NCBI GenBank assembly: GCA_036479435.1
Contig: JAZGFI010000103.1
Coordinates: forward strand, 33,955 to 97,954
Length of the DNA: 64,000 bases
Source: Planctomycetota bacterium
GTDB lineage: Bacteria > Planctomycetota > GCA-002687715 > DRQF01
Direction: 5' to 3'
In this document: positions 1 through 64,000 of the stretch, one piece after another
How positions within the stretch are numbered: position 1 is the stretch's first letter
How the letters are laid out: every line of letters begins with the position of its first letter
Translations under genes and position numbers: made by a program
Notes under the pieces: generated by a model
What the model saw: only the letters and a program-made list of their open reading frames with translations
Told to the model about the DNA's origin: nothing
Databases searched by the model: none

Positions 1-437
1 AGCGCGTGATCGACCTATTTTGCGGCGCAGGCACTCTTTCTTTGCCCTTGGCGAGCCAAGCGCGTGAGTTGCGCGGCTATGAAGTTGTCGAGAGCTCGGT
101 GGCTGCGGCGCGCAAGAATGCCGATCGGAACGGTGTCAGCGGCACGCACTTTGAAGTTTTCGATCTCAACGCCGGCTATCCCACTGGCCTTAGCGATGTT
201 GATGTTGTGGTCACCGATCCGCCGCGCTCTGGGATGCACCGCCGACTGTTAGCGGGGCTTATCGAAGCGTCGCCGCCCGTCATCATTTCGGTGGGGTGTA
301 ACCCGAAGACGCAGGCCGAAAATTTGGCCGTCATTTTGGCATCCGGAAAATACCGTCTCGAAGGCATGGTGGGGGTCGATCAGTTTCCCCAAACCCCGCA
401 CGTTGAAAACCTCGCCCGGCTCACAAAGATTGATTGA
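1..437 (+). CDS. C-terminal fragment of 23S rRNA (uracil-5)-methyltransferase, RlmD/RumA family (5' end outside window)
   Basis: Translation carries the class-I SAM methyltransferase motif DPPRSG and the C-terminal FPQTPHVE signature typical of RumA/TrmA-family enzymes. The ORF runs to the window edge. Confidence 0.65.
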   Translation, partial: RVIDLFCGAGTLSLPLASQARELRGYEVVESSVAAARKNADRNGVSGTHFEVFDLNAGYPTGLSDVDVVVTDPPRSGMHRRLLAGLIEASPPVIISVGCNPKTQAENLAVILASGKYRLEGMVGVDQFPQTPHVENLARLTKID

Positions 438-1269
438 AATGGGCGAGGGTTAGGCCCACCGCCGCATCAAACTCAAGGGTCGCAGCCAAAAAGGGGTGTC
501 GGCAATTCATGACATGGTCCGCCCCAGAGATGATGGATGTTGTCGGCAGCGCTTGCCAGGAGGCAGCATAAAGAGATTCCAAGGACTCAAGAGCTACCGC
601 TCGATCCTCGCGGCCATGGAGGCCAGCGAATCGTGCGCCCAGAATCTTTAGCGCGGGGTCGACGTCCAGTTCGGCTGGCAGTGGATTCAAGTCATCGAAG
701 GCGCTGCGGTCGAGCGTCATGATTTGGCCGGTACGGGCGTTGGGGATCTCCAGCTTCCCCTCCGATCGAAAAACTTCAGCCTGCTGCTCACTCCAGGCCA
801 ACCGTCGTACCGAAGCCCAAGTCATGACGGGAGTATCCGCACGCCGGGCGGCGGCCAGTATCGCGATGGGCCCGCCTCGGCTGTGCCCCAAGAATCCGAG
901 GCGTTGACGGTCCAGGTTGGGGCTTGCTGACGGAAACAGCGTTCCTTCTTCGAGGGCTTCGACGACCGTCTGCAAGTCGCGAAGCTCATAGCTCGCGCGA
1001 TTTTTTCGAAACAGGTCCAGTCGGGTGAAGCCTTGAGACTCATTGCCGAGGCCAACACCGTTGTGAGAGAAGTTGATGCGGACGGCGGCCAAACCATCGG
1101 CGGCCAAGCGCGCTGCGAGCTCGGGGAAGAATCCCCAGTCCTTGAAACCCTTAAAACCGTGCAGGATGACGACGATGGGGCAAGGCTTGCGACCTAAAGC
1201 GAGGGGAAGGTCGAGGTCGCAGGCAATCTCGCAGCCATCGACTCCGATCAGGTTCTCGTTCAAGGCCAC
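421..1269 (-). CDS. alpha/beta-fold hydrolase (esterase/dienelactone-hydrolase-like)
   Basis: 282-aa ORF with a VVILHGF segment, a GHSRGG nucleophile elbow (GxSxG), and alpha/beta hydrolase spacing. Overlaps convergently with the methyltransferase 3' end by 17 nt. Confidence 0.55.
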   Translation of the reverse strand: MALNENLIGVDGCEIACDLDLPLALGRKPCPIVVILHGFKGFKDWGFFPELAARLAADGLAAVRINFSHNGVGLGNESQGFTRLDLFRKNRASYELRDLQTVVEALEEGTLFPSASPNLDRQRLGFLGHSRGGPIAILAAARRADTPVMTWASVRRLAWSEQQAEVFRSEGKLEIPNARTGQIMTLDRSAFDDLNPLPAELDVDPALKILGARFAGLHGREDRAVALESLESLYAASWQALPTTSIISGADHVMNCRHPFLAATLEFDAAVGLTLAHFNQSL

Positions 1270-1276
1270 TGGGAAG

Positions 1277-1843
1277 TCAAAGGTTGTTGTGGAAGGTCAG
1301 GTTGCGGTCCGTCGTCGAACCGCTTTTCGGATCGTAGACGCGGCAAATTTTGGCGGGATCACCGTAGGTATGAATGGTCAGGCAGGGCGTGGAACAAGAG
1401 TTCGCCATGCGGTGAATGTTGTGTTCTCGGGGCGGGACGATCTCCAAGACCTCCCCGGCTGCGGCGGTGCAACGTGAGCGTTCCGAGAGTGAACCGTCTG
1501 GCGACGGTGCATCGTAGTCGATGATGTCGATGGTCTCTTTCAAGACTCCGACGACTCCCCAGGTTTGATGATCGTGGACCGGCGACCCTTTTGCAGCTCC
1601 CCACACGATGGCGACGACGGTGAATCTTCCCTCGGGATCGGCATAGAGGAGATTGCGGGTGTAGGGGACGTCATCAAGCCCCCGATGAAAAAACTCGGGG
1701 CAGATATCGGCGTTTTCGAGCAGACGTTTTTTGAGCGGAACGATCTCGCGCACGACGTCAGCCGGGTTGTTGCAGCGGCCAATAATCTCAGTGACGCTCT
1801 TCGCGTAGTCTTCGACGCTCATACAAGCCATAGTGTCTCTCAC
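1277..1843 (-). CDS. cysteine dioxygenase type I-like cupin
   Basis: 188 aa. The SPVHDHQTWGVVGVLKE region matches the His-rich cupin metal site of CDO-I family proteins. A later IHTYG motif is present. Confidence 0.5.
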   Translation of the reverse strand: MRDTMACMSVEDYAKSVTEIIGRCNNPADVVREIVPLKKRLLENADICPEFFHRGLDDVPYTRNLLYADPEGRFTVVAIVWGAAKGSPVHDHQTWGVVGVLKETIDIIDYDAPSPDGSLSERSRCTAAAGEVLEIVPPREHNIHRMANSCSTPCLTIHTYGDPAKICRVYDPKSGSTTDRNLTFHNNL

Positions 1844-2036
1844 GGCAACTTAGGTATCAGCGCGAATTATAGACCGGCGGGGCAAAGAGGCCAAACTCTT
1901 TCGTCAGAGCCCAAAAAAGAGGGGTGACGGGGTCGCGCTACTTGCCGCTGGACTTTCGAACACCCCGTAGGAAAGTCCCGCCACGCGACCCGTCAGGAAC
2001 CCAGTCGACCGTAGTTGGGGTTCGGATCGGAGAAAG

Positions 2037-2852
2037 TCATTTTTTTTGGGATTTCCACGCTTTCGCGAAGTTTTCGAGGCGTGCCTTGGAGACCGGGTTT
2101 TCGACGTAGCCCTCTTCTTTCAGCGCTGATCCTACGATGACGCCGTCCGCAAATCGCAGCAGGTCGCCAAGGTTCTCTGAGGTCACGCCGCTGCCGACGA
2201 ACAAGGGGTGCTCTGGAATCGCAGACTTCACCTCAGCGAGGTCGGATAGATCACAAGCCGCCCCCGTCGCCGTCCCGCTGACGATCAAGCCGTCCGCGCC
2301 GCCGCGAAGGGCGGTTGAGCGCGCCAAGGTTCCGAGGTCTGGGCGATATAGGGGCGTGCCAAATTTCACGTCTAAGTCGGCGAGGATTGCGGTGTCGACG
2401 CCGACGCGCGCGCGGTAGCGCAAAAGCTCGTTGGCCTTGCCCTCGATCAATCCCTGGTCGGTGGCGGTGATACCGGTGAGTACGTTGACGCGGATGAAGG
2501 CGGCACCGGCCGCGGCCGCCGCGCCGTAGGCGCCAAGGGCATCGTTGCGAAGAAGGTTGATCCCCACTGGCAAGGAAAACTTCCGACATAGTTCGGCGGC
2601 ATAGACCGCGCTGGCCGCCACCACATGGGGCTCGACTTCATCTTTGGCGAAGGGCGCGTCGCCGTGGTTTTCGAGGATGAAGGCGTCGACACCCTGGGCG
2701 CAGTAGAGCTCAGCTTCTCTGAGCATAAAGCTCCCTACTTCGTCGAAGCCAAGCGTGCTTCGCGGTGAGCCCGGAAGGGGTGGCAAGTGGAGCACGGCAA
2801 TCCAGGTCTTGGTGTTGCGGTCGCGAAAAGGGGCTCGAAATCGGGCGGTCAT
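2037..2852 (-). CDS. BtpA/SgcQ family TIM-barrel protein
   Basis: N-terminal WIAVLHLPPLPGSP segment and Gly/Ala-rich barrel are typical of the BtpA family. Confidence 0.5.
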   Translation of the reverse strand: MTARFRAPFRDRNTKTWIAVLHLPPLPGSPRSTLGFDEVGSFMLREAELYCAQGVDAFILENHGDAPFAKDEVEPHVVAASAVYAAELCRKFSLPVGINLLRNDALGAYGAAAAAGAAFIRVNVLTGITATDQGLIEGKANELLRYRARVGVDTAILADLDVKFGTPLYRPDLGTLARSTALRGGADGLIVSGTATGAACDLSDLAEVKSAIPEHPLFVGSGVTSENLGDLLRFADGVIVGSALKEEGYVENPVSKARLENFAKAWKSQKK

Positions 2853-2940
2853 GGGGGGGGGGCTTTCGAATATTTACTCAAGCACTGAACCTAAGCTAAC
2901 CGAAAGGACGAGGTGTGGTGAAACGCAGGGAGCGCACATC

Positions 2941-3762
2941 GTGAAAGCCGTGTCGGTCGCGTTGGCAGTCTGGGTCCTATTCGGCTCACTGCTGGCGGCA
3001 CAATCTGAGCCAAGCCCCACGAAGGGTAAAACTAGGGGGCTCAGCGTCGCGGATATCGAGGCGCTGTTACAAGTTGGCGTCTCGGATCTAGACTTGATCA
3101 AGCTCGGCGACCGTCGCGGCTGGCCCTCTAAGTTGCGGCAAGCCGATCTGATGCGGCTCGACCGGGTGGGCGCCCAAAGACGACTCCGCGAACGCCTCCT
3201 GGCCCGCTTGGAACTAGGCTCCAAGCGCGGTCAACGCTTGAAGACTCTGCGGCCCTACGATGGCCGATTCACCAATGCTCGCAGGCAAGAGCAGCGCTAC
3301 GCCTTATTGGTGCCGCAGGGGTTTGAGTTCCGCTCGAGCCAAGGTGGACGGCGCTTAGAGATCATTGGGTCGGGTTCGGCGGATTGGTTTTCAAGGCGCA
3401 GCTACTTCCTTTGGATTTTGGACCGGAAGACATGGCGGCCATCCGATGCGCTAGCTCTGAGTAAAGTTGTCGCCGATTCGGCGCTGGCACGTATGAAGCG
3501 CGGCGGATTGAAGCTGAGCCCGCTCGAATTCTCCTACCTCACGGACCCCGAAACCCGAACTCGCTACCCGCACTATGATGCCCTCGGTCGCGATCCTGAG
3601 ACGGATCGTGGCGGCGTTTTCGCCCTCGCGCTGAAGATCCCAGCTGATGGCGACTATTTCGCGGTGATGGGCTACACCAGCCCCACGAAGATCGCAGGAC
3701 AAGATGAAAGCGATGACCCGGCGACTATCCTCAGCCTGATGCTCGGTTCCCTTAAGCTCTAG
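2941..3762 (+). CDS. secreted hypothetical protein
   Basis: The ORF frame is open from 2755. A GTG at 2941 is preceded by AGGGAG (2927-2932) and followed by a signal-peptide-like KAVSVALAVWVLFGSLLAAQS. Starting at 2755 would overlap the convergent btpA-like gene. No recognisable domain. Confidence 0.4.
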   Translation: MKAVSVALAVWVLFGSLLAAQSEPSPTKGKTRGLSVADIEALLQVGVSDLDLIKLGDRRGWPSKLRQADLMRLDRVGAQRRLRERLLARLELGSKRGQRLKTLRPYDGRFTNARRQEQRYALLVPQGFEFRSSQGGRRLEIIGSGSADWFSRRSYFLWILDRKTWRPSDALALSKVVADSALARMKRGGLKLSPLEFSYLTDPETRTRYPHYDALGRDPETDRGGVFALALKIPADGDYFAVMGYTSPTKIAGQDESDDPATILSLMLGSLKL

Positions 3763-4330
3763 GCAGATCGTTGGCGGAATCGCCTAACATAGCCCTGCCG
3801 GGCTCAAATCAATAAATTGTATGACTTGTGCGGGGCCAAGGATGTCTTGACTTTTGTCTCGGCGATCTTCAGGTTGGAAGCGTCCATCCGGTGGAAACGC
3901 CGGAAAAAATGAAATTGGGAAAAGGGTAGACGGCGAGGATGTGGAGGTGTGCCGTAGATGAGGTGTGTTTCAACGTACCCTTTTCTTTGCCAATGAGTGC
4001 GGTGTGCTGAGAGCCGTCCCCTTTTCCCAATTCCCAATCCCTTTGACTTTCGGACGTCAGGGGCCTCGACCTTGAGTCGAAGAAACCCCAACACTCCCAT
4101 TGCCGCGAAGATCGATGGTCACTCAGTTGTCCAAGCCCGAGTGACCTGGCGGGTGGAGTCTACGTTCTCGTCCCGCCGCTGGTATAGATAATACAAACTG
4201 GGTCTAAGTTCGGAAGGGACTTTAGGAAAGGAAAGGTTTAGACCCGCAGATTTCGGCCTCTGCTGCCGCAAGGAGGGTTTGCGACAACACTAAGGGCGGC
4301 GGTTGGAAGAGAGAAAGTCCCTAACTTCGG

Positions 4331-5326
4331 CTAGATTTTCTTACCTTCAGGCGATTTCGCCGGTTTCTTGGGGGTCTTTTTTGTGGGTGGGCGCTTTCCG
4401 ATCGTCCAGGCGGCAAGCCATTCCACTTTTCGCAGCGACAGATCGGGCATACGCTTCTTGAGGCGGCGCTCAAAATCCGCCATGTGTCCCGCGCCGTAGA
4501 GAATAGCCACTCTCCGGGTTGTTTTGAGCCCGCGAAGGCGATCGAGCTCCAAAAGAGCGTGCTCATTGCGCGCCTCGATGATGATGGCGTCGCGTTTTTC
4601 CTCTTCGCGGCGTTTGAAGCGCTGGTAGTAAGCGTTCCCGTCGCCCAAGACTTGCGCCAGGGAGCGCTTGGCGCGGTCGCGGATCAGGTTGAGGAAGGCT
4701 GGCGTCTTGCCGTCCTCCTTGGGTTCCAGTGCTTTCAGGAAGCGGCTGAGTAAAGGTCCCATCGATTGCACGATGTTGGCGGCGGGGACGAGGGTGATCT
4801 TGGCCTCTTTGAGTCGCTGTTGCACGTCTTTTGCCGAGAGGTCGGCATGGACGAAGTTCTTTCCCGTCGTCACCAAGCGATCGCGTTGGTGTTCCAAGGC
4901 CAAGTAGTCCTTCAGTTGATTTTGAAGGCGGTCCAGGAGCGTCAAGAGTGAATCCTCGTTCAGCTCTGGGTCCGGTTTGAGGCCCTCGAAAAGCACATGG
5001 GGATAGGGTTGGAGCTTTTTTTGAAGGCTGTCGTAGTAGCTGCGGTCGCCAATGTGAACGGCTGACACCAAGGTAATATCGAGGTCGGCTTCTTCACTGC
5101 GGTACTGAACGATGGCGGTTTCAAGCCGCTGGATCTTGCGGCCTTTGCTGTAACGGATAAAGCGCGTTTTTTCCTGATGCGTGTTCGGCGCTAGGGCGCC
5201 AAGTCTAGTAGCCTGTAGGCTCGGTGGCGCTGCAACGGGGCCATCGAGCTCGCCCGCTGAGATACCAAATGACAGAGTAAACAGAGTCAGCCAAAGGCTG
5301 AGTGTTGCGGGACCGAAGCTAATCAT
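4331..5326 (-). CDS. TraB/GumN family-like secreted protein with Lys-rich C-terminal tail
   Basis: N-terminal signal peptide. Segments LVSAVHIGDRSYYD and RVAILYGAGHMADFERRL resemble the two conserved GxxH blocks of the TraB/GumN (TIKI) family. Basic PPTKKTPKKPAKSPEGKK tail. Confidence 0.45.
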   Translation of the reverse strand: MISFGPATLSLWLTLFTLSFGISAGELDGPVAAPPSLQATRLGALAPNTHQEKTRFIRYSKGRKIQRLETAIVQYRSEEADLDITLVSAVHIGDRSYYDSLQKKLQPYPHVLFEGLKPDPELNEDSLLTLLDRLQNQLKDYLALEHQRDRLVTTGKNFVHADLSAKDVQQRLKEAKITLVPAANIVQSMGPLLSRFLKALEPKEDGKTPAFLNLIRDRAKRSLAQVLGDGNAYYQRFKRREEEKRDAIIIEARNEHALLELDRLRGLKTTRRVAILYGAGHMADFERRLKKRMPDLSLRKVEWLAAWTIGKRPPTKKTPKKPAKSPEGKKI

Positions 5327-5423
5327 CTATTTGTCTCCTCAGCTCCCCAATTTGGGATTAATGAAAATAGCAGTTTCGGGGCCCCGAAACATCCGCCGGG
5401 CCAAATCAGGAGGTGGCAAGTCT

Positions 5424-6380
5424 TTGACGAGCGAAGGGAATGCATCCAGCGCGATCCGAGCCGAGGGTCTTTGCGTCCGCTACGGGAAGTTTGAGGCGCT
5501 TTCAGAGCTCAATCTCGACTTCCGTGGACCCAGCTTGGGCCTTTTGGGCCCCAACGGCGCCGGGAAGAGCACTTTCATCAAGACCCTGCTGGGGCTTATT
5601 CGCCCCAACGCCGGTCGTGCATCGGTCTTGGGCCTGGACTCCCGCCGCCAACGCTTGGCGCTTAGGCGCAGCGTCGGCTACGTCCCCGAAAAAGATTGCC
5701 ATATTCCAGAGATGAGCGCGGTGGACTACGTCACCTTAGGCGGTGAGCTTGCCGGGATGCCACGCAGTGACGCGATCCAACGGGCCCACGAGATGCTCCA
5801 GTTTTGCGGAGTCGGTGAAGCCCGCTATCGCGCCGTCGATGACTATTCAGCCGGCATGCGGCAACGGACAAAGCTGGCACAAGCCTTGGTGCACGACCCC
5901 AAGTTGGTGTTCTTGGACGAACCCACGAATGGCCTGGATCCAGAGGGTCGCCTGAAGTTGCTGTCCGTTCTTCGCGACCTGCAGGAGAATAAGGGCATTC
6001 GGATCGTGCTCTCATCGCACCTTCTGCGAGACGTAGAATTCGTCTGCGAAGAGGTGATGGTTTTGCGCCGAGGTCGCCTCGTCGTACATGGCAACGTTCT
6101 CGAACTAAAACAGCTTTCCGATCGCCACTTGCTGGTGAAAGCGCGAGGCGACATCGCCGTCTTTCAGCGTGCGCTCGAAGGCAAAGGCTGCCAGTTCGAA
6201 GACGACGGTAAACAAAGCTACCGGGTGATCGTGCCGAGCGGTTGCGGGAGCGAACTCATCCTCGAGACGGCCCTCGAAAACGATATTCAAATCCGACATC
6301 TCAAACGCGAAGAGTCAAGCTTGGAGGAGGCCTTCCTCTCCGCGCTCGACGGTGAGGCCAACCGTCATGCCGGTCTATGA
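5424..6380 (+). CDS. ABC transporter ATP-binding protein (pair 1)
   Basis: Walker A GPNGAGKST, signature SAGMRQRT, Walker B LVFLDEPTNGLD, H-loop SSHLL. Start proposed at in-frame TTG 5424, 9 nt after AGGAGG (5409-5414). The longer 5181/5361 starts would abut or overlap the divergent upstream gene. Confidence 0.8.
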   Translation: MTSEGNASSAIRAEGLCVRYGKFEALSELNLDFRGPSLGLLGPNGAGKSTFIKTLLGLIRPNAGRASVLGLDSRRQRLALRRSVGYVPEKDCHIPEMSAVDYVTLGGELAGMPRSDAIQRAHEMLQFCGVGEARYRAVDDYSAGMRQRTKLAQALVHDPKLVFLDEPTNGLDPEGRLKLLSVLRDLQENKGIRIVLSSHLLRDVEFVCEEVMVLRRGRLVVHGNVLELKQLSDRHLLVKARGDIAVFQRALEGKGCQFEDDGKQSYRVIVPSGCGSELILETALENDIQIRHLKREESSLEEAFLSALDGEANRHAGL

Positions 6381-7284
6381 CCAAAGCTATCGTCACTGGA
6401 AAGGCAGTTTTCGCCGCAGCCCGCTTAGATGGGCACCCATGGTTTCCTACCACATGAAACACTTGATGCGCTCGAAGCTGGTGTGGTTTTTCCTGCTGGG
6501 GGCCTTTGCCCCGGCTCTGGGCGCGATCATCTTCGTATATGTGGGCTATCTTGAAGGTCCCGAAGTGCTCAGCCGAGCGGTTGATGTGCTGCTGATCGAT
6601 TCGCTCGGCGAAAGCGCCACCCGCGATGACGAGTACCGGATCATGGCTCGCTACGGCATGTTGAGCATGCTCGTGTTTCCGCAGTCTTTTGTGGTCTTGT
6701 CGATCACCAGCATTGTCGGTTCTGGCCTGATCGCCAAAGACATCAGAAGCAATGCCCTCGAGATCTACTTGACGAAACCCATTACCCCGACGGACTACAT
6801 CCTGGGCAAGCTCGCGGTCATCGCGATTTTCATCTTCTTGGTCACCTTCGCGCCGGCGGCCTTGGTGCTTTTGGTGGCATCATCACTTTGGGAGGGTTTC
6901 GGTGCCGCCGCCTTGTCGGTGACGCCGGCTTTGTTTTTGGCCTGCGCTATCACGGCCTTAGTGAACGGCTCGGTCATCTTAGGTCTGTCTTCGTTGACGA
7001 AGTCTTCGCGCTATGCGACGGTCATTTGGTTCGCGATCTGTTTCGTTTCGCAAGCGACGGCGAGCGCTCTGCAAGAAATCACGCGTGAACCCATGTGGCA
7101 GGTGATCAGCTATCGCCAGAATTTCGCTTTGATCATCGCAGAGATCATGGGTTCGACGGAATTGCCCAATGTCGTCGTGAGTGATCCGCCTCATATGGGT
7201 ATTCCCATCGCCCTTTTGGGGTTTGCGACATTGACGGCGATTCTCGTCCTGCGACGGACGATTCGCGCTGTGGAGAACGCTTGA
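6367..7284 (+). CDS. ABC-2 type transporter permease (pair 1)
   Basis: Multi-TM hydrophobic protein directly following the ATPase. ATG 6367 lies 11 nt before the ATPase stop (a GTG at 6352 is also possible). ABC-2 family topology. Confidence 0.6.
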   Translation: MPVYDQSYRHWKGSFRRSPLRWAPMVSYHMKHLMRSKLVWFFLLGAFAPALGAIIFVYVGYLEGPEVLSRAVDVLLIDSLGESATRDDEYRIMARYGMLSMLVFPQSFVVLSITSIVGSGLIAKDIRSNALEIYLTKPITPTDYILGKLAVIAIFIFLVTFAPAALVLLVASSLWEGFGAAALSVTPALFLACAITALVNGSVILGLSSLTKSSRYATVIWFAICFVSQATASALQEITREPMWQVISYRQNFALIIAEIMGSTELPNVVVSDPPHMGIPIALLGFATLTAILVLRRTIRAVENA

Positions 7285-8225
7285 TGTCGGCACCGTTGCT
7301 ATCCGCCCGAGGAGCTAGTAAGTGGTACGGGCAAGTGATTGCGGTCAACGACGTCACGCTCGACATTCAACCCGGTATTACGGCTCTGTTGGGACCCAAT
7401 GGAGCCGGTAAATCGACTTTGCTCGGCCTGTTCACGGGGCAACTCAGGCCAACGCGAGGCCTCGTGGAGGCCTTTGGTGAGCCGATCTGGGACAACCCGC
7501 GGCTCAACGAGCGCATCGGGCTCTGCCACCAGTACGACAATTTTTACGAAGAGATGACGGCGGTCGAGTTCTTGCGATTCATCTGCCGGCTCACCGGTTT
7601 TAGGGGCACGGCTGCCCGTCAACGCGCCGACTATGTTCTCGACCGCGTGGGCTTGGAGAAATGCGATCGAGTTCGCGCAATCCGAACCTACAGCAAGGGC
7701 ATGCGACAACGAACCAAACTCGCACAGGCTTTGGTCCACGAACCCGAGCTTTTGTTTCTCGACGAACCGATGACGGGGCTCGACCCGGTGGGGCGCTACG
7801 AAATTTCCAAGTTGCTAGAAGGCCTGGCAAAGATGGGAAAGAGCATCGTCGTATCGACACACATCCTCCATGAGGTCGAGGCCTTAACCGACCAGATCTT
7901 GCTACTTGCCGAAGGACGCATTCTTGCCGAAGGCGACATTCACCAGATTCGGGCCTCTTTGGAACAACATCCCTATCAGATTCGAGTGGTGTCCAACGCG
8001 GCCCGCGCGTTAGCGGTTCTACTCACAGCGGATGAACACGTTAGCGCCGTCAAAATCCAAGAGTTGACCGTCGATAGAGAGGCCTTGACCATAAGCACGA
8101 CGCGAGCGGATCTTGTTTTCGACTCTTTGCCTCGGCACGCGCAGACGGCCGGCGCCTATATCGAAGAGATATCCTGCCCCGACGACAACCTTGAATCGGT
8201 CTTTGACTACTTGGTGGGACAATGA
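7284..8225 (+). CDS. ABC transporter ATP-binding protein (pair 2)
   Basis: Walker A GPNGAGKST, signature SKGMRQRTKLAQALVH, Walker B LLFLDEPMTGLD. Clear paralogue of the first ATPase. The ATG overlaps the stop of the upstream permease (TGATG). Confidence 0.8.
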   Translation: MSAPLLSARGASKWYGQVIAVNDVTLDIQPGITALLGPNGAGKSTLLGLFTGQLRPTRGLVEAFGEPIWDNPRLNERIGLCHQYDNFYEEMTAVEFLRFICRLTGFRGTAARQRADYVLDRVGLEKCDRVRAIRTYSKGMRQRTKLAQALVHEPELLFLDEPMTGLDPVGRYEISKLLEGLAKMGKSIVVSTHILHEVEALTDQILLLAEGRILAEGDIHQIRASLEQHPYQIRVVSNAARALAVLLTADEHVSAVKIQELTVDREALTISTTRADLVFDSLPRHAQTAGAYIEEISCPDDNLESVFDYLVGQ

Positions 8226-9079
8226 ACGAGACCCAACAAATCGGCGCTAAACTCGCTGAAGAGACCCCGAAATTCATCCGACCCGATCCCCCTGGCTTCG
8301 TCAGAGCATCGGTCCTGATCGCGTGTCATACCGTTCAGAAACTGATCGGACCCAAACGGCTGATTTTTCTCACAGCCTTGCTGTTCATTCCCGTGTTCAT
8401 CGTTGCCATCAGCAAGCACGAAGGGCAGGCGGATGAGTTTTTGTCCTTCTTTGCTCCGGTGGCCTACTTGCTGGTCTTGGCGCCGCTCACGAGTCTATTT
8501 TTGTCGGCGACAAACTTCGCTGACGAAGTGGATAACCGGACGCTTGGCTACTTGTTGTTGCGACCGATCTCCCGCGAGACTCTGCTCTTTGGGCAGTGTC
8601 TTGGATCTGGCTTCGTTGCGACCGCGCTCATTCTCTTCTCGGCGGCCGCAGCCCACTTGGTCGCGGCCTGGCCCGGTCACATCACAGGATTGATCCCCAG
8701 TTATTGGATGGGGGAGTTCGCGGGATTCGCGGCCGTCGTCGTCTTATCGATCGCACTCTATACCGCCTTGAGCTCCGTCGCTGGCCTCGTCTTGAAGCGC
8801 CCCGTGCTGTGGGGGATCGTCTACATGGTGATCGTCGAAATCACTTTTTGCTACGCCGCGGGACCACCCTCAAAGATCGCGATATCCCACCACACCACCC
8901 GTTTGCTGCCAGAAGCTTACTTGACTCCCGAGATCCTCGTCACCGAAGCGGCCAACCGCCCCTTCGAGGCCGTCCCCATTCCGGTCACGATCATCGGTCT
9001 TGGCGTCACACTATTTTTGCTGTTGGGATTGGCGGTTGTCGCAGTGCGGCGTTCGGAGTTCACCTCCAAAGAGGACTAA
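8222..9079 (+). CDS. ABC-2 type transporter permease (pair 2)
   Basis: Six predicted TM segments. ATGA overlap with the preceding ATPase stop. Confidence 0.6.
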   Translation: MNETQQIGAKLAEETPKFIRPDPPGFVRASVLIACHTVQKLIGPKRLIFLTALLFIPVFIVAISKHEGQADEFLSFFAPVAYLLVLAPLTSLFLSATNFADEVDNRTLGYLLLRPISRETLLFGQCLGSGFVATALILFSAAAAHLVAAWPGHITGLIPSYWMGEFAGFAAVVVLSIALYTALSSVAGLVLKRPVLWGIVYMVIVEITFCYAAGPPSKIAISHHTTRLLPEAYLTPEILVTEAANRPFEAVPIPVTIIGLGVTLFLLLGLAVVAVRRSEFTSKED

Positions 9080-9305
9080 AAAACTAGATCTAAGAAATCA
9101 TAGAAACAGCGAGACAGAGGCGCACGTTTTTCGCTTTTCAGATAGGAGCCTCTTTTATTGATGAGGCTAGATTCCGTCCCTGGAGACCCTCCGATGATAC
9201 TGCGCAGCCTGCTTACCTTCCTCGCCATTGCGGCCTCTGCTTTGGCTCAACTCCAGCATTCCCCTGCCACAGTTTCCACAACCTCTGGGCGCGATCATGA
9301 ACGTT

Positions 9306-9635
9306 TCACCATCGGAACGCGGGTCCATCGCCGTGGCCTTCTAAGGTCGGCCCTCCGGCAATGGTTCGTACCCATCCATCAATCGTCATCGTTCGGATGG
9401 CGTGATTGTTGATGTCCGCAAACACGACCGTGGTTGGATTCAGCGCGGCCAAGCGAATAGGTTTGTTCATCCGGACGGCAGAACCCCTACCGTCACGAAA
9501 ACCGCTTTCGCCGTTGCTAACGATGATCATCGTCGGGTGCTCGGACCCATTTAAGGCTGCGGCATCGGCGGGATTCGCGGCACAGGCCGCAAGGCAAGCG
9601 ACGGCGGCGAAAAGAATGGTGTAGCGAATGATGAT
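9306..9635 (-). pseudogene. small lipoprotein-like ORF with a single NHL repeat; no canonical start codon (possible ATC/ATT start or gene remnant)
   Basis: The stop-to-stop frame encodes FIIIRYTILFAAVACLAAC (lipobox LAAC) followed by a textbook NHL-repeat segment (GFRDGRGSAVRMNKPIRLAALNPTTVVFADINNHAIRTMTIDGWVRTIAGG). The only ATG (9530) lies after the leader. No ATG/GTG/TTG precedes the leader in frame. Confidence 0.3.
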
Positions 9636-9674
9636 GAAGTCGAGCCTTGGGAATGAATGGAATCGGGAGTGGAG

Positions 9675-10931
9675 CTACTCGATGACGACCCGAGTGCCGT
9701 TAGTCGCGACCCAATCTTCAGCGAGGGCCGTCGGCGAACTGTAGAGCACGCCAGCCGCGTAGAAGGTCATCCCGACCAAGAACGGCGCGTTGGGGAGCAG
9801 CATTCCAAATACTGCGAGCCCATCGGCGTTTAGGTTGCCATTAAATTCCGCGAAGGCTAGTGGGCGCGGAAAAGTGATGGATAGATTGAAAAGGGCATCT
9901 GAATCGAGTGGGAGGACCTGCATGGTGCCGGGAATGAGGATTCCACTGTTTGCGGTGCTGGCGATGGCCATGGCAAATTGCCAGTTAGGTTGCGCAGGTG
10001 CGTTGAGACGCCATTCTACTCGAGCCCCGACTTCGGCCGGGGTTACTTGACGCAGAAGGCGTTCGATCGCGATGCGGTGGATCTCTCCGGTGTTGACGGT
10101 AACAAGGACGCTTTTCCCACCGACGTCGATGGCGATATCCTCGGCGCCGCTACCGTCACCGAGCGCCGACGCGATGACTTCAATTTGGCCCGTGTTCGCG
10201 TTAATTTTGGTGACGTCGCCGTTGTAGATGGTGGAAGCGAGGATGACTCCTGATTCGGTGGCGACAATATCGCTAACGAGAAAACAATTGTTGGCGACGG
10301 ATACGGCGGTATCGGCGATGGGGTCGTACTCGTAGATGGAGGTCAGTCCCAAAGCACCGATGTAGAGCTTGCCATTCATGCCGTCGGCGACGTCCGTGGC
10401 GCCGGGAATTCCCGATGCCAAGAGTAGGCGGCTGACTTCGATGCCGTTGACTAGCTCGACGCGCCAAAGATCGGTGCCACCGGTGAAGAAATTACTCGAG
10501 GTCAAATCCGCCACGTACATCGATCCACTTTGATCAAAAATGACATCGATGGGGATGAAGTAACCCAGGCTCGAGGTGGTCAGCAGCCCGGTCACAAAAT
10601 CATAGCGCACGATAGTGTGGGTAATGGAGTCGCCGATGTAGAGCGCGCCATCGGGTCCAAGTTCCATCGACAAGGCCAACAGCGGCTGTGTTGAGAGCGG
10701 GGTCCAAACGGCGGTGGTACTGTTGGGGTCGTAGATACCAACTTCTTGGATGTCCACCCGCGAGAGAATAATTTCACCGTTCGGCCCGATGACGATGTCA
10801 TCCACGGTGTCCGGCAAGACTCCGACCAAGGGCTGATAATCGGAGATGTCGAGGCTCTGGGCCAAGGCCACTGGCATACACATCGCGGCGCCTATTATCA
10901 GGGCCGCGATCAAGATGGATCGGTCAAGCAT
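9675..10931 (-). CDS. secreted NHL/beta-propeller repeat protein
   Basis: Start taken at the internal ATG giving MLDRSILIAALIIGAAMCMPVALAQS (signal peptide). Repeated YIGD/YVAD beta-propeller blade motifs. Confidence 0.5.
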   Translation of the reverse strand: MLDRSILIAALIIGAAMCMPVALAQSLDISDYQPLVGVLPDTVDDIVIGPNGEIILSRVDIQEVGIYDPNSTTAVWTPLSTQPLLALSMELGPDGALYIGDSITHTIVRYDFVTGLLTTSSLGYFIPIDVIFDQSGSMYVADLTSSNFFTGGTDLWRVELVNGIEVSRLLLASGIPGATDVADGMNGKLYIGALGLTSIYEYDPIADTAVSVANNCFLVSDIVATESGVILASTIYNGDVTKINANTGQIEVIASALGDGSGAEDIAIDVGGKSVLVTVNTGEIHRIAIERLLRQVTPAEVGARVEWRLNAPAQPNWQFAMAIASTANSGILIPGTMQVLPLDSDALFNLSITFPRPLAFAEFNGNLNADGLAVFGMLLPNAPFLVGMTFYAAGVLYSSPTALAEDWVATNGTRVVIE

Positions 10932-11058
10932 GCGGTCTACTCTGGTAACGTTGAAGGGCGAGCATAGCAGTCCCCAGCTGCCGGTTCCTATCAGAATTCG
11001 GTTTAGAGATCGCCAATAGCCCCAATCGTGGTCCGGAATCGACAGAATCATCGTTGAG

Positions 11059-13239
11059 CTAAGGACTTGGCTCGCTTTTCCATACTTGGGGTTTCAGGCC
11101 CTGTAGCCAGGATCTTAGGCATCCATGGCGGTGTGCATAATCGTTCGCCCCTACCGCCAGGGCCAAGGCCCGAGGATCACCGACAATGACCAAAAGGCGT
11201 TTCGCGCGCGTGACGGCGGTATAGAGAACGGGTCTTTTGAGCAGCAGGAAGTGCTGATTATAGACCGGCAAGATCACCGCTGGGAACTCTCCGCCCTGGG
11301 ATTTGTGCACCGTCATCGCCCAGGCGGGCGCGATGTCCGAAAGGCTCGATCGGCCGTATTCTTGGCGAGCGTTGCCGAAGCGCGCCATGAGTTGCCCCCG
11401 CGCCAGGTCAATCGACTCAACTCGCCCCAAGTCTCCATTGAACAACTCGCGGTCGTAGTCGTTTCGGCGCTGCATGATCCGGTCGCCTCGGGCAAACCTA
11501 AGATCCCCGTGTTCCAAGAATTCCGCATGAGGATCACGGGCCTGTTGCACGGAACGATTCAGTTCCAGAGTGCCGACGGGACCTTTGTGCATCGGGCTGA
11601 GAATTTGAACGTCACCAGGCCCAGATTGGTCGAGACGTCGAGGGACTTCTTCCAGCAAAAGTCGCGTGACAATCTCGGCGCCTCGCCTCGGGTCTTTCTC
11701 CTCGATGAACAACAAATCCGCGCCGTCGTCGGCAAGATCTGGTATTCGTCCGGCCAAGATCTCGTGCGCGACTCGAATGATGCGACTGCCCTGAGCTTGT
11801 CGAAACACCCGGGTGAGGCGGAGGACGGGGACGACTCCCGCGGCAATGACGTCTCTGAGGACCGTCCCCGGACCGACGGATGGAAGTTGTTCCGCGTCGC
11901 CCACCAACAACAGGCGTGCGCCCTCGGGAAGGGCCCTCAGCAGGTGTAAGAACAGTGGAAGATCTAGCATCGATGTTTCGTCGATGACGATGATGTCCGC
12001 AGCGAGCGGATAGTCCGTACCGTGAGCAAAACGACCGTGGCCACCGTCAAACTTCAACAGACGATGAATGGTGGTCGCCTCCAAGCCGGATACCTGTTCC
12101 AGTCTCTTGGCGGCGCGACCGGTGGGGCAGGCCAAGGCGATGCGGAGGCCGCGGTCGCGCCAGATGCGTACGAGACTGCGAAGGACCGTCGTCTTGCCGA
12201 CGCCAGGACCACCGGTCAACACGGCGACCTTAGATTGCAAGATTCCTCGAATGGCCTCTGATTGCTCGCTCGACAGTTCGGCCTGGATCGCCTTCGACGC
12301 TTGCGTTGGCAGCCTTGGGCCTAGGGGGTCGCTCGAATTGAGGTGGGTTGAGAGTCTTTGCGCCGCCTCGGTCTCGGCATCAAAAGCGAAGGCGTCATAG
12401 ACATTGTAGTCGCGTTCCGGAGAGTCTCGCGCGATGACGATTTTTCGCGTTGCGACCAGTTCTTTGAGCTGCTGGCGCAGCGGAGCTTGATCGACCTCGA
12501 GTAAGTCTGCCGCTCGCTCGAGCAAGACCGGTCCCGGCAGACAGATGTGACCTTGCACCAAAGCTTCGTCGAGAGCGTGGCTGAGGCCGGCATTGAGCCG
12601 CGAGGGGGCATCCGCGGCGGTGCCCTGAGCCCTGGCGACGCGATCTGCCAATCGAAATCCGACACCCGATACTTTCTCGGCGAGGAGGTAGGGATTGTGC
12701 TGCACCCGTCCCAGGCCGTCGTCGCCGAGGGCATCGGCGGCCCGCAAGGCCAAAGCGGGCCCCAGGCCGTGTCCCTGGAGAAAGATCAAAAGTTCGCGGC
12801 GTTCGCGCTCGCTACGCCAAGTGGTGGCGATGGTGTCGGCGCGCCTTTTTCCAATTCCCTCGACTTCGGTCAGCCGCACGGGTTCGTCGTCCAAAACTTC
12901 GAGGGTCTTGTCGCCGAAGGCTTTGACGAGTCGCCGCGCGAGCTCGGGTCCGATGCCCTCAACGCGAGGCCCCGCCAAGTACTTTTCAATACCGATGAGA
13001 GTTTGCGGGGTCAGGCGTAGGGCGCTTTGGGCTTTGAAACGGGAGCCAAACTTGGGATGCTCCTCGAAGATTCCGTGGAGCCGAAGCTCGTCGTTTTCAA
13101 ACAGATCTCCGGTAATGCCGACAACGGTAAGCTCGCCACCGCGGGCAGGCCGAAACGAAAACACGGAGAATCCCGTGTCTTCGTTGGCAAAGATGACGCG
13201 CTTGACGCGCCCTTCAATGAGTTGGAGATCATCGTTCAC
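11059..13239 (-). CDS. recD2: RecD2-like ATP-dependent DNA helicase (RecD/TraA superfamily 1)
   Basis: 726 aa. N-terminal RecD2-type region (VIFANEDTGFSVF), helix-hairpin-helix segment, Walker A LTGGPGVGKTT, Walker B/DEAD-like region, C-terminal SH3-like region. Typical length for RecD2. Confidence 0.85.
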   Translation of the reverse strand: MNDDLQLIEGRVKRVIFANEDTGFSVFSFRPARGGELTVVGITGDLFENDELRLHGIFEEHPKFGSRFKAQSALRLTPQTLIGIEKYLAGPRVEGIGPELARRLVKAFGDKTLEVLDDEPVRLTEVEGIGKRRADTIATTWRSERERRELLIFLQGHGLGPALALRAADALGDDGLGRVQHNPYLLAEKVSGVGFRLADRVARAQGTAADAPSRLNAGLSHALDEALVQGHICLPGPVLLERAADLLEVDQAPLRQQLKELVATRKIVIARDSPERDYNVYDAFAFDAETEAAQRLSTHLNSSDPLGPRLPTQASKAIQAELSSEQSEAIRGILQSKVAVLTGGPGVGKTTVLRSLVRIWRDRGLRIALACPTGRAAKRLEQVSGLEATTIHRLLKFDGGHGRFAHGTDYPLAADIIVIDETSMLDLPLFLHLLRALPEGARLLLVGDAEQLPSVGPGTVLRDVIAAGVVPVLRLTRVFRQAQGSRIIRVAHEILAGRIPDLADDGADLLFIEEKDPRRGAEIVTRLLLEEVPRRLDQSGPGDVQILSPMHKGPVGTLELNRSVQQARDPHAEFLEHGDLRFARGDRIMQRRNDYDRELFNGDLGRVESIDLARGQLMARFGNARQEYGRSSLSDIAPAWAMTVHKSQGGEFPAVILPVYNQHFLLLKRPVLYTAVTRAKRLLVIVGDPRALALAVGANDYAHRHGCLRSWLQGLKPQVWKSEPSP

Positions 13240-13259
13240 GGGCCCAGGATACTCGATCC

Positions 13260-13402
13260 GGTGCCAGGCACCACGCCGTCACTCTGTGGTGCCTGGCACG
13301 GAAAAGTGACGGCGGGGTGCCTGGCACGGAAAAGTGACGGCGGGGTGCCTGGCACCGCCTAGGGTGCCTGGCACCGCCTAGTCACTCTGGGGTGCCGGGC
13401 AT
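13260..13402. repeat. tandem array of palindromic GGTGCC(T/A)GGCACC units (28-bp unit x2, 19-bp unit x2, flanking degenerate copies)
   Basis: Seen directly: ggtgccaggcacc (13260-13272); ggtgcctggcacggaaaagtgacggcgg x2 (13288-13315 and 13316-13343); ggtgcctggcaccgcctag x2 (13344-13362 and 13363-13381); ggtgccgggcat (13391-13402). Lies in the divergent intergenic region between recD2 and the GT1 gene. Confidence 0.85.
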
Positions 13403-13424
13403 AGACAGGAGAGGGGAGCTTCCG

Positions 13425-14582
13425 TTGTCAGATTCGCTTCGAATTCTTCGGGTCATCACGCGTCTTAATGTCGGCGGGCCTTCGCGTCATGTGGTGCAGC
13501 TCATGCAGGGGCTGGAGTCGAATCGTTTCGAGCAGACTCTGGTTGCGGGTGAACTCAGCGAAGGCGAGGCGGAACTGCCTGACGCTAGGGCTTTGAAGCC
13601 GAGGTATTGCCGGGAACTTGCGCGCCGCGTGAGCCCTCAAAAAGACCGCCGCGCCTACCTTGAACTGAGGGGCATCATTGCCGAGCTGAAGCCGCACATC
13701 GTGCACACCCATCAAGCCAAGGCCGGATTGTTGGCGCGTTTGGCGGCGAAGCACGAGGCGGGGCCTAAGCTGGTCCATACCTACCACGGTCATACTTTTC
13801 AGGGTTACTGGAATCCGATTTTCGGGCGCCTCGTGCGAGGCCTTGAACGGCGGCTCGGCATGATGTCAGATGCCCTGATCGCGCAGTCAGAGTCTCAACG
13901 CGAAGAGCTTCGTCAACACTTGGGGGCTCGAGTCGCGGATCGGATTCGGATCATCAAGCCCGGAGTGAACTTCGACTTGTTCGAGGGAACAAGAGTTGGA
14001 ACACGGTCCTCAGAGACGATCTCAATTGGATTCGTCGGACGGCTTGCCACCGTCAAGAATGTGCCGGACTTCTTGGCAACGCTAAAGCAGCTCCAAGACC
14101 ATCATTCACTTTCCTTCAAAGCGAAGATCATCGGCGACGGTGCGGCATCGCTTCGAGAGCGACTTGAAGAACAAGCGCGAGCGCTGGGGGTGGCGGAAAA
14201 GATCGAATGGAAGGGTAATTGCAAGGACATGGCAAAAACCTATCGGGAGCTCGACGTCGTGGTCATGACCAGCCGCAATGAGGGGACCCCATTGGCCGCG
14301 ATTGAGGCGCTTTATTGCGGTTGCCGTTTCCTGTCCTACGACGTTGGGGGGATTCGTGACACGGTGGGAGATTTAAGCGGCGTGACATTGGTGCCGCCGC
14401 GAGACTTCAAACAACTGGCGGAAGCTCTGGTCAAGGTCGTTGCAAAGGGAGGACCCTGCGTTGATCTCGAATTGGAAAATCTGCAGCGGGAACTGAGTCA
14501 GCGATTTGGAAGCGCACGCCTAACGGCCGAGATTGCCGAGCTCTACGAAGACATCACCCGCGCGTCGCCGACGCGCTCTTAG
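13425..14582 (+). CDS. glycosyltransferase family 1 (GT-B, GT4-like)
   Basis: Begins LRILRVITRLNVGGP, typical of GT4 enzymes. C-terminal EGTPLAAIEALYCG(C) E-x7-E region. Start chosen at in-frame TTG 13425, 5 nt after GGAGAGGGGAG. ATG 13392 is possible but lacks an RBS. Confidence 0.75.
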   Translation: MSDSLRILRVITRLNVGGPSRHVVQLMQGLESNRFEQTLVAGELSEGEAELPDARALKPRYCRELARRVSPQKDRRAYLELRGIIAELKPHIVHTHQAKAGLLARLAAKHEAGPKLVHTYHGHTFQGYWNPIFGRLVRGLERRLGMMSDALIAQSESQREELRQHLGARVADRIRIIKPGVNFDLFEGTRVGTRSSETISIGFVGRLATVKNVPDFLATLKQLQDHHSLSFKAKIIGDGAASLRERLEEQARALGVAEKIEWKGNCKDMAKTYRELDVVVMTSRNEGTPLAAIEALYCGCRFLSYDVGGIRDTVGDLSGVTLVPPRDFKQLAEALVKVVAKGGPCVDLELENLQRELSQRFGSARLTAEIAELYEDITRASPTRS

Positions 14583-14977
14583 TCGTCGCAGCGAAGGCGA
14601 TCCGCGATGAAATTGCGGATGCTGTTCTGAGCTTCTTCGTCTTTCCAGCCAATCCACCAAAACTCGACGCCTATCTCGTAGCCGCCTTTTTCTTGGGCGT
14701 CGCACCAGGAGACTTTGCCCATTGAAATGACCTCCATCGGGAAGCCCGGAAGCTGCAATTCCAATGCCAGCATTTGGCCTTCTGCGACGGCCGCTGGAGC
14801 TTCAAAACTGATACCACCGCCGGAGATGTTGTTGAGGGCCGCGGCATGCTTGGTCTTGAGATCGTCAAATCGCCCGTCGGCGTCCTCGACGGGCCGGAAG
14901 GTCATTTCACAGTTGGCGCTCACTCGCGGAAACCCGCGGTTTTCCATGAGGGCGGGTTTTTGCTTGTCGTTCTTCAT
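14579..14977 (-). CDS. PilZ-domain protein (putative c-di-GMP receptor)
   Basis: RGFPRV (RxxxR) plus NNISGGGISF (D/NxSxxG) PilZ signature motifs. 132 aa. End overlaps the GT1 stop by 4 nt. Confidence 0.7.
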   Translation of the reverse strand: MKNDKQKPALMENRGFPRVSANCEMTFRPVEDADGRFDDLKTKHAAALNNISGGGISFEAPAAVAEGQMLALELQLPGFPMEVISMGKVSWCDAQEKGGYEIGVEFWWIGWKDEEAQNSIRNFIADRLRCDD

Positions 14978-15106
14978 GACGCGCCGATCTCCCTGGTCCA
15001 GCTCGGGCTTTATCGACTCATTTGAGGTCGATCTTGACTGTAATCGCTAACAGCCCCAGCGCGGATGAATCAGACATTGCGACACAAGTTGTTTCAGATC
15101 AATGTC

Positions 15107-16303
15107 TTAGGGGATGGGAAGGCCGAAGCAAGAACTCCTTGGGTCCCAACACAAGATGCGGCGGTGTTTTTTGTAGACCTTGCCCAGTTCGGCCAAGGTG
15201 TTCGCGGCCGCGAAGTCTCGCCTGACCACCCCGTGGAAAAAGCGTCCGAGAGCTTTTGTCGCCGCTCCCTTGTCGCCCTCCTCCTTTGAGCCGTAAAGCC
15301 TCAGGCAGGCGAAGAACAAAGTGGGATGACCAAACTTTGGCAGCTCTTTGACGAGGACGCGGCGGTCCCCTTCGAGCAGCAACTTCATGACATCTCTAAT
15401 CTCGCGAAGGTGGCGCGGCCGCAGCGGCGTGCCTGGTGCCGTCGACTTCAGTTGCGAATCCAAAATCGCCCGCATGCCTTGCATCGCCAACTTGAGGGCT
15501 CGGGCCTCGACTTTACGTTTATCGCTGGGACTGAAGACGCCCAGTAGCGGGCCGCGTCTGCGTTTTCCTGAGAATCGAGCCGCAGTCGCTTCGATTTCCG
15601 AGCTGGGGCAAAGGCTAAAACTCACCGCGTCGACACCCGCCGACCAAAAAGCTCGGTGGTCGCCCGGAGGTGCAAAACCCATGATTCTCGATTCCGCCGG
15701 GCCCAAGCATCTTGCGAACTCGGCGCTGATCGAATTCGATCCGCGGCCCAGTAAGAAGACGTCGCCAACCCCGCAAAAGTCGGCGTGGAGGACCGAGCGT
15801 ATGACGCGCGCCTTGTTAGCGGCAATCCAAGCCTTCGAACCACTCAAGCTGCGAGCGCCGCGGTCAAAAAAGCAGATCTTCAGCGCGGCCTTGGGGGGCT
15901 GGGTTTGATAGTGGTGAGCCAGTTGAATCGCCAAGATGCAGCTTGAAATCGCTCCGTTGGCGTTTTTTTGGCGCGCCGCGGCGTCATGGTGGACGCTGAG
16001 GACGGTCAAAGCCCCGGTTTCGGGCCCAAAAGACAACTCGAGGTTGCGGCCTCTTTTTCCGCCCTCGCTGAAATCGTGGCGCTCAAAGGGGATCTTGAGG
16101 CGGTCGAGTTCGGATTCAATCCAACTGCGGCGCGCAGTGGCCGGTTGCCGGTGAAGAGCGGCGGTGAGGGCCAACAGGTCCGTTTTCGCTTTCTGCTGGA
16201 CTTGGTCATCGACCGGCGACGGGAGCGGACCGGCCTCAAAAGCACGCATGATGGCGATGAGAGTGAGGATGGCCACAATCTGAGGAGATTCGAGCTTGAG
16301 CAT
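15107..16303 (-). CDS. hypothetical secreted protein, weak M28-peptidase-like features
   Basis: Signal-peptide-like start MLKLESPQIVAILTLIAIMRAFEA. HHDAA...NANGAISS and GDHRAFWSAGVDAV segments loosely resemble M28 metal-ligand blocks. Low confidence. Confidence 0.35.
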   Translation of the reverse strand: MLKLESPQIVAILTLIAIMRAFEAGPLPSPVDDQVQQKAKTDLLALTAALHRQPATARRSWIESELDRLKIPFERHDFSEGGKRGRNLELSFGPETGALTVLSVHHDAAARQKNANGAISSCILAIQLAHHYQTQPPKAALKICFFDRGARSLSGSKAWIAANKARVIRSVLHADFCGVGDVFLLGRGSNSISAEFARCLGPAESRIMGFAPPGDHRAFWSAGVDAVSFSLCPSSEIEATAARFSGKRRRGPLLGVFSPSDKRKVEARALKLAMQGMRAILDSQLKSTAPGTPLRPRHLREIRDVMKLLLEGDRRVLVKELPKFGHPTLFFACLRLYGSKEEGDKGAATKALGRFFHGVVRRDFAAANTLAELGKVYKKHRRILCWDPRSSCFGLPIP

Positions 16304-16485
16304 GCGGCGACTATAACAGCTCGGTCTGGGCTGAAGCGATTCTCGATCACAGCGCATGGTCACCGGGCGGCGGTTGACCGATTCAGCTCGCGCGGGTCAG
16401 ATAGGGCTACGCGAAAGCGTTGTTCTTGACGCGCAGGCCGTGTCTTGAGTCTTGAACGAACTGGGAGAAAAGGGACTTGCTTAAA

Positions 16486-18627
16486 ATGAAGCTCCTCGGA
16501 GGCCGGCGACTCGCCATGATCGTGGCTTGTATGGTTTTGACGACCATGACGGCTTGGTCTGCCTTCAGTCCCGATCCCTCCCCACAAGAAAATGGGAGTT
16601 TTCGCGCGAGCGTGCAAGACGAGAAAGTCGCGATTCGCAACGCGCCCTTAGACGTCAAGATTGAGCACGTCGACTTGCGAGGCGACACGATCCCCGGTTT
16701 TGACTGGAACGGCGCGAACCTGGACATCAAGGGCATTGATGACCTCGACGGTAAAGCTATCGAGAGCGCAGCTCTGCGACCCGAGCCAAAAGACGGACGC
16801 CGCACGACAATCATCGAAATCGACGACGGAGCGCTCCTACTTCGAAACGTCGTCTTGGTTGATGACGTTTCGGTGACTTACCGAGCAAAGAAGTACGACG
16901 TGATTCCGGACACCGTGCCGGGGATCGTTGCGATCTTGCCGGCGCTCATTGCGATCTTGTTGGCGATCATGTTTCGCCAAGTGTTGCCCGCCTTGTTTGC
17001 TGGCGTTTGGGTCGGCGGTATCTTCATTGCCGGAGGCCCCTGGGCTGGTTTCCGCTACGTCGTTACTGAGCTAATTCCGACCACGCTGTCCGATTCGAGT
17101 CGGCTCAGCATTCTCGTGTTTTCTTGTCTACTCGGAAGCGTCGTCGCCTTGATCGCACGCATGGGGGGCACGCGAGGACTCGTCGACTCCATGTCGAAAG
17201 TTGGCGATAGCCGGCGAGGGGCTCAACTGACGACTTGGTTTTCCGGGATGTTGATCTTCTTCGACGACTACGCCAACGCGCTTCTCGTCGGCAATACGAT
17301 GCGACCTATTACCGACCGTTTTCGGGTGAGCCGCGAAAAGCTGGCTTTCCTCGTCGACAGTACGTCAGCGCCGGTTGCCTGCGTGGTGGTTATCTCGACC
17401 TGGATCGCGGCCGAAATCGGCTACATCCAAGGCAAGCTCGAATTGGAAGCGGTGCAGATTGCGACGGGGTGGACCCCGGACAAGGCCTACCAGATTTTCT
17501 TGGAGACCATCCCCTACAACTTCTACCCGATCTACTGCATCGCCTTTTGCTTTTTCATTTGCCTCTTCCAACGCGACTTCGGTCCGATGCTAAAAGCGGA
17601 GCGCCGCGCCTTTCACGACGGCAAAGTCCTCGCCGATGGGGCGGTGCCGCTCAGCTCCCGAGAGATGGATCAGCTCGAACCCGCCGACCCCAACCGCCAG
17701 TACTGGTGGAACGCGATGATCCCCATTGGGACGGTCATTATCTCGGTCTTGGGGTTCCTCTATATCACCGGGGCCGAAGTTATTGAGGAGAGCCACCAAT
17801 CCGCTCTCCAAGAGATTCGCGCGCTCGAATTTACCCGAAACTCTGCGGACACCGCGGTGTCCGAGAAGTTAAGACTCGTGTCCCAAATTGCCGTGGAGGA
17901 AAACCGGGCCGAAGCCTTGGCATCGCCGCCGCTTCGAGACATTTTTGGTGCCGCAAAGAGTTACCACGCCTTGCTCTTGGCCGCCTTCCTTGGCGTCATC
18001 GCCGCTTTGATCTGTGGGATGGGGCAAGGCCTGTTGCGCCTCGGCGAGTCATTCGAGGTCGTGACGGCGGGCATCAAGGCGATGATCCCCGCCGTCCTGG
18101 TGTTGACCCTGGCATGGGCGCTGCAAGACGTCTGTGAACGCTCCAATACCTCACAATGGCTCATCCACCACATCACGCTGAAGTCCACGATCTTGCCGAT
18201 GTTGATCTTCCTCTTGGCCGCGGTCATCGGATTTTCGACCGGGACGAGCTGGGGAACGATGGGGATCTTGGTGCCTTTGACCATGGATTATGTCGTCAGC
18301 CTGAGCGTGGAGGAGTCCTTCATGGTGGCCGAGACCCAAGTGCTCTTGGTCAGCTCGGTGGGGGCGGTGCTCGCCGGGGCCGTTTTCGGCGATCATTGTT
18401 CGCCGATCTCAGATACGACGATCATGTCCTCGATGTCCTGTGGCGCCGATCACGTCGATCACGTGAAAACCCAGCTGCCCTACGCCTTTTCGGTGGCCTG
18501 CATTGCCATCTTAGTGGGCTATCTACCCGCAGGTTTTGGAATCTCGCCCTGGATCCTACTTCCTCTCGGAATCCTGCTTTGTGCGGTGGTTATCCGGGTC
18601 TTGGGGCGCCGAGCGACGGACAGCTAA
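16486..18627 (+). CDS. NhaC-family-like membrane transporter with ~150-aa N-terminal extracytoplasmic domain
   Basis: ATG 16486 (9 nt after AAGGGA). Signal/TM region, then a soluble domain, then ~11 TM helices. LVGNTMRPITDRFRVSREKLAFLVDSTSAPVA resembles the NhaC Na+/H+ antiporter family. Confidence 0.5.
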   Translation: MKLLGGRRLAMIVACMVLTTMTAWSAFSPDPSPQENGSFRASVQDEKVAIRNAPLDVKIEHVDLRGDTIPGFDWNGANLDIKGIDDLDGKAIESAALRPEPKDGRRTTIIEIDDGALLLRNVVLVDDVSVTYRAKKYDVIPDTVPGIVAILPALIAILLAIMFRQVLPALFAGVWVGGIFIAGGPWAGFRYVVTELIPTTLSDSSRLSILVFSCLLGSVVALIARMGGTRGLVDSMSKVGDSRRGAQLTTWFSGMLIFFDDYANALLVGNTMRPITDRFRVSREKLAFLVDSTSAPVACVVVISTWIAAEIGYIQGKLELEAVQIATGWTPDKAYQIFLETIPYNFYPIYCIAFCFFICLFQRDFGPMLKAERRAFHDGKVLADGAVPLSSREMDQLEPADPNRQYWWNAMIPIGTVIISVLGFLYITGAEVIEESHQSALQEIRALEFTRNSADTAVSEKLRLVSQIAVEENRAEALASPPLRDIFGAAKSYHALLLAAFLGVIAALICGMGQGLLRLGESFEVVTAGIKAMIPAVLVLTLAWALQDVCERSNTSQWLIHHITLKSTILPMLIFLLAAVIGFSTGTSWGTMGILVPLTMDYVVSLSVEESFMVAETQVLLVSSVGAVLAGAVFGDHCSPISDTTIMSSMSCGADHVDHVKTQLPYAFSVACIAILVGYLPAGFGISPWILLPLGILLCAVVIRVLGRRATDS

Positions 18628-18877
18628 GCGAGTATTCAGCCGCAAACGAGCCGCCATTTTGGCAAAATTGCCGCTTTTGGAAGAATGCCCCGGTGCAAGA
18701 GAGCCAGCATGGCGCTTCTTTTTCGACAAATCGTCGATTTGAAGCAGTTGCTATCACTCTGCTGCGCGCGGTCCGACGACGCATGGGCGTGAGGGACCGT
18801 TTTCAATACAAGATTTGCCGAACAACCTATCTCGAAGAATGCGGCCTTAGGGCCCCGAGTGGAAGCGAAACGGAACC

Positions 18878-21715
18878 ATGGACAAGATTGCAATTCCTTT
18901 CCTATTGCTACTGGCTCTGATCGGCGCTGGTGCCGCGGTCTGGTTTTATGTTGCAGAGGACTCGATTGAGCCCGATGACACCAAGCAACCCGAAGTCGTT
19001 GACGTCGATGAAGAAATGGCAACAGTCGACAAGAAGCCGGACCCCAGCGCGGTCGTTGGTGAACGCATCGAGATTGCGAAGGGCTCTGGCGAAAAAGCGG
19101 TGGCGGAGATCGGCCCCGAGGGAATCCTCCAGGGCACGGTTTACGATCTCAACGGAAAACCTCTCGCGGGAACGAAGATCAAGCTCTTCAAGTTCAAGCA
19201 GGTTCCGATGCCCAAGACCGGACGCACCCGCATCGACTTCGCTCAAAAAGAGGTGAAGATGGCGACGACGGACGCTACGGGTCACTACGAATTCAAAGAG
19301 TGCCTCGCCAAATATCCCGGCAAACAGCTCTCGATGAAAAGTCTCAACCGCGAGTACGTTGCGGTGCTGAAGGACCATGTCGGAGCCGGCATGGTCGTTG
19401 ACTTCAAATTGCAACGTGGCGCTCGCGTTATGGGCGTCATTACGGATCGCGATACCGGTAAACCCATCGAAGGCGTTCGCGTCAAAGGTGACGTCAAGAA
19501 CGTTACCTCTTCGATGCACAGCTATGAGCGCTTCACGGAAGTCACCAAGACCGACTCTCAAGGACGCTACGAACTCAATGGAGCGCCAGCGGGTCGGCTG
19601 CAAATGCTCTTAGAGCACGAAGACTATGAGATGTCCTACATTGCGCCTTCGCAGGGCCTCGACACCACCTTAGGTAATGATCTCAAGTTTAGCTTCAAAA
19701 TGAAGCGTGGCATCGTCTTGAATGGTTTGGTTATTGACGCGACGACGCGGAAGCCGATTGCCGGTGCGGTCTTCACTTACAAAGAAATGCCCTTCATCTC
19801 GCATGCAAAAGAGAAGACGGGAATCCTCGGAAAATTCAGGGTCAAGGGAATCTCACGTGGGTTCCGCTCGATCGAGATCATGGCCAAGGACTACACACAC
19901 CTGAGACAAAACGTCGACTTTAATGACGACGATATGGCGAAGGAAATCATTTTCGAGTTGAAACCCGCGGGTCGCGCCCGTGGGCTCGTGCTCGACGACA
20001 ACGGCGATCCGGTTGAGAACGCCGACATCTACGTCGCGATCCAAATCGGTGTCTTCTTCAAGATTCGGGATTATCCCGAAACAAGAACCGATGCACAGGG
20101 CCAATTCGAGGTGAGAAATCTCGGCGATGGCGTCGAGTACAAGATCTGTGCCGCTCGGGAAGGATGGACCGTAGGGGTCGGCGAAGTTCTGCGCGGGGCC
20201 ACCGGCGAGGTCGTCGAAGACGTCATCGTCACCGTTGATCGAGGCTCGGTGGTTCAGGGCCAGATTTTGGATCAATCCGGCGTGGCTATCGCCGGCGCCG
20301 AAGTTGCCCTCTACAAGCCGCCCGTGCAGGGCGTCTGGTTCCCGCCGGGATTCAAGGTGGGGCAGAAATCCGACGAGAGCGTCGTCGCCGACGAGACCGG
20401 TACTTACAAGTTCAAAGGGCTCCATGCCGGTCGCTATCGGCTCTCGGTCGACCACGTCGAGTACATCGCCGTGGCCTCCAAACAGGTCGATATCAGCGCT
20501 GGGAATGAGAGCCTCAACTACGACTTCAATCTCGAACGCGGCCGCACAATTTCGGGTCGCGTTGTTGACGATGTCGGCAACGTGGTCGCCGGTGCTCGCG
20601 TCGACGCCACTCAGGGGCGGAACATCCGGCAAAGAGTCTCGGCTACGACCGACGAGAGTGGCGAGTACGTCATTCGACGCCTTCACGATCGTCCCTACCG
20701 AATCTTCGCCAGCAGCCGCAGCAAGGTTGGCACCGCGCTGGACGATGTGCCGGCCGATAGCTCGAACATCGACTTTGTGCTGCAAAACTACGGGTCGTTG
20801 AGAGCCCACTTGGCGTCCCGGTCTGGCGAAACTCCGGAGAAAATGAAGATCACCCTCTTCCCCTTGGCAGATGTCGAGCGCAAGGGTGCAAAGTATGCAA
20901 AGGACCGAATGGCACAAAAGATGATGCGAACGAGTGAGGCGTTCATCGAGAAGGATATCTACCCTGAGAACGGTTACATCGATGTGCAGAAGATCGTGCC
21001 TGGCGACTACCGTATCGAACTCAGTTCAGATGAATTCCGAGAGTACAAACTCGAGCTCATTACGATCGCTTCCGGTTCCCTTACTAACGGCCCCGAGATT
21101 GTGCTCCTCAGCGGCGGGCGGCTTGAAGGCTACATCTTAGACTCAGAAGGAAATCCAGTTGGCGGCAAGGAAATTCAGATCTTCCTTCGTGCCGGTCGCG
21201 GTACGCTGAAAAAGACCTCCATTGGCAAGGGCGGCAAGAGAGTGACGACTTCTAGCCGAGCCGATTGGCCAGGCAAACAAGTCGTACCGGATAGCGAGGG
21301 CTTCTACAGCATTGGCGGGTTGCCCCCGGGCAAGATTGAGATGGTCATTCGATCGCGCTTGTACTGCGTTCCGCAGATTGAGGAACTTCAAGTTCCGGGC
21401 GAGAGCATCCTAAAGAAGAACGTGACGATGGTCCGCGGTGGAACGGTGCTGTTCCACGTCAAGGACGAAAACGCGGCTCCGGTGCCTCACGCGCAAGTTT
21501 CAGTGGTCACGATGGACGGAAACCCGGCGAAAGTCGATGGTCGGCGGGTCGCCGCCCGAGGTTCCGTGCGGGGTGAATTGAGAGTTCCGAAATTGATGCC
21601 TGGCAAATACAAGTTCTATATTCGACGTCGTGGACACGACACCGTCGAACTTGAGATTGAAGTCGGTCCCGGCGAACAAGCCATTCGGGATGTGACTTTG
21701 CCGGTCATCCGTTAA
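18878..21715 (+). CDS. large membrane-anchored protein of tandem carboxypeptidase-regulatory-like (prealbumin-fold) domains
   Basis: N-terminal TM anchor (IPFLLLLALIGAGAAVWFYV). At least eight repeats of G(x)V/I xD xxG xP (I/V)xGA x(V/I), e.g. GTVYDLNGKPLAGTKIKLF, GVITDRDTGKPIEGVRVKG, GQILDQSGVAIAGAEVALY, typical of the CarbopepD_reg fold. Confidence 0.6.
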   Translation: MDKIAIPFLLLLALIGAGAAVWFYVAEDSIEPDDTKQPEVVDVDEEMATVDKKPDPSAVVGERIEIAKGSGEKAVAEIGPEGILQGTVYDLNGKPLAGTKIKLFKFKQVPMPKTGRTRIDFAQKEVKMATTDATGHYEFKECLAKYPGKQLSMKSLNREYVAVLKDHVGAGMVVDFKLQRGARVMGVITDRDTGKPIEGVRVKGDVKNVTSSMHSYERFTEVTKTDSQGRYELNGAPAGRLQMLLEHEDYEMSYIAPSQGLDTTLGNDLKFSFKMKRGIVLNGLVIDATTRKPIAGAVFTYKEMPFISHAKEKTGILGKFRVKGISRGFRSIEIMAKDYTHLRQNVDFNDDDMAKEIIFELKPAGRARGLVLDDNGDPVENADIYVAIQIGVFFKIRDYPETRTDAQGQFEVRNLGDGVEYKICAAREGWTVGVGEVLRGATGEVVEDVIVTVDRGSVVQGQILDQSGVAIAGAEVALYKPPVQGVWFPPGFKVGQKSDESVVADETGTYKFKGLHAGRYRLSVDHVEYIAVASKQVDISAGNESLNYDFNLERGRTISGRVVDDVGNVVAGARVDATQGRNIRQRVSATTDESGEYVIRRLHDRPYRIFASSRSKVGTALDDVPADSSNIDFVLQNYGSLRAHLASRSGETPEKMKITLFPLADVERKGAKYAKDRMAQKMMRTSEAFIEKDIYPENGYIDVQKIVPGDYRIELSSDEFREYKLELITIASGSLTNGPEIVLLSGGRLEGYILDSEGNPVGGKEIQIFLRAGRGTLKKTSIGKGGKRVTTSSRADWPGKQVVPDSEGFYSIGGLPPGKIEMVIRSRLYCVPQIEELQVPGESILKKNVTMVRGGTVLFHVKDENAAPVPHAQVSVVTMDGNPAKVDGRRVAARGSVRGELRVPKLMPGKYKFYIRRRGHDTVELEIEVGPGEQAIRDVTLPVIR

Positions 21716-21751
21716 TTCAACCAAGGCCGAGGCCAACTCAGCGAGCCAAAT

Positions 21752-21795
21752 CAGAGCCTGAAGTCACTTGTTGGCTTCAGGCTCTCTTCGTGTCG
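21752..21795 (+). terminator. hairpin, candidate intrinsic terminator after the repeat-protein gene
   Basis: cagagcctgaag/cttcaggctct 11-bp stem with an 11-nt loop, followed by a weak U-tract (cttcgtgtcg). Confidence 0.35.
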
Positions 21796-22176
21796 AAACC
21801 GGGTTGAACCATCCCGCTGGCGTTGAAAAAGTTAAACATGAGCCCTCAAGGCTCCAAAAAACAGAACATGACACTTAAGTTCAAGGGCTTAAGTAATTTA
21901 GCGCATAATGAATGCGCGATGGCGGGTTCGGCCGTGGTAAATGGTGAACATAGCGCTTCACCAGCTTGCGGCATTCCGCCGCCGCACCGTAATGGAAGTC
22001 CTAAATGCCAAAGGACTTGCGAAAGTTCTGAGATTTTCTATTGCCGGGCACGCCGTTTGTTTGGGTTTTCAGCCACACGAGGACAGTGTTCTCGCGGTAA
22101 AGCGCTGAAAAAAAGAGCTTTGGGTCTCAGAGAACTTTCCCTCCCCAACCGCCCTCTCTAGCTCAAAGTTCTTTTT

Positions 22177-22623
22177 TCAGCGCTTTTCTTTTTCCAGGGC
22201 CGTCATCTTGTCAACCCGCCTTCGGTGCCTTCCTCCCGCGAACTCGGTCGCCAAAAACGTCTCCATTGCGGACTCTAGTTGGGCTGATCCCAAGACGCGA
22301 GCTCCGAGGCAAAGCACGTTCGCATCGTTGTGTTCTCTCGCGAGGCGAGCGCTTAAGTCGGAGTGGCAAAGAGCGGCGCGGACGCCGTTGATCTTGTTGG
22401 CTGCGATCGAAATCCCGATGCCGCTGCCGCAGAGCAGGACCCCGAAATCGGCCTCTTTGTTGGCCACCAATCGGCCGACCTTCGCGGCCACATCTGGGTA
22501 GTCCACCGAGTTGCTGTCATCAGTTCCGACATTGGCCACTTCATGTCCCATGGATTGTAATTTCTCCATCAAGCTGGCCTTCTCCGCGAAAGCGGCGTGG
22601 TCGTTTCCGATGGCGATCTTCAT
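22177..22623 (-). CDS. rpiB: ribose-5-phosphate isomerase B (RpiB/LacA family)
   Basis: MKIAIGNDHAAF start, CGSGIGISIAANK active-site region, 148 aa. Confidence 0.85.
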   Translation of the reverse strand: MKIAIGNDHAAFAEKASLMEKLQSMGHEVANVGTDDSNSVDYPDVAAKVGRLVANKEADFGVLLCGSGIGISIAANKINGVRAALCHSDLSARLAREHNDANVLCLGARVLGSAQLESAMETFLATEFAGGRHRRRVDKMTALEKEKR

Positions 22624-23693
22624 GGTGCCTCCCTCAGTTTCTTCAAGGCCAAGCTGATCTGCTCGGCGGTGCTTCGGTAAAGATCAACGTCGCCGCCAAA
22701 GGGATCGATGATGTCGGCCCTAGGGTCAAGGGGGCGGATGCGGTCGGCGAAATCCGGGAATTCATGCGCGAGGATTTCTGCGTGGTGTGCGGTCATCGTC
22801 AAGATGCGATCCATGCGCCGGAGAAGGTCACCGCTGATCGGTCGCGAGCGGTGTCCCCTCAAAGACAGACCGCGCTCTTCCGCCACGATCTGTGCGGCCT
22901 CAGACGCGGGTGTTCCCGCCCAAGCTGAAATGCCCGCCGAAAAGATTCGAATGGCGGGCGCTTCGTCGCCCTCAGTGCCGCCTTCCTGCTCGATCTGCTG
23001 CCTCAAAATGGCCTCAGCCATCGGGCTGCGGCAGGTGTTTCCGGTACAAACCAAGAGGATGCGCTCGGCCAGTTCTTCGGCGACCGTTGTGGCCTCGATG
23101 GCACCTTCTCGCAACACCTCGAAACTGCCATTTTCGAACACGCGGACTACGGTGGAGGGAACGCCTCCGAGCGGTCGGTCGTACTCGACAATAAGATTGA
23201 CGCGGTCGCCGAAAGCCTCGTTGATTGCCTGTGCCGTCGTGAAGTCGGGGCGACCGCTCACGTTGGCACTGGTACCGACGATGGAAAAAGGGGCGCGGCG
23301 AGCGAGCGCCGGCGTGAAAGCGTCAGAGGGGCAACGGAGACCAACGGTCCCTCCGCCGCGGTTGTCGACGACGAGCGTTATGGCACCCGGCCATAGGGCT
23401 CGCGCAAGCCGTTCGGCCGCAGGGGCTAACTCGCCACCAGCGGCGGCGCGGGCCTGGACCAGGTTGCACACGTAGCGGGCCAAGGGCTTGCGCTCGCTGC
23501 GTTGCTTCAGGGCGTAGAGAGCTTTTGTCGCTTCGGGATCGTCGCCGCGGATTCCCAATCCATAGACCGTTTCGGTGGGGAAGGCCAAAATCCCGCCGTC
23601 TTGAAGGCACTCGATGGCCCGTGCCAGAATCGGCTCCAAATTGGCCGCATCAAATTTCAGAATCTCGGTCATGATTTTTGAGGTTATCAGCAT
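22620..23693 (-). CDS. tsaC: fusion protein: YrdC/TsaC-type threonylcarbamoyl-AMP synthase domain plus low-molecular-weight protein (Tyr/Arg) phosphatase domain
   Basis: N-terminal half carries PTETVYGLG and TSANVSGRP (YrdC/Sua5 fold). C-terminal half carries ILLVCTGNTCRSPMAEAI (CX5R P-loop) and a DP loop (IIDPFGG), as in LMW-PTP/YwlE. The stop overlaps the rpiB start (ATGA). Confidence 0.75.
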   Translation of the reverse strand: MLITSKIMTEILKFDAANLEPILARAIECLQDGGILAFPTETVYGLGIRGDDPEATKALYALKQRSERKPLARYVCNLVQARAAAGGELAPAAERLARALWPGAITLVVDNRGGGTVGLRCPSDAFTPALARRAPFSIVGTSANVSGRPDFTTAQAINEAFGDRVNLIVEYDRPLGGVPSTVVRVFENGSFEVLREGAIEATTVAEELAERILLVCTGNTCRSPMAEAILRQQIEQEGGTEGDEAPAIRIFSAGISAWAGTPASEAAQIVAEERGLSLRGHRSRPISGDLLRRMDRILTMTAHHAEILAHEFPDFADRIRPLDPRADIIDPFGGDVDLYRSTAEQISLALKKLREAP

Positions 23694-23794
23694 CCGAGGA
23701 CCGGTGCGGACTTTTGACCAAATCCACGGAGCGTGTTAACAGGCGGGTAGGATCATGGCCCCGCAAGGGCCACCGCCTCTTGAGAGCGCAGGGA

Positions 23795-24541
23795 ATGTCC
23801 GAGCACCAATCCAAAGAACGATTGCAACAACTTAGCGCACTTGTGGGCGGGCTCGCCCACGAGATCAAAAACCCCTTGTCGACGATTAACATCAACCTTG
23901 AGCTGTTGCGCGAGGACTGGCATCACGACGGCGGGCCGCTGGCTAGTCGTTCGATTCGTAAAATCGACGTCTTACTGCAAGAATCGAGGCGCTTGGAGGG
24001 GATGCTGACAGAATTCATCAGACTAACTTCGACCGCCGAGCTCGACCCGAGCATCGTGGATATCAATGTCCTCTTGGAGGACGTCCTCGATTTTACGGCG
24101 GCCGAATGTCGGAATCGCAATATCCAGATCACCAGCCAGCTGGACCGCTCGCTCCCGCGCGTTGAGTTGGACCCCAACTTGATCCGCCAGGTGGTCTTGA
24201 ATCTCCTCAAAAACTCCTTCGAGGCCATGGAAGAGCGTGGCGGCACGATCACCGTCAACACCAGGCGCAAGGCGGCGGGGAGTGACTCGGAACTTAGGGT
24301 TGTGATCGAGGTTATTGACAACGGCTCCGGCATCACCCCGGAATCCCAAAAGCGGGTCTTTCAGGCTTACTTTTCTACCAAAGCCGAGGGAACTGGATTG
24401 GGTCTTCCCTCGGTACAAAAGATCGTCGAACGGCACGGCGGTCGCATTAGCTGTGAGAGCGCTCCCGGTTTGGGAACTCGCTTCGTGGTCGAGCTCCCAG
24501 CCAGGCAACCGTCAGCACCAGCACCTGACGAGGGACCCTGA
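23795..24541 (+). CDS. soluble sensor histidine kinase (HisKA + HATPase_c)
   Basis: H-box LVGGLAHEIKNPLSTI. N, G1 (DNGSGI) and G2 (GTGLGL) boxes. No TM segment. Start at ATG 23795; the longer frame would run into the divergent gene. Confidence 0.8.
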   Translation: MSEHQSKERLQQLSALVGGLAHEIKNPLSTININLELLREDWHHDGGPLASRSIRKIDVLLQESRRLEGMLTEFIRLTSTAELDPSIVDINVLLEDVLDFTAAECRNRNIQITSQLDRSLPRVELDPNLIRQVVLNLLKNSFEAMEERGGTITVNTRRKAAGSDSELRVVIEVIDNGSGITPESQKRVFQAYFSTKAEGTGLGLPSVQKIVERHGGRISCESAPGLGTRFVVELPARQPSAPAPDEGP

Positions 24542-24546
24542 ACGTC

Positions 24547-25932
24547 ATGGAACGTGATATCAAGGTTCTGGTCATCGATGACGAGGCTAACCACGCCCAA
24601 GCCACCGCCGAGATTCTTGAACGCATGGGCTACGACGTCGCGGTGGCGACCTCGGGCAAAAACGGTCTCAAAACGATCGCGGCGGATGTCTTTGATCTCA
24701 TCGTCACTGATGTCGTCATGGGCGAAATTGGCGGCTTGGACATCCTCCAGGCGGCTAAGGCCAAGAACGCTGCAACCGAGGTCATCTTGGTGTCGGGTCA
24801 AGGTAGCGTTGGCATGGCGCTAGAGTCCATTCAGCTCGGTGCGGCGAACTACCTCACAAAGCCGCTGAAAGTCGACGAGGTCCGCACTGAAGTTAGAGAA
24901 GTCGTTCGCCGGATTAGGGACCGGCGGCGAGGGAATGTGCCGAAGGCCATTCCCGTCGCGGTCGAACGTATTCCGTCCGAAGAGTACGGCGATTTTCACG
25001 AGTTCATCGGCCGTTCCGCCGCTCAGCTGCAAGTCTTCGAGATGATCCGCAAGGTCGCTCCCACGTCGGCGACGGTCTTGGTTACAGGACCGAACGGGTC
25101 CGGCAAGGAGCTCGTCGCCCGGGCGATTCACCGCCTGAGTCCACGCCACGCCAATCCCTTCGTCGCCTTGAATTGCGGCGCCATGGCCGAAAACATTCTC
25201 GAGAGCGAACTGTTCGGTCACGTTCGGGGCGCTTTCACCGGGGCCACCGCGAACCGTGAAGGTCGTTTTCAGTACGCCGACAAGGGCACCCTGTTTCTCG
25301 ATGAGATTGGCGACACCTCGCTTTCGTTCCAAGTCAAACTATTACGGGTCATCCAAGAGCGAGAAGTGACGCCGGTTGGTTCCAATGCCACGCGTCAGGT
25401 CGATGTCCGAATTATCACGGCAACTAACCGTGACTTGGCGGAAGAAGTCCGCCGGGGCAACTTTCGCGAGGATCTCTACTACCGCTTGAAAGTCGTGCAT
25501 ATCCAAACCCCTCCGCTCAAACATCGCCGAGAAGATATCCCCGCCTTAGTTCAGCATTTCATCACAGAAGCCAACGCGAGCTTCGGCAAGCAGGTAAGCG
25601 GAATCCAAAAAGTCGCGCTCCAACAACTCATCAACTACGACTGGCCCGGCAACGTCAGACAACTGAAAAACACCGTCGAAACAATGGTGGTATTGGGCTC
25701 AACGACGGAGCTAGGAACGGAAGACATCCCCTCGGACGTCGTGGGGACCGCGACCCCCGGTCAGGCGCTCGCACCGCTGGAGATCTTTGAGCAGTTGACG
25801 CTTTCGGGCATCGAAGAGTTCATGATCCGTCACCACCTAAAAAAGTTCGACGGGAGCCGCGCCAAGGTCGCCGAAGCCCTGGGGATCTCAGAGCGGACCC
25901 TCTACCGCAAGCTCAAAGAGTACGGCGTCTAG
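24547..25932 (+). CDS. sigma-54-dependent response regulator (NtrC family: REC + AAA+ + Fis-type HTH)
   Basis: REC domain with the phospho-acceptor Asp in LIVTDVVM. Walker [15 protein letters not shown] motif, Walker B LFLDEIGD, Arg-finger region. C-terminal HTH ([25 protein letters not shown]). Confidence 0.9.
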
Positions 25933-26162
25933 GCAGGCGCCGCAGGGCGTCAAGGTCAAACTCAACCTGTCAGATTGGCACTGCACACCTAAAGCCTTTC
26001 CCTCCGCTGTCAAAAAGACAGGGTGCCCGCAGCCCCCTCGATTCACCTAAAACACGCCTATCAAGGGAGTTGGGCGCATGCCTTGCGGCGCCACGTTCGG
26101 CCTCATATTTGCGCCCTGGAGCCCGTAAACACTCAACCGGAATAACCAAAAAGGAGTCCGGC

Positions 26163-28088
26163 ATGTCCAAGATCATCGGAATCGATCTCGGTACCACCAA
26201 CTCAGTCGTCGCCGTCGTAGAGGCGGGCAAACCCACGGTCATCACCAATGCCGTCGGCAATCGGACGACACCCTCAGTGGTCGCTATCACCGAGTCAGGC
26301 GAAGAACTCGTCGGCATGAGCGCCAAACGGCAAGCCGTCACGAATCCTCTCAACACCATTTTCTCGATTAAGCGTTTCATGGGACGCCGCCACTCGGAAG
26401 TCCTCGACGAAGAAAAGCGCTTACCCTACAAGCTGGTGGGTGCCAGCGATGAAATCGTCAAGGTGGAAGTGCAAGGCCGCACCTACGCCGCACCCGAGAT
26501 CAGCGCCAAGATTCTCAAGTCGCTGAAAGAAACCGCGGAAAACTACCTCGGCGAGCCGGTCGAGAAGGCCGTGATTACCGTGCCCGCTTACTTCAACGAC
26601 AGCCAACGCCAGGCAACGAAAGACGCGGGTCGGATTGCTGGCCTCGAAGTGGTGCGCATCATCAACGAGCCCACCGCGGCGGCGCTCGCCTACGGCATCG
26701 AGAAAGACTTCACCGGCAAGATCGCCGTGTACGACCTCGGTGGCGGCACATTCGACATCTCAATCTTGGACGTTGACGCCGGTGACGGCGACGAATTGGG
26801 CAAGACCTTCGAAGTGCTCAGCACCAACGGCGACACTCAGTTGGGCGGCGATGACTTCGATGAAGCGGTTCTCGATTGGATCGCCCAAGAATTCTTGCGC
26901 TCGAATGCCGTCGACCTTCGCGACGACAAAATGGCGCTCCAACGCTTGAAGGAAGCGGCAGAGAAAGCCAAGTGCGAGTTGTCGACAACGGTTCAAACCG
27001 AAATCAACCTTCCCTTCATTACGGCGAACGCAAGCGGCCCGCTTCACTTGCAGATGACCTTGACGCGTTCGCGCTTCGAACAGATCGTGGCACCGCTCAT
27101 CGAACGCACCAAGCTGCCCTGCCTGAACGCTTTGAAGGACGCAGGTCTCCAGCCCTCGGATGTTCACAACATCATCTTGGTTGGTGGTTCGACCCGAATT
27201 CCCGCCGTGGAGGCGATGGTCAAAGAACTCTTCGGCAAGGACGTCGATGGCGGGGTGAACCCCGACGAAGTCGTTGCGCTTGGAGCCGCCCTACAAGGTG
27301 GGATCTTGGCTGGCGAGCGCGACGATGTTGTGCTCATGGATGTGACGCCCTTGTCCTTGGGCATCGAGACCCTCGGGGGCGTGATGACCAAAGTCATTGA
27401 GCGTAACACGACCATTCCCTCGCAGAAGACGATGCCGTTCTCGACCGCAGACGACAACCAAACCACGGTCAGTATTCACGTCTTGCAGGGCGAACGCGAG
27501 ATGGCTGGCGACAACCGCACCTTGGGTCGCTTTGATCTGACCGGAATCCCATCGGCGCCACGCGGCCGACCGAAAATTGAAGTCAGTTTCGATATCGATG
27601 CGAACGGCATCTTGAAGGTCGCGGCGAAAGATTCCGAGACCGGCAAGCAGCAGGACATCAAGATCACTTCGTCCTCGGGTATCTCCGAAGAGGAAATCGA
27701 GCGCATGAAGCGCGACGCCGAAGAGCACGCCGCCGAAGACAAAACCAAGCGCGAACTCATCGAGTTGCGCAACCGTGCCGACATGGTGGTTCACGACACC
27801 GAAAAGAACCTCAAAGAGCACGGTGACAAGATTTCGGAAGAGGACCGCGCCAAAGTCGAAGCGGCGCGCGAAAAACTCAAAACCGACCTCGAAGGCGGCG
27901 ACAAGGAGAGCATCGAGAAATCTGTCGAAGCTCTTATGGAAGCGTCGCAGTCTTTAGCCAAGGCGCTTTACGAAGCCGAAAACCCCCAAGCGGGCGGTCC
28001 CGAGGCGAGCGGCCCGGGTCAACCCGAAAGTGAGCAAAAAGACGACGACGACAACGTGATCGACGCCGATTTCACCGTCAAGAACTGA
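26163..28088 (+). CDS. dnaK: molecular chaperone DnaK (Hsp70)
   Basis: [26 protein letters not shown] and [11 protein letters not shown] Hsp70 signatures. 641 aa with a charged C-terminal tail. ATG at 26163. Confidence 0.95.
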
Positions 28089-28113
28089 GCTTTCGCATCT
28101 CATTCACTTGAGA

Positions 28114-28152
28114 GGCCCCAGTCGTCAGACGCGATTGGGGCCTTTTCTTTTG
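28114..28152 (+). terminator. candidate intrinsic terminator downstream of dnaK
   Basis: ggcccca (28114-28120) / tggggcc (28136-28142) stem with a 15-nt loop, followed by ttttctttt. Confidence 0.45.
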
Positions 28153-28268
28153 GCGCCGACCCCGCGAGAATCTGATCGCTTTCGCACAACAGGGCCATCG
28201 CATTTTCTATGCTGCGTCTGCAAATGCTCTCTGGACGCTCGGATTGGCAATCGGCCGGCGCGCTGGCA

Positions 28269-28284
28269 TTGGCTCGACGCTTGC
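28269..28284 (+). promoter_or_regulatory. candidate sigma-54 (-24/-12) promoter upstream of the Gld-like ABC operon
   Basis: TGGCTC-gacgc-TTGCT matches TGGCAC-N5-TTGCW, with GG (28270-28271) and GC (28282-28283) at the canonical spacing. Lies ~175 nt upstream of the ATPase start. Two sigma-54 activators are encoded in the window. Confidence 0.3.
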
Positions 28285-28459
28285 TTGTCTTCCTTGCCTT
28301 CACTGGTCTGGCGCGGCAATCGTGTCAAAGCGCTCACTGTGTCGACTCGGCTCGGGGACCTTGTTATGTCTGGTCTGCTGGGGCAGAACTGAGGGGCGCC
28401 GACGCCACCACTATCGCCTTTGACAATTACGGAGATGGCAGTTTGGATTCTCTTCTTCG

Positions 28460-29404
28460 ATGATCGAAGTTCACAACTTATTCAAACGTTTCGGGGCCTT
28501 TGAGGCTTTGAATTTCGTCAGCTTTGAAGTGGAAAAAGGAGAGTCGGTCGGTCTTTTGGGCGTCAACGGCGCGGGCAAGACCACGACGATGCGGATCTTG
28601 TCCTGTTTTTTGCCGCCAAGCTCTGGCACCGTAAAGGTGGGCGGGCATGACGTCGTTTTTGGCTCCGGCTCCGTCCGCAAGATCATCGGTTACCTCCCCG
28701 AAAACGTCCCACTTTACGGTGCGATGCGAGTCGATGAGTTTTTGCGTTATCGCGCAAAACTCAAGGGAATACGCGGACGCGAGGTCAAAGAGAGCGTCGA
28801 TCGAGTTCTCGGCATGGTTCACCTTGATGGCCGCCGGCGCAGCCTGATTCAGACCCTGTCGAAGGGTTTGCGCCAACGTGCTGGGCTCGCTGACGCCTTG
28901 GTGCACAATCCGGATCTGCTCATCCTCGATGAGCCGACTTCCGGTCTCGATCCCACCCAAAGGATTGAGGTGAGAGAAATGGTGAAGTCTTTGAAAGAGG
29001 ACCACACGATTCTGATCTCGAGCCACATTCTTCCTGAAATCGAAGCTTCCTGTGATCGCGTCGTGGTCATTAACGACGGCACCGTGGTCGCCGAGAAAAA
29101 GATCGACGAGTTGCGACGCTTCGGCGATTCGGACCGTTTCCAAATATTGGTGCGCGGTGACAAAGAGACGATCTTGAAAGTGCTCGAGGAGCAAATTGAC
29201 CTCAGGGTTGAGGACAGCGAAGAGCGCGCCACATCGGAGTTCCTTTTCTCCCTTTCGACCCCTGATCGCGAAAATGGCCGGGCGGACGTGAACCGGCGGC
29301 TAGTACGGGCGGACTTTGCCGTGCTCGGACTCATGAGCCGTGACCTGAGCCTCGAAGAGGCCTTCGTTCGTCTGATCAAAGCGGGGGAGGGTGCTTCAAA
29401 GTGA
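28460..29404 (+). CDS. ABC transporter ATP-binding protein (GldA-like, ABC-2 subfamily)
   Basis: Walker A GVNGAGKTT, signature SKGLRQRAGLADAL, Walker B LLILDEPTSGLD, H-loop SSHIL. C-terminal extra domain. Confidence 0.8.
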   Translation: MIEVHNLFKRFGAFEALNFVSFEVEKGESVGLLGVNGAGKTTTMRILSCFLPPSSGTVKVGGHDVVFGSGSVRKIIGYLPENVPLYGAMRVDEFLRYRAKLKGIRGREVKESVDRVLGMVHLDGRRRSLIQTLSKGLRQRAGLADALVHNPDLLILDEPTSGLDPTQRIEVREMVKSLKEDHTILISSHILPEIEASCDRVVVINDGTVVAEKKIDELRRFGDSDRFQILVRGDKETILKVLEEQIDLRVEDSEERATSEFLFSLSTPDRENGRADVNRRLVRADFAVLGLMSRDLSLEEAFVRLIKAGEGASK

Positions 29405-30132
29405 GACGCTTCTTCGTTCTGTTTGGTCGCGAACTCAAGGCGACTTTCGATTCTTTCGGGTTCTTTTTGCTCCTAGCCATCGTGATGGGCATCACCGGCT
29501 TCACTTTCCAAAACCTCTTGCAGGGAACCGGGGGTGAAATGGACTTCGCTCTGCGAGGCCTGCAGTCCTGGTTGTTTTGGCTAACCATCGTCTTGACGCC
29601 GCTGTTGACGATGCGCCTGTTTGCGGAAGAAAAGCGCTCAGGGTCTTTTGAACTGTTGATGACCGCACCGGTGTCAGACGCCCAGGTCGTCTTGGCGAAG
29701 TATTTCTCGAGCGCATTGATCTTCGCCACTTTCATGCTGCCCTTGTGGGTGCTGCATGCCTTGCTTGCTCTTTTTTTTGACGCCGAACCGGATTGGGGCC
29801 AACTCTGCGCGACGAGTATCGGCCTGTTGGGGCTCGCTATTGTCTTCCTTGCGGTGGGGCTGTTCGCATCAGCGGTGAGCAGTCAGCAGCTATGGGCCGG
29901 CATCTTGGCCCTCATCGGCAACATGGTCTTGATGGCCTTGGGGACCCTGCAGAGTTTCTTTGACGCGGGTAGTACCTTCAGTCGATTCTTCCGGTACATC
30001 AATCTCAGCGAACACCTTGGCACCGCGCTCGGTGGGGTGATTGACTTTCGCCAAACGTTGGTACAAGTCTCGCTAACTTGCCTCATCTTGTTTTGGACCA
30101 TTCGCTCGGTGGAGGTCCGCAAATGGCGTTAA
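29401..30132 (+). CDS. ABC-2 type permease (GldF-like)
   Basis: Six TM segments. GTG start overlaps the ATPase stop (GTGA). Confidence 0.6.
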   Translation: MRRFFVLFGRELKATFDSFGFFLLLAIVMGITGFTFQNLLQGTGGEMDFALRGLQSWLFWLTIVLTPLLTMRLFAEEKRSGSFELLMTAPVSDAQVVLAKYFSSALIFATFMLPLWVLHALLALFFDAEPDWGQLCATSIGLLGLAIVFLAVGLFASAVSSQQLWAGILALIGNMVLMALGTLQSFFDAGSTFSRFFRYINLSEHLGTALGGVIDFRQTLVQVSLTCLILFWTIRSVEVRKWR

Positions 30133-31754
30133 GAAAGGCCGACCCGGAAGCGCCCAGCTTCGACCGTCGCGTGCAGTCAAAGATTGCGGCCAACGTGGTC
30201 TTGGTTTCGATTCTTGCCGTCTTAGTGGTGGTGTTCGCGAACTACGGATTCATGTTGTGGGGCAAAAAGCACGATTTGCGCTACGACCTCACCGCGTCTG
30301 GCCGCCGTGAGCTGGATTCCAGCACCAAACAACTGGCGCGTCAGATCAACCACCCGGTCGACCTTTATCTCGTTACCGGCATCGACCAGGTCTTGCGTGA
30401 AGCCAGTCGTGCGAATCTCCAGGCCAATACGCCCGACGGCGGCATCTTGCGCGACATCTACCTGCCGCTTTTGCAACGATTCACCGCCGACATTGGTGCT
30501 TTGGCGCAGGAACTCAGTGCGGTCAACGACAAGATTCGTTTTCACAACTGCGAGGTGCAACGAGATCCTGAACTCGCGAATAAGTGGCGTCGCAAATTGG
30601 GCCTTGGTCCAGATCAGTTGCTGAACCACCTCGTCATTCGAAACTCAGCAAACGGCGAGCAGAAGAGCTTCAGCCTCTACCGAATCTTTGATGTCGATCT
30701 CGGCGGACCCGATCCCACGGTGGGGCACCGGCGCCCGGTCATTCGCGGCGATTTCATCGAAACGTCGCTGCGATTTGGTCTGAAGCGAGTCCTCGATGCG
30801 ACCGAACGCAAGGTCTACTTCAGTGTCGGCCACGGGGAAGAAGAGCTGTTGATGGCGCGGCAGTTCATGAGCGGCGATGGCTTTGTGTTTTCGCCTCTCG
30901 ACTTTGATCAAATTGAGAATGTCCCGACCGACGCTGACTTGGTGATCGTCGCGTCTCCTTCGCGCTCCTTTGCCGAGGCTGGCCGCAAGATTTTGGAAGA
31001 CTACTTGGAAACTGGCGGCCGCATTTTGCTGTTGCAAGGAAGGAACAACCGCGAGGACTTTCGGGGCCTTTTAGAGAAGTTCGGCTTGGCCTTATCCAGT
31101 GTCCAAGTGGGGCACCCAATTTGGAATGTCCGCGGTACGAGTCCCTACAAGTTGTCCGGCTTTGGATTTTTAGAGCCCGCTCGAACGCAACCGGCTCACC
31201 TCGTCACGGCTTCTTCGGTCGTGGAGCGCATTCCGATCTACCTTGGGTTCTCACGGGCTTACGTCGAGAACAAAGACTACGACGAACAGAAATTTCAGCG
31301 CACGCGGCTGCTATCAAGCGGCATCGATGCTGAACTCATGCCATTTGTATTCGATGGCAAAAACTGGCGACAAGCTCCTGAGAATGGCGTCACGACGGGT
31401 AATCGCGGCCTCGGCTACGCATTGACACTAGGCACAAGTGTCGCCGCCGCCAAGGAGAGTGAAGCCACGGCGGAAAAAGGGCGCGCCGTGCTTATGGCGA
31501 GCGACGAGTGGCTGAGCGGCAAACAGCTCATGGGCGGGTACAGCCTCGCCAACGCCGACGTCTTGACCAACGCAGTCTACTGGCTAACCGACAAAGAGAA
31601 GCTCATCACCGGAACGCCGCGGCGTTTTCGCGGCCGCTTTGTGACCATGGAACCGGAAGACCACACCACCTTTCGCATTCTTGGGGCGGGTCTGGTCCCG
31701 GGTTTCATCTTGCTCTTGGGCATCTTGGTCTTCTACATGAGACGGCGAACATGA
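30123..31754 (+). CDS. GldG-like ABC-type auxiliary protein (ABC-type uncharacterized transport system family)
   Basis: N-terminal TM anchor after ATG 30123, a large periplasmic domain, and a C-terminal TM segment (GLVPGFILLLGILVFYM). This architecture and its position after the ABC-2 permease are typical of GldG. Confidence 0.6.
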   Translation: MALRKADPEAPSFDRRVQSKIAANVVLVSILAVLVVVFANYGFMLWGKKHDLRYDLTASGRRELDSSTKQLARQINHPVDLYLVTGIDQVLREASRANLQANTPDGGILRDIYLPLLQRFTADIGALAQELSAVNDKIRFHNCEVQRDPELANKWRRKLGLGPDQLLNHLVIRNSANGEQKSFSLYRIFDVDLGGPDPTVGHRRPVIRGDFIETSLRFGLKRVLDATERKVYFSVGHGEEELLMARQFMSGDGFVFSPLDFDQIENVPTDADLVIVASPSRSFAEAGRKILEDYLETGGRILLLQGRNNREDFRGLLEKFGLALSSVQVGHPIWNVRGTSPYKLSGFGFLEPARTQPAHLVTASSVVERIPIYLGFSRAYVENKDYDEQKFQRTRLLSSGIDAELMPFVFDGKNWRQAPENGVTTGNRGLGYALTLGTSVAAAKESEATAEKGRAVLMASDEWLSGKQLMGGYSLANADVLTNAVYWLTDKEKLITGTPRRFRGRFVTMEPEDHTTFRILGAGLVPGFILLLGILVFYMRRRT

Positions 31755-33517
31755 AACAAAGCGGCCTCGTCGTAATGTTCTTGCTGCTAATGGCGGCATT
31801 TGCAGCGGTTTTCTACTTGCGCGGCCAAGAGGATGAAGCGCCCCCGGTCGACCCTTTGCGCAACGTCGATTTTAGCACCTTGAAGGCCGTGGTTTGTCGC
31901 GACGGCAAAGGCAGCGAATGGCGTCTGGAAATAGAGGCCGACAAGTACTTTCTGCGTTCGTCGCAGATCGCGGATGGCCTACGCGTCAGCGCCGATCAAG
32001 AACTCGCGCGACGTGTGATTTCATTGCTTAAAGAATCACGCCCGGTTCGCGACCTCGACCTCGAGTCCATCGACCCCAAAGCCTGGGGTTTGCAGCCTCC
32101 CTCACTGATCCTCGCCCTCGAGGACGGCAGCAAAGAGCACCTCATTCACGTTAGCCGCCCCGACTTGGACAACGGGGTCTTGTACTACCGGCCCGGTGAG
32201 AAAGACCTCTTTCGTGTCAACCGCCGAATTTTCGACGAGTTCCGCCGCGCGCCCTATGCCTTTCGAAATCCGCGGCTCTCATCTTTGTCTTACGCCGAGG
32301 TCCAAGGGCTTCAGATCAAGCGCCCCCATGAGTCCGTGTCGATGAGGAGATTGGGAGGGCGGTGGTTTCTCAGTCAAAAGGACCGGTTTGATCGCGCCAA
32401 TCCACTGAAGGTCGACCAGTTGGTCGCCTTTTTCGCCAATCAAAAAGGTGGCCCGCTGTCCAAAGAACGCCAGGCTCTCGACTGGCAAGAGCTAGCCGAA
32501 GTCTCGCTCAACGACGGCCTCGGCAAGATCGCACGCTACTTCGTCTACAAAACGTCCAGCAATGCCCGGATACTGGCGGCGCGGCGCGCCGACGAAACGG
32601 AATTGCGGCAGTTGCCCCTGACGGTCTTGAATCACATCACCATCACCGCAGAGCAGCTTCGCGACCCGTCGCTGATTGGCCTCGCCGAGAGCGAACTGGC
32701 CTCCATCATCATCGAAGGCCCCGGCCGTAAGCTCCCTTTGTTGCTGCGCCAAAGAGAGGGGAAGTATTGGTATGTGGGGCAAGGCCGCGTCGTGCCCCGC
32801 GTCGATCGCTCGCGATTCGAAGCCTTTCGCGACCGCGTCCTCAATCTTCGGATCGTCGAGCGCCTCGAAACGACTCCGGACTTCGATGCCTTCCTCACCA
32901 TTCGACTGAAATATGCCGGTGACCGCGATCGCCCCGACTTAGTCGTCAAACTGAGCCGCCCTCGAGACGATGGTCTGGTGTTGGCCCAACGTTCCGACGA
33001 GAAAAACGGGGTCTTAGTCGCTAAGAGCGAACTCGAGGCTCTCCAAACTCCCTACTGGAAACTCATGCAGCTCCATGTGTTTTCCGCCAGCGACGCCGCC
33101 ATCAACCATTTCACGATCGACGATCAAAAGGGTCGAGCCTTCAAACTCGAGCGCAGCGATGACGGCGTCGCCTGGCAGCGCAGCCAAGGCGAACCCCTTG
33201 GCGCAAGCCTCATGACGCCAGTCCTAAGCCGCCTCGCCTACCTCGGAGTTGCTGATTTCCTCGGCGTACTCCCCGCCGACCAAGTCAAAAAACTCTTCGC
33301 CAAGCCAAGCTGGAAAGTCAGCTGGCACTCACCCGAACAAAAAAACGAAAAGGGTATCCCCTACCGCCCTGAAACCAAAATCTGGGAAATAGGCGGCCTC
33401 GTCGACGACATCCACCACGCCTGCCGCATCAACCTTTTCCCCGGCCTCATCTTCAGCATCAAGGGCGAAGACCTCCTCTTTCTCAACGTCCTCTTCAACG
33501 CTCTCCGCGGCGCCTAA
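31751..33517 (+). CDS. DUF4340-type protein that habitually follows GldG-like genes
   Basis: ATG 31751 overlaps the upstream stop (ATGA). N-terminal TM anchor (LVVMFLLLMAAFAAVFYL), then a ~560-aa soluble region with no catalytic motifs. The gene order ATPase-permease-GldG-like-this gene matches the widespread 4-gene arrangement. Confidence 0.5.
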   Translation: MKQSGLVVMFLLLMAAFAAVFYLRGQEDEAPPVDPLRNVDFSTLKAVVCRDGKGSEWRLEIEADKYFLRSSQIADGLRVSADQELARRVISLLKESRPVRDLDLESIDPKAWGLQPPSLILALEDGSKEHLIHVSRPDLDNGVLYYRPGEKDLFRVNRRIFDEFRRAPYAFRNPRLSSLSYAEVQGLQIKRPHESVSMRRLGGRWFLSQKDRFDRANPLKVDQLVAFFANQKGGPLSKERQALDWQELAEVSLNDGLGKIARYFVYKTSSNARILAARRADETELRQLPLTVLNHITITAEQLRDPSLIGLAESELASIIIEGPGRKLPLLLRQREGKYWYVGQGRVVPRVDRSRFEAFRDRVLNLRIVERLETTPDFDAFLTIRLKYAGDRDRPDLVVKLSRPRDDGLVLAQRSDEKNGVLVAKSELEALQTPYWKLMQLHVFSASDAAINHFTIDDQKGRAFKLERSDDGVAWQRSQGEPLGASLMTPVLSRLAYLGVADFLGVLPADQVKKLFAKPSWKVSWHSPEQKNEKGIPYRPETKIWEIGGLVDDIHHACRINLFPGLIFSIKGEDLLFLNVLFNALRGA

Positions 33518-33614
33518 CTGGTGGTGCAGTGTCGCATCAGGGCCACCAAAAAGGGTGACCCTCATCTGACACTGTTACGGCGAGATGCGAAGGCCTCTAC
33601 TTTGGTGTCTTGAA

Positions 33615-35075
33615 CTATAGTTCGGCTTCGAATTCGTCGTCTTGGCGGAGCTCGCTAGCCATGGCGGTGCGGTTGGCGCCGCGCTTTTTGGCGAGGTGGA
33701 GGGCTTCGTTGGCCCGACGGAAGAGGTCGTCGGAGTCGTGGGCGTCGACGGGGAAGGTGGCCGCGCCTACGGAGGCGGTGATTTGGCTGGCGATTTCGGG
33801 GACGGAGGAGCGGAAGTCGTAGGAGGCTAAGGTCGAACGGACGCGGTCGACGTAACTTTTTCGCTCACCGACAGCCGCGACGGAGGCGCCAGTTTCGGGG
33901 AGGAGGACGGCGAACTCGTCACCACCCCAGCGGGTCACGACGTCGACCTCGCGGAAGCAGCGGCGGATGAGGCGCGCCACTTCTCTGAGAATGGTGTCGC
34001 CAGTGACGTAGCCGTTGACGTCGTTGAAGGCTTTGAAGTTGTCGATGTCGATGAGAGCGAGAGTTAGCTGTCGGCCGTAACGGCGGGCGCGCGCGAGCTC
34101 TTGACGCAACTGCCGGTCGAAGTGACGGCGATTGTAGAGCTGAGTGAGCGGGTCGATGACCGTGAGCGCGTGGAGTTCTTCGATGTTTTTGGCGTTGCGG
34201 AGGGCGACGGCAAAGTGCCCCGCGAGGAGTCTTAGCGTTTCGGCATCATCGGGTGAAAAAGCGGCGCCATCGGCGCGGTCGGCGACATTAAAAACTCCGA
34301 GGCTTAGCTGGCGATCGCGGAGCGGGACCACGAGGCATGAATTGGTGGCGTAGCCGCGTGACGGTCGATCGGGGAACTCTCGAGCGATGTCTTTGACCAG
34401 GAGTGCTTGGCCGCTTTCGGCGACGGAGCCGGCAATGGGGGCTCCGAGTTGGACCACGACTTGGGTCGGTATGTCGTCGGGGAATCCGATTCTTCTGACC
34501 ATCTCCAGGGGCTTGCCAGCTCCCGACTGCAACATGAGGGAACCACGACGAGCGCGGGAGATCTCCATCACGACTTCAAGTCCTCGGGTGAGGAGCTTGT
34601 CGCGGTCGTGCTCAAGTTCAGAGAATTCGAGCATCGCTTGGATGACTTTGCTGAGGCGGCTTTCGCGGGGTGGCAACCGCTCTTCGTCACTGACGAGGGA
34701 GCTGGTCAGATCTGTGACGGACTCGCCATCAGGGTTGCCGAGAGCGTGCAACAACGCTCCATAACCAAAGGGTTCGGCCAGCCTTTCGTCGACACTCTCG
34801 ATGTCGTCGAGGATGGCTTCTTCGGATTCGCTGATGATGAGGCGGTAGGGCGCGGCGACGTCTCGAAGCTCTCGAAGATAGTCGGCCGAATTTGCGGGAA
34901 GCAGAGCGGCTCGGGCTAAGAACGCGCCCGGTGAGTACCGCGCTGAGAGCATCGCGGCTTCTAGGTAGCTATGGGTGGGAAGGACTTCCCAACCATCGCT
35001 GCGCAGCATCGCGACAAAGTGCTCGAGGTTCGGCTCGTCGTCGGTCAGGATGACCACCGATCTGCGTGCACTCAT
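33615..35075 (-). CDS. diguanylate cyclase with N-terminal receiver-like and GAF domains (REC-GAF-GGDEF)
   Basis: C-terminal GGDEF domain with an intact GGDEF motif (RWGGDEFAVLL) and an RYGRQLTLALIDIDNFKAFND segment. A central GAF-like region. An N-terminal CheY-like fold. Confidence 0.8.
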   Translation of the reverse strand: MSARRSVVILTDDEPNLEHFVAMLRSDGWEVLPTHSYLEAAMLSARYSPGAFLARAALLPANSADYLRELRDVAAPYRLIISESEEAILDDIESVDERLAEPFGYGALLHALGNPDGESVTDLTSSLVSDEERLPPRESRLSKVIQAMLEFSELEHDRDKLLTRGLEVVMEISRARRGSLMLQSGAGKPLEMVRRIGFPDDIPTQVVVQLGAPIAGSVAESGQALLVKDIAREFPDRPSRGYATNSCLVVPLRDRQLSLGVFNVADRADGAAFSPDDAETLRLLAGHFAVALRNAKNIEELHALTVIDPLTQLYNRRHFDRQLRQELARARRYGRQLTLALIDIDNFKAFNDVNGYVTGDTILREVARLIRRCFREVDVVTRWGGDEFAVLLPETGASVAAVGERKSYVDRVRSTLASYDFRSSVPEIASQITASVGAATFPVDAHDSDDLFRRANEALHLAKKRGANRTAMASELRQDDEFEAEL

Positions 35076-35113
35076 GTCCTCAACACTCCGTCGATCTAAT
35101 ACTTCTTGGCGCT

Positions 35114-36256
35114 TCAGCTCTCAAAGTCGGCGTCAGCAGCAACGTCGGCTTCGAGGGAACCGTGGCCTACGCACTCAAATTTGAGTTCGATCCGAAGGCG
35201 CCGTCCCGGCTCCGCAGACACATCGCAGCCAATGCCACAGCGTTCGAGATTTCTTACTGCGATAGGGTAGCCAAGGCCACGTTCTACGGGATTATACAGC
35301 AAGGACAAGCCAGGTGCCGCAAGTGCTTCCAACTGACTTGAAGTAAGGCGATGGCCCTCTTCAACAAATTCTAGGATAACTTGTCCTTCATGGGCGCGCG
35401 TGGACCAAGAAAGCGAGCGAGAGCGACTGGCGGGCTCCAAGGCGGCTCGCAACAGGTAAGTGAGGGCTGACCGCAGAAGACGCGTGTCGGCCCGCACTTC
35501 GGGAAGGTCTTTGGCGAGGTTCAGGCTCAAAGGTATTGCGGATGTGCCCTGCGCTCCGATGATCTCGCGCAAAAGAGCATTGAGACGCACCGGGCCGATA
35601 TAGACGCGCCGATCTAGACGGTGACTTCGCAATAGCCGCACGATGCGGTCGATCTCGCGCAACTCCCGAAGGGTGTGTGAAATATGGCGATGGGCGGGAT
35701 CGTCGGTGGCAATATCTTGTAAGAGCAATTGCAGCCATCCTTCGGCCGCGGCCACGCGCGGTGAAAAAGCCGCGCCCAAAGCGCCCATGATGGCGGACTG
35801 GCGATCAGGATCTAAGGGCAAGGCCAATGGCGCCGCGATGGGCGGTTCACACGCCGTAGCGGCAGCCGAAACGCTTAGCTGTCGGCGAGGCCGTTTTGCC
35901 AATTGTGCAAGTTGCGCGCTGAGTTCATGGAATTGATAGGGCTCTGGCCAGGTCAATCCGACGGCCCAATTTTTGGCCCTGTTCTCGTCCTCTTTAGTAG
36001 GGCACAAAACGCAGAGGCGATCGAGGTCTGGGGCATCCGCGGGAGGAGAGGGGGCGCGCAAAAAACTGGCATGAATCACGATGCTGGGACCGATGTCAGA
36101 ATCTGAGTCTATTCCCGCAGCTCGGCACGATTCGTAGATAGAATCGAGCGAAGTGAGGTTTTTGACCTCTAATCCTTCACGAACCAAGAAGGCTACAAGA
36201 GCCCTGGCATCCGGTCCATCGGGATGAAGGAGATAGCATTGGCGCGTCATAGTCAT
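35114..36256 (-). CDS. receiver-domain protein with C-terminal histidine-kinase-like (HisKA/HATPase) region
   Basis: N-terminal REC-like fold. H-box-like HISHTLRELREIDRIV. C-terminal G-box-like GLGYPIAVRNLERCG. Sits immediately upstream of, and in the same orientation as, the GGDEF gene. Confidence 0.45.
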   Translation of the reverse strand: MTMTRQCYLLHPDGPDARALVAFLVREGLEVKNLTSLDSIYESCRAAGIDSDSDIGPSIVIHASFLRAPSPPADAPDLDRLCVLCPTKEDENRAKNWAVGLTWPEPYQFHELSAQLAQLAKRPRRQLSVSAAATACEPPIAAPLALPLDPDRQSAIMGALGAAFSPRVAAAEGWLQLLLQDIATDDPAHRHISHTLRELREIDRIVRLLRSHRLDRRVYIGPVRLNALLREIIGAQGTSAIPLSLNLAKDLPEVRADTRLLRSALTYLLRAALEPASRSRSLSWSTRAHEGQVILEFVEEGHRLTSSQLEALAAPGLSLLYNPVERGLGYPIAVRNLERCGIGCDVSAEPGRRLRIELKFECVGHGSLEADVAADADFES

Positions 36257-36512
36257 TTTTGGGGAACCGGATTTTTGGCCCCAACTAGGTCAGTTATCGG
36301 ATTCGTCGAAAAGGGTCTTTCAACGCCGACTATAGCCCTTATGGGGCCCACGGGTGCTTTTCAGCGAGTGTTTCGCAGCAAGCGCCTGGGGTCGGCGCCG
36401 CTTGCTTCGGCCCAAGATTCGTCAGATTCTGAGTTTACGTTAGGTGGGAAATCTCGATAAGACCTGTCTGGGCGCAACCGTTACCCGGCCCGTCGAGTGG
36501 ATAAGAGGAGCC

Positions 36513-37451
36513 ATGGACGTCGATCTTTCAGTGATCATCCCGGTCTTCAACGAAGAAGACAACATCGAACCGCTAGAAGCGGAGCTCCAGGCGGTGCTTG
36601 AAACACTGCCCGGACGCTCCGAAGTGATCTTTGTAGATGATGGGTCTAGCGACCGCTCCTTCGAGCGTCTTCGCGAGGTCGTTTCGCGTCGAGATTGGGC
36701 GCGCGTCGTGAAGATGAAGCGCAATTTTGGGCAGACCCAAGCCATGGCGGCCGGTTTCGACTACGCCCGAGGTAGCGTCCTCATTTGTATGGATGCCGAC
36801 CTGCAAAACGACCCCCGAGACATCCCGCGCTTGCTCGAACGCATGGATCAAGGCTTCGACATTGTGAGTGGTTGGCGCAAGGACCGAAAAGACAAGTTCC
36901 TTACGCGGCGCTTCCCCTCGATCTGCGCCAACTGGTTGATTGGGCGCATCGTCGGGGTTCGCATCCACGACTACGGCTGTTCGCTGAAGGCCTACGATGC
37001 CCGCGTGGTGAAATCCTTGAATCTCTACAGCGACATGCACCGTTTTCTCCCCGCGCTCGCATCGAAATGTGGTGCGCGCGTCACCGAGATCACCGTCAAT
37101 CACCGGGCCCGACTGCACGGTGAGAGCAAATACGGATTGTCGCGCGTTTTCAAAGTCGTGATCGATATCGCCGTCATCAAGCTCATTGTTGATTTCGCCG
37201 CGCGGCCGATCCACGCCTTTGGTCCGATCGCGGCGATCTACATGTTGGCGGTCCTGTTTACCCTCCCGTTTTTCGTGATCAATCTCGCCGTGGGATATCG
37301 CGTCAATGTTGTGATCCCAACCATCATGGTTTTGTTCGCGATGGGTGCGCTTTACTTTTTCGGTATCGGAATGCTGGCGGACCTGGTCGTCCGCGTCGGC
37401 CGCGATGACACCGCGCGCTATGCCCGCGCCACCGCGATGGAGTTGAGCTGA
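36513..37451 (+). CDS. glycosyltransferase family 2 (polyprenyl-phosphate sugar transferase-like, DPM1/ArnC type)
   Basis: LSVIIPVFNEEDNIE, DDGSSD and DADLQND (DxD) motifs. Two C-terminal TM helices. ATG 36513 is preceded by AAGAGGAG. Confidence 0.75.
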   Translation: MDVDLSVIIPVFNEEDNIEPLEAELQAVLETLPGRSEVIFVDDGSSDRSFERLREVVSRRDWARVVKMKRNFGQTQAMAAGFDYARGSVLICMDADLQNDPRDIPRLLERMDQGFDIVSGWRKDRKDKFLTRRFPSICANWLIGRIVGVRIHDYGCSLKAYDARVVKSLNLYSDMHRFLPALASKCGARVTEITVNHRARLHGESKYGLSRVFKVVIDIAVIKLIVDFAARPIHAFGPIAAIYMLAVLFTLPFFVINLAVGYRVNVVIPTIMVLFAMGALYFFGIGMLADLVVRVGRDDTARYARATAMELS

Positions 37452-37452
37452 T

Positions 37453-38499
37453 ATGAGTCGAGTTCCCGGTCTTCAGGCCGCTGAGGCAGCTGAATCCACT
37501 GATGTCATCGAGCGCTATGAGTTCGATGTCACTTTGGTCGTGGTGGCATCCGACGTGGATGTTCATCTCGACAGTTTCGTCGAGATGATCGACGCCTTTC
37601 GCCGCGTCTTCCACGAATCAAATCTGAAAGCCGAGTACATCGTCGTCGACGATGGCAACACGGGTTCGTTTTACGACCTCCTCGTTCGCTTGAATCGCGA
37701 GATCCCCAACTTCAAGGTCATCCGTTTTCGGCGCACCTTCGGCGATTCGGTGGCCCTGCAAATAGCGACGGAGCGGGCCCGTGGAGAATTCGTCATCACG
37801 AACACCTGGTACTTGCAAGTCAAGGCCGAAAGCGCACTCGACGCCATTCGCCAACTTCGCAATGGGGCGGACGTCGTCGCGGGAGTTCGCTGCCCGCGTG
37901 TCGATTCCTTCGTAGCTCGAATTCAGAGCTGGGGATTCAATGTTCTGACGCGGTTTTTGACCAACGTCGGGTTTGAAGACTTGAATTGCTCTTTCCGAGC
38001 TTTCAAGCGTCAGGTTCTCAGCGAGATCCACTTTCACGGCGACCTTTTCCGATTTGTACCCGTCTTGGCCGTCGGGCAAGGATTTCGAGTCGAAGAAATG
38101 GAAGTCACCCACGTCGCAGAGAAGGGTCCAGGGACCTTTTTGAACTTCAGCCTGTATGTTCGAAGATTTCTTGATGTCTTCAGCCTTTTCTTTCTTTTGA
38201 AATTCACGAAGAAACCACTACGTTTCTTCGGACTGACGGGATTCGCATTGGCATTCGCCGGCTTTATCGTTGCTTGCTTCTTGTTGTGGGACAAGTTTTT
38301 TGCCGCCGAAGAGATCGGAATGGTCGACAGGCCTCAAACCGTGCTAGCGGTTTTGTTGATGGTCTTGGGTCCCATCTTGCTTTCGATTGGTCTTATTGGG
38401 GAAATCATCATCTATACGCAGGGCAAGGGTCTCTCCGATTATCACATCGACACGATCCTAGGGGCAAAAGATGAGGACAAAGCACGCCGTGACGATTGA
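37453..38499 (+). CDS. glycosyltransferase family 2-like protein with C-terminal TM helices (second copy)
   Basis: GT-A fold region (VVDDGNTGS) followed by two TM helices. Paralogous in architecture to the preceding GT2 gene. Confidence 0.55.
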   Translation: MSRVPGLQAAEAAESTDVIERYEFDVTLVVVASDVDVHLDSFVEMIDAFRRVFHESNLKAEYIVVDDGNTGSFYDLLVRLNREIPNFKVIRFRRTFGDSVALQIATERARGEFVITNTWYLQVKAESALDAIRQLRNGADVVAGVRCPRVDSFVARIQSWGFNVLTRFLTNVGFEDLNCSFRAFKRQVLSEIHFHGDLFRFVPVLAVGQGFRVEEMEVTHVAEKGPGTFLNFSLYVRRFLDVFSLFFLLKFTKKPLRFFGLTGFALAFAGFIVACFLLWDKFFAAEEIGMVDRPQTVLAVLLMVLGPILLSIGLIGEIIIYTQGKGLSDYHIDTILGAKDEDKARRDD

Positions 38500-39571
38500 G
38501 ACTGAACCCCGAATTCCCCTAGAGGAAGCACCTCCGGTGGAAGTAAGGCCCTATGCCGCTAGCGACCGCGAGGCCTGGAGCCAGTATCTAGGCAAACACC
38601 CTCAAGCGACTTTTTTTCACACGCTCGATTGGGATGAGATCATCCGGCGGACTTTCTCCCACGAGAGCCGTTTTTTGATCGCGCATCGCGACGGTCAGAT
38701 CAGCGGGATCTTGCCGCTCACTAGGGTGAGTTCGGCGTTTTTTGGCACTTCACTCATCTCCGTTCCCTTCGGCGTCTACGGCGGGTTGTTGGTCGACGAT
38801 CAAAAGAGCGCCGACGCGCTCTTGAAGGCGGCCGGCGAAGTCGTGGCGACTGAAAAAGCCAAGTACGCGGAGCTGAGGCATCTGCATCGCCCCGACATCG
38901 ACCTGCCTCGCAACGAACTCTACGCGACTTTCATCGAAGACGTTCCGGGCGACGCGGAGGGCTGTTTGGCGCGTTTACCGCGAAAGGCGCGGGCGGAGGT
39001 GCGCAAGTGCTTGAAGGATGAGCTGCTGACGGCGGAAGAGGAGGGAATTAGCCTCGAAGACTTCCATCGCCTCTTTTCATTGAACAAACGCAAACTTGGA
39101 TCGCCTTTGTTTCCGTCCAGCTTGTTTTGGCACATCCGGGACGTCTTGGGCGCCGAGAACGCGCCGATTCTCACCGTCAAACGCGACGGAAGAGTTCTCG
39201 CAACGGTGATGTCCTTTGTCTTTCAGGACACCATCATGCCCTACTACTCCGGCTCGGCGCCGGATGCTGATCGCTTTCGTGGCAACAACTTCATGTATTT
39301 CAAACTCATGGAGTGGGCCTCAGAACGCGGCCTCAAAAAGTTCGATTTTGGACGCAGCCGCGTTGAGACGGGATCATTCTCTTTCAAAAAGCACCAGGGT
39401 TTCGAGCCCATCCCGCTGTCTTATGACTATCTGCTTGCAGAGGGAGAGGAGATCCCCTCCCTGAATCCCAGCAACCCCAAGTTTCGAATGGCAAAGCGCG
39501 TTTTTCGTCGTATGCCACTGTGGATGGCACAAAAAGTCGGCAGTTGGCTGGTGAAACGCGCACCCTTCTAA
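38471..39571 (+). CDS. FemAB-family / GNAT-fold acyltransferase-like protein (Acetyltransf_6 type)
   Basis: FMYFKLMEWASERGLKKFDFGRS is the characteristic C-terminal block of FemAB-like proteins found in polysaccharide loci. 366 aa. Confidence 0.55.
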   Translation: MRTKHAVTIETEPRIPLEEAPPVEVRPYAASDREAWSQYLGKHPQATFFHTLDWDEIIRRTFSHESRFLIAHRDGQISGILPLTRVSSAFFGTSLISVPFGVYGGLLVDDQKSADALLKAAGEVVATEKAKYAELRHLHRPDIDLPRNELYATFIEDVPGDAEGCLARLPRKARAEVRKCLKDELLTAEEEGISLEDFHRLFSLNKRKLGSPLFPSSLFWHIRDVLGAENAPILTVKRDGRVLATVMSFVFQDTIMPYYSGSAPDADRFRGNNFMYFKLMEWASERGLKKFDFGRSRVETGSFSFKKHQGFEPIPLSYDYLLAEGEEIPSLNPSNPKFRMAKRVFRRMPLWMAQKVGSWLVKRAPF

Positions 39572-39683
39572 GGGGCAGGGTAAGCCCATCGGAGTCAGGA
39601 CTGCTTCGACAAGGGCTCGACTCTTAGACACCTCGACTGTTAGACTCACAAACATAGTCCTAAAACAGCCGGAGTCCTAGGAT

Positions 39684-41033
39684 TTGAAAGTCCTCATCGC
39701 AGACGACGAGAAGAGCATCGTGATGACCCTCGAGGATGACCTCGAGGAGGCGGGTTACGAAGTTTTATCCTGCCCCGATGGTTTACGTGCGCTCGACCTG
39801 ATCAAGCGCGAGTCGGTGGACTGTCTCATCTCCGACCTCAACATGCCGGGCCTAAACGGCATGGACTTGCTCGCCGAAGCCAAAAAGATCTCGCCGAACC
39901 TTCAAGTGATTGTCATCACGGGGTACGCCACGATCGAAAGCGCGGTCAAGGCCATCAAGTTGGGCGCGGCGGACTACATCCAAAAGCCCTTTTTGAACGA
40001 ACAGATCCTCGCGATGCTCGCGAAGATGAAAAAGATCGTCCGTCTTGAACGCGAGAACGCCGTTTTACGAGAACAGCTGGACGACGTTCATGCGGTCGGC
40101 AATATCGTCGGCAAAAGCAAGGCGATGCAAGACGTCATCCGCACGGTGAAGACCGTCGCGAAAACGGACTCCAACATCTTGATTGTCGGTGAAACGGGCA
40201 CCGGAAAGGAAGTCATCGCCCGGGCGATTCACAACCTGAGCATGCGAAAAGGGAAGCTCATGGTCGCCCTGTCCTGTGCGGCTATTCCCTCAAACCTTTT
40301 GGAAGACGAGTTGTTCGGTCACGAAAAGGGTGCGTTTACCGATGCTCGTGACCGCAAAATCGGACGATTTGAACGCGCTGACGGGGGATCATTCTTCCTC
40401 GATGATATCGATGACATGCCGCTCGAGACTCAGGTCAAGCTGCTGAGGATTCTTCAGGAACGGGAATTTGAACGCCTTGGCGGCGAGGAGACGATCAAGG
40501 TTGATGTCCGGGTTGTCGCGGCGAGCAAGGTCGATCTTCGCGAGCTCGTAAGAGCGGGCAAGTTCCGCGAGGATTTGTTCTATCGCCTCAATGTCGTGCC
40601 GGTCTTGCTACCGCCGCTTCGAGATCGCGATGGCGATGTGCCCTTGTTGGCGTCTTATTTCATGAAGAAATTCTCGACCGAACGGGAATACGAGATCAAG
40701 CCCGAAGTGATGGCGGCGATGGAAGCCTATTATTGGCCGGGCAATGTCCGCGAACTCGAGCATGCGATTGAACGCGCCATCGCTTTTGCAGGAAGCGGAC
40801 ATGTGCTCAAAAAAGAGCACCTCGTCGAATCGTCTCCGGTCCACAAAAAGGCACTCGCCGTGCCGACCCACTTAACAACCTTGCGAGAGTTCGTCGAGGA
40901 AGCCGAGATGCAGCACATTCGCAACATCCTCAAGACGACCAACGGCCACAAGGCCCAGGCGGCAGGAGTTCTCGGCATCAGCCGCAAGAACTTGTGGGAA
41001 AAGATGCGGCACTATGACATCGAGCAGGACTAA
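39684..41033 (+). CDS. sigma-54-dependent response regulator (NtrC family) with a variant GAFTDA loop
   Basis: TTG start. REC with the phospho-acceptor Asp in LISDLNMPG. Walker A GETGTGKE. GAFTDA in place of the canonical GAFTGA. C-terminal HTH (AQAAGVLGISRKNLWEKM). Confidence 0.88.
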   Translation: MKVLIADDEKSIVMTLEDDLEEAGYEVLSCPDGLRALDLIKRESVDCLISDLNMPGLNGMDLLAEAKKISPNLQVIVITGYATIESAVKAIKLGAADYIQKPFLNEQILAMLAKMKKIVRLERENAVLREQLDDVHAVGNIVGKSKAMQDVIRTVKTVAKTDSNILIVGETGTGKEVIARAIHNLSMRKGKLMVALSCAAIPSNLLEDELFGHEKGAFTDARDRKIGRFERADGGSFFLDDIDDMPLETQVKLLRILQEREFERLGGEETIKVDVRVVAASKVDLRELVRAGKFREDLFYRLNVVPVLLPPLRDRDGDVPLLASYFMKKFSTEREYEIKPEVMAAMEAYYWPGNVRELEHAIERAIAFAGSGHVLKKEHLVESSPVHKKALAVPTHLTTLREFVEEAEMQHIRNILKTTNGHKAQAAGVLGISRKNLWEKMRHYDIEQD

Positions 41034-41051
41034 GCGACGTCCACGGTCAAG

Positions 41052-41819
41052 ATGACGATGACGCGGGCTCATGATGCCAAGACCACCGTTTGGTTTGTGT
41101 CCGATGTGCACCTGGCTCTGGGCGATCAAGCCTATTTGGAACAGTTCTTGGCATTCCTCGCCGCAGCTCAGCAACAAGCCCAGCAACTCTACATTGTCGG
41201 CGATCTATTTGAGTTTTGGATTGGCGATCGCCAGGCCGACATCGAGTTCTACACGCCCTTGTTCGAGCGCTTTCGCGAACTTGTAGAGAAGGGCACCCAC
41301 ATCGGCGTCATTCACGGTAATCGCGACTTTTTGATGGGCTCTGCCTTCACCGACGTGGGCTGCGAGTTGCTCCCGGACGAAATCACTTTGCAGCTGGAAG
41401 GGCTGGGCGTGCACCTGTCTCACGGCGACCAATTTTGTATTCACGATCACTCTTACTTGCGGGCTCGCGTCATCATGCGATCAAAGCCGATCCGTTGGCT
41501 GGCGGCGCTCTTGCCGGGAGCGGTGGGGCACGGCTTGGCTCGCTGCTATCGCGGCATCAGCGAACGGAAGAAGCAAAAGAAACTGCAAGCCACAGGCAAC
41601 CGCTTCCACACCGTCAAAGACGGAATCGAGGCCGAGCTGGCTCGCTCGGATCACGACCTAATTTTGTGCGGACACATCCACTACTACGCCGACCAAACCC
41701 TCAGGGTCGGCGGCCGGGATCGCCGAGTTCTGACGACCGGGGCCTGGGAAGAGAGCCCCAACTACGTCGCCTGGACCGACGGAAAAATTGGCTTGCATCG
41801 TTTCGTGGCGGGGAGCTGA
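41052..41819 (+). CDS. lpxH: UDP-2,3-diacylglucosamine pyrophosphatase LpxH (calcineurin-like phosphoesterase)
   Basis: Metallophosphoesterase blocks DVHL, GDLFEFW, HGNRD, HGD and GHIH, with LpxH-like spacing. 255 aa. Confidence 0.7.
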   Translation: MTMTRAHDAKTTVWFVSDVHLALGDQAYLEQFLAFLAAAQQQAQQLYIVGDLFEFWIGDRQADIEFYTPLFERFRELVEKGTHIGVIHGNRDFLMGSAFTDVGCELLPDEITLQLEGLGVHLSHGDQFCIHDHSYLRARVIMRSKPIRWLAALLPGAVGHGLARCYRGISERKKQKKLQATGNRFHTVKDGIEAELARSDHDLILCGHIHYYADQTLRVGGRDRRVLTTGAWEESPNYVAWTDGKIGLHRFVAGS

Positions 41820-41995
41820 TCGGCTTGGCGTCGCAACTCGCTGAAACCATGGATTGCAGGCGACTCGAGAATTTCGACCCCCTAACTTGCCTAAATGCTT
41901 GCTTTTCCTAACTTTCCCTTCGTTTTTCCTTCGTCTCACCTCCGTATCGCGTTGTGTCACGAAACGACTCAAGTCCATGGTGGGCCAAGTTTTAG

Positions 41996-42661
41996 ATGCT
42001 CTCCATCGTGACCATCGACGGACCGGCCGGAGCGGGCAAGAGCAGCGTTGCGAGGCAATTGGCCGAACGATTGGGCTTTCGCTTTCTCGATACGGGTGCG
42101 ATGTACCGCGCCGTGACCTGGGCGGCACTGGATTCCGGGGCCGACTTGGACGACGAAAAGGCCCTCGCGCGCCTGGCTGAAGGGCTTAAGCTCGACTTTG
42201 GGCCGGAAGGCGAAGTGTTGGTCGCAGACCGAGATCTCGCCCGCGAGATTCGGAGCGCTGAGGTGACGGCCTCGGTGTCAAAAGTGGCCGCCGCGGGCGG
42301 GGTACGGAAGGCCATGAGTTCGGCCCAGCGCGAGATCGGCGAGCGGGGTGAATTGGTTTGTGAAGGGCGCGACATGGGGACTTTTGTGTTTCCCGACGCG
42401 GCCGTTCGTTTTTATCTCGACGCGAGCGCAGAGGTTCGCGCCGAACGACGTTACAAAGAGTTCCTTGAAGCTGGCCGTGGTGTCGAATTCAAAGAGCTGC
42501 TCGAAGAGATCCGCGAGCGCGACCGGGCGGATTCAGAGCGCAAAGTTGCCCCGCTGATGCGGATCGACGAACAGATCTACGTCGATTCGAGCGCGATGTC
42601 GCGCGACGACGTGATCGACACCTTGGAGCGATTGGCCCGAACGGGACTTTTGCTCGACTAA
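41996..42661 (+). CDS. cmk: cytidylate kinase
   Basis: IVTIDGPAGAGKSSVAR P-loop and DTGAMYRAVT motif. 221 aa. Immediately upstream of rpsA, as in many bacteria. Confidence 0.85.
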   Translation: MLSIVTIDGPAGAGKSSVARQLAERLGFRFLDTGAMYRAVTWAALDSGADLDDEKALARLAEGLKLDFGPEGEVLVADRDLAREIRSAEVTASVSKVAAAGGVRKAMSSAQREIGERGELVCEGRDMGTFVFPDAAVRFYLDASAEVRAERRYKEFLEAGRGVEFKELLEEIRERDRADSERKVAPLMRIDEQIYVDSSAMSRDDVIDTLERLARTGLLLD

Positions 42662-42834
42662 GAAGATGAAGCTGGCTATAGGTGGCCAGTTCGAAGAAAA
42701 CAAAGCTGGGCTCGGTCAATGAGACAGCTCGAAAAATGAAACCAGGAGGCGCGGCAGGCCTCCAACTCGGTCAGCCATCGAAAAGACGGCGCGGGTCAGC
42801 AAAACCCTGATGAATCGGGGTCGCCCTTCGTCCG

Positions 42835-44781
42835 ATGCCGGGACTGAGGCGACACCAACTGGACACTATGCAACCACCTTCTGACCTCAAAAAATACGCC
42901 CCTTCCGCCGAAGAACTCGAGAAACTGCTCAACGAGTACACGGCAGGTGAGCCGATCGAGTACGAATCGACAGTCAGCGAATTCAAACCTGAAACGGTTT
43001 TGAAAGGCAAAGTCGTCGGCCATATGAGCGACGACATCATCATTGACATCGGTTACAAGTGCGAAGGCGTTATTGACATCTCGGAATTCGGAGACACGGC
43101 TCCTGCCATCGGGGATGTCGTGGAAGTCTTCCTCGAAGAAGTCGAAGACTCCGAAGGCAACGTTGTCCTCTCGAAGAAAAAAGCCGACCGTATTCGCGGT
43201 TGGGAACGCGTCATTGCCGAACACTCCGAAGGCGATGTCGTTCGCGGCACCGTGACGCGCAAGATCAAGGGTGGACTCTTGGTCGATATTGGCTTTCTGG
43301 TCTTTTTGCCCGCGTCGCAGGTCAGCATTCGCCGCACGGCGGATGTCTCCAGCTACATCGGCAAGGATGTCGACGCTCGCATCATCAAGATCGACGAAAG
43401 TCGCATGAACATCGTGATTTCGCGGCGTAAGCTCCTCGAAGAGGGACGCGACGCGCAGAAGGCCGATCTGCTTTCCACGCTCACCGAAACGCAGTTGCGA
43501 ATCGGCGTGGTCAAGAACATTGCCGACTTTGGTGCCTTCGTGGACCTTGGCGGTATCGACGGTCTGCTTCACATCACGGATATGAGTTGGGGTCGCATCA
43601 CGCACCCCTCCGAGATGCTTCAGATCGACGACGAAGTCGAAGTCAAAATCCTCAAGTTCGACCAGGTCTCCGAACGCATTGCCTTGGGTCTTAAGCAAAA
43701 GACCGAGAGCCCCTGGAAGAAGATCGAAGAACGCTACCAGCCGAGCATGAAGACTCGCGGCGAAGTCGTGAACGTCATGTCCTATGGTGCCTTCGTGAAA
43801 CTCGAAGAGGGTGTCGAAGGTTTGGTTCACATCTCGGAAATGAGTTGGACGCGTCGTGTCAACCATCCGAGCGAGATCGTCAACATTGGCGATATCGTCG
43901 ATGTGGTCGTCCTCAACGTGAACGCTTCGAAGAACGAGATCAGCCTCGGAATGAAGCAGATCGAGGCCAACCCTTGGACCCAGGTCCAAGAGAAATACCC
44001 GGTCGGTACCATCATTCGTGGTCGTGTTCGCAACCTCACCAACTACGGTGCCTTCGTCGAAATCGAAGAAGGAATCGACGGCCTGTTGCATATCAGCGAC
44101 ATGAGCTGGACCAAAAAGATCAGTCACCCCTCCGAAATGGTGAAAAAGGGTGACGAAGTCGAAGCCATCGTCTTGTCTGTGGACCAGGAAAAGAAGCGAG
44201 TTGCTCTCGGCTTGAAGCAACTCAACGAAGATCCCTGGGAAGCCGACATTCCGAGCCGCTTCCGCGTCGGCGAAGAGCTCGACGGCGAAGTTACGAAGAT
44301 CACCAACTTCGGCGTCTTCGTTCAGATCGGTTCTAACCTCGAAGGCCTGATGCATATCTCCGAGCTCAGCGAAGCTAAAGTTGATGATCCCGAAGAGATC
44401 GTCGGCGTCGGTGACAAAGTCAAGGTGCGCATCATTAAGGTGAACACCGAAGAACGAAAAATCGGGCTCAGCCTGATGGAAGTCACCGAAAAGGGCACCG
44501 GAACTGCCAGCACGGAATCCAGCAGCTCCGACGAGGGAGAGGCGGCTGCCGCAGCTCCGACCGAAGCTGCTTCTGAACCGGCGGCCGAGGCATCGACCGA
44601 AGCTGCTTCTGACACGGCGACCGAAGTTTCTTCTGAGGCTCCGGCTGATGAGGCTGCGACCGAGGTAGCAGCACCAGCGGCAGAGGCTGAAGCGGCACCT
44701 GCCGCCGAGGAAGCTCCGGCTGAGGCTGCGGCTCCTGAGGCAGCGGCCGACGAAGAGCCCAAAAAGGGCGACGAGGGCTAA
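42835..44781 (+). CDS. rpsA: 30S ribosomal protein S1 with a C-terminal Ala/Glu/Pro-rich acidic extension
   Basis: Six S1 (OB-fold) repeats carrying the recurring GLLHISE/DMSW motifs. The last ~90 residues are low complexity (EAAAAAPTEAASEPAAEAST...). The start could be ATG 42868 instead of 42835. Confidence 0.9.
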   Translation: MPGLRRHQLDTMQPPSDLKKYAPSAEELEKLLNEYTAGEPIEYESTVSEFKPETVLKGKVVGHMSDDIIIDIGYKCEGVIDISEFGDTAPAIGDVVEVFLEEVEDSEGNVVLSKKKADRIRGWERVIAEHSEGDVVRGTVTRKIKGGLLVDIGFLVFLPASQVSIRRTADVSSYIGKDVDARIIKIDESRMNIVISRRKLLEEGRDAQKADLLSTLTETQLRIGVVKNIADFGAFVDLGGIDGLLHITDMSWGRITHPSEMLQIDDEVEVKILKFDQVSERIALGLKQKTESPWKKIEERYQPSMKTRGEVVNVMSYGAFVKLEEGVEGLVHISEMSWTRRVNHPSEIVNIGDIVDVVVLNVNASKNEISLGMKQIEANPWTQVQEKYPVGTIIRGRVRNLTNYGAFVEIEEGIDGLLHISDMSWTKKISHPSEMVKKGDEVEAIVLSVDQEKKRVALGLKQLNEDPWEADIPSRFRVGEELDGEVTKITNFGVFVQIGSNLEGLMHISELSEAKVDDPEEIVGVGDKVKVRIIKVNTEERKIGLSLMEVTEKGTGTASTESSSSDEGEAAAAAPTEAASEPAAEASTEAASDTATEVSSEAPADEAATEVAAPAAEAEAAPAAEEAPAEAAAPEAAADEEPKKGDEG

Positions 44782-44858
44782 GCCTTCCTCGCAGGCTAAG
44801 GGCTCTGCGCCAAGACGGTTTGATCCGGTCGAGCGCGAAGCACGATGATTGTGTTGAA

Positions 44859-44897
44859 CGAGGGGCCACCATGGCCCCTCGTTTATTGGTGGTTTGT
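44859..44897 (+). terminator. candidate intrinsic terminator after rpsA
   Basis: gaggggcca-cca-tggcccctc is a perfect 9-bp stem, followed by gtttattggtggtttgt. Confidence 0.5.
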
Positions 44898-44915
44898 GAC
44901 TCCGTTTGAGGCGCT

Positions 44916-45983
44916 ATGATCCAGCCCATGCTCGTCCCTCTAAACAGACTTCTTCGTGGCCTTTCGCTGGCCATGCTGGCCCTATCATTGATGGCTTGTG
45001 GCACCGTGGAAGCCGAAGTCGAAGGTGCCGGTGAGAACCCCGAAGAAGTACTCAGCGACGAAGAGCTGCAAGCGGCGGTTGAAGAGAGTGACCGCATCAA
45101 TCGGCGTCGCTACGAGGAAATCGAAGCGATCATCGCGGAGGGCGACCTCAAAGGGGCGATCGCCATGATTGACGAAATGTCGGTGGAAGAGGGGCTCGAC
45201 CCCAAATGGCGCAGTCGCTTTCAGGTCCTAAAGATTCGCGCGAAGCGTGACCTGGCCCAAACGAAACTCCTGAGAGGCATCATTCGCCTGAATCGTTACC
45301 GTTTTGCGATCGGCGACATTATTAAGGGAGAAGTGGTGCTGGAGAACATTTCCGGCCGTGAAGTGTTCATCCCCGCGACGTCGGAGGTCCAATCCGGTGA
45401 CGGACGCGGGGCCTTAGCCACGGGGACGTTCTTCCACCGCAAAGTCACTTATCACGAGTTTGTGCCCTCGAATACCGTCATCATGGAGACGGATACCGCC
45501 AATATCCGGGTTGACGAAGATATCCGTTTAGCCCCTGGCGAAAGTTTTCGGATACCGATTGAACTCGACACGGGCATGCGCAACAAGGGTGGCCGGATGC
45601 TCCGCAGCTATGTTTTTGACTGCACCCTCCATCCGGCCGAGATCATGGTCGGTGATGAGATGTTTAACGTCAGTCTTCCGTTTCGAAGCGCTGAAGCTCG
45701 CGTCTATCCCCTGAACGCCGAGCACTTGGCGATCGAGCCGCTCGACAAGGTCAAGGAGTCGTTTCGAAGACGAACGCCGACCCACCTTCACTTGGCCGCG
45801 TCTTTGGTGGGTGTCGACGAGATGGAAAACCTCTATGGGTTTTTCTACCTGAAGCTTCGTGACCCCAAAACCCCTGACTACATGGAACTCGCCATCATGA
45901 CTTGCCTGAGAATTTGCTCGGGCGATTCGGGCCCTGAGAACAAGGAAAGTTGGCTTGCGTGGCTGAGGAAAAGAGGACTTTAG
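44916..45983 (+). CDS. hypothetical lipoprotein
   Basis: Signal peptide with lipobox LSLMAC. Acidic N-terminal linker. No recognisable catalytic motifs. Confidence 0.4.
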   Translation: MIQPMLVPLNRLLRGLSLAMLALSLMACGTVEAEVEGAGENPEEVLSDEELQAAVEESDRINRRRYEEIEAIIAEGDLKGAIAMIDEMSVEEGLDPKWRSRFQVLKIRAKRDLAQTKLLRGIIRLNRYRFAIGDIIKGEVVLENISGREVFIPATSEVQSGDGRGALATGTFFHRKVTYHEFVPSNTVIMETDTANIRVDEDIRLAPGESFRIPIELDTGMRNKGGRMLRSYVFDCTLHPAEIMVGDEMFNVSLPFRSAEARVYPLNAEHLAIEPLDKVKESFRRRTPTHLHLAASLVGVDEMENLYGFFYLKLRDPKTPDYMELAIMTCLRICSGDSGPENKESWLAWLRKRGL

Positions 45984-47218
45984 AAGAAGAATTCAAGCCG
46001 GACATCCTCAAAGAGGTTGATCGGCAGGTTCTTGAGCTATCTCGGGCCACCGCGCAGGTCGTCCCGGAGAACGCGCTCAGAAGACGGCTTGCCGTCTCTC
46101 TGCGCGATAACCTGCCGCTGCGAGTGAAGCTCGGCGTCGATCCGACGGCCCACGACCTGCACTTAGGTTTCACGGTTCCGCTGAACAAACTCAGGTTGTT
46201 CTCGGATTTCGGCCACACTCCCGTATTGATCATCGGCGACGCCACCGCGATGGTGGGCGACCCTTCGGGACGCAACAAAGCGCGGCCGACTTTGACGCGC
46301 GAACTCGTAGATGACTTTGCGAGTTCCTACCTCGATCAGGCTGCCAAAGTACTGGACATGAGCCGGGTCGAAGTGCGCCGCAATAGCGAGTGGTTACACA
46401 AGCTCGGATTCGTCGGGTTCATTCAGCTTGCGGCCCAAGCTACCGTTGCCCAGATCCTCGTCCGCGAGGATTTCGACAAACGCTTCAAGGAGAACGCCCC
46501 CATCTACTTGCACGAGCTGATTTACCCTTTGATGCAAGGCCACGACTCCGTCGTCGTGAAGGCAGACGTTGAGTTGGGCGGACAGGATCAGCTTTTCAAC
46601 TTGCTCGTCGGAAGAGACCTTCAGCAAGCCGATGGCCAAGAGCCGCAGATCTGCATGATGGGGCACTTGCTCGTGGGTCTCGACGGCAGCCGAAAGATGT
46701 CGAAGTCATTCGACAACTACATTGGTGTCACGGATGAAGCGAAAGACATGTTCGGCAAGATCATGAGTCTCCCGGACGAAGTGATGCGCGAGTGGTTTGA
46801 GTACGCCACCAAGATGCCGTTGCCGGAAATTACAAGTCTGTTCGCATCCAATCCGCATCCTCGAGAGTTGAAGGACCGGCTGGCTCGGAGGATCGTCGAG
46901 CGCTACCACGACGCGGCTGCCGCGGATGCCGGAGCTGAGCACTTTCGTCGGGTCTTCAGCAACAAGGAACTGCCCGAAGACTTGCCGGCCATCGAGATTG
47001 CGAAATCCGAGCTGGACGACGGTAAAATCTGGATCGCCAAGCTGTTAGTTCTGGCGGGATTCGCCAAGAGCAACGGTGAGGCCTCACGCTTAGTAAAGCA
47101 GGGCGGCGTCAAGATTAACCGTGAGTCTGCGACTGACCCTAAAGCGGCCATAGGAATCTCCGGTGGGGAAATCCTGCAAGTAGGCAAAAAGCGCTTCGGG
47201 CAGATATCCCTGCTATGA
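45959..47218 (+). CDS. tyrS: tyrosyl-tRNA synthetase with C-terminal S4 domain
   Basis: HIGH-class motif PTAHDLHLGF, KMSKS motif, C-terminal S4-like RLVKQGGVKINRE. Start proposed at GTG 45959, 9 nt after AAGGAAAG. The TTG at 45950 has no spacer. Confidence 0.85.
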   Translation: MAEEKRTLEEEFKPDILKEVDRQVLELSRATAQVVPENALRRRLAVSLRDNLPLRVKLGVDPTAHDLHLGFTVPLNKLRLFSDFGHTPVLIIGDATAMVGDPSGRNKARPTLTRELVDDFASSYLDQAAKVLDMSRVEVRRNSEWLHKLGFVGFIQLAAQATVAQILVREDFDKRFKENAPIYLHELIYPLMQGHDSVVVKADVELGGQDQLFNLLVGRDLQQADGQEPQICMMGHLLVGLDGSRKMSKSFDNYIGVTDEAKDMFGKIMSLPDEVMREWFEYATKMPLPEITSLFASNPHPRELKDRLARRIVERYHDAAAADAGAEHFRRVFSNKELPEDLPAIEIAKSELDDGKIWIAKLLVLAGFAKSNGEASRLVKQGGVKINRESATDPKAAIGISGGEILQVGKKRFGQISLL

Positions 47219-47273
47219 TGCGTTTAGCCGTAACATTCATCAATCGATGCCATTTTGACGCGAAGGAATCGCA

Positions 47274-48794
47274 ATGATCGCGAACACCCTGAAAATTCTG
47301 CAAGGTTCTTTGACGCTCTCGTTGACGATTGGGTTTTTGCTGGGGGCGATGGGCGCGCCATCGTTGCTTGCCGACGAGATAAAGCTCAAATCCGGTGAGA
47401 CCTTTTCGAATGTGAAGATTCTGAAGCAAACGGAAACGACGCTGCGCGTTCGCTTTTCGAGTGGGAAAAAGCGAACGCTCAAACTCGTCGATGTCGAATC
47501 GCAGGTCGTGAAACCGACAACCGCGGATCAGTTTGCCATCAAGGCCAAGGCTCTCGGCCGAAAAGATAAGGCGGGGATGATTGCGCTGGCCAAATGGGGT
47601 CTTGAGAACGATGCAAGGCCTGAAGCTCGTAAGTTGCTGAGCAAGCTGCTCAAAAAGAACAAAAAGGATGCGGAGATTCGCACCTTGTTGGGGCATGAGC
47701 AGGGTGAAGACGGCAAATGGCGCTACGGCAAAGCGCTCAAAAAGTACCAGACGAATCTCAAAGGCGAACAGCTGAAGGCTCAGGGCTGGGTGAAGATCAA
47801 AGGCGAATGGGTAACGCCCTTCATCGCACGGCGCCTGAAAGCGAAGCTCGTCGAACACGAGGGTCGATGGATCAAGCGCGAGACCCTTAAGAAACTCGAA
47901 GCCGGCAAGATCTTCGTCGAGGGTACTTGGTACGAAAAAACCGACCGGGCGCAGCTCGACGAGGGAATGCGCCGTGAGGACGGCAAGTGGTTAGCGATTA
48001 GCGAACTGAATGCCAGCCATCGCGTCGAAGGCAATCCCTGGGAACTCGAGATGGATCACTACTTCGTGAGTGGCCGCATCAGTCATAAAAATCTCACGAG
48101 GGTTGCCAAGCATCTCGAGGCGAGTTGGCAGCCGTTGATGGACTTGTTCGGTGACGGACCCTTGGCCGCCGACCGCGGATCAAAAATCAACGTTTTCATT
48201 GCTAAGAGCCAAGACGAGGCCGCCAGCATTTGCAACGACAAAAACCCAGACAAACGCCAGGACGTTTACAACGAACGCACCGGCGGGGTGGCCTTTGCGG
48301 ACGGCGGCGCGATCACCTATTGGCACAGCTTGGCCTATGCCGTCCGTTGGTCGCAACACGCCGCGGCTCAGGACTATCTGAACCGAGTCTTTGGCTATGC
48401 CCGGCTCAAATCACCGGCCTACGAAATGGTGGGCGCCTACTTTGAGTCCTTCGTCAATGGCAAGTACCGGCCGGATGGTGACGTTGGCACGCGAATTGGT
48501 GAGTGGAAAAAGGCCTCTTTGAAGTCTGCGCTCTACGACTTTGACATCTTAGTGGCACCGGCCAGCGTCACCGCAGGCGAAGATGCTTGGGCGAAACTTG
48601 GTTTTGCCATGCACTATTTGGTCGAGAAGCATCCAGAAATCACGAAGGCCTGGTTGCGCAGCTGGGCCCACGGAAACGCCGAAGTTCGCGACTTGTTGGC
48701 TCAGATCAACGAGAAGATGAAGGACGAAGCCGATAGGGATTTGCAGCGCTTTGCGAAAGGCTTCTCCAAGAATTGGAAAGCGCCTCGTTTTTGA
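47274..48794 (+). CDS. secreted hypothetical protein (Lys-rich N-terminal region)
   Basis: Signal peptide (LTLSLTIGFLLGAMGAPSLLA). 506 aa. No confident domain assignment. Confidence 0.4.
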   Translation: MIANTLKILQGSLTLSLTIGFLLGAMGAPSLLADEIKLKSGETFSNVKILKQTETTLRVRFSSGKKRTLKLVDVESQVVKPTTADQFAIKAKALGRKDKAGMIALAKWGLENDARPEARKLLSKLLKKNKKDAEIRTLLGHEQGEDGKWRYGKALKKYQTNLKGEQLKAQGWVKIKGEWVTPFIARRLKAKLVEHEGRWIKRETLKKLEAGKIFVEGTWYEKTDRAQLDEGMRREDGKWLAISELNASHRVEGNPWELEMDHYFVSGRISHKNLTRVAKHLEASWQPLMDLFGDGPLAADRGSKINVFIAKSQDEAASICNDKNPDKRQDVYNERTGGVAFADGGAITYWHSLAYAVRWSQHAAAQDYLNRVFGYARLKSPAYEMVGAYFESFVNGKYRPDGDVGTRIGEWKKASLKSALYDFDILVAPASVTAGEDAWAKLGFAMHYLVEKHPEITKAWLRSWAHGNAEVRDLLAQINEKMKDEADRDLQRFAKGFSKNWKAPRF

Positions 48795-49006
48795 TTTCAG
48801 CGAAAATTGACATCCACTGAGCGCGTAAAAGGCCATTCTAAAAAGAGTGCCTTGACGACCAATCCGTCCCTTGTCACAAGGATGCGTCCGCGAGTGCCGA
48901 TAAGTTCGGCGGAAGTCGTCAGAAGCCTCGCGATACTCGTTCTGCTTTGGTTTTGCGCTGCTTTTTACACATAACAAACATTATCGGACCCTAAGAGTTC
49001 CGCTCC

Positions 49007-50317
49007 GTGTCCCAAAACGACCACCACACCACCGATCTCACCAAAGCTTTTGAAGTTGAGGAAAAAGCCCTCTACGGGCTCAGCCCCTTCGAAGCTGCTT
49101 CTTACTTCTTTGACCTTGCCGCGGCGCACCTGGGGCTTTCGGAATCTTCCGCGAGCATCCTGCGGACGCCGTATCGCGAGATCAACGTCCAGCTTCCCCT
49201 GCTGCGCGACGACGGCCGCACGATGCTCAACTTCGTGGGATACCGCGTGCACCACAATGGCGCTCGCGGGCCCTACAAGGGCGGCATCCGCTATCACCCC
49301 GATGCCAATGCCGACGAAGTTCGCGCTCTCGCGGCGCTGATGACCTGGAAAACGGCTTTGGTCGATATTCCCTTCGGCGGCGCCAAGGGCGGCATCGACT
49401 GCGATCCAAGTGACCTCTCGACGAGTGAGATGCGTCGTCTGACCCGAGACTTCACGCGCAAAATCCGCATGATTATCGGGCCTTACCGCGACATCCCGGC
49501 CCCTGACGTCGGCACCAACGCCCAAGTCATGGCTTGGATGATGGATGAGTACGGCCGCAGCGCCGGTCACTCCCCCGCCGTCGTCACCGGAAAACCGATC
49601 GAACTCGGCGGCTCCTTGGGTCGCAACGAGGCGACCGGGCGCGGCGTCGCCATCATCACCCGTCTGGCTTGCCGCGACGCGGGCGTCGAACTCAAAGACG
49701 CGCGCATCGTTATTCAGGGCTACGGAAACGTGGGGACTTTTGCCGCCTTTTTCCTCGATGAGATGGGCGCGAAGATTACCTGTGTATCGGACGTCAACGG
49801 CGGTATCTGCAACGATGATGGCATCGATCTTAAGGCCCTCAACCGGCACGTTGACAACAAGGGCACGGTCGTGGGCTACACCGGTTCGGAGCCAATCTCC
49901 AACACTGAGCTCTTGGCGCACCCTTGCGACATCCTCATTCCCGCTGCTCTCGGTGAGGTCATCCGCAAACGCAACTGTGACCAAGTCGACTGTAAAGTCG
50001 TCATCGAGGCTGCCAACCACCCCATCACCCCGTTCGCCGACAAGGCCCTCAACGATCGCGGCATCTTGGTCGTCCCGGACATCCTCGCGAATGCCGGCGG
50101 CGTCACCTGCTCCTACTTTGAATGGACTCAAAACATCCAGCAGTTCCGTTGGGATTTGGGCACCATCAATACCGAACTCGAAAAGACCTTGACTCGTGCC
50201 TACGAGGAAGTGAAATCCACCTCCGACCGCGAACAGATCAGTCAGCGCTTGGCCGCCTTCATCGTGGCTGTCGAACGCGTCAGCCGAGCCTCTCGCTTGC
50301 GCAGTTACGGCGAATAA
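49007..50317 (+). CDS. gdh: Glu/Leu/Phe/Val dehydrogenase (glutamate dehydrogenase)
   Basis: GTG start. Catalytic-lysine motif PFGGAKGGIDCDP. NAD(P) Rossmann GYGNVG. ~435 aa. Confidence 0.9.
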   Translation: MSQNDHHTTDLTKAFEVEEKALYGLSPFEAASYFFDLAAAHLGLSESSASILRTPYREINVQLPLLRDDGRTMLNFVGYRVHHNGARGPYKGGIRYHPDANADEVRALAALMTWKTALVDIPFGGAKGGIDCDPSDLSTSEMRRLTRDFTRKIRMIIGPYRDIPAPDVGTNAQVMAWMMDEYGRSAGHSPAVVTGKPIELGGSLGRNEATGRGVAIITRLACRDAGVELKDARIVIQGYGNVGTFAAFFLDEMGAKITCVSDVNGGICNDDGIDLKALNRHVDNKGTVVGYTGSEPISNTELLAHPCDILIPAALGEVIRKRNCDQVDCKVVIEAANHPITPFADKALNDRGILVVPDILANAGGVTCSYFEWTQNIQQFRWDLGTINTELEKTLTRAYEEVKSTSDREQISQRLAAFIVAVERVSRASRLRSYGE

Positions 50318-50692
50318 CCGCCCCTAAGGACCGAATAATTATTTCCCAGCTCAAGAACTAGACTAGGGGGCCGATCATCAAGGATCGGCCTCCAGTTCAT
50401 GCGCGAGCGTGGCTTGGCGAACGATGAGAAACCGGTCTCTTGTTCGGAGTTTTGAGCCTTGCCTATTTCCGGCGTCAACGCGGCTGAAAATCCTCTCAGC
50501 AATTTTCGAATTCGATCGAATACGATTTCATTACGCCGGCCCCCCGTTCCCAACCCGCGACGTGAGGCTTCACTTGAAAATGCCGCCTTGCGTTCGTTCT
50601 TGCGCCGGATCGACCGTCTTCGGGGTAACGTGGACGAGCTCGGAGATTCCGTAAAGCGACCCCGCCCTACTGACACGGGGGAAGGAGCTTCT

Positions 50693-52165
50693 GTGACCAG
50701 CGGAAGTAACGTCAACCTCGTATCTTTGACGACCCATGCCACGCTGACCTCAGATCGAGAGATCAACGATGTGCCGACTTCGTTCACCCCTTTCACCCCG
50801 GAGTTTTCCGCCCCTTTGAGCACGGCGACGGTCACGGTTGGCGGCGAGTACGGCGGACAGCAAGGCGATGACGTCCTGACGGTCGTCGCGACAGTTGCGG
50901 GTGATGTTGGCGTGGGGACCGGGCCCAAGTTCGGTGTTCTTGACGGGCTCGGCAATCAGGTCGACGTCTTCTCCTTGGGATCGAGCTATGTCCCGGGTGA
51001 GGCGATCACCCTTTCGAATGGATTGGAACTGAGTTTTGAAGCTGGCTTCGTCCAACAAGACGACAGTTTTGACATCGAGGTGTCCACCGCTGTACCCTCG
51101 GCGGTCGATTCGTCTGCAGCATTCAATGGTACCGGCGCCAACAACCCTAACTTTGAACCCGGGGTGACAGTGACGGCCGGGTCGATCGAGATCAACGGCA
51201 CCACGATCAACGTCGCGGCCAACGACTCAATCGACACCCTGCTGCAAAAGATCTCGACTTCAAACGCGAAGGTCAATGCCAGCTACAACGCGCAAACTGA
51301 ACGCATCGAGTTGATCAGCCAAATCGCTGGGTCGGCGGGCGATATCGTTCTGGGCACCGACACGACCGGGTTTTTTGCCGCAACAAAACTCGACACGGGG
51401 ATCTCCACCGCCGGGAACGACGGGTTTCAAGGCGACGTCGACAGTAGGATTGCAGACATCTCTAGCCTTAACGGTATTTCGAGCGGCACCTTTGAGGTCA
51501 ATGGCGTTACGCTCAACGTGGATGTCGACAACGACAGCCTGCAGGATGTCATCGATACCATTAATGCGAGCGGCGCTGGAGTGACGGCGAGTTACGACGC
51601 TGAGAATGCGGACATCTCCATCGTTTCGAACTCCGGCGGCAGTATCGTTCTCGGCGACGGCACCAGTGATCTTTTTAGCGTCTTGGATGTCTCTACTGGA
51701 GTCAGCATCTCGCCTCGAAGAAATGGCGGCAACGCTGGCAACCCTCAGGTGATCTCCGACGCTTTCGAGAATATTACCCGGGAGTTCAACCGATTGTTTT
51801 CTGACCTCGGCGGCGTCTCTCCCCTTCAGCGCAATCTCGCGAATATCGACTTCAAGGGGGCTATTCGCGGTGCCTTTCAGCAGGCTTTCGGCGAGTTTTT
51901 AGGCGGCGACGAACTCGACACCGGGATTGGCATCGTCTTTGACTTCAGCGATGACGCAGATGAGTTGCTGCGTTTTGACGAGAGTGAGTTTCGCTCCTCG
52001 TTGCGTTCGAAGTCCGTTCGTGCCTCGCAGTTTTTAGGCGATGAGAAAGTTACCGGTGGCCGCGGTGGGCTTGCCACGCGGTTTGCCGACGCCATCAAGA
52101 GAATCGAGGATCGGGTTCAAGATCGGCTTGGAATTCTGGGCGGCGTGCTCGACATCTTGGCCTAA
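50693..52165 (+). CDS. protein with two flagellin/hook-associated 'IN'-motif repeats (FliD-like middle region), orphan
   Basis: Two ~60-aa repeats, GSIEINGTTINVAANDSIDTLLQKISTSNAKVNASYNAQTERIELIS and GTFEVNGVTLNVDVDNDSLQDVIDTINASGAGVTASYDAENADISIVS, match the flagellin_IN pattern (F.INGxxIxV...Lxd.IN...AGV.ASyd). GTG 50693 lies 5 nt after AAGGAG. The upstream in-frame TTG at 50459 is an alternative start. Confidence 0.45.
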   Translation: MTSGSNVNLVSLTTHATLTSDREINDVPTSFTPFTPEFSAPLSTATVTVGGEYGGQQGDDVLTVVATVAGDVGVGTGPKFGVLDGLGNQVDVFSLGSSYVPGEAITLSNGLELSFEAGFVQQDDSFDIEVSTAVPSAVDSSAAFNGTGANNPNFEPGVTVTAGSIEINGTTINVAANDSIDTLLQKISTSNAKVNASYNAQTERIELISQIAGSAGDIVLGTDTTGFFAATKLDTGISTAGNDGFQGDVDSRIADISSLNGISSGTFEVNGVTLNVDVDNDSLQDVIDTINASGAGVTASYDAENADISIVSNSGGSIVLGDGTSDLFSVLDVSTGVSISPRRNGGNAGNPQVISDAFENITREFNRLFSDLGGVSPLQRNLANIDFKGAIRGAFQQAFGEFLGGDELDTGIGIVFDFSDDADELLRFDESEFRSSLRSKSVRASQFLGDEKVTGGRGGLATRFADAIKRIEDRVQDRLGILGGVLDILA

Positions 52166-52241
52166 ACCACCGAGATCACTTTTCAATAAACTAACCATAC
52201 GGTGTTAGTCGCAATTCTCCCAGCAAATCGCGCGATCGCCT

Positions 52242-53486
52242 TTATCGCCGTTGATCCAAATACTCCGCGAGCTTGTCGTACTGCCGGTGCAGGTCGTGCT
52301 CATCGACGCCGAGAGGGTTTTTGAAATAGCAGGCCAGCTGCGGCATGAGGCCAGCTTCGCCTCTGCCCTTGGCAAAGTCCGCAAGCCGGACCATGTCGAG
52401 AACCAAGGGTGCGGCGAGGATGGCGTCGCAGCCCTGCCAAGTGAACTGCAGGCTCATCTTGTAGTTCAAAAAACCAGAGAAATGGATGAAGTCCCAGGCC
52501 GTCTTGAGGTCGTTTAGGGATGGCACGTAGTCGATCGCAACATGGGTGTGTAAGGGGTAGCCGAGGATTTGCTCCAACAGCCCGTCCTTAGTCGAGATCT
52601 TGGCTTTTTTGTTGGCGTCGTCGGCAAGCACTTCGCCGTCGCGATCCCCAAGGATGTTGTAGCCCTGCCAGGTTTCAACTTTAAGGTTGCGGTGTTTAAA
52701 CATCGGCGCGAGCGCGCTCTTAACCAAAGTCTCGCCGGTCTTGCCATCGTTGCCCATGACGGGCACGCCCTTTTTCAGCGCCAATTTTAGATGCGCCGGG
52801 GTAAGACCAGCATTGCTCGGGGCAAAGTTGAGATAGGCGTATCCGGACTCAATCGCGGCCCAAGCGTAAAGGCTACTGGCGCGAAGCGCTTTGCGATCGT
52901 CTGCCGCAATCAAACGTTTGAGCCCCGCCGGCGTTGCGTGCCGTTTGTCGAGTTCCAAGGGAGGCTCGGTCGACGCGACGTTGACGACGATGACGTCGCG
53001 TAGCCCTTCGCGGGATTGAAAGTCCTTCAGGTCCGCTTTGATGGCCTTCAGCTGCTCGGCGAGAGTCAGTTGCTTGCTGTGAGTCTTGGCTTTGCGGCTC
53101 GCGATTTTCGAGATGGCATCGCCACAATTGACGACCGTGCCGAGCCGTAGATTGGCTTGGAAGACTTCGAGTTCGGAGCGGATCTCTTGCAGCGGTTCCA
53201 AGGGAATCGTGCTGGTTTCGCGGTAGATCTCGTAGGCGCTCTCATAAAGATCAACCGGGCGAACGTCGTGCCCGCCAAACACTAGGTCGTCGAGAGCCGC
53301 AAAGCCAAAGCCACTGAGCGCCTCAGTTTCCGTCATGATCCCGGTTGCGGGTACCAAGCCTTTGGCGACCAGCTGAGTACCAGCGATAACCGTTGTGGCC
53401 AGTCCCCCACCCATTCCGATGATCCAGACCCCGAGCTTGCCTCGAGCGGAAGGCTTTGTCTTCGACTTGCGTTTTTTGGCCGGCAT
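52242..53486 (-). CDS. ino1: myo-inositol-1-phosphate synthase (inositol-3-phosphate synthase)
   Basis: KLGVWIIGMGGGLATTVIAG Rossmann start. GNDGKTGETLVKSALAPMF, YNILGD and AWDFIHFSGFL blocks match archaeal/bacterial MIPS closely. Confidence 0.8.
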   Translation of the reverse strand: MPAKKRKSKTKPSARGKLGVWIIGMGGGLATTVIAGTQLVAKGLVPATGIMTETEALSGFGFAALDDLVFGGHDVRPVDLYESAYEIYRETSTIPLEPLQEIRSELEVFQANLRLGTVVNCGDAISKIASRKAKTHSKQLTLAEQLKAIKADLKDFQSREGLRDVIVVNVASTEPPLELDKRHATPAGLKRLIAADDRKALRASSLYAWAAIESGYAYLNFAPSNAGLTPAHLKLALKKGVPVMGNDGKTGETLVKSALAPMFKHRNLKVETWQGYNILGDRDGEVLADDANKKAKISTKDGLLEQILGYPLHTHVAIDYVPSLNDLKTAWDFIHFSGFLNYKMSLQFTWQGCDAILAAPLVLDMVRLADFAKGRGEAGLMPQLACYFKNPLGVDEHDLHRQYDKLAEYLDQRR

Positions 53487-53494
53487 TCTTGCCC

Positions 53495-55255
53495 CTACTC
53501 CTTTGTTGCCCCACGGTCTTCGCTAAGACGGCCATCATTTGCTGACAGCTCCGTCCAAGGATCTCCCGCGGCAAGGGGAAATCGTCGACCGCGCCCGAAG
53601 GCTTTCTTCGTGACCCGAAGACCGGGCGGCATTTGACGTCGTTTGTATTCGTTGTGGCGCACTAAACGAAGAACGTCTCTTACGCAGTTAGGTTCATGTC
53701 CGCGTGCGACGATCTCTGCTGGGCTAAGTCCGTCTTCGATAGCCGCCTCGAGGATGTCGTCAAGCACATCATAGGGCGGCAAGCTGTCGGTGTCGGCTTG
53801 TTCAGCGCGCAGCTCTGCGCTAGGTGGTCGCTCAATGCTGCGCCGGGGGATGGGCCCGCCCGAGGTTTCGTTCCAGCGCCGGGACAAAGCGAAAACACTG
53901 GTCTTCGACAAGTCCGCGATCGGAGCCAAGGCCCCACACATGTCGCCATACAAAGTGCAGTATCCGGTCGCCAACTCAGACTTGTTGCCGGTGGCTAACA
54001 GTAAGGCCTGAGTTTCGTTGGCGAGGGCCATCAAGAACAAGCCGCGGATGCGCGGTTGGATGTTCTCGTCGGTTAAAGGCGAAAGTTCGGCGCCAAGTAC
54101 GGACCGCATCGAGTCGCCAGTCGCCAGGTGAACGGCTTCGATCGGCATGATTTTGAAATCGATGCCCAGGTTGCGGGCGAGTTCGGCGGCGTCGTCTTCG
54201 CTCATGTCAGCGGAGAATCGGGAAGGCATCGCAACGCCGGTGACGTTTTTTGCTCCCAAGGCTTTGGTGGCCAAAACCGCGACAAGGGCGGAGTCGATCC
54301 CGCCCGATAGTCCCAGAATGACTCGCTCGAATCCCGTCTTGTGCACGTAGCCCCGGATGCCGCAAACCAAAGCGGCTGCGATTTCGTCTAGCTCCGCGGC
54401 GCCCTGAGTTTGATGGCTTTCTAAAGGCGACAATTCACCGTTCGCTTCGTCGTCGAAGTAGACGATGTCCGCGTTGAATCCGGCCGCACGAACGAGGACG
54501 CGCCCTTTAGCATCAACTGCCGTCGAGTGGCCGTCAAAGATCAGGTCGTCGTTTCCGCCGACCAAGTTACATAGAGCCAAGGGGCGATTGAATCGTTGAG
54601 CGAGGCGACGCAAGAGTCTCTCGCGATAGGCTGGTCGCCCTTTTGCGTAAGGAGATGCCGACAAGTTGCAAATGAAATCGGCGCCCGCGGTGACCAAACT
54701 CAGTGGCGGATCGCCTTCGTAGCGCGGGCGAGCGAGTCCGTGTTCTTGCTCGCCCCAAATGTCTTCGCAGATCGTCGCCCCGATGCTTTTGCCTTCGAAG
54801 GTCCACAAGGATGGCGGCGCTTCTGTTGAGAAATAGCGCGCCTCGTCAAAGACGTCGTACTCTGGCAGCCAAGACTTGGCGACCCGGCCGAGCAGGCGAC
54901 CGCGTTCGGCAAAAACGGCATCGTTGGAAAGTGCTTTGCCGGCGGCCGTGTTCGCTCGTCTGCTGGTGCTGCCGAAGATGATCCGTACGCCTTGGGGCAA
55001 CTCGGAGATGAGTTGTTGTTCCTCAGCGTGAATCAAGCGCAGAAAACCGGCGTCGCCGAGCCAGTCTCCCGGCGAGTAGCCGGGAAGGGCGAGCTCAGGA
55101 AAGATCAGCAGCCGCGCCCCCGCCCCGGCGGCCTCACTTGCGGCATCCCGCAAGAGGACCCGGTTTCGCGCGGGGTCGGCCTGCACGGAGTCGATTTGGC
55201 AAAGTGCCGTTTTCAAGCTGATCTTTCGGATACCAAGGGTCTGTGGTCGCACCAT
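53495..55255 (-). CDS. nadE: glutamine-dependent NAD+ synthetase (nitrilase domain + NAD synthase domain)
   Basis: N-terminal CN-hydrolase domain. C-terminal PP-loop GLSGGIDSALVAVLA. The start is uncertain: ATG 55255 fits the conserved N-terminus, and the frame is open up to 55360. Confidence 0.85.
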   Translation of the reverse strand: MVRPQTLGIRKISLKTALCQIDSVQADPARNRVLLRDAASEAAGAGARLLIFPELALPGYSPGDWLGDAGFLRLIHAEEQQLISELPQGVRIIFGSTSRRANTAAGKALSNDAVFAERGRLLGRVAKSWLPEYDVFDEARYFSTEAPPSLWTFEGKSIGATICEDIWGEQEHGLARPRYEGDPPLSLVTAGADFICNLSASPYAKGRPAYRERLLRRLAQRFNRPLALCNLVGGNDDLIFDGHSTAVDAKGRVLVRAAGFNADIVYFDDEANGELSPLESHQTQGAAELDEIAAALVCGIRGYVHKTGFERVILGLSGGIDSALVAVLATKALGAKNVTGVAMPSRFSADMSEDDAAELARNLGIDFKIMPIEAVHLATGDSMRSVLGAELSPLTDENIQPRIRGLFLMALANETQALLLATGNKSELATGYCTLYGDMCGALAPIADLSKTSVFALSRRWNETSGGPIPRRSIERPPSAELRAEQADTDSLPPYDVLDDILEAAIEDGLSPAEIVARGHEPNCVRDVLRLVRHNEYKRRQMPPGLRVTKKAFGRGRRFPLAAGDPWTELSANDGRLSEDRGATKE

Positions 55256-55658
55256 CGGGGTTGGAGCCACGAAGAAGCCCCCTGTTGTACGGCCTGGCTC
55301 GGCCGCGATAAAGGCCCTGAGCTTTCGGGGTTCGGGCCCGTGCGGGGATTTCCGGCCCACTCGCTTGCCCCCCTGTCGTTACCTGGAGGGAACGTGTTTC
55401 GGTTTCGTAACAGGTTTGAATCCATGATTGGGGCCTATCATCGAGTCCTCGGCCTTGGCATTAAAGGTTGATGTGCCTTAACCAACGCCATTTCAACAGG
55501 TTAGGATGATGTAATTCGAATTCAGTCATTTGGCCCTATCCATCATTCTGGCATCTCCTTTGCTTTAGTTAACCGGAAAGACGCTCGATCCCCGGCTGGT
55601 TTGCCATGCCGATCGCGACGTTTTGCCAAGCAGTCCATAGAGACACAGGAGACAGGCA

Positions 55659-57608
55659 ATGAAGAAACTAGTATACCTTTCCTCCTTCATGGGGACTTTT
55701 CTGCTAGTGGCGAGCCTCGCGTTCGCTCACGGCGGTAATTACACCGGACCTGGCGGTACGGGATCCGGCGGCGGATTCTCACCTTCAGGTGGTGGTACTC
55801 CCGGCCCGGGTCCTGGACCCGGCGGTGGTGGTACGACCGGTGGCGGTTCTAACGGCGGCGGCGCGACCGGCCCTGGCGGCGGTCTTCCCGGTGGTCCGAC
55901 CGGACCTGGCGGCGGTGGCGGCGGCGGAAATGCTGGCGGACCTGGCGGCGGACTCGGTGGTGGCGGCGGTTCGACGCCCGGCGCTCGCAAGGCCGCCAGT
56001 GACGCGAACGTCACTTGGGCCGCTTGGTGGTTCTTCAACGATGATCGCTTCTTGAACCTCAAGGCGAAAGTTCGCGCCGACGAAGCGCAAACCGAAAACG
56101 CCGACTTGTTCCTGGGTGAAGACACCTCCGATGCCGGTAGCAACCGAATGCCCGCGAAGAAAATTCGCGAAGGTGTGTTGCCGGTTCTGCGCCTCGCGTT
56201 GAAGGACTCCTTCTACGACACGCGCGCTGCGGCCGTGATTGCCCTCGGCAAATGTGGCATGGGCGATGACCTCGCTGAAATCAAGTCTGTCCTCAACGAC
56301 CGTGACAAACGTGTCCGCGAATCGGCAGCGTTGGCGATGGGGATCCTTGGCGACAAGGAAGCCATCCCGACCCTCATCGAGATCATGAACAACACCAAGT
56401 CTGCGCGGAAATTGCTTCGCAAGGGCGGTGAAATTCTTCCCCGTACTCGTTCGTTCGCGGCTATCGCCATTGGTTTGATCGGTCGTCGTACCGACATCTC
56501 CGATACCGAAGGAACGCGCGCCCTCATCAAGCTCATGAACGACAAGAGAGCCACCAAGGCGCAAGTCGACCTCGCGGTCGGACCGATCGCCGCTCTCGGA
56601 ATCATGAAGTCGAAGGAAGCCATTCCCGAGCTCGTCAAGTACTTGAAGAACTCCAACAACCGCACCGTGGCCCGCTCGTTTGCAGCGACCTCGCTCGGCA
56701 AGATTGGTGATCGTTCGGCTCTTGAGCCGCTGTTGAAGTGCTTGAAGGACAAGCAGAACGCGATCGTTCAGTCCTCGACCATGGCTTTGGGTCAAATCCT
56801 TGAGCCCTCTGACACCAAAGAAGTGAAGCGCGTGAAGAAGCTCGTCTCGACGAGTGCTGACCTTTCGGTCAAGAACTTCGCGATCATGTCACTCGCTCAA
56901 ATCGGTGGCGACGAAAACCGTCAGTTCATCACGAGACTCGTGACCAAGGGTAAGGCTTTGCAAAAGCCCTTCGCTTCGCTCGCGGTCGGCGTGTTCTACT
57001 ACAACAACCCCGATTTCCTTCACCGGGAATCTGCGGCCAAGATCATCCACAAGGAGTTCAAGAGCACCAAGAACCCCTCGGATCTCGGCGCGCATGCGAT
57101 CGCTTTGGGTCTCATGAAGTACGACGCCGCTGGCGCCGACATTCTGAAGATCCTCAACAAGGGTGGCCAGGCTTCGCTTCGTCAGCACCTTGCGATCTCA
57201 CTCGGCCTCATGGACTACCGCGATTCCATCAAGGACATCCGGGAGATCGTGAAGGAAAAGGGTGATGTTGACTTGCGACGGAACTCCGCCATTGCTCTCG
57301 GTCTCCTCGGCGACCGTGGTGCCATGAAGTTCCTCAGCGAAGAAATCGCGAAGTCCTCGAACACGCAGCCGGTTCTCGGCGCCGTGACTCGTGGCCTCGG
57401 ATTCATCGGTGATGCGAGTGCGGTTCCGTTGTTGACGAAGATGGTCAAGGATTCGAAGAAGTTCAAGGACAACACGCGCGCCTTCTCGGCCGTGGCCTTG
57501 GGCTTGCTGGGCGACAAAGATCCCCTGCCCTTCACCGCCTCCATCTCTGAGAACAACAACTACATCCAGCGGACCGATGCGATCCGCGAAGTCCTGACGA
57601 TTCTCTAA
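55659..57608 (+). CDS. secreted HEAT-repeat (PBS-lyase-type) protein with Gly/Pro-rich N-terminal region, paralogue 1
   Basis: Signal peptide MKKLVYLSSFMGTFLLVASLAFA with the predicted cleavage site directly before HGGNY. An ~85-aa Gly/Pro tract, a conserved WAAWWFFNDDRFLNLKAK block, then >12 repeats of DxxVRxxAAxALGxxGD. Confidence 0.7.
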   Translation: MKKLVYLSSFMGTFLLVASLAFAHGGNYTGPGGTGSGGGFSPSGGGTPGPGPGPGGGGTTGGGSNGGGATGPGGGLPGGPTGPGGGGGGGNAGGPGGGLGGGGGSTPGARKAASDANVTWAAWWFFNDDRFLNLKAKVRADEAQTENADLFLGEDTSDAGSNRMPAKKIREGVLPVLRLALKDSFYDTRAAAVIALGKCGMGDDLAEIKSVLNDRDKRVRESAALAMGILGDKEAIPTLIEIMNNTKSARKLLRKGGEILPRTRSFAAIAIGLIGRRTDISDTEGTRALIKLMNDKRATKAQVDLAVGPIAALGIMKSKEAIPELVKYLKNSNNRTVARSFAATSLGKIGDRSALEPLLKCLKDKQNAIVQSSTMALGQILEPSDTKEVKRVKKLVSTSADLSVKNFAIMSLAQIGGDENRQFITRLVTKGKALQKPFASLAVGVFYYNNPDFLHRESAAKIIHKEFKSTKNPSDLGAHAIALGLMKYDAAGADILKILNKGGQASLRQHLAISLGLMDYRDSIKDIREIVKEKGDVDLRRNSAIALGLLGDRGAMKFLSEEIAKSSNTQPVLGAVTRGLGFIGDASAVPLLTKMVKDSKKFKDNTRAFSAVALGLLGDKDPLPFTASISENNNYIQRTDAIREVLTIL

Positions 57609-57627
57609 GGACTGGATGCTCACTTTG

Positions 57628-57668
57628 ACCGGGCGAAGTCTGAATGGACTTCGCCCGGTTTTTTTGTG
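57628..57668 (+). terminator. intrinsic terminator
   Basis: accgggcgaagtc-tgaatg-gacttcgcccggt is a perfect 13-bp stem, followed by ttttttt, 20 nt after the stop codon. Confidence 0.75.
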
Positions 57669-58148
57669 CTCGCCCCAAGCCGCGGAGACGCTCAGCCTCG
57701 CGCCAATTGTGAACGCTGCGCTCGCCGTTGGCGTATCTTACGACACCGTTCCCGATTTCGATCTTGGTAAGCAAACCGCCGAGCGTCGCCTCAACGTGTT
57801 CAAAGAAACCTGTGATCCCTCAAGACGCGATGCGATCGGCGAACTCCTGAAGATTCTCTGATTCGCATCCTATCGGCGAGGGCTCTTCGCGCTGGCCTTA
57901 GTGCTAAGGGAAGGAAGCGTTACGGCGGAGTCACGCCGTTACCAACAAATCCCATTGCCGATGAACGGGGCTTTGCGCAGCTGGACGTTCAACGGCCTCC
58001 AAAGGCCTCTGCTTGCCGATAGGGCGCTCCGTGCGCCTTCTGGCACCCTCTTTGCATTTGCTTGGTAGACACGCTCGATCCCCCAGCCGGATTGCTCCGC
58101 CGATCGTGACCTTCTGCCATGTGGTCCCAGTGACCCCGGAGAAACGCC

Positions 58149-60083
58149 ATGAAACATCTCATCTATCTAACTTCGTTCTTGGGAGCCTTGCTCCTAGCCA
58201 CCAGCCTGGTCTTTGCGCACGGCGGGAATTACACCGGTCCCGGCGGCACCGGCAGCAGCGGTGGCTTTTCACCATCGGGCGGCGGTACGCCCGGACCTGG
58301 GCCGGCTCCGGGAGGAGGCTCCACTCCTGGCGGCGGAGGAAACGGTGGTGGAGCCACTCCCCGCGGCAGCGGGTTGCCTGGAGGCCCCCCGGGTCCTGGA
58401 GGCGGCCTACCCGGTGGCGGGGGCTTTGGCGGTGGCCCTGGAAACGCCACGGGCGGCGGCAAGAAAAAGCCCTCTGACTCCAACACCACCTGGGCCGCTT
58501 GGTGGTTCTTCAACGACGATCGTTTCTTGAACCTCAAGGCCAAGATCCGGGCCGAGCGCGCCACGACCGATATCGACGATGCCTTCATGGGATCGGACAC
58601 GTCTGATTTGGGTCACAACAAACTCTCCGCTCGCAAGATTCGCGACGGTGTTCTTCCCGTGCTGCGCTTAGCGCTCAAAGACGGCCACTACGATACTCGT
58701 GCAGCCGCCGTCATCGCCTTAGGTAAGGCCGGAATGCCCGACGATCTGGCGGAGATTAAGACGCTCCTCGGCGACCGCGACAAGCGCGTGCGCGAGTCAT
58801 CGGCCTTGGCACTCGGCATCTTGGGCAACAAAAAAGCCCTACCCGAACTCATCGCCATCATGAACAACACAGCGTGGGCCCGAAAAGAACTGCGTCAAGG
58901 AGGCGAAGTTCTGCCGCGCACGCGCGCCTTCGCCGCCATGGCCTTGGGACTGATCGGTGGTCGTACGGACATTTCTGACACCGCCGCTTTCACCGCCCTC
59001 GTTCAACTCATGAACGACAAGCACACCACAAAGGCCCAGATCGATCTCACTGTGGGGCCCATCGTTGCGCTCGGGATCATGAACGACAAAGCCGCCGTAC
59101 CTGAGCTCGTACGCTACCTTGAAAATCGTGAAAACCGCACCACCGCCCGCGCCTACGCTGCCATTTCGCTCGGGAAACTCGGCGACCGTTCCGCGACGGC
59201 TTCCTTGCTCCGCGCTCTCAAGGCCAAGCACGGCGCCATCGTCGAATCCGCCGCGATCGCTTTGGGACAGATCCTTGAACCTAGCGACAAAAAGGCGGTC
59301 AAGCGCCTGCGTCGACTGGTTGCAAGCTCTCCCATTCAGTCGGTGCGCAACTTCGCCATCATGTCCTTGGGTCAAATCGGCGGTGAAGAGAACCGTCAAT
59401 TCCTCACCACTACCGTCACTCGCGGCAAAGCCCTCCAACGTCCTTTCGCCTCGATGGCACTCGGCGTCTTTTACTACAACCACCCGCACTACGATCATCG
59501 CAAGGCAACCGGCATTCTGCTTCATGGCGAATTCAAAGCCACCAAGAACCCCTCTGAACTCGGCGCACATGCGATTGCCCTGGGGCTGATGCAGTTTGAC
59601 ACCGCTGGTGCCGACATTCTGAAGACCCTAAACAAGGGCGGCCAGGCCTCGATGCGCCAACACCTAGCGATCTCTTTGGGGCTCATGAGCTACCAAGACG
59701 CCATCCCGGACATCCGTACCCTCGTGGAGGAAAAGGGCGATGTTGACTTGCGACGCAATGCTGCGATCGCCCTCGGTCTGCTCGGCGACCGCGGTGCGAT
59801 GAGTTTCCTAAGTGAGCAAATCGCCGACTCTGCGAATTCGCAGGCGGTCCTCGGGGCCGTGACGCGAGGCCTCGGCTTCATCGGCGATGCCAGTGCTGTC
59901 CCGCTTCTGACTGAAATGGTTCGCGACGCCAAAAAGTACAAGGACAACACACGCGCCTTTTCGGCCGTTGCCTTGGGGCTCTTGGGCGACAAAGACCCGC
60001 TGCCTTTCACGACAGCCATCGCCGAGAACAACAACTACATCCAGCGCACGGACGCCATCCGCGAGCTCCTCACTATCCTTTAA
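58149..60083 (+). CDS. secreted HEAT-repeat (PBS-lyase-type) protein with Gly/Pro-rich N-terminal region, paralogue 2
   Basis: Collinear with paralogue 1 over the whole length (same signal peptide, HGGNYTGPGGTG start, WAAWWFFNDDRFLNLKAK block, identical C-terminal IQRTDAIRExLTIL). ~85 bp of upstream DNA is also conserved. Confidence 0.7.
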   Translation: MKHLIYLTSFLGALLLATSLVFAHGGNYTGPGGTGSSGGFSPSGGGTPGPGPAPGGGSTPGGGGNGGGATPRGSGLPGGPPGPGGGLPGGGGFGGGPGNATGGGKKKPSDSNTTWAAWWFFNDDRFLNLKAKIRAERATTDIDDAFMGSDTSDLGHNKLSARKIRDGVLPVLRLALKDGHYDTRAAAVIALGKAGMPDDLAEIKTLLGDRDKRVRESSALALGILGNKKALPELIAIMNNTAWARKELRQGGEVLPRTRAFAAMALGLIGGRTDISDTAAFTALVQLMNDKHTTKAQIDLTVGPIVALGIMNDKAAVPELVRYLENRENRTTARAYAAISLGKLGDRSATASLLRALKAKHGAIVESAAIALGQILEPSDKKAVKRLRRLVASSPIQSVRNFAIMSLGQIGGEENRQFLTTTVTRGKALQRPFASMALGVFYYNHPHYDHRKATGILLHGEFKATKNPSELGAHAIALGLMQFDTAGADILKTLNKGGQASMRQHLAISLGLMSYQDAIPDIRTLVEEKGDVDLRRNAAIALGLLGDRGAMSFLSEQIADSANSQAVLGAVTRGLGFIGDASAVPLLTEMVRDAKKYKDNTRAFSAVALGLLGDKDPLPFTTAIAENNNYIQRTDAIRELLTIL

Positions 60084-60163
60084 ACCCAAGCGGTGCCTAG
60101 CACCGCGACCTCATCAATCGGTGTTTAGCACCGCGCGTCACTTGCCTGTACCTGGCACTCAAT

Positions 60164-60187
60164 AGTGACGGCGTGGTGCCTGGCACC
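60164..60187. repeat. 24-nt element AGTGACGGCGTGGTGCCTGGCACC, identical (inverted) to 13260-13283; part of a cluster of GGTGCCTGGCACC-like palindromes at 60098-60187
   Basis: The reverse complement of 13260-13283 (ggtgccaggcaccacgccgtcact) equals 60164-60187 exactly. Degenerate copies: cggtgcctagcaccgcg (60098-60114), cggtgtttagcaccgcg (60119-60135), cctggcact (60150-60158). Confidence 0.8.
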
Positions 60188-60193
60188 CAATAA

Positions 60194-60697
60194 TCAGATT
60201 CGTCTTAGCCAAAAGGCCAAGGAGATGGCGATGAGGAGACCGGCGGTGAGGGCGATCCAGGAACGCTTTTGAAGACCGGCTGCAGAGTCGAGGTATTGCT
60301 CGGCATTTTTCGTTTGGGTGCGGTAGTGCTGGATAACGTCTTCGCGATCATCGAGAGAGGCGGCGCGCCGAAAGGCGTCGACGGCCGCGCGGTGATGGTT
60401 TTGCGAACCGAGAATGGCACCCTTCAATCCCCAGTTAAGGGATTGTTTGGCGTCGAGTTCAATGGCGCGTTCAGCACTTTTGAGAGCGGAATCGAGGTCG
60501 CCGAGATCGCGAAAAGCGGACGACAAAAAATGGTGACCCCAGGGATCGCGCGGAAATGTTTGCGTGTGAGTTCTGAGATTTTCGATGGGCCGAGAAGAAT
60601 TGGCGAAAATTTCCTGGGCGCGTAGGTAGTCCGAAGGCGAGGCGTCGTTTTGTACGCCAGCACTGAACAGAGCACAGACTAGGGCAAGGGAAAACAT
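60194..60697 (-). CDS. small secreted TPR-like repeat protein
   Basis: Signal peptide MFSLALVCALFSAGVQ. Helical-repeat composition with an ALKSAERAIELDAKQSLNWGLKGAIL TPR-like motif. Confidence 0.45.
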   Translation of the reverse strand: MFSLALVCALFSAGVQNDASPSDYLRAQEIFANSSRPIENLRTHTQTFPRDPWGHHFLSSAFRDLGDLDSALKSAERAIELDAKQSLNWGLKGAILGSQNHHRAAVDAFRRAASLDDREDVIQHYRTQTKNAEQYLDSAAGLQKRSWIALTAGLLIAISLAFWLRRI

Positions 60698-60702
60698 GCC
60701 AG

Positions 60703-62352
60703 CTAGTCTCCTTTGAGCCAGCGGTCGGTGAGGGACTCGACGGGCGCGTGGTGGTCGCGAAGGATCGGAGCTTCGGAAGATGGGCTAAAGTCGCTGCTAA
60801 AACGCGCGGCGTAGCGACCCGTGCTTTGGAGGTTTTTTGGAAACACCTTGGCGGAAGGCCAGGCGACCGGGCCATGGGGTCGCGCCCACATCATCGTGTT
60901 GCCCCACCATTGCACCGGCGTCACGCGCAAATGCTCGTAGCCGCCGTCCTGCAGGCTGCGTCCGATGCTCTGAATCAGGCCTTGGCCGAGATCCGTACCA
61001 CTGACGTTGAGGGCGAGAATGCCACCGGGAGCCAGACGCTTTTTTGTCAGCTTAAAGAACTCGGTCGTGACGAGGTGGAAAGGGATGTCGATCTGGCGGG
61101 CGTAGGCGTCGACGATGATCAAGTCGTAGAGTTGAGTGCTCGCCGCCAAAAAAGCCCGGCCATCCAAGGCTAGGCTGCGGTCGTGGGGCCCCTTTTCGTA
61201 GCCGAAACGCTCCTCAAGTCCGATGACAGCGGGATCAATCTCAACGTTGATGATGGAGGCGACGTGCTCGTCCCAAAGGGTACGAAAAAGGCGGGCCATG
61301 GTTCCGGCTCCGCTTCCCAAGACCGCGATGCGGATCGCCTTGTCGGCGGCAAAAAGTCCGGGCAAGAGCGCGAAGGTGTCGTAGTACTTGCCGCCGGTGG
61401 TGTCGGCGTCTTTGAGTAGGAGCGAGTGAAACTCGTTAACGCCTTCATCAATACGAAGCAGCAATTCCGTCTCGCCAGCGAGAGCTGGTTCAACCGGTTC
61501 GGCCTCGACGAGACGTAGATACTGATAGGCCGTTTCGTACTCGATGAGTTTCGACTCGCCACCTAGGGCCGGTCGCAGCGGCCGCCCATTCAAGCCCAAG
61601 CCAGATAACAACAGCAAGATGCCCAAAGCTGCGGCGGTCTTTCCTTGGGTCTTGCCTCGAAGCAACAAGAACGCGGCCGGCAGGCCTAAGAACGCACCAG
61701 CGATCAACAGTGAGGCTCGGGAGCCGACCGTCGGAATAAGGAAATAGGTCGGCAGAAAGGTCCCCAGAAGGCTGCCGAAAGTGCCAACGCCGAAGACCAA
61801 GCCAGAGGCGCGTCCGGCATCGATATTCGGCATCGCGGCGAGCCGGGCCACGATCTGCGGCGTAACCGAGGCTAAAAGGAATGCCGGTGGTGCGAAAAGA
61901 AAAAGTGAGACAACCAAAGAGCCCATTTGAAGGCCGCGGCGAAGCGCGGTCGCGTCGACCGATGCCTCGGGTGCCGGCAATAGCCAGGTACTAAGCAAGG
62001 GGACGAGCCAGGGGATGAGGGCGGCGCAGCCCGCCGCCCCGATGAGGTGAAAGGCAACCCGGCGCGGAGCCCGCGGGCGATGGGCGAGCTTGCCGCCAAA
62101 CTGATAACCGAGAGCTAAGGCGAACAGAATAACGCCGATGACGTTCGTCCAGACAAAGCTGGAGCTGCCGAAATAGGGCTGCATGATGCGAGGTGCGGTG
62201 AGCTCAAAGAGCATGGTTCCCGCGCCCGCCGCGAAGGCAACAAACAGCCAGCTCGTCAGCGACGGGCTGGCTTGAGAATCGCTTGACGTTGGTTCGCTCA
62301 CGACGGCTGAGGATCGCAAGAGCCTAGCTCTTTTCCTCTTCCTTTTTCTCAT
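60703..62352 (-). CDS. fused polytopic membrane domain + spermidine-synthase-like (class I SAM MTase fold) protein
   Basis: N-terminal ~220 aa with ~7 TM helices. C-terminal region with IAVLGSGAGTMARLF (GxGxG), YDLIIVDAY and GGILALNV typical of spermine/spermidine synthase family proteins. Confidence 0.6.
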   Translation of the reverse strand: MRKRKRKRARLLRSSAVVSEPTSSDSQASPSLTSWLFVAFAAGAGTMLFELTAPRIMQPYFGSSSFVWTNVIGVILFALALGYQFGGKLAHRPRAPRRVAFHLIGAAGCAALIPWLVPLLSTWLLPAPEASVDATALRRGLQMGSLVVSLFLFAPPAFLLASVTPQIVARLAAMPNIDAGRASGLVFGVGTFGSLLGTFLPTYFLIPTVGSRASLLIAGAFLGLPAAFLLLRGKTQGKTAAALGILLLLSGLGLNGRPLRPALGGESKLIEYETAYQYLRLVEAEPVEPALAGETELLLRIDEGVNEFHSLLLKDADTTGGKYYDTFALLPGLFAADKAIRIAVLGSGAGTMARLFRTLWDEHVASIINVEIDPAVIGLEERFGYEKGPHDRSLALDGRAFLAASTQLYDLIIVDAYARQIDIPFHLVTTEFFKLTKKRLAPGGILALNVSGTDLGQGLIQSIGRSLQDGGYEHLRVTPVQWWGNTMMWARPHGPVAWPSAKVFPKNLQSTGRYAARFSSDFSPSSEAPILRDHHAPVESLTDRWLKGD

Positions 62353-63913
62353 CGCCCTCTTCGGTTTTGGCGTTCTGCTCTGCAGGTGACAGCTCGGTCA
62401 CGACGATTGTCGTCGTCTTAAAACGCACCGTATCGTAGGGGCGGCCGCGCATCGACCTGATCATTTCCGACACTGATCGCGCCGGGATTTTGGCGATTAC
62501 AGGGATTCCGTTGGCAAAGATCCGCACGGGGCGATCTAAGTCCAATATCTCATCGTTCAAGAAGAAGGAGAGGCTGTGCACGCCGTCACCGGTCACGCGA
62601 ATGGTATTCGCTTCCTTGTCGATCTCGAACAAGATGTCGATCGCACCTTCGTTTTTCTCGCGGCCAATGTCGTGCCCGTTGATGCGGACGTAAGAAGCAG
62701 ATCTGAAGATCGGGTTGTCGGTCACAATCCGCATTTTGGGCGGATAGGCTTCGAGTTTTTTGCCTTCAATGAAGGCGGCAATTTTGTCAGCCGCGTCCCA
62801 CACGGGGTCAATGATCTGCCCCCCTAAGACCTTGGTGTTGAGCTTTTCAGGCGCGTCGAGCTCGAGAATTTCGGCATTCCACTTTTGCTCCACAACGATC
62901 TTTTTGAAGGCGGCCCATTCTTCGGCGCGGGTCTTACCGTCGCGCTCCTTTTTGTGCGGCTTGCGGTGGATCAGCAGCGTGGGCAGCTGGGCTAAACCGG
63001 GAAACAACGCCTTTTTTTGCAAGACGCCCTGTCGCGCAATCACTCCAGCGAAACTGTCGATGCCAAAAAGAGCGGCCAACTCTAATGCCATCGTCGCGCC
63101 TCGGCCGCTGCCTTCGACGAAAACCCGCTCAATATCGATGTTGAAGGACTGTTGCACCGTCCGTAACGGCCTGACCATCGCTTGGGCGTGCAGCGCATCG
63201 AACCACTTAAAATCGCGTTCCGCGGCGTTCTTGCTCTTTCTACTTTTGTCGGAAATAGTCGGCGCGATGATGATGAACTTGTCAGCAACGGCCCGAGTAG
63301 CTTTGTTCGCGAGCCAGACTTTGTTGATGTAGTCTTTGCCCGTGCCGTAGACGCGTGCAGATTTTCGGTCGTGGAAGCAGAGGATGACCGGCCAGGAGAC
63401 CTTAGGGTCGTATTTTTTGGGAACCGAGACCGCATATTCAAACTCGACGGCTTCGCCCTGGACTTTGAAGCTGACGCGGCTGACCGAAACGCCCTTTTTC
63501 ATTTTCTTGGCTTTCATGCGCGCCGTGTGATGCTCGGCGTGCAGGGTATTCCAGGCTTCCGTGTCGGCGAGCGCGTCGCCTACCCCCTTTTTCTCGGACC
63601 ATTTCTCCAAGGCCTCGCGGAGTTTTCGTACGCCGCTATTGTTCCCCTTTTCCATCGCCTTTAGGTAGAGCGGACGGATCATCTTCAGGTCGCCTTTGGA
63701 GAGTTTGGCTTTCGGTTTCGATTCCGATTTTTCTTGGTCCTGAGCCCTTAGGGTCGTGGCTGCCAACATGAGACCAGCCAGCGCTAGCCCTAGTGAAAAC
63801 AAGCTGAACCATCTCGGCTGGCAAGGCGATGAGTCTGGGGTTGAGTTTGAGTCTGAGTCTGAATTCATTGGGAACGATTCGCCCTGGCGGTGTGCGGTGA
63901 AGGCGCTGGTCAT
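62324..63913 (-). CDS. secreted alpha/beta-hydrolase-like protein (esterase/PHB-depolymerase-like)
   Basis: Signal peptide. WPVILCFHD segment. GSGRGATMA is a possible nucleophile elbow. Confidence 0.4.
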   Translation of the reverse strand: MTSAFTAHRQGESFPMNSDSDSNSTPDSSPCQPRWFSLFSLGLALAGLMLAATTLRAQDQEKSESKPKAKLSKGDLKMIRPLYLKAMEKGNNSGVRKLREALEKWSEKKGVGDALADTEAWNTLHAEHHTARMKAKKMKKGVSVSRVSFKVQGEAVEFEYAVSVPKKYDPKVSWPVILCFHDRKSARVYGTGKDYINKVWLANKATRAVADKFIIIAPTISDKSRKSKNAAERDFKWFDALHAQAMVRPLRTVQQSFNIDIERVFVEGSGRGATMALELAALFGIDSFAGVIARQGVLQKKALFPGLAQLPTLLIHRKPHKKERDGKTRAEEWAAFKKIVVEQKWNAEILELDAPEKLNTKVLGGQIIDPVWDAADKIAAFIEGKKLEAYPPKMRIVTDNPIFRSASYVRINGHDIGREKNEGAIDILFEIDKEANTIRVTGDGVHSLSFFLNDEILDLDRPVRIFANGIPVIAKIPARSVSEMIRSMRGRPYDTVRFKTTTIVVTELSPAEQNAKTEEGDEKKEEEKS

Positions 63914-64000
63914 TTTTTGCTTACTCCTCGTGCGAGAGTCGAAATTCTATCGGGGGCGGTGTGAAGCCGCAAATCCCCTCAACTTCCGCGCTTTCGGTTC

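Follow-up and report, generated by a model that had tools for sequence, protein, structure and literature searches.

Repeat families associated with tyrosine transposases of the Y1 type have been described before. Di Nocera et al. 2013 (PMC3733652) defined the TIRtrons, together with their TIRYT transposases and the 'TIR repeat' families: the terminal inverted repeats of TIRtrons often carry the motif GGGGWSAS and constitute moderately abundant repeat families in some species, and some TIR families are self-complementary and closely spaced, occurring as dimers or clusters (PMC3733652). The same study described REPs tagged with CGTC, which have 8-9-bp stems starting with A-T pairs and no associated transposase (PMC3733652). 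On the enzyme side, the TnpA-Y1 subclass 2.1 of Quentin et al. 2018 (PMC6006769) is equivalent to RAYT group 1 of Bertels et al. 2017 and largely coincides with the TIRYT of Di Nocera, and near subclass 2.1 genes Quentin et al. report no REP-like sequences (PMC6006769).

Here we analyse an array of short palindromes in a 64-kb stretch of DNA (the window) from a metagenome-assembled planctomycete genome; the array is located between recD2 and a glycosyltransferase gene of the GT4 family. In our judgement the array is likely to be an inserted, BIME/REPIN-like cluster of a dispersed, hairpin-forming repeat associated with Y1 transposases, and not an operator dedicated to recD2 and GT4.

Anatomy of the array between recD2 and the GT4 gene

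Six copies of the palindrome GGTGCCWGGCACC occupy positions 13260-13403 in the recD2/GT4 spacer (Table 1), a frequency far above chance. With up to two mismatches allowed, the window contains seven matches where 1.23 are expected, a count reached by none of 100 shuffles; all seven fall within two intergenic clusters, none of them in coding sequence, and the excess over chance at up to three mismatches is made up of the same two clusters. P2 and P3, which start at 13288 and 13316, match GGTGCCWGGCACC at 12 of 13 positions and end in G, while P4 and P5, at 13344 and 13363, match at all 13. The palindromes are separated by spacers of 15 nt (one of 6 nt) that represent one sequence, read as ..GCCGTCACTnnnn.. 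in one orientation and as its reverse complement ..nnnnAGTGACGGC.. in the other, with the signature ..CGTCACT.. / ..AGTGACG..; the orientation-B spacer GAAAAGTGACGGCGG is accordingly the reverse complement of the A-type spacer. The spacer order is A, B, B, truncated, A, and the complete layout reads P-A-P-B-P-B-P-(6 nt)-P-A'-P. Tandem Repeats Finder reports a 28-bp unit present 2.4 times (13288-13355) and a 19-bp unit present 2.1 times (13343-13381), both at 100%, and to judge from their exactness these duplications indicate an apparently recent local amplification. The locus is identical in three samples, with neither transposition nor strain polymorphism seen among these.

Table 1 Features of the array, its flanking genes and the second cluster (positions in the window).
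Feature	Position	Strand	Basis or remark
recD2, flanking gene outside the element	11059..13239	-	GTG start at 13239 matches the orthologue start
Hairpin 1, predicted, long single-strand (P1-A-P2-B-P3)	13257..13330	.	Fold; equals the ~70-nt unit common to both loci
Palindrome P1, GGTGCCAGGCACC, centre A	13260..13272	.	13/13 match to GGTGCCWGGCACC; 5' arm of hairpin 1
Spacer, orientation A, ACGCCGTCACTCTGT	13273..13287	+	Read from sequence
Two exact 28-bp units: palindrome GGTGCCTGGCACG (P2, P3) and orientation-B spacer GAAAAGTGACGGCGG	13288..13343	.	28-bp period, 100%
Hairpin 2, predicted (B-P4-P5-A')	13333..13386	.	Fold
Two exact 19-bp units: GGTGCCTGGCACC (P4, P5) and GCCTAG	13344..13381	.	19-bp period, 100%
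Spacer, orientation A', GCCTAGTCACTCTGG	13376..13390	+	Read from sequence
Sixth palindrome, degenerate, GGTGCCGGGCATA	13391..13403	.	10/13
GT4-family glycosyltransferase, flanking gene	13425..14582	+	Probable start TTG 13425, after GGGGAG
Second cluster, partly decayed, of the array's own family	60092..60187	.	Palindromes at 60092, 60120, 60147 and 60175; GTCACT / AGTGAC spacers

The length of the intergenic region depends on where the GT4 gene begins, for which there are three candidates. GTG 13392 is the start of the longest reading frame and falls inside the degenerate sixth palindrome; ATG 13503, the start in a public gene call, would cut into the Glyco_transf_4 domain. TTG 13425 is the probable start, favoured because of the orthologue N-terminus (MSDSLRIL vs MGRKLRIL) and the GGGGAG ribosome-binding site. 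Nearby genes encode PilZ, an M28 peptidase and an unannotated protein, and the genes neighbouring the array include no adjacent regulator gene and carry no cas domains.

Folded as single-stranded DNA, the array region reaches -60.1 kcal/mol against -33.1 +/- 2.8 kcal/mol for shuffled sequences (z = -9.6). Neither a sigma-70-like promoter nor an intrinsic-terminator-like site was found in 12900-13800, and the arrays of the window have no T-run. The whole window gave no Rfam match at gathering thresholds, and the only models returned by a permissive Rfam search of 13150-13500 were those of hairpin-shaped microRNAs, whose scores stayed far under the gathering level. The 28-nt period and the strong predicted fold are what a CRISPR-like array or the gene of a structured small RNA might offer, a reading that we find hardly credible in view of 'spacers' that are one sequence in two orientations instead of being unique, of the lack of nearby cas genes, and of the lack of both an Rfam family at threshold and a promoter-like or terminator-like site. 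Sigma-54 promoter elements with TGGCAC at -24, hinted at by the CTGGCAC in each T-centred copy, have a next to negligible probability: every array site departs from TGGCAC-N5-TTGC by two or more mismatches, GTGA stands in place of the -12 GC, and the motif is abundant in Actinomycetota, which to our knowledge generally lack sigma-54.

Much of this anatomy had been anticipated in a first-pass annotation of the same DNA, which described six near-perfect palindrome copies (five match at 12-13 of 13 positions and the sixth at 10 of 13), exact 28-bp followed by exact 19-bp direct repeats, and TGGCAC-N5-AGTGAC within the units, all of which we recover. It was equally right to set CRISPR aside and to call the sigma-54 resemblance superficial. 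Its intergenic length of 185 bp agrees with a GT4 start at TTG 13425 and with neither of the other two, and its picture of contiguous, spacer-free units has to give way to palindromes parted by spacers.

Two further tandem repeats are present in the window: a 21-bp unit repeated 2.6 times at 16916-16970 (TGCCGGCGATCATTGCGATCT) and a tract rich in GGC/GGCGG with units of 9-15 bp at 55834-55970.

A second cluster in the window and the orthologous spacer in relatives

A second cluster, absent from the first-pass annotation, lies where two convergent genes end, between the stop codon of a HEAT-repeat gene (58149-60083, +) and that of a TPR gene (60194-60697, -). Its palindromes follow one another with a period of 28/27/28 bp, and the segment 60120-60188 repeats the P-A-P-B-P plan of 13257-13330, with ~75% identity when the two are aligned and a single-strand fold of z = -5.5. 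The unit common to both loci is ~70 nt long and consists of palindrome, spacer, palindrome, reverse-complement spacer and palindrome. Because the second cluster shows the period, the spacers and the hairpin plan of the array in a convergent spacer, the repeat is a dispersed family of this genome rather than a peculiarity of the recD2/GT4 promoters. When the window was extended by ~10 kb on its right side (L205) and by ~1 kb on its left side (L206), no further motif copy appeared; two clusters are thus known from ~75 kb of this genome, both intergenic, from which a high copy number here is an extrapolation. The HEAT-repeat gene is itself preceded, ~94 nt upstream of its ATG at 58149, by a perfect sigma-54 consensus TGGCAC-N5-TTGC (TGGCACCCTCTTTGC, 58041-58055, +), the sole zero-mismatch site of this kind in the window.

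The closest matches to the RecD2 of the window in the protein collection share just 54-58% identity with it. Two of these relatives are encoded on long contigs that share its gene order, and relatives with RecD2 identities of 54-56% keep the synteny Sua5 / RpiB / CarboxypepD_reg protein / Na-H antiporter / PilZ / GT4 <-> recD2 / ABC transporters. The start codons of GT4 and recD2 lie 44 bp apart in the relatives' loci L123 and L124 and 166 bp apart in L122, and at up to two mismatches the motif is absent from all three over 8-22 kb each. Subtracting the array from the spacer of the window leaves 20 + 21 = 41 bp. Next to recD2, the window (..GAGTATCCTGGGCCC-GTG) and L123 (..GCGTATCCTACGGGCG-ATG) resemble each other, 'TATCCT' being common to both. 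Since the relatives keep the gene pair without the motif, and since the window spacer minus the array amounts to 41 bp, the comparison shows the array to be an insertion into a former spacer of ~42 bp.

These results bear on the two functional readings that the first-pass annotation had left side by side. In the first, the divergent promoters of recD2 and GT4 would be regulated together by a dimeric transcription factor that binds the palindromes, and a perfect 13-bp palindrome at fixed phasing in a divergent promoter region is indeed what such an operator would look like. We nevertheless consider it very unlikely, given that the motif is missing from the orthologous spacer of relatives keeping the gene pair (the three loci above), a test that the first-pass annotation had itself set, that the array's unit also occurs between two convergent 3' ends (60092-60187), that the core is found at unrelated loci in about ten phyla, and that there is no adjacent regulator gene. 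The second reading, a REP-like repeat, is strengthened by the convergent cluster, by the motif-free spacer of the relatives and by the occurrence of the core in many genomes, where it flanks Y1 genes (see below).

Under the favoured reading, that of an inserted repeat cluster, one ~70-nt unit would have entered the ancestral GT4/recD2 spacer of about 42 bp and would then have grown locally as 28-bp and 19-bp stretches were duplicated exactly in tandem, replication slippage from one palindrome to another being the most likely route. At recD2/GT4 the array would be passenger DNA with no dedicated regulatory role, and it would contribute a very stable structure to any transcript that crosses the spacer. 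The two genes would accordingly not be co-controlled by a palindrome operator; they would have been pushed 144 bp apart by a selfish repeat.

The core in other genomes and the Y1 transposases linked to it

To describe the distribution of the core, one genome per GTDB species was scanned for two core copies 14-18 nt apart. The GGTGCCWGGCACC core, paired at 26-30 bp or arrayed, was found in at least 119 stretches, a raw tally that gives no measure of excess over chance, and going by record titles these come from about ten phyla: Actinomycetota (Thermoleophilia, Gaiellales, Acidimicrobiales, Humibacillus), Gamma- and Alphaproteobacteria, Bacillota (many Bacillaceae isolates, and Clostridia), Planctomycetota, Acidobacteriota, Myxococcota, Cyanobacteriota, Bdellovibrionota, Armatimonadota and Patescibacteria. 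Cultured isolates are among the carriers (Metabacillus arenae, Alkalihalobacterium, Novipirellula rosea). Among the matches listed, copies recur with periods of 13, 15 and 26-30 bp, and only the 13-mer is conserved across 360 distinct copies, the flanks being specific to each genome. Inverted doublets, P(A)-spacer-P(T), are more common than any other form; their spacer is itself palindromic, so that each doublet makes one long hairpin in the manner of REPINs. Among the matches listed, A-then-T, a strand-symmetric order, is seen 64 times and T-then-A 21 times, an excess not expected from a constraint on stability alone. Of the clusters listed, 36% lie deep inside long stop-free frames, whereas random placements do so in 74% of cases; where DNA is GC-rich, this measure is crude. 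In L019, from another Planctomycetota genome, the P-s-P-s'-P layout recurs with the 28-bp period, its spacers being unrelated to those of the window. A scan of viral contigs for the paired motif gave no match, and hence no evidence for a phage vehicle; a full-text search of the literature searchable here for the 11-mer and the 13-mer returned only eukaryotic primers and similar sequences, and no bacterial repeat.

Several of these genomes display the repeat in forms of their own. A gammaproteobacterial metagenome-assembled genome (MAG MFD09779.bin.3.249, L024) holds 19 copies of the 11-mer in 8 kb, a density comparable to that of classical REP-rich genomes, and most of the clusters shown there are bracketed by a genome-specific flank, AGAG...CTCT. 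In the MAG 'bacterium BQF170218_bin_230' (L022, 341-688) the doublet forms part of a 110-bp unit of which three copies follow one another head to tail, making a composite tandem repeat on a larger scale. In several Bacillaceae, the doublet takes the form GGTGCCAGGCACC-TTTAG-nnnn-CTAAA-GGTGCCTGGCACC, with an A-run before and a T-run after it (L051, 4561-4600, and L096, 4275-4318, both Alkalihalobacterium; likewise L040, L077, L083, L093 and L102), and a terminator scan of two of these loci (L051 and L096) scored it as intrinsic-terminator-like on either strand.

The core flanks an IS200-like Y1 (RAYT/TIRYT-type) transposase gene in eight loci (L008, L070, L058, L106, L044, L053, L138 and L187), and in six of the eight (L008, L070, L058, L106, L138 and L187) it does so on both sides. 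An all-against-all clustering of the open reading frames of the 119 listed loci yielded one family directly adjoining the arrays, the Y1 transposase, and no other protein family that was recurrently array-adjacent; the larger clusters (apparently ABC-type ATPases, short-chain dehydrogenases, GGDEF proteins and sensor kinases, with one or two members inspected each) were scattered at varying distances. The array-adjoining genes come from Thermoleophilia (L008), Gaiellales (L070), an unclassified source (L058), the isolate Metabacillus arenae (L106) and Allosphingosinicella (L044), and that of Novipirellula rosea (L053) was found by tblastn. The first five match Pfam Y1_Tnp (PF01797), L053 having been outside that scan, and for all six enzymes the best NCBIfam match is REP_Tyr_transpos, at 39-76 bits, below the 80-bit cut-off. 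The six of the eight loci that have a named source represent four phylum-level groups (Actinomycetota, Bacillota, Pseudomonadota and Planctomycetota).

An independent set of 80 metagenome loci was picked by the Y1 transposase protein alone. The 11-mer is present in just two of them (L138 and L187), where it lies on both sides of the gene within terminal inverted repeats of ~20 nt; in L187 the repeat GTCCCCGTGCCTGGCACCGA is placed ~80 nt upstream and 56 nt downstream of the Y1 gene. The inverted repeats reach beyond the core in several of the eight loci, and in two genomes the copies at the gene and those dispersed elsewhere have a genome-specific spacer or layout in common: AAATTnnnAATTT doublets in Metabacillus arenae and contiguous T,A,A triplets in Gaiellales BP_430.

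In alignment, the enzymes show the motifs NH[YVL]H, FQ/WQ/WE and Y[IV]xLNP, and the L053 enzyme looks 2.3-like, with an insertion after the HuH strand. A rough neighbour-joining tree groups five of the eight core-linked enzymes and places L106, L058 and L053 apart, indicating that the core only partly tracks one clade. The closest relatives of the M. arenae enzyme (L106) have no palindromic flanks of the core type, and a sequence search of the PDB with this enzyme gave no match at E <= 0.01. When the six repeat-linked Y1 transposases were compared with the window by tblastn, no match was obtained, and no Y1-transposase gene was found in the window and ~11 kb more of this genome (~75 kb in total). 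The physical linkage between repeat and enzyme thus holds in other genomes, and not in the ~75 kb read of this one.

A host-maintained structural element that needs no transposase, such as the site of a nucleoid or topology factor, a terminator or an mRNA stabiliser, would make the proximity of Y1 genes secondary. In its favour, the Alkalihalobacterium doublets meet the intrinsic-terminator consensus on both strands, the core-linked enzymes are not monophyletic, and E. coli REPs are known as binding sites of gyrase and IHF with effects on mRNA 3' ends (background in PMC6006769). The arrays of the window, however, lack a T-run or terminator-like site, and one of the two clusters occupies a 5' divergent region; moreover, eight Y1 genes flanked by the core, six of them on both sides and several with inverted repeats beyond it, are not predicted by a pure host-site model. 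We therefore regard this explanation as improbable, although a host function could possibly coexist with the selfish reading. DNA-uptake sequences and contiguous palindromes of the parS/KorB type were provisionally set aside in view of the linkage to transposases and of the many phyla in which the core occurs.

Likeness to REP and TIR-repeat systems

How the array relates to the described families can now be set out. It resembles the E. coli REP/BIME system with TnpA-REP (RAYT subclass 2.2) and the Pseudomonas REPIN-RAYT system in being built of short extragenic palindromes whose inverted doublets form long hairpins, in clusters that alternate in unit orientation, with copies often at gene 3' ends, and in the Y1 HUH enzyme gene that is flanked by the repeats (here in the loci of other genomes). 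It departs from canonical REPs in several respects. No 5' GT[AG]G tetranucleotide stands at the foot of the stem in the 360 distinct copies among the matches listed; the core is a perfect 13-bp palindrome, and a canonical REP is an imperfect stem-loop of 20-40 nt; the enzymes linked to the core, at 39-76 bits, score under the 80 of REP_Tyr_transpos; and the core spans about ten phyla, whereas canonical REP families are mostly lineage-restricted. A canonical GTAG-REP was rejected on the ground that the tetranucleotide tag is absent. The CGTC-tagged REPs (Di Nocera et al. 2013) share with the window head-to-head dimers and clusters, and also the tag, in that the window spacers contain CGTCAC; here, however, CGTC is placed 11 nt off the palindrome and not at the stem foot, and it is specific to this genome, not being seen in the units of other genomes.

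Likeness to the TIRYT systems is greater. The core-linked enzymes of other genomes carry motifs of the subclass 2.1 type, NH[YVL]H, FQ/WQ and Y[IV]xLNP (compare HuH NH[VYF]H, FQ/W[EQ] and Y[IV]xLNP in Table 1 of PMC6006769), the genes of L187 and L138 are bracketed by ~20-nt inverted repeats containing the core, with matching dispersed copies in M. arenae and Gaiellales BP_430, and the core repeats are also dispersed as singles, dimers and clusters. Unlike TIR repeats, the core (GGTGCCWGG) does not fit GGGGWSAS, GGGGTCAG being seen in some other protein-picked loci, and an identical core recurs over about ten phyla. We file the array as being of the REP/TIR-repeat kind, closest to the repeats associated with TIRYT.

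By analogy with REP/RAYT and with TIR repeats and TIRYT, the copies were probably spread in trans by an IS200-like HUH tyrosine (Y1) transposase whose gene would lie at another place in the genome. Its substrate would be the hairpin of single-stranded DNA, in the manner of the IS200/IS605 enzymes and of the E. coli TnpA-REP.

What is unusual is that an identical 13-bp core over about ten phyla is tied to an enzyme subclass which one survey found without REP-like partners. A bolder proposal, which we put forward tentatively and rate as somewhat unlikely, is that RAYT-like enzymes of subclass 2.1 / group 1 ('TIRYT', the largest RAYT group, reported without REP/REPIN partners) recognise GGTGCCWGGCACC as the core of one repeat system, which they mobilise and which has passed between about ten phyla, the array of the window being a member of the first REPIN-like family for that group. 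In such a single system there could be two ways of recognising the 13-bp palindrome, as a hairpin through the HUH domain or as a duplex through a C-terminal helix-turn-helix. The core offers a concrete, searchable DNA partner for the poorly understood group 1 RAYT / TIRYT enzymes, and its identity in distant phyla raises the question of horizontal movement versus constancy through a conserved protein-DNA interface.

A different, conserved terminal inverted repeat surrounds many RAYT-like genes of unrelated metagenomes (L131, L144, L146, L161, L173, L180 and L185), with GGGGTCAGGTCTTG upstream and its complement downstream. This GGGGTCAGGTCTTG inverted repeat of the protein-picked loci fits the GGGGWSAS motif of the 'TIRtrons', and L131 carries a palindromic variant of it, GGTCAAGTCTT/AAGACTTGACC.

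Follow-up and report, generated by a model that had tools for sequence, protein, structure and literature searches.

A planctomycete gene that joins a TsaC-type domain to a predicted YwlE-class phosphatase and overlaps rpiB

Few tRNA modifications are universal, and t6A is among them. On tRNAs reading ANN codons, synthesis of t6A37 begins with the formation of L-threonylcarbamoyl-AMP (TC-AMP), which TsaC makes from threonine, bicarbonate and ATP; TsaD is the enzyme that uses this product. Tagging with phosphoarginine has been recognised only recently as a signal for degradation, and nearly all work on it concerns Firmicutes. In Bacillus subtilis, TsaD is arginine-phosphorylated at Arg282 as a substrate of McsB and YwlE, and YwlE shields it from McsB/ClpCP-dependent degradation (Ogura 2020, PMC7546277). 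The specificity of such phosphatases is addressed in a passage of PMC8001253 that cites Fuhrmann 2013, according to which Thr at the fifth P-loop position (Thr11 of YwlE/PtpB) selects phosphoarginine and Ile selects phosphotyrosine. For the synthase, the residue before the SxN motif serves as a signature, Thr or Ser marking TsaC and Pro marking Sua5 (Pichard-Kostuch 2023). Fusions of TsaC/YrdC domains to other partners have also been described, among them M. genitalium MG259 (TsaC/HemK), the modular enzyme TsaD-TsaC-SUA5-TcdA, HypF and TobZ.

The fused gene and its two domains

The stretch of planctomycete DNA analysed here, called the window, is 64,000 nt long and carries a tsaC-phosphatase fusion followed by rpiB. 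The features of the locus, all on the minus strand, are as follows.

22620..23693 (-): tsaC~LMW-PTP fusion ORF, uninterrupted, 357 aa from the first ATG
23103..23609 (-): YrdC/TsaC domain, residues 29-197, PF01300 match
23559-23579 (-): PTETVYG, residues 39-45, read in the sequence
23499-23507 (-): K63-x-R65, the KxR motif, a sequence motif
23262-23270 (-): SAN of TSANVSGRP, residues 141-149 (T141-S142-A143-N144), read in the sequence
23061..23102 (-): inter-domain connector, residues 198-211, with a helix at 201-208 in the model
22635..23060 (-): YwlE-type LMW-PTP domain, residues 212-353, PF01451 match
23025-23048 (-): P-loop CTGNTCRS, residues 216-223 (C216, T220, C221, R222, S223), read in the sequence
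22701-22706 (-): general-acid loop D330-P331, read in the sequence
22628..22635 (-): GAGGGAGG, a Shine-Dalgarno-like run in the last fusion codons, 4 nt upstream of the rpiB ATG
22620..22623 (-): ATGA stop/start overlap of 4 nt between the fusion TGA and the rpiB ATG, read in the sequence
22177..22623 (-): rpiB, ribose-5-phosphate isomerase B, 148 aa, Cys type (LLCGSGIG), PF02502 match

The initial annotation had described one 357-aa ORF with a complete YrdC domain followed by a complete low-molecular-weight protein phosphatase (LMW-PTP) domain. A Pfam profile search bore this out, both domains being matched at full length (PF01300, E 5e-42; PF01451, E 4.6e-27), and the motifs it had quoted (PTETVYG, TSANVSGRP, CTGNTCRS and the DP loop) are all present. 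The more likely start of the ORF is the ATG at 23672 (Met8), giving 350 aa, because the NCBI copy of the protein (P0001; 350 aa, 100% identical to the window fusion protein) and the family alignment both begin there. An artefact of assembly or sequencing, in which a frameshift joined two genes into one ORF, is so improbable as to be practically discounted, since the same in-frame junction and the same 18-residue spacing recur in hundreds of assemblies that are independent of each other and come from several sources. Nothing above background emerged when the surroundings of the operon were scanned for promoters, terminators and Rfam families.

The N-terminal match to PF01300 runs from position 2 to position 178 of the 178-position profile and scores 143.8 bits (cut-off 25.1), and the best PDB sequence matches of this domain are the N-domains of Sua5/TsaC2 and MTH1692. 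T40, E41, T42, K63, R65, R120, S142 and N144 are all present and align with P. abyssi Sua5 and T. maritima TsaC2. Among 267 fusion proteins T40 is invariant, R120 is kept in 266, S142 in 262 and N144 in 258; the position of K63 is Lys or Arg in 262 and that of R65 is Arg in 227. The YrdC motifs are also conserved in an alignment of 47 fusions. The signature position before SxN is Thr141 in the window protein (GTSAN), i.e. TsaC-type, and across the fusion family it is Thr in 159 proteins, Ser in 31 and Pro in 65. The Pfam search found no SUA5 domain (PF03481) in the window fusion, and within the 64-kb window no second tsaC/sua5 homologue was seen. The NCBIfam equivalog model for TsaC, TIGR00057, was narrowly missed at 118.3 bits against a cut-off of 123.2, which is a score threshold and not a mechanistic feature; the relative in the Planctomycetota locus L019 clears it with 141.1 bits. 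The TsaC type 1 model NF007919 gave 57.5 bits for the window protein against a cut-off of 175. With none of the catalytic or substrate-binding motifs lost, an active TsaC is the simplest reading of the domain, a predicted single-domain L-threonylcarbamoyl-AMP synthase of the TsaC type (COG0009).

The C-terminal match to PF01451 scores 95.4 bits and runs from position 1 to position 143 of a 144-position profile. The objection that the phosphatase might prove to have lost its catalytic residues fails, as Cys and Arg (and Asp) are kept on a proper alignment. Across the 267 fusion proteins C216 and R222 are invariant, and D330 and C221 are each kept in 266. Position 220 is Thr in 213 and Ser in 25, a hydrophobic residue replacing Thr/Ser there in about 10% of the family. 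In a PDB sequence search, YwlE and 4egs were the best matches (E ~1e-21 to 1e-20), with weaker matches to TT1001 and Wzb (~1e-13), YfkJ (6e-11) and human LMW-PTP (~1e-6). Foldseek placed the modelled domain on YwlE with a target-normalised TM of 0.83-0.88 and an rmsd of 1.7-2.1 A. By sequence and model the domain is a predicted YwlE-class low-molecular-weight phosphatase, in which Cys216 would be the nucleophile, Arg222 the P-loop Arg, Asp330 the general acid and Cys221 the redox partner. Thr220 would favour phosphoarginine over phosphotyrosine, as in YwlE and PtpB.

Activity of this domain on a small phospho-compound rather than on proteins, candidates being a phosphoramidate, an acyl or sugar phosphate tied to RpiB chemistry or a by-product of TC-AMP synthesis, was also considered, as was arsenate reduction. 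Both have some footing: the linkage of phosphatase to rpiB is the tightest conserved one in the data and occurs also without tsaC, as in locus L055, and the LMW-PTP fold includes arsenate reductases, whose models match weakly here. Such a function is nonetheless very improbable. The nearest relatives in sequence and in structure are the YwlE arginine phosphatases, and to our knowledge no small-molecule substrate is known for the phosphatase clade of the fusion. The ArsC models reach 27-31 bits on the window protein against cut-offs of 174-215, and the domain has no counterpart of the Cys82/Cys89 relay of thioredoxin-coupled ArsC, its only cysteines being Cys216 and Cys221.

The AF2 model of the fusion has a pLDDT of 94.1 and a pTM of 0.86, and its N-domain matches Sua5, TsaC and YciO structures. 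The spacing from G197 to C216 is 18 residues in 47 of 47 aligned fusions and in 253 of 267 fusion proteins. Given a connector of fixed length with one short helix (residues 201-208), the relative geometry of both domains in the model is probably rigid. The phosphatase domain was tried as a structural stand-in for SUA5 and rejected; with the model as Foldseek query, the alignments to Sua5 structures extend across both halves, yet at an rmsd of 13-18 A and a query-normalised TM of ~0.48, so that the N-domain alone superposes, and the linker and interface motifs of Sua5 are missing.

The block with rpiB and the spread of the fusion

As had been noted from the sequence, the stop of the fusion overlaps the start of rpiB, with the ATGA at 22620-22623. 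The fusion ends in the codons AAG AAA CTG AGG GAG GCA CCA TGA, and the ATG AAG ATC of rpiB starts inside them. The GAGGGAGG run may have a Shine-Dalgarno function for rpiB, which would be translated from the same mRNA as the fusion via the ATGA overlap. The identity of rpiB is supported by PF02502 (2.5e-57), TIGR01120 (163 against 138.65) and NF004051 (188.6 against 135). Among 30 single-ORF fusion loci, rpiB lies downstream of the fusion in 26, with a start/stop overlap in 15 and the identical ATGA in 14.

The initial annotation had regarded the locus as a fused version of the Bacillus ywlC-ywlE-ywlF neighbourhood. What was found is a conserved tsaC/sua5 - LMW-PTP - rpiB block in fused form; four Bacillota loci have the three genes separate and in the same order. 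The gene order proposed for Bacillus also stands; the direct adjacency does not, because ywlD, upstream of ywlE, lies between ywlC and ywlE (PMC10448178) and the order in a Bacillaceae locus (L048) is sua5, a gene for a 185-aa membrane protein, ptp and rpiB. The tsaC/sua5 and phosphatase genes are adjacent but unfused in Pontiella, Gemmatimonadales and Bacillota, and in five Gemmatimonadales and Bacillota loci their unfused frames already overlap. In four further loci the block stands amid nucleotide and translation housekeeping genes (purM, purD, purE, nrdR). The window gene is the usual Planctomycetota form of this old and widespread block, in which tsaC/sua5 is followed by a ywlE-type phosphatase and rpiB.

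A survey of the fusion across lineages, which the initial annotation had suggested, found about 661 protein clusters (50% identity) sharing the architecture at E <= 1e-30 and both Pfam domains in 120 of the 120 best homologues. The single-ORF fusion was located in 30 species-level genomes, from Planctomycetota, Omnitrophota, a Verrucomicrobiota MAG, a Longimicrobiales MAG and a Bacillota MAG. Among cultured planctomycetes, Posidoniimonas corsicana (P0101) is an example of a carrier. The window gene itself is an ordinary member of a large fusion family that annotation pipelines already name. The long linker of the Longimicrobiales fusion (L030) and the YrdC + Sua5_C + LMWPc layout of the 595-aa Bacillota fusion (L062) show that the fusion arose at least three times independently.

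The KxR and SxN motifs are lost in eight loci. PF01300 falls to 31-110 bits in these loci, with no match in one of them (L028), PF01451 still scores 74-99 bits and rpiB is usually still next. Judged by these profile scores, an eroded YrdC domain has been retained in some planctomycete lineages, joined to a phosphatase that is intact.

This retention bears on two further explanations of the fusion. In the first, overlapping neighbours merged through a small deletion or stop loss in a neutral collapse of the operon, with co-expression and no functional cross-talk. Overlapping frames fuse easily, in many phyla these genes lie side by side without being fused, and the housekeeping surroundings of the block fit as well, so that such a collapse is possible, if on the whole unlikely. 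Against it, the near-invariant connector length together with the pTM of the model points to a fixed, selected geometry, the fusion has arisen repeatedly, and an eroded YrdC domain kept on an intact phosphatase is hard to explain if YrdC gave the phosphatase nothing. In the second, the YrdC-like domain would be a recruiting or regulatory module for the phosphatase, binding tRNA, a nucleotide, threonine or TsaD, and t6A synthesis would be secondary or come from another gene. The eight loci with lost motifs and intact phosphatase argue for a module of this kind; it is quite improbable, given that all TsaC motifs are intact in the window protein and most close relatives and that the window showed no other tsaC/sua5.

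Proposed role of the fusion

The fusion is likely to be bifunctional, a TsaC and a YwlE-class phosphatase in one chain, which would place the phosphatase at the t6A machinery. Both active sites would work independently, and the fusion would fix a 1:1 ratio of TsaC and phosphatase. The phosphatase would strip phosphoarginine from t6A or translation proteins, as YwlE does for TsaD, and the removal would protect these proteins from Clp-dependent degradation. The initial annotation had called a coupling between t6A biosynthesis and a protein phosphatase unexplained. This holds in part only, the protection of TsaD by YwlE having been reported (PMC7546277).

Additional information on arginine phosphorylation comes from other Planctomycetota. 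An McsA/McsB pair shares a contig with the fusion in L019, the McsB there scoring just below the cut-off of NF002194 (383.2 against 385). The L019 match, found with a B. subtilis McsB sequence as probe, was confirmed separately with NCBIfam models. McsB is abundant in Planctomycetota metagenome data. Within the 64-kb window no McsB, ClpC or TsaB/D/E was found. A genomic linkage of mcsA-mcsB with the fusion was considered and set aside, as it is seen in L019 only and not in three related loci (L081-L083), which keep coaD, PTPS, mcsA, mcsB and dnaK without the fusion upstream. With homologues of McsA/McsB present in Planctomycetota, arginine phosphorylation may have a wider reach than the current literature indicates.

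A further step, which is doubtful, would be a direct physical coupling of t6A synthesis and phosphoarginine protein quality control, also outside Gram-positive bacteria. Under such coupling the rigid YrdC/TsaC domain would bring the phosphatase to TsaD/TsaB/TsaE or to tRNA-bound complexes, where it would erase McsB-type degradation marks at the t6A machinery, and in some lineages the YrdC domain would have been reduced to an inactive scaffold. A Cys216/Cys221 switch would tie the stability of the tRNA-modification apparatus to the stress or redox state.

The architecture is common in databases, yet the searchable papers held no description of it: in the open-access literature, neither t6A reviews nor YwlE gene-context papers were found to describe a TsaC-LMW-PTP fusion, and no published activity of either domain was found for any member. 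New here are the repeated origin of the fusion, the lineages with an eroded YrdC domain and the presence of McsA/McsB on one fusion-bearing Planctomycetota contig; for the window gene itself, a normal and already annotated family member, the finding is ordinary. What had been a vague hint from gene neighbourhoods becomes a testable hypothesis once the first t6A enzyme and a YwlE-type phosphatase are seen to be linked covalently, in a form that is conserved and has evolved repeatedly. For biochemical and structural work the fusion also provides a ready-made single chain, and the lineages with an eroded TsaC domain form a built-in evolutionary control.

Comparison with described systems

The locus matches Bacillus ywlC-ywlD-ywlE-ywlF (tsaC-ywlD-prpB-rpiB) in the order of tsaC, phosphatase and rpiB and in their placement on one strand. 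In Bacillus the genes are separate, with the membrane-protein gene ywlD between tsaC and ywlE, whereas the fusion locus has one ORF; the Bacillus TsaC is of the two-domain Sua5 type and the window fusion of the single-domain TsaC type. Two further differences set the fusion apart from Sua5. The 18-residue spacing lacks a gating linker of the PGxKYxHY type, which is found in the Bacillaceae Sua5 of L048, and the interface position occupied by Glu in the GVE motif of Sua5 carries Pro, Ala or Ser in the fusion family. Shared with TsaC of the E. coli YrdC type and with Sua5/TsaC2 of B. subtilis (YwlC), P. abyssi, S. tokodaii and T. maritima are the YrdC fold, PTETVYG as the loop that binds threonine, the KxR and SxN motifs and Arg120.

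The phosphatase domain resembles YwlE (PrpB; B. subtilis/Geobacillus) and PtpB (S. aureus) in its identical CTGNTCRS, including the Thr and the second Cys, and in the DP[F/I]GG general-acid loop common to both, at an identity of 33-34%. However, YwlE and PtpB are free-standing and the fusion phosphatase is covalently joined to TsaC, and the fusion host is a planctomycete, whereas the phosphoarginine system has been described for Gram-positive bacteria.

Like MG259, TsaD-TsaC-SUA5-TcdA, HypF and TobZ, the fusion combines a YrdC-type adenylate-forming domain with a partner that is encoded adjacently in other genomes. In those proteins the partner belongs to the same pathway (a Kae1-like transferase, TcdA) or to translation-factor methylation, whereas here it is of the protein-phosphatase type.

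The fusion gene and its domains

The fusion gene and rpiB stand alone as a pair in the window. Divergent and upstream of the fusion gene lie genes for a histidine kinase, a sigma-54 response regulator and DnaK; promoter, terminator and Rfam scans around the operon gave no feature standing out.

Features around the fusion gene
18878-21715, + strand, 945-aa protein with repeated carboxypeptidase-regulatory-like (CarboxypepD_reg) domains, convergent to and downstream of rpiB
22177-22623, - strand, rpiB ORF, 148 aa (PF02502, E 2.5e-57; TIGR01120 score above cut-off)
22620-23693, - strand, TsaC-LMW-PTP fusion, single ORF, 357 aa
23678-24541, + strand, histidine-kinase ORF, whose listed TTG start overlaps the 5' end of the divergent fusion gene
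24547-25932, sigma-54 response regulator, after the histidine kinase
26070-28088, dnaK, after the sigma-54 response regulator

Both domains reported in the initial annotation are complete within the one ORF: Sua5_yciO_yrdC at residues 29-197 (Pfam, E 5e-42) and LMWPc at residues 212-353 (Pfam, E 4.6e-27). The reported overlap with rpiB is likewise borne out. The fusion ORF is read at its 3' end as AAG AAA CTG AGG GAG GCA CCA TGA; the rpiB ATG is embedded in CCATGA, so that fusion stop and rpiB start share ATGA at 22620-22623, with a GAGGGAGG run 4 nt 5' of the ATG. The identical NCBI protein (P0001) is 350 aa long and begins at Met8, a start that agrees better with the family alignment than the first ATG of the 357-aa ORF. 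The histidine kinase itself probably starts at the ATG in 'MSEHQSKERLQQ', some 120 nt inside the listed ORF.

Among solved structures, the N-terminal domain is closest in sequence to the single-domain archaeal MTH1692 and to the catalytic domains of Sua5/TsaC2 from P. abyssi, T. maritima and S. tokodaii (E 1e-18 to 4e-20); the match to YciO is far weaker (E 6e-7). The threonine-binding PTETVYG loop, K63-x-R65, R120 and S142-x-N144 are present, align to the corresponding residues of Sua5/TsaC2 and MTH1692, and are conserved across the fusion family (47 and 267 proteins). The residue before SxN separates the variants, Thr or Ser marking TsaC and Pro marking Sua5 (Pichard-Kostuch et al. 2023); it is Thr141 here, and 159 Thr, 31 Ser and 65 Pro across the family. 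Whereas Sua5 carries an interface Glu in its GVE motif, the fusion family has Pro, Ala or Ser at that position, and neither a SUA5 domain nor the Sua5 linker was found in the fusion protein by Pfam or alignment. Together, Thr141, the replaced Glu and the missing SUA5 parts mark the domain, as judged from sequence, as TsaC-type. The original assignment stands, with a complete PF01300 and all substrate-binding motifs; the TIGR00057 (NCBIfam) score, 118.3, is slightly under the cut-off of 123.2.

The C-terminal domain finds its best PDB sequence matches in B. subtilis and Geobacillus YwlE and Thermoanaerobacter 4egs (E ~1e-20 to 1e-21); matches to Wzb-type and eukaryotic LMW-PTPs are at least seven orders of magnitude weaker. 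The model superposes on YwlE with an rmsd of 1.7-2.1 A, and the YwlE P-loop, CTGNTCRS, is identical in the fusion protein. The catalytic Cys and Arg, whose loss would have spoken against a phosphatase, are kept: Cys216 and Arg222 are invariant (267/267 fusion proteins). Asp330 and Cys221 occur in 266/267. In YwlE and S. aureus PtpB, the residue equivalent to Thr220 sets the preference, for phosphoarginine with Thr and for phosphotyrosine with Ile (PMC8001253, citing Fuhrmann 2013); 238/267 fusion proteins have Thr or Ser there. An arsenate reductase, a function also known for the LMW-PTP fold, was considered and rejected because the domain lacks the additional cysteines and model scores fall far under cut-off. 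The PDB sequence file gives chain 4egs_A the molecule name 'Ribose 5-phosphate isomerase RpiB', while entry title and fold are those of an LMW protein tyrosine phosphatase; this label was probably transferred from the neighbouring gene.

Elsewhere in the window, 36444-41033 holds two glycosyltransferase genes, then a FemAB-family XrtA/PEP-CTERM-associated protein (TIGR03019, 356 bits) and a sigma-54 response regulator resembling the PEP-CTERM-box regulator (TIGR02915, 412 bits, cut-off 502.6), and looks like a PEP-CTERM exopolysaccharide locus. Two ~645-aa paralogues with HEAT-like repeats (55659-57608 and 58149-60083, + strand) give weak matches to CpcE/NblB repeat families.

Extent of the family and gene order

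When 1.84 billion cluster representatives were searched in full with HMMER, 661 reached E <= 1e-30, a value implausible for one domain alone because the best single-domain PDB matches reach 75-80 bits. Both Pfam domains are present in 120/120 best homologues. Among GTDB species representatives, 30 loci hold both motifs within one ORF; the hosts are Planctomycetota (Pirellulales, Lacipirellulaceae, Planctomycetales, Gemmataceae, Phycisphaerae, Sedimentisphaerales), Omnitrophota, and one MAG each of Verrucomicrobiota, Longimicrobiales and Bacillota. The Gly197-Cys216 stretch is exactly 18 residues in 253/267 aligned fusion proteins. An AlphaFold2 model from 47 fusion proteins has mean pLDDT 94.1 and pTM 0.86, the latter high for a two-domain chain and suggesting a fixed domain arrangement. 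A sequencing frameshift, raised in the initial annotation as a possible source of an artificial fusion, is therefore excluded for practical purposes. The window gene is typical of its family, a large group of fusions already annotated in databases. One family member, P0156 (895 aa), has the TsaC-phosphatase unit within its N-terminal ~350 residues, followed by ~540 more.

The block tsaC/sua5, phosphatase, rpiB is old and widespread. Four Bacillota loci (L033, L038, L043, L073) carry the three as individual genes with the order kept, in Pontiella tsaC and ptp are distinct neighbouring ORFs, and in Gemmatimonadales the two reading frames overlap. The Longimicrobiales locus L030, with a long low-complexity linker, and the following Bacillota locus are independent fusions of the same neighbours.

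Triple fusion in a Bacillota MAG
L062, 614-2401, YrdC + Sua5_C + LMWPc, 595 aa, long low-complexity linker

The Pro signature, a minority in the family, and this triple fusion would fit a route that starts from neighbouring sua5 and ptp genes, with loss of the SUA5 domain and of the stop codon between the two genes. Among the 30 single-ORF loci, rpiB is 3' of the fusion in 26, overlapping it by ATGA in 14 loci and by TAATG in one; L009 has a dCMP-deaminase-like gene in its place. Across Planctomycetota fusion loci no conserved neighbour besides rpiB was found. Five loci from Omnitrophota and some Planctomycetales-labelled MAGs (L005, L010, L012, L014, L020) have purM, purD and purE upstream and nrdR downstream of fusion-rpiB. 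The parallel drawn with Bacillus ywlC-ywlE-ywlF stands for the block and fails for strict adjacency: in Bacillaceae locus L048 a 185-aa membrane-protein gene lies between sua5 and the phosphatase gene, matching the published location of ywlD upstream of ywlE (PMC10448178).

Fusions with an eroded YrdC half

Eight fusions, from Gemmataceae, Phycisphaerales and others, have lost KxR and/or SxN in the YrdC half.

Fusions with an eroded YrdC half
L007, 5824-7107
L017, 1496-2716
L021, 1128-2297
L024, 4555-6102
L025, 5953-7086
L028, 5593-6633
L029, 2109-3215
L076, 5734-7038

PF01300 scores only 31-110 bits in this subclass and does not match L028 at all. Catalytic residues and Pfam score of the phosphatase half are preserved, and rpiB is usually still next. 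The motifs of these proteins suggest an active phosphatase carrying a pseudo-TsaC scaffold. Retention of the eroded domain argues that the YrdC fold gives the phosphatase something beyond YrdC's own catalysis; no other observation hints as strongly at true coupling. The window copy belongs to the intact class.

Possible relation to t6A and phosphoarginine

The domain identities (TsaC, YwlE-type LMW-PTP) are near certain; the phosphatase substrate and the nature of its coupling to TsaC we infer. In the most likely working model the protein would be a bifunctional enzyme, co-translated with RpiB, in which the two active sites work independently and sit in fixed geometry; its phosphatase would act on phosphoarginine marks carried by t6A or translation proteins. 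The literature searched places the phosphoarginine system in Gram-positive bacteria. An McsB probe matched Planctomycetota locus L019, ~2.3 kb 3' of the fusion-rpiB pair, and NCBIfam models identify the genes there as McsA and McsB (McsB 383.2, cut-off 385). Planctomycetota and Sedimentisphaerales data contain many close McsB homologues. At the four Planctomycetota loci listed next, the mcsA- and mcsB-like genes belong to a conserved coaD, PTPS-like, mcsA, mcsB ... dnaK arrangement.

Planctomycetota mcsA/mcsB-like genes
L019, 5629-7271
L081, 8416-10143
L082, 8471-10140
L083, 6334-8003

The proximity seen in L019 is absent from the related loci L081-L083; L019 shows co-occurrence of fusion and McsA/McsB, not linkage. 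Searches of the 64-kb window for McsB, ClpC and TsaB/D/E found none.

The initial observation and most of its interpretation hold. The fusion is no surprise in this window, and it offers research on t6A and on phosphoarginine a useful lead that can be tested; the t6A reviews and family papers searched in the open-access literature make no mention of the TsaC-LMW-PTP architecture. The coupling had been called unexplained, which is only partly so, as a functional bridge between t6A and the phosphatase exists in B. subtilis: TsaD, the user of TsaC's product, is phosphorylated on Arg282, degraded by McsB/ClpCP and protected by YwlE (Ogura 2020, PMC7546277).

Follow-up and report, generated by a model that had tools for sequence, protein, structure and literature searches.

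What does an ABC-2 transport operon carrying gliding-motility labels do in a planctomycete, and from which promoter is it transcribed? The operon lies in a stretch of 64,000 nucleotides, here called the window. The source is a MAG of an uncultured planctomycete. Four consecutive open reading frames, all on the forward strand, encode an ABC ATPase (28460-29404; 314 aa), an ABC-2 permease (29401-30132; 243 aa), a GldG-like protein (30123-31754; 543 aa), and a DUF4340 protein (31751-33517; 588 aa). As the initial annotation had described, the genes overlap at every junction: GTGA at 29401-29404 between ATPase and permease; a 10-nt overlap at 30123-30132 between permease and GldG-like protein; and ATGA at 31751-31754 between the GldG-like and DUF4340 proteins. 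Three public entries (P0011, P0001, and P0131) are 100% identical to window proteins over their full length and have the same start sites as the window reading frames. All four products had already been named at the family level in the NCBI annotation of a Planctomycetota MAG. The module is widespread and its architecture is not unusual; this copy of the operon is an ordinary one.

The reading favored here, with somewhat more confidence than doubt, is that these genes form a translationally coupled operon for an inner-membrane ABC-2 machine, and that the operon has its own sigma-54 promoter, restricted to one lineage.

Classical sigma-54 promoters match TGGCACG-N4-TTGCW, with GG at −24 and GC at −12, and are activated by proteins of the NtrC family. 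Scored against the 12 positions of this consensus, with GG and GC obligatory, the motif TGGCTC-GACGC-TTGCT (TGGCTCGACGCTTGCT) matches at 11 and has GG and GC at the exact spacing, 10 nt apart. It occupies 28270-28285 on the forward strand (the initial annotation had read the same letters at 28269-28284), and lies in intergenic DNA on the strand of the operon, between a hairpin that follows dnaK (28111-28153) and the ATPase start codon at 28460. The claimed distance of about 175 nt upstream of the first gene is correct: the motif ends 175 nt before the ATG. The usual spacing from the −12 element would put the transcription start near 28296 and yield a leader of about 164 nt, rather long compared with those of classical sigma-54 promoters. 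The fold predicted for this leader is not unusual (z = +1.0), and an Rfam scan for a riboswitch or other RNA returned no match save a sub-threshold one on the dnaK hairpin.

How much weight can one such motif bear? The window contains six occurrences of the pattern TGGC-N7-TTGCW, whereas shuffled sequence leads one to expect 1.05 (0 of 100 shuffles reach six). The score of the ABC motif ties for the best in the window; sites scoring at least 11 of 12 number two, against 0.6 expected, and therefore the single ABC site is not significant alone at the window level. Within the 371-nt region, the background expectation for at least 11 of 12 is about 0.002, and across all comparator upstream regions about 0.011. 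The motif is not, as had been thought, the only good intergenic match: TGGCATCTCCTTTGCT at 55549 and TGGCACCCTCTTTGCA at 58041 each lie about 95 nt before a gene, and dnaK has GGGCGC-ATGCC-TTGCG at 26072. Indeed, the matches at dnaK and at two HEAT-repeat genes are equally or better supported than that of the ABC operon. The window contains neither an rpoN gene nor an RpoN box.

Comparison with orthologous loci provides a second line of evidence. Locus L001 has TGGCGCGAGACTTGCT (11 of 12; L001 position 5280), 76 nt before the ATPase ATG, and locus L014 has CGGCACGAGACCTGCA (10 of 12; L014 position 1887), 130 nt before it, the roughly 80 nt between the dnaK stop codon and the L014 motif being mostly hairpin. 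A degenerate version, CGGCACGGGACTTGTA, occupies the equivalent place in L006. (A scan of the collection with the permease alignment added only two orthologues, L014 and L092, and L092 comes without its upstream region.) Upstream of the operon in five of the nine orthologous loci, L003, L007, L010, L009, and L011, the sigma-54 motif is absent. The proposal of a sigma-54 promoter for the window operon is plausible, and the comparison lends it partial support. The promoter appears to be lineage-restricted, shared by the window with L001, L014, and perhaps L006, and not to be a property of the transporter family. Among about 115-117 distant homologous operons, three matches of at least 10 of 12 were found against some 1.4 expected, which is no significant enrichment.

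Might the −24/−12 match then be fortuitous or vestigial, with transcription starting from a housekeeping sigma promoter nearer the ATG, as seemingly in most orthologues? This explanation is possible, if on balance doubtful. Three of the loci that lack the motif (L003, L007, and L010) have in common a TTGCAA-N16-TATCTT block about 75-95 nt before the ATG, which looks like a housekeeping (sigma-70-like) promoter. In an alignment of the final 160 nt before the ATG from eight loci, conservation is confined to this same subclade. (A candidate sigma-54 site in L003, GGGCTG-AAGGC-TTGCA, scoring 8 of 11, was rejected because its TTGCA belongs to the block; L007 and L010 have no GG.) The window itself has TTGACA, without a mismatch, at 28420-28425. 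A search for an upstream activator site of the ABC promoter found none, nor was there any palindrome of the dnaK type near the motif, where only short two-copy repeats occur and no motif is common with the L001 upstream region. The absence of a significant window-level excess and the lack of a sigma-54 association among the distant operons also suit a fortuitous match. Against it, a consensus scan of 25900-33700 passed no sigma-70-type site; the hexamer 17 nt past the TTGACA is TTGGAT, which agrees with TATAAT at only three of six positions. Moreover, independent sites of 10 and 11 of 12 in L014 and L001 are unlikely to have arisen by chance, with about 0.01 sites of at least 11 of 12 expected across all comparators. 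A sigma-54 promoter of restricted distribution is the preferred reading for the window operon.

The adjacent dnaK gene offers another possible source of transcription. The dnaK upstream region carries a conserved sigma-54 motif together with two conserved palindromes, and dnaK is followed by the ABC operon in all orthologous loci that include the region, two of which, L003 and L007, have inserts. A DUF4340 gene from a cyanobacterium is, in addition, co-induced with ClpB and HspA in stress (PMC12789804). These observations would fit an ABC operon expressed mainly by read-through from the dnaK promoter, as one stress-controlled unit under the histidine kinase/enhancer-binding protein (HK/EBP) pair at 23678-25932. 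We consider this quite improbable. Directly after dnaK in the window stands a terminator-like inverted repeat on the forward strand, AGGCCCCAGTCG / CGATTGGGGCCT, with 12-nt arms that are 92% complementary and a T-rich run behind them (28111-28153); hairpins directly follow dnaK in orthologous loci too. The ABC operon is set apart from dnaK by this putative terminator. In L003, dnaK and the operon have two unrelated genes between them, one of which is on the opposite strand. Finally, the synteny takes in the unrelated housekeeping genes rpiB and sua5, and therefore the gene order may be inherited rather than reflect functional coupling. Most likely, the ABC operon is transcribed as a unit of its own, apart from dnaK.

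A start at the sigma-54 motif would need an enhancer-binding ATPase. The initial annotation had pointed to two enhancer-binding proteins encoded nearby, at 24547 and 39684, and Pfam identifies Sigma54_activat domains in both. A link from either to the ABC operon is nonetheless unsupported. The gene at 24547 adjoins dnaK, which has its own motif and palindromes of a type absent before the ABC operon; to judge from this arrangement, its product most likely controls dnaK. The protein encoded at 39684 has a GAFTDA loop in place of GAFTGA, and its gene sits in a PEP-CTERM/FemAB glycosyltransferase cluster.

What would such a promoter express? The ATPase matches Pfam ABC_tran (PF00005) with 100 bits (2.2e-28) and is of the GldA/DrrA/NodI-like ABC-2 class. 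Its translation contains the complete ABC ATPase motif set: Walker A, GVNGAGKTT; signature, LSKGLRQR; Walker B with the catalytic Glu, LLILDEPT; and H-loop, SSHIL. A C-terminal extension of about 90 aa follows. The nearest relative, P0012 (81% identity), lies on a 1.3-kb contig. The permease is of the GldF/NosY/CcmB-like type: it matches ABC2_membrane_3 (40.3, against a gathering cut-off of 31.6) as well as ABC2_membrane_4, ABC2_membrane_5, and ABC2_membrane_2, and it matches CcmB both in Pfam (1.8e-08) and in the PDB (7f02_B, E 0.096). One permease motif, PLLTMRLxAEExxSGSxELLMTAPV, is invariant within the clade (alignment A4). PDB sequence searches with the permease, GldG-like, and DUF4340 proteins gave no match below E ~0.08.

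Hydropathy agrees with the topology previously proposed: about six transmembrane segments in the permease; and two anchors in the GldG-like protein, N-terminal (residues ~21-39) and C-terminal (~519-537). The GldG-like protein passes the gathering cut-off of Pfam ABC_transp_aux (PF09822; 37.9 against 34.7, residues 229-479), and has in addition a weak match to IFT52_GIFT. The sequence GHGE at 236-239 is invariant in the alignment of GldG-like proteins. An AF2 model (mean pLDDT 74.9) was compared with known structures by Foldseek, and the top matches were to the IFT52 N-terminal domain (5fms/5fmr; E ~1e-10 to 1e-11, best 2.7e-11; target TM-score 0.68-0.75). Chain G of the OST complex, 6s7t_G, is also matched (E 1e-8). 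The large periplasmic part of the protein thus contains, in the model, a domain (~229-479) with a GIFT fold, shared with the IFT52 GIFT domain and the OST chain. Those two proteins are eukaryotic scaffold subunits without an ABC partner, and at 13-16% identity the fold alone is common to them and the planctomycete protein.

The DUF4340 protein has a single N-terminal anchor (residues 5-23, by hydropathy) and matches Pfam DUF4340 (PF14238) over two stretches, with 58.8 bits against a gathering cut-off of 25 (1.1e-15). Aligned by hhalign, the thirds of a 10-sequence alignment match each other with probabilities of 96%, 90%, and 65%, and the protein matches distant relatives in multiple registers. 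By these comparisons, the protein consists of three tandem DUF4340-like modules behind the anchor. (A single-sequence AF2 model, with a pLDDT of 35.5, was not usable.) The clade is small and divergent: only 10 representatives at E<1e-30 among 1.84 billion, with 27-32% identity. A word-indexed protein search returned the query alone. Elsewhere, a DUF4340 protein of SAR11 was predicted to serve, along with ABC components, as a subunit of a transporter (bioRxiv 10.64898/2025.12.11.693642), and Verrucomicrobium spinosum has a DUF4340 protein that is essential (PMC12283558). The genes for these two, OG1814 and VSP_RS39600, share with the window gene both the domain family and an ABC/GldG gene neighborhood, whereas the window protein, unlike them, belongs to the small divergent clade. 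No functional study came out of a literature search on DUF4340, GldG-like, and PF09822 proteins, and on sigma-54 in planctomycetes in connection with ABC-2 or dnaK.

How close, then, is the relationship to the Gld proteins? The NCBIfam models for GldA, GldF, and GldG (equivalogs TIGR03522, TIGR03518, and TIGR03521) are the best matches of the first three proteins, all far under their equivalog cut-offs: 278 bits against 402.6 for the ATPase with GldA_ABC_ATP; 96.7 against 288.5 for the permease with GldF; and 43 against 389.85 for the GldG-like protein with GldG. Therefore the proteins are members of these families, not gliding orthologues. The GldG and DUF4340 names of the initial annotation accordingly hold by the Pfam gathering cut-offs, and GldG does not by the equivalog cut-off. 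Flavobacterium johnsoniae GldA/GldF/GldG share the three-part design, comprising an ATPase, a 6-TM permease, and a double-anchored PF09822 accessory protein; in the window operon a fourth gene, for the DUF4340 protein, is translationally coupled. [quoted passage not shown]

It was correctly anticipated that the architecture would be widespread. The order ATPase-permease-GldG-DUF4340 also occurs in Verrucomicrobiota, Planctomycetota, Gemmatimonadota, Gallionella, Methylomirabilota, Abditibacterium, and others. Around some 77 distant loci, no family of neighboring genes keeps reappearing outside single lineages, nor does one do so across phyla; by this measure of gene neighborhood, the four genes are a self-contained module. 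That they are true orthologues of Flavobacterium GldA/GldF/GldG, serving gliding motility or type IX secretion, is highly improbable: the best NCBIfam matches and the similar two-anchor GldG topology (hydropathy; PMC9127263) are outweighed by the three low scores, by a Planctomycetota host, by the lack of any other gld, spr, or T9SS gene among the genes scanned in the 64-kb window, and by the occurrence of the same module in many non-gliding phyla.

The products of the window operon would instead make up an envelope machine, with four parts presumably joined in one complex: the cytoplasmic ATPase; the 6-TM permease; the double-anchored GldG-like protein with its periplasmic GIFT domain; and the anchored protein with three periplasmic DUF4340 repeats. 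NosDFY and CcmAB are ABC-2 systems with periplasmic partners, and may serve as analogues for its working. Their layout of ATPase, small ABC-2 permease, and periplasmic partner resembles that of the window operon and, by analogy, suggests that the machine uses ATP to act on a periplasmic component; the likeness is weak and uninformative on substrate, the window operon having no NosD-like or CcmC/E-like partner, with the GIFT and DUF4340 proteins as its periplasmic partners. The energy of ATP hydrolysis could go into exporting or extracting an envelope component, or else into a conformational change relayed to both periplasmic subunits. Synthesis of the machine would probably begin with sigma-54-dependent transcription from 28270-28285.

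A bolder proposal would place the ABC machine and the adjacent dnaK in one sigma-54-controlled module for envelope or proteostasis stress, in this planctomycete lineage. Both would have −24/−12 promoters, within a conserved block that runs from the HK/EBP pair to a GAF-GGDEF cyclase; even so, we think this unlikely. If true, it would provide the first physiological handle on the GldG/DUF4340 transporters, and would point to envelope maintenance in stress rather than motility.

The copy comes from an uncultured host, and makes the question of function no more testable than cultured examples would. Three things are gained: the promoter claim is narrowed to a restricted lineage, in a window with other good intergenic matches; the enhancer-binding protein at 24547 is assigned to dnaK instead; and the Gld names are best taken as names of families, not as a sign of gliding. 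To the GldG/DUF4340 ABC-2 operons of many phyla, this copy contributes a divergent clade from the planctomycetes, and one candidate for a regulatory input.

The ABC operon comprises four forward-strand genes: an ABC ATPase (28460-29404, 314 aa); a permease (29401-30132, 243 aa); a GldG-like protein (30123-31754, 543 aa from an ATG, the longest ORF beginning with TTG at 30078); and a DUF4340 protein (31751-33517, 588 aa from an ATG, the longest ORF beginning at 31508). As the initial annotation held, the genes overlap at every junction: GTGA at 29401-29404; 10 nt at 30123-30132; and ATGA at 31751-31754. Such overlaps are the usual sign of translational coupling. Three records from a Planctomycetota MAG (P0011, P0001, and P0131) are identical to window proteins over their full length (100%), and their public start sites agree with these ORFs; in NCBI they are labelled 'ABC transporter ATP-binding protein', 'Gldg family protein', and 'DUF4340 domain-containing protein'. 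By hydropathy, the permease has about six TM segments; the GldG-like protein has one at each terminus, flanked by basic residues on the cytoplasmic side; and the DUF4340 protein has a single N-terminal one.

Nine orthologous loci were compared: the window, L001, L003 (also L008), L006 (also L013), L007 (also L012), L009, L010, L011, and L014. (L004, L005, and L092 belong to the same clade without the upstream region.) Identity among orthologous loci is 50-80% for ATPase and permease, and about 37-66% for all four proteins jointly. DUF4340 orthologues share only 27-32% identity with the window protein, which has only 10 representatives at E<1e-30 among 1.84 billion; they thus form a small, divergent clade. 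Gene order is highly conserved across the orthologous loci, the window included: a CarboxypepD_reg protein, rpiB and sua5/LMWPc (both on the opposite strand), a small histidine kinase, a response regulator of the sigma-54 enhancer-binding protein (EBP) type, dnaK, the ABC operon, a GAF-GGDEF gene (opposite strand), two GT2 genes, and a FemAB-like gene. Since unrelated housekeeping genes lie inside this block, it is read as inherited gene order and is no proof of functional coupling. The GAF-GGDEF diguanylate cyclase gene (33615-35075, minus strand) faces the end of the DUF4340 gene in convergent orientation, and has an equivalent in every orthologous locus (L001, L003, L004, L006, L007, L009, where it is GGDEF only, L010, and L011). 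Behind it, in the window and L001, lies a 380-aa protein without a Pfam match (35114-36256 in the window).

The candidate sigma-54 motif TGGCTC-GACGC-TTGCT falls in the 371 nt that separate dnaK from the ATPase gene. It was first placed at 28269-28284, one base off; the sequence is present at 28270-28285, and it ends 175 nt before the ATPase ATG, as originally estimated. By the usual sigma-54 spacing, transcription would start near 28296. The motif scores 11/12 against TGGCACG-N4-TTGCW (GG and GC required), tying with a site at 58041 as the best in the window. The window contains two sites at 11/12 or better against 0.6 expected, so the flagged site alone is suggestive, not significant; the looser pattern TGGC-N7-TTGCW occurs six times against 1.05 expected. 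One minus-strand match to that pattern (TGGCATTGGAATTGCA, 14754-14769) falls within a 132-aa ORF or ahead of it.

The motif had also been called the only good sigma-54 match in intergenic DNA, which is wrong. Two HEAT-repeat paralogues (55659-57608 and 58149-60083) each have a strong motif about 95 nt upstream, TGGCATCTCCTTTGCT at 55549-55564 and TGGCACCCTCTTTGCA at 58041-58056, and as candidates they equal or surpass the flagged site. Each is followed by a common leader segment, ACGCTCGATCCCC.

Comparison among relatives supports the promoter in part. Upstream of the ATPase gene, L001 contains TGGCGCGAGACTTGCT, 76 nt before the ATG, which scores 11/12 and is the sole match at that level in 15.6 kb. 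At the background rate, about 0.011 sites of 11/12 or better are expected in all comparator upstream regions together, so this match is unlikely to be chance. L014 reaches 10/12 with CGGCACGAGACCTGCA, which precedes the ATG by 130 nt; in the equivalent place its sister L006 has the degenerate CGGCACGGGACTTGTA, in which the -12 GC is GT. No sigma-54 candidate was found upstream of the ATPase gene in L009 or L011. In the usable upstream sequences of 117 more distant operons, three matches of at least 10/12 were found against about 1.4 expected; one of them is L014. In a distant ABC-2/GldG operon on a soil metagenome contig (L135, 3296-3311), a perfect core motif, TGGCACATTGCTTGCA, precedes the ATPase gene by 211 nt; it is an isolated case among the 117 distant loci.

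The main alternative is that the motif is fortuitous and the operon uses a housekeeping promoter. Upstream of the operon, where the window has its sigma-54 motif, three relatives share the block GCTTGCAAGTT-N12-GCTATCTTTT (TTGCAA-N16-TATCTT; L003 5226-5262, L007 about 3500-3540, L010 about 6890-6930), and have no valid GG-N10-GC site in common. This block looks like a housekeeping promoter, which suggests promoter turnover inside the clade. In the window itself, no site passed a simple sigma-70-type scan of 25900-33700; at 28420-28425 there is a perfect TTGACA, with a poor -10 hexamer after it. A housekeeping promoter for the window operon is possible but doubtful. Expression by read-through from dnaK is decidedly unlikely; the flagged motif lies downstream of a hairpin with a 12-bp stem and a T-run (28111-28153). 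On the comparative evidence, a sigma-54 promoter for the window operon is therefore somewhat probable. The original proposal is thus plausible for the window, with L001 and L014 in partial support; the promoter would be common to part of the window's clade and is no family-wide trait.

The putative operon leader has no Rfam match, and its fold is not unusual. It contains two 27-nt direct repeats, CCTTGCCTTCACTGGTCTGGCGCGGCA (28292-28318) and CCTTGTTATGTCTGGTCTGCTGGGGCA (28359-28385), 70% identical and 67 nt apart, a pairing that may be chance.

Two nearby EBPs are indeed encoded, at 24547 and 39684, but their proposed link to the ABC promoter is unsupported. The response regulator at 24547-25932 has a canonical GAFTGA loop and is preceded by a small, sensor-less HisKA/HATPase histidine kinase (23678-24541); dnaK follows directly. 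Each locus that includes the sequence ahead of dnaK has a -24/-12 motif 53-106 nt upstream of the start codon (window 25933-26164, L001 2706-2954, L003 984-1301, L006 4628-4885, L007 1-188, L009 4434-4880, L010 4480-4718, L011 4625-4847). In the window it reads GGGCGC-ATGCC-TTGCG, at 26072; other examples are TGGCATCGCAGTTGCA in L003 and TGGCACCGAACTTGCG in L010. A pair of palindromes, one CTGTCAGATTGACAG-like and the other CTGCCAAAAAGACAG-like, is conserved about 50-110 nt farther upstream (in the window, 25967-25981, CTGTCAGATTGACAG-like, and 26007-26021, CTGTCAAAAAGACAG). This is the classical layout of EBP activation, so the EBP at 24547 most likely serves dnaK, whose transcription in this lineage appears to depend on sigma-54; the literature searched contained no report of such control. 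No palindrome of the dnaK type was found upstream of the ABC promoter, nor any repeats common to the window and L001 upstream of the operon. The spacer before rpsA (42835) contains a near-palindrome, CTGTCTCATTGACCG (42713-42727), that differs from a dnaK-type site at two positions.

The EBP at 39684 has GAFTDA, not GAFTGA, as its sigma-54 contact loop. It resembles the PEP-CTERM-box regulator below the cut-off (412 versus 502.6 bits). Ahead of it in the cluster 36444-41033 come two genes for ArnC-like GT2 glycosyltransferases and one for a FemAB family XrtA/PEP-CTERM system-associated protein, whose TIGR03019 score of 356 bits exceeds the cut-off (260).

Profile searches bear out the GldG and DUF4340 assignments at family level: the GldG-like protein matches Pfam ABC_transp_aux (37.9 versus gathering 34.7 bits, residues 229-479), and the fourth protein matches DUF4340 in two stretches (58.8 versus 25 bits). 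The ATPase matches ABC_tran (100 bits), with Walker A, signature, Walker B, and H-loop motifs all intact in the translation; the permease matches several ABC-2 membrane families and CcmB, most above gathering. These family-level identities are correct, and were already present in public annotation. True orthology to the Flavobacterium gliding proteins is scarcely credible: the top NCBIfam matches are GldA, GldF, and GldG, but all three scores (278, 96.7, and 43 bits) fall far below the equivalog cut-offs (402.6, 288.5, and 389.85), so 'Gld-like' is a family label.

A sequence search for solved structures resembling the permease, GldG-like, or DUF4340 proteins found none. The AF2 model of the GldG-like protein (mean pLDDT 74.9, alignment of 9 sequences) superposes both on the IFT52 GIFT domain (5fms/5fmr; best E 2.7e-11, target TM-score 0.68-0.75) and on human OST complex chain G. 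The single-sequence model of the DUF4340 protein reached pLDDT 35. That protein contains three related modules (hhalign between thirds, 96%, 90%, and 65% probability, from a 10-sequence orthologue alignment); distant relatives also align in several registers.

A permease-alignment scan of GTDB species genomes identified at least 588 relatives. The best 80 of these come from Verrucomicrobiota, Planctomycetota, Chloroflexota, Gemmatimonadota, Gallionella, Methylomirabilota, Abditibacterium, and others. With HMMs from the orthologue alignments, the order ATPase-permease-GldG-DUF4340 was found in most diderm loci, and also in 30 of 80 metagenome loci. Clustering of flanking ORFs revealed no neighbour family recurrent beyond single lineages; the four-gene module thus stands on its own, and its surroundings offer no hint of the substrate. 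In Chloroflexota/Dehalococcoidia loci (L029, L030, L035, L038, L044, L046, L047, L057, L058, L063, L064, L069, L072, and L076) the long DUF4340 gene went undetected, and a short N-terminally anchored protein (about 186 aa), which may be a single-module DUF4340 counterpart, directly follows the GldG gene.

A literature search turned up no study of DUF4340 function. In Verrucomicrobium spinosum one DUF4340 protein is essential (PMC12283558), and in SAR11 DUF4340 is predicted to be a subunit of the adjoining ABC transporter (preprint, bioRxiv 10.64898/2025.12.11.693642). In Flavobacterium johnsoniae, gliding and membrane localisation of GldA require GldF and GldG (PMC9127263).

Beyond the observed architecture, topology, folds, and distribution of the products, a mechanism may be proposed. 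The four proteins would form one inner-membrane complex, in which the small ABC-2 permease would couple ATP hydrolysis by an ATPase dimer to two periplasmic subunits. The complex might thereby export or extract an envelope component, or else do mechanical work on a partner in the periplasm. CcmAB and NosDFY, weakly related to this system through permease similarity, perform mechanical work of the latter kind. The ABC operon is a further copy of a known module, with a lineage-restricted candidate promoter.

Follow-up and report, generated by a model that had tools for sequence, protein, structure and literature searches.

A FliD-derived protein encoded away from flagellar genes and preceded by a sigma-28-type promoter is a probable accessory protein of the flagellum in a Planctomycetota bacterium

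The gene described here lies in a 64-kb window, by which we mean the whole stretch of Planctomycetota DNA that was analyzed, part of a contig of 224,672 bp, with positions counted from its first nucleotide. The reading frame that ends at position 52165 of the forward strand is real, and an identical 490-residue product with its start at GTG 50693 is deposited at NCBI as hypothetical protein V3W41_06845 (Planctomycetota bacterium). The initial annotation of this DNA had named gdh and the inositol-phosphate synthase gene as the neighbors and had noted that flagellar genes were missing nearby. Both neighbors were confirmed, a Pfam scan of all 44 large ORFs in the window found no flagellar or chemotaxis domain, and neither fliS nor flaG adjoins the gene. 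The protein had no relative in the PDB by sequence, and PADLOC gave no defense-system match. The genes and the start signals are as follows.

49007-50317, forward strand: gdh, glutamate dehydrogenase, the upstream neighbor
50446-50449, forward strand: Shine-Dalgarno sequence GGAG, 9 nt before TTG 50459 (read from the sequence)
50459-52165, forward strand: most probable coding sequence as revised here, 568 residues with a TTG start, encoding a FliD-related IN-motif family protein (homologue alignment and family HMM)
50693-50695, forward strand: in-frame GTG following GGAAGGAG, the start of the NCBI model and of the initial annotation, located in an unconserved linker
52242-53486, reverse strand: myo-inositol-1-phosphate synthase gene, the downstream neighbor
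53495-55360, reverse strand: NAD synthetase gene, the next gene beyond myo-inositol-1-phosphate synthase

The start codon required revision. The reading frame is open from 50456 and its first start codon is TTG 50459, whereas the initial annotation had translation begin at GTG 50693 behind a Shine-Dalgarno sequence and an untranslated leader of 360 nt (50330-50692). The sequence that precedes this GTG, GGAAGGAG, is indeed a strong Shine-Dalgarno-like sequence. In homologues of 545-640 residues about 90-120 residues precede a conserved STEEVN..PTSF motif, and the homologue N termini can be aligned with the stretch of 78 codons that precedes GTG 50693. Residues 30-63 of the window protein are 41% identical to residues 30-63 of one homologue (P0009; E=5e-5). 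A family HMM from which the window sequence had been left out gave 517.3 bits to the 568-residue model versus 484.0 bits to the 490-residue model, and found the 78-residue N-terminal segment alone with an E value of 1.8e-5. The N terminus of the longer protein, (M)PISGVNA, also fits the family-wide motif M-x-I-[ST]-G-[IV]. A caveat on the 568-residue model is that GC3 is lower in the N-terminal extension (0.53) than in the core (0.68). As the upstream 78 codons align with homologue N termini, and given the HMM scores, the coding sequence most probably begins at TTG 50459 and specifies 568 residues rather than 490, GTG 50693 is probably not the main start and the deposited gene model probably lacks 78 N-terminal residues. 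The true intergenic region is 50321-50458. Hence, judged by homology, most of the supposed 360-nt leader is coding, which leaves a true leader of about 75-140 nt.

The product of the revised reading frame can be divided into six segments.

50459-50554, forward strand: predicted disordered N terminus, residues 1-32, with the motif M-x-I-[ST]-G-[IV] (pLDDT about 30; N termini conserved across loci)
50555-50653, forward strand: N-terminal helix, residues 33-65, with a nearly invariant R55, within the former leader (model and alignment)
50690-51103, forward strand: family-specific Ig-like beta-sandwich, residues 78-215 (AF2 pLDDT about 90; residues 78-209 in the model)
51170-51415, forward strand: flagellin-IN repeat 1, residues 238-319 (PF07196, 27.6 bits; self-repeat E=8e-16)
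51476-51718, forward strand: flagellin-IN repeat 2, residues 340-420 (PF07196, 29.6 bits; same self-repeat E value)
51743-52129, forward strand: C-terminal helical region, residues 429-557, resembling FliD D1 helices and without a D0 coiled coil (FliD_C, hhalign and model)

The AlphaFold model, which had a mean pLDDT of 74 and a pTM of only 0.39, comprised the disordered N terminus, the helix, the beta domain, two alpha/beta IN domains and the helical C terminus in that order. A Sec-type signal peptide was not evident at the N terminus. The two IN repeats are 39% identical over 80 residues. The initial annotation had recognized these repeats and had given them about 60 residues each; both are genuine PF07196 repeats, with a unit of about 80 residues. 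The Pfam search that it proposed was positive when each repeat was scanned in isolation, both scores being above the Flagellin_IN gathering score of 22.7 bits. The full-length protein gave nothing in Pfam at E<=1, PF07196 included. As 13 of 14 family members match PF07196, we attribute this miss to an effect of the HMMER filters.

Comparisons of profiles and of folds both led to FliD, the flagellar filament cap protein. When the family was aligned with true FliD proteins by hhalign the probability was 99.9% (E=1.2e-37) over family columns 209-527, a span that comprises the IN domains plus the first C-terminal helices. The best six Foldseek matches in the PDB were all FliD (E=1.6e-7 to 3.2e-6), and the fold of the FliD D2-D3 head domains is present in the window protein. 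The C-terminal region matched FliD by hhalign (E=2.5e-5) up to a motif npe.V..lF, where the alignment stops, and partially matched FliD_C (PF07195) at model positions 125-180 of 236 (E=0.014; 15.3 bits versus a cutoff of 25.4). As the protein ends only about 40 residues after this match and motif, the D0 coiled coil is missing. At the other end FliD_N (PF02465) was not matched at E<=1 in the window protein or at E<=0.1 in 14 family members, and the family N terminus gave only a non-significant hhalign match to FliD (E=0.08, probability 0.7%). The beta domain (residues 78-215) had no hhalign match in FliD, and gave weak Big_15 matches in 4 of 14 members. Flagellin_N (PF00669), Flagellin_C (PF00700) and Flg_bb_rod were matched neither by the window protein nor by the 14 members, which agrees with the earlier statement that the termini do not resemble the terminal helices of FliD or flagellin. 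The FlgL model PRK06663 reached 28.6 bits versus a cutoff of 337 and covered residues 242-287 only. Canonical FliD proteins that carry IN repeats (P0036-P0049) formed a separate and much weaker-scoring group. Hence the protein is FliD-derived yet is not a bona fide FliD, since it has neither FliD_N nor the C-terminal coiled coil and carries an additional beta domain in its N-terminal part.

The window protein belongs to a large family. A profile search of a library of 1.84 billion cluster representatives gave 3140 matches at E<=1e-3, of which 615 had an E value of 1e-30 or lower. The family occurs in more than eight phyla. Typical members have 545-580 residues and match the profile from end to end, whereas the modules are multiplied in a few very long members, which reach 2024 residues and 10 matched stretches. 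A scan of GTDB species representatives found 59 family loci, the hosts being Planctomycetota, Myxococcota, Desulfobacterales, Nitrospirales, Gammaproteobacteria (Arenicellales and Granulosicoccus), Krumholzibacteriota, Fibrobacteraceae, Acidobacteriota, Verrucomicrobiota, Lentisphaerae and Acidimicrobiia. Some of the host lineages, such as Myxococcota and Vicinamibacterales, are classically regarded as non-flagellated. The sole cultured genus in the sample that has a full-length family member is Granulosicoccus, which is flagellated (PMC9238374). The annotations of its members do not go beyond "hypothetical" or "IN motif-containing". The protein falls under no curated family model, NCBIfam giving only sub-threshold FlgL and FliD equivalogs, and there is no Pfam family for the beta domain or the C terminus. 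Full-text literature searches, including queries for FliD-like proteins or paralogues and for PF07196, gave no paper on the family and nothing relevant.

The surroundings of the gene at other loci resembled those in the window, the neighbors being unrelated housekeeping genes. All-versus-all clustering of 852 ORFs from the family loci gave synteny within clades only and no neighbor conserved across phyla. In a Pfam scan of the 137 immediate neighbors of 45 loci each family occurred at most three times, and none of the 25 most frequent of 116 was flagellar; flagellar genes were not found beside family members in precomputed contexts. A FliB_C-domain neighbor (flagellin lysine methylase-like) was considered as a family feature and discarded, since it was found only at one locus and that of a close relative (L002 and L010). 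Thus, in the absence of conserved or flagellar neighbors at the other loci, the orphan placement is a property of the whole family.

The initial annotation had called for a search for sigma-28 or sigma-54 flagellar promoters upstream of the gene. The consensus of sigma-28 (FliA) promoters is TAAAGTTT-N11-GCCGATAA, and a promoter of this type was present at 50351-50377 (TCAAGAAC-N11-GCCGATCA), 82 nt upstream of TTG 50459.

50351-50358, forward strand: sigma-28-type -35 element TCAAGAAC (family consensus T[A/C]AAGTTC)
50366-50393, forward strand: GC-rich 11-bp hairpin GGGGGCCGAUC/GAUCGGCCUCC that overlaps the -10 element (RNA fold; no U-tract)
50370-50377, forward strand: sigma-28-type -10 element GCCGATCA, separated from the -35 element by an 11-nt spacer (motif scan)

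The -10 element has seven of the eight positions of the textbook GCCGATAA and the -35 element is a weak match (TCAAGAAC versus TAAAGTTT). The composite pattern T[AC]AAG-N14/15-GCCGAT has no other match on either strand of the 64-kb window, where 0.13 would be expected by chance, and the probability of such a site in the 140-nt sense strand of the intergenic region is about 1.4e-4. Two further homologues from Planctomycetota (L011 and L031) are likewise preceded by the -10 element GGCCGATCA. We view the window promoter with caution, as its -10 element overlaps the hairpin, which is probably the gdh terminator. Sigma-54 promoters were not found, the best match to TGGCAC-N5-TTGCA in 50250-50700 having four mismatches and the sole site there that keeps the invariant GG/GC having six. 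Scans of 50200-52400 for sigma-70 promoters and intrinsic terminators gave nothing.

The sigma-28 motif recurred across phyla. Of 57 family loci, 25 had a strict form of it upstream of the gene and in sense. This corresponds to 0.55 sites per kb, about 110 times the 0.005 per kb of the background, for which 2.0 Mb of flanks were used. Twelve of these 25 loci are outside the Desulfobacterales clade and include Gammaproteobacteria, Vicinamibacterales, Acidobacteriota, Acidimicrobiia, Myxococcota and Nitrospirales. Agreement with TAAAGTTC / GCCGATAA extends to the positions on which the search pattern had placed no constraint, and the spacers measure 11-12 nt. The strict motif was absent from the other 32 loci, most of the Planctomycetota ones included. 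The background matches in the flanks precede an ion channel gene, a DegT aminotransferase gene and the gene of a protein without assignment and, given these genes, they neither validate nor contradict the motif. From its upstream sequence the window gene appears to belong to the sigma-28 (FliA) late flagellar regulon.

A second regulatory element was found in relatives of the gene. The Desulfobacterales and related loci have a highly conserved leader, and their promoter precedes the ATG by 180-265 nt. Riboswitches of the c-di-GMP-I clan scored above the Rfam gathering thresholds in eight Desulfobacterales loci (RF03167, RF03168 and RF01051) and in three Nitrospirales loci (RF01051, 42-59 bits); GGC and UAU variants are among them. 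The aptamer was upstream of the gene start at all 11 loci, and a sigma-28-type site was located just upstream of the aptamer at 10. The exceptions to the usual arrangement were L014, which has only a weaker GCAAG variant of the -35 element, and L025, which has no recognizable -35 element at the usual spacing. A sequence pattern detected the same riboswitch element in six more loci. The element is absent from 19 others, eight Planctomycetota loci among them. In the window itself the search of 50250-50750 for structured RNAs gave only spurious Rfam matches at E<=1 (mir-128 and suhB).

We consider it reasonably probable that the window gene is a single-gene unit that encodes a FliA-controlled, FliD-derived accessory protein of the flagellum and that this protein is exported. 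The gene would be transcribed together with the late flagellar genes from about position 50385, which would give a 5' UTR of about 73 nt. Given the disordered N terminus, the lack of a signal peptide and a topology like that of the axial proteins, we infer that the product would leave the cell through the flagellar type III apparatus. Its site of action would then be extracellular, at the flagellum or close to it, and it may serve there as an accessory protein of the tip or the filament or as an adhesin-like protein. As the D0 legs are missing it could not plug the filament in the canonical manner, and its role would be other than capping. The flagellated genus Granulosicoccus speaks for this reading. 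Against it count the weak -35 element and the hairpin at the -10 element, the 32 of 57 loci without the strict motif, the lack of a riboswitch in the window, the lower GC3 of the N-terminal extension, the host lineages that are classically regarded as non-flagellated and the low pTM of the model. The initial annotation had offered a choice between two origins: a divergent flagellar protein of the cap or the junction whose gene lies apart from the flagellar regulon, and a secreted or structural protein without a link to the flagellum that had acquired the IN repeat. We favor the flagellar alternative because no other protein is as close as FliD in profile comparisons and because of the sigma-28 promoter. 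That proposal was right in that the gene is unlinked to flagellar genes and FliD is nearest, and must be amended in two respects: the protein is not a bona fide FliD, and by its promoter the gene appears to be inside the regulon rather than away from it.

The competing explanation closest to ours is that a non-flagellar secreted or surface protein borrowed FliD-type IN domains and is co-expressed with the flagellum via sigma-28 and c-di-GMP, in the manner of the flagellar co-expressed or secreted proteins of Campylobacter, without having a structural role in the organelle. It would account for a family that is never linked to flagellar genes and lacks the D0 and FliD_N elements needed for axial assembly, and also for the extra Ig-like domain and the highly variable number of modules, an adhesin-like trait given members as long as 2024 residues with 10 stretches. 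However, the FliD homology extends past the IN repeats into D1-type helices, and the layout of an N-terminal helix, inserted domains and C-terminal helices is that of the flagellar axial proteins. We regard this explanation as unlikely; regulation and export would be the same as in our preferred reading, from which it differs only in the final site of action.

Two further explanations were considered. The protein could be a true filament cap, a highly divergent functional orthologue of FliD, as FliD is its best match by both sequence profile and fold and the gene has a sigma-28 promoter like those of late flagellar genes. Five observations argue against this: PF02465 is unmatched, FliD_C is matched below threshold and only at positions 125-180 of 236, a C-terminal coiled coil of about 70 residues and the FliD D2 segment are missing, fliS and flaG are not adjacent, and the canonical FliD proteins with IN repeats are a distinct, much weaker-scoring group. 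A true cap is thus the least probable of the readings, and a highly improbable one. The other view is that the sigma-28-like site in the window is a chance match within the gdh terminator hairpin and that expression is independent of the flagellar program, in which case the organism could be non-flagellated and the protein cytoplasmic or unrelated to motility. The overlap of the -10 element with an 11-bp GC hairpin directly after gdh, the partial match of the -35 element, the absence of the strict motif from most Planctomycetota loci and a 64-kb window devoid of flagellar genes are all consistent with chance. Against it, the composite motif occurs just once in the window, at the right place and in the right orientation (P about 1.4e-4), GGCCGATCA recurs at two further homologues from Planctomycetota where a hairpin of this kind is absent, and the enrichment across the family is about 110-fold. 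We consider a chance match very unlikely.

A broader proposal can be put forward, though only tentatively. The family may be an extracellular component of the flagellum that has escaped recognition across phyla, a D0-less, cap-like late export substrate that decorates or cooperates with the filament tip or serves as a flagellum-borne adhesin. FliA would control its production, and c-di-GMP riboswitches would add a direct control in some phyla. The parts list of the flagellum is usually treated as essentially complete, and here hundreds of 50%-identity clusters, from Planctomycetota, Desulfobacterota, Nitrospirota, Gammaproteobacteria, Acidobacteriota and further phyla, carry no more than a generic label. 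Two independent regulatory signatures, the sigma-28 promoters and the c-di-GMP riboswitches, tie these proteins to the motility program. The family is a large and uncharacterized one within the FliD/HAP2 superfamily, and its members are probably an overlooked late flagellar accessory protein. If they do act as accessory or tip proteins, knowledge of the reuse of FliD-type modules would be widened and environmental bacteria would offer a concrete and testable target of c-di-GMP control.

The known system nearest to the family is FliD/HAP2 itself (PF02465 plus PF07195; PDB 5h5v, 6sih and 9gnz). The two share the alpha/beta domains with IN motifs, the D2/D3 head fold, helices that form part of D1 with the motif series GI.FD ... 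npe.V..lF ... GL..rl, the topology of an N-terminal helix, inserted domains and C-terminal helices, and a late-gene (sigma-28) promoter. In contrast to FliD, the family lacks FliD_N, the D2 strand segment and the terminal D0 coiled coil, ending about 30 residues past the GL motif. It has the additional N-terminal Ig-like beta domain, its modules are multiplied in some members and its genes never adjoin fliS, fliT or flaG. The resemblance to FlgK, FlgL and the flagellins that contain Flagellin_IN is far more limited: the FlgL match is 46 residues long and consists of the IN motif alone, and the terminal domains of those proteins (Flg_bb_rod, Flg_bbr_C and Flagellin_N/C) are missing from the window protein.

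At the level of regulation, the Desulfobacterales and Nitrospirales homologues resemble the motility genes controlled by c-di-GMP-I (GEMM-I) riboswitches (RF01051, RF03167 and RF03168) in having the aptamer in their leaders, which in Desulfobacterales is followed by a terminator-like hairpin and a T-run; the window gene differs in having no riboswitch. The FspA and Fed proteins of Campylobacter are expressed from sigma-28 promoters, are encoded away from the flagellar clusters and lack Sec signals. These flagellum-secreted proteins thus have the promoter type, the unlinked genes and the lack of a Sec signal in common with the family described here. They are small and lineage-specific, whereas our family is derived from FliD and is distributed over many phyla; no sequence relationship between the two is expected.

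Among loci of the family from GTDB species representatives, aptamers of the c-di-GMP-I clan (RF03167, the GGC variant; RF03168, the UAU variant; and RF01051) lie in the leader, 5' of the family-gene start, in 11 loci of the Desulfobacterales and Nitrospirales (positions within each locus):

Desulfobacterales, L013, 9829-9907, aptamer
Desulfobacterales, L015, 6724-6803, aptamer
Desulfobacterales, L016, 9823-9901, aptamer
Desulfobacterales, L019, 5794-5872, aptamer
Desulfobacterales, L023, 7032-7110, aptamer
Desulfobacterales, L024, 1126-1204, aptamer
Desulfobacterales, L027, 9830-9908, aptamer
Desulfobacterales, L029, 9020-9098, aptamer
Nitrospirales, L014, 9539-9628, aptamer
Nitrospirales, L025, 5632-5721, aptamer
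Nitrospirales, L037, 9669-9757, aptamer

In all but one of these loci (10 of 11) a sigma-28-type site stands immediately 5' of the aptamer, and in the Desulfobacterales the aptamer is followed by a terminator-like hairpin and T6.

In the window, an 11-bp GC-rich hairpin that lacks a U-tract (50366-50393) lies directly 3' of the gdh stop codon. This is probably the gdh terminator, and it shares bases with the sigma-28-type -10 element of the downstream target gene. No sigma-54 site was found upstream of the target gene, and we found no tie between it and the histidine kinase, sigma-54 regulators or diguanylate cyclase of the window:

23678-25932, histidine kinase and sigma-54-activator response regulator pair
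33615-35075, GAF-GGDEF diguanylate cyclase
39684-41033, second sigma-54-dependent response regulator

The sigma-28 -10 element is absent upstream of the family gene in the related loci L002, L010 and L018, which encode two-module members of 800 aa. These share a conserved upstream block, GGCAAGTCTTGCGCAGCCCGT[G/A]CACA (~9880-9910 in L002), which differs from the sigma-28 -10 element and may be a variant promoter.

Within the target ORF, in an unconserved linker, a strong SD-like GGAAGGAG precedes a GTG codon (50678-50695) that is the start in the deposited annotation. That start could have been misannotated, or it could serve as a secondary internal one that yields a 490-aa isoform.

In L002 and L010 the neighbour convergent with the family gene carries CxxCxxCC and FliB_C domains, the latter being the C-terminal domain of flagellin lysine-N-methylase:

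L002, 12409-13800 (-), CxxCxxCC/FliB_C protein
L010, 12391-13707 (-), CxxCxxCC/FliB_C protein

This neighbour is limited to these two Myxococcota-like loci, which are closely related. Directly upstream of the family gene in L002 (6856-9753), and less than about 9 kb from it in the window (60703-62352), lie genes for large proteins that contain a spermine/spermidine synthase domain, probably by coincidence.

Elsewhere in the window, two adjoining paralogues of ~645 aa (55659-57608 and 58149-60083) are HEAT/PBS-lyase repeat proteins, the first having a long low-complexity, Gly/Pro-rich N-terminal region. Consecutive genes at 28460-33517 encode an ABC ATPase, an ABC-2 permease, an ABC_transp_aux (GldG-like) protein and a DUF4340 protein, a layout similar to that of the gliding-associated ABC transporter.

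Some family members repeat a module of an Ig-like domain plus an IN domain many times, with up to 10 matched stretches in 1100-2024 aa:

L050, 8525-14599, multi-module giant of 2024 aa
P0050-P0064, multi-module family proteins

Such many-fold module repetition is also seen in giant surface proteins.
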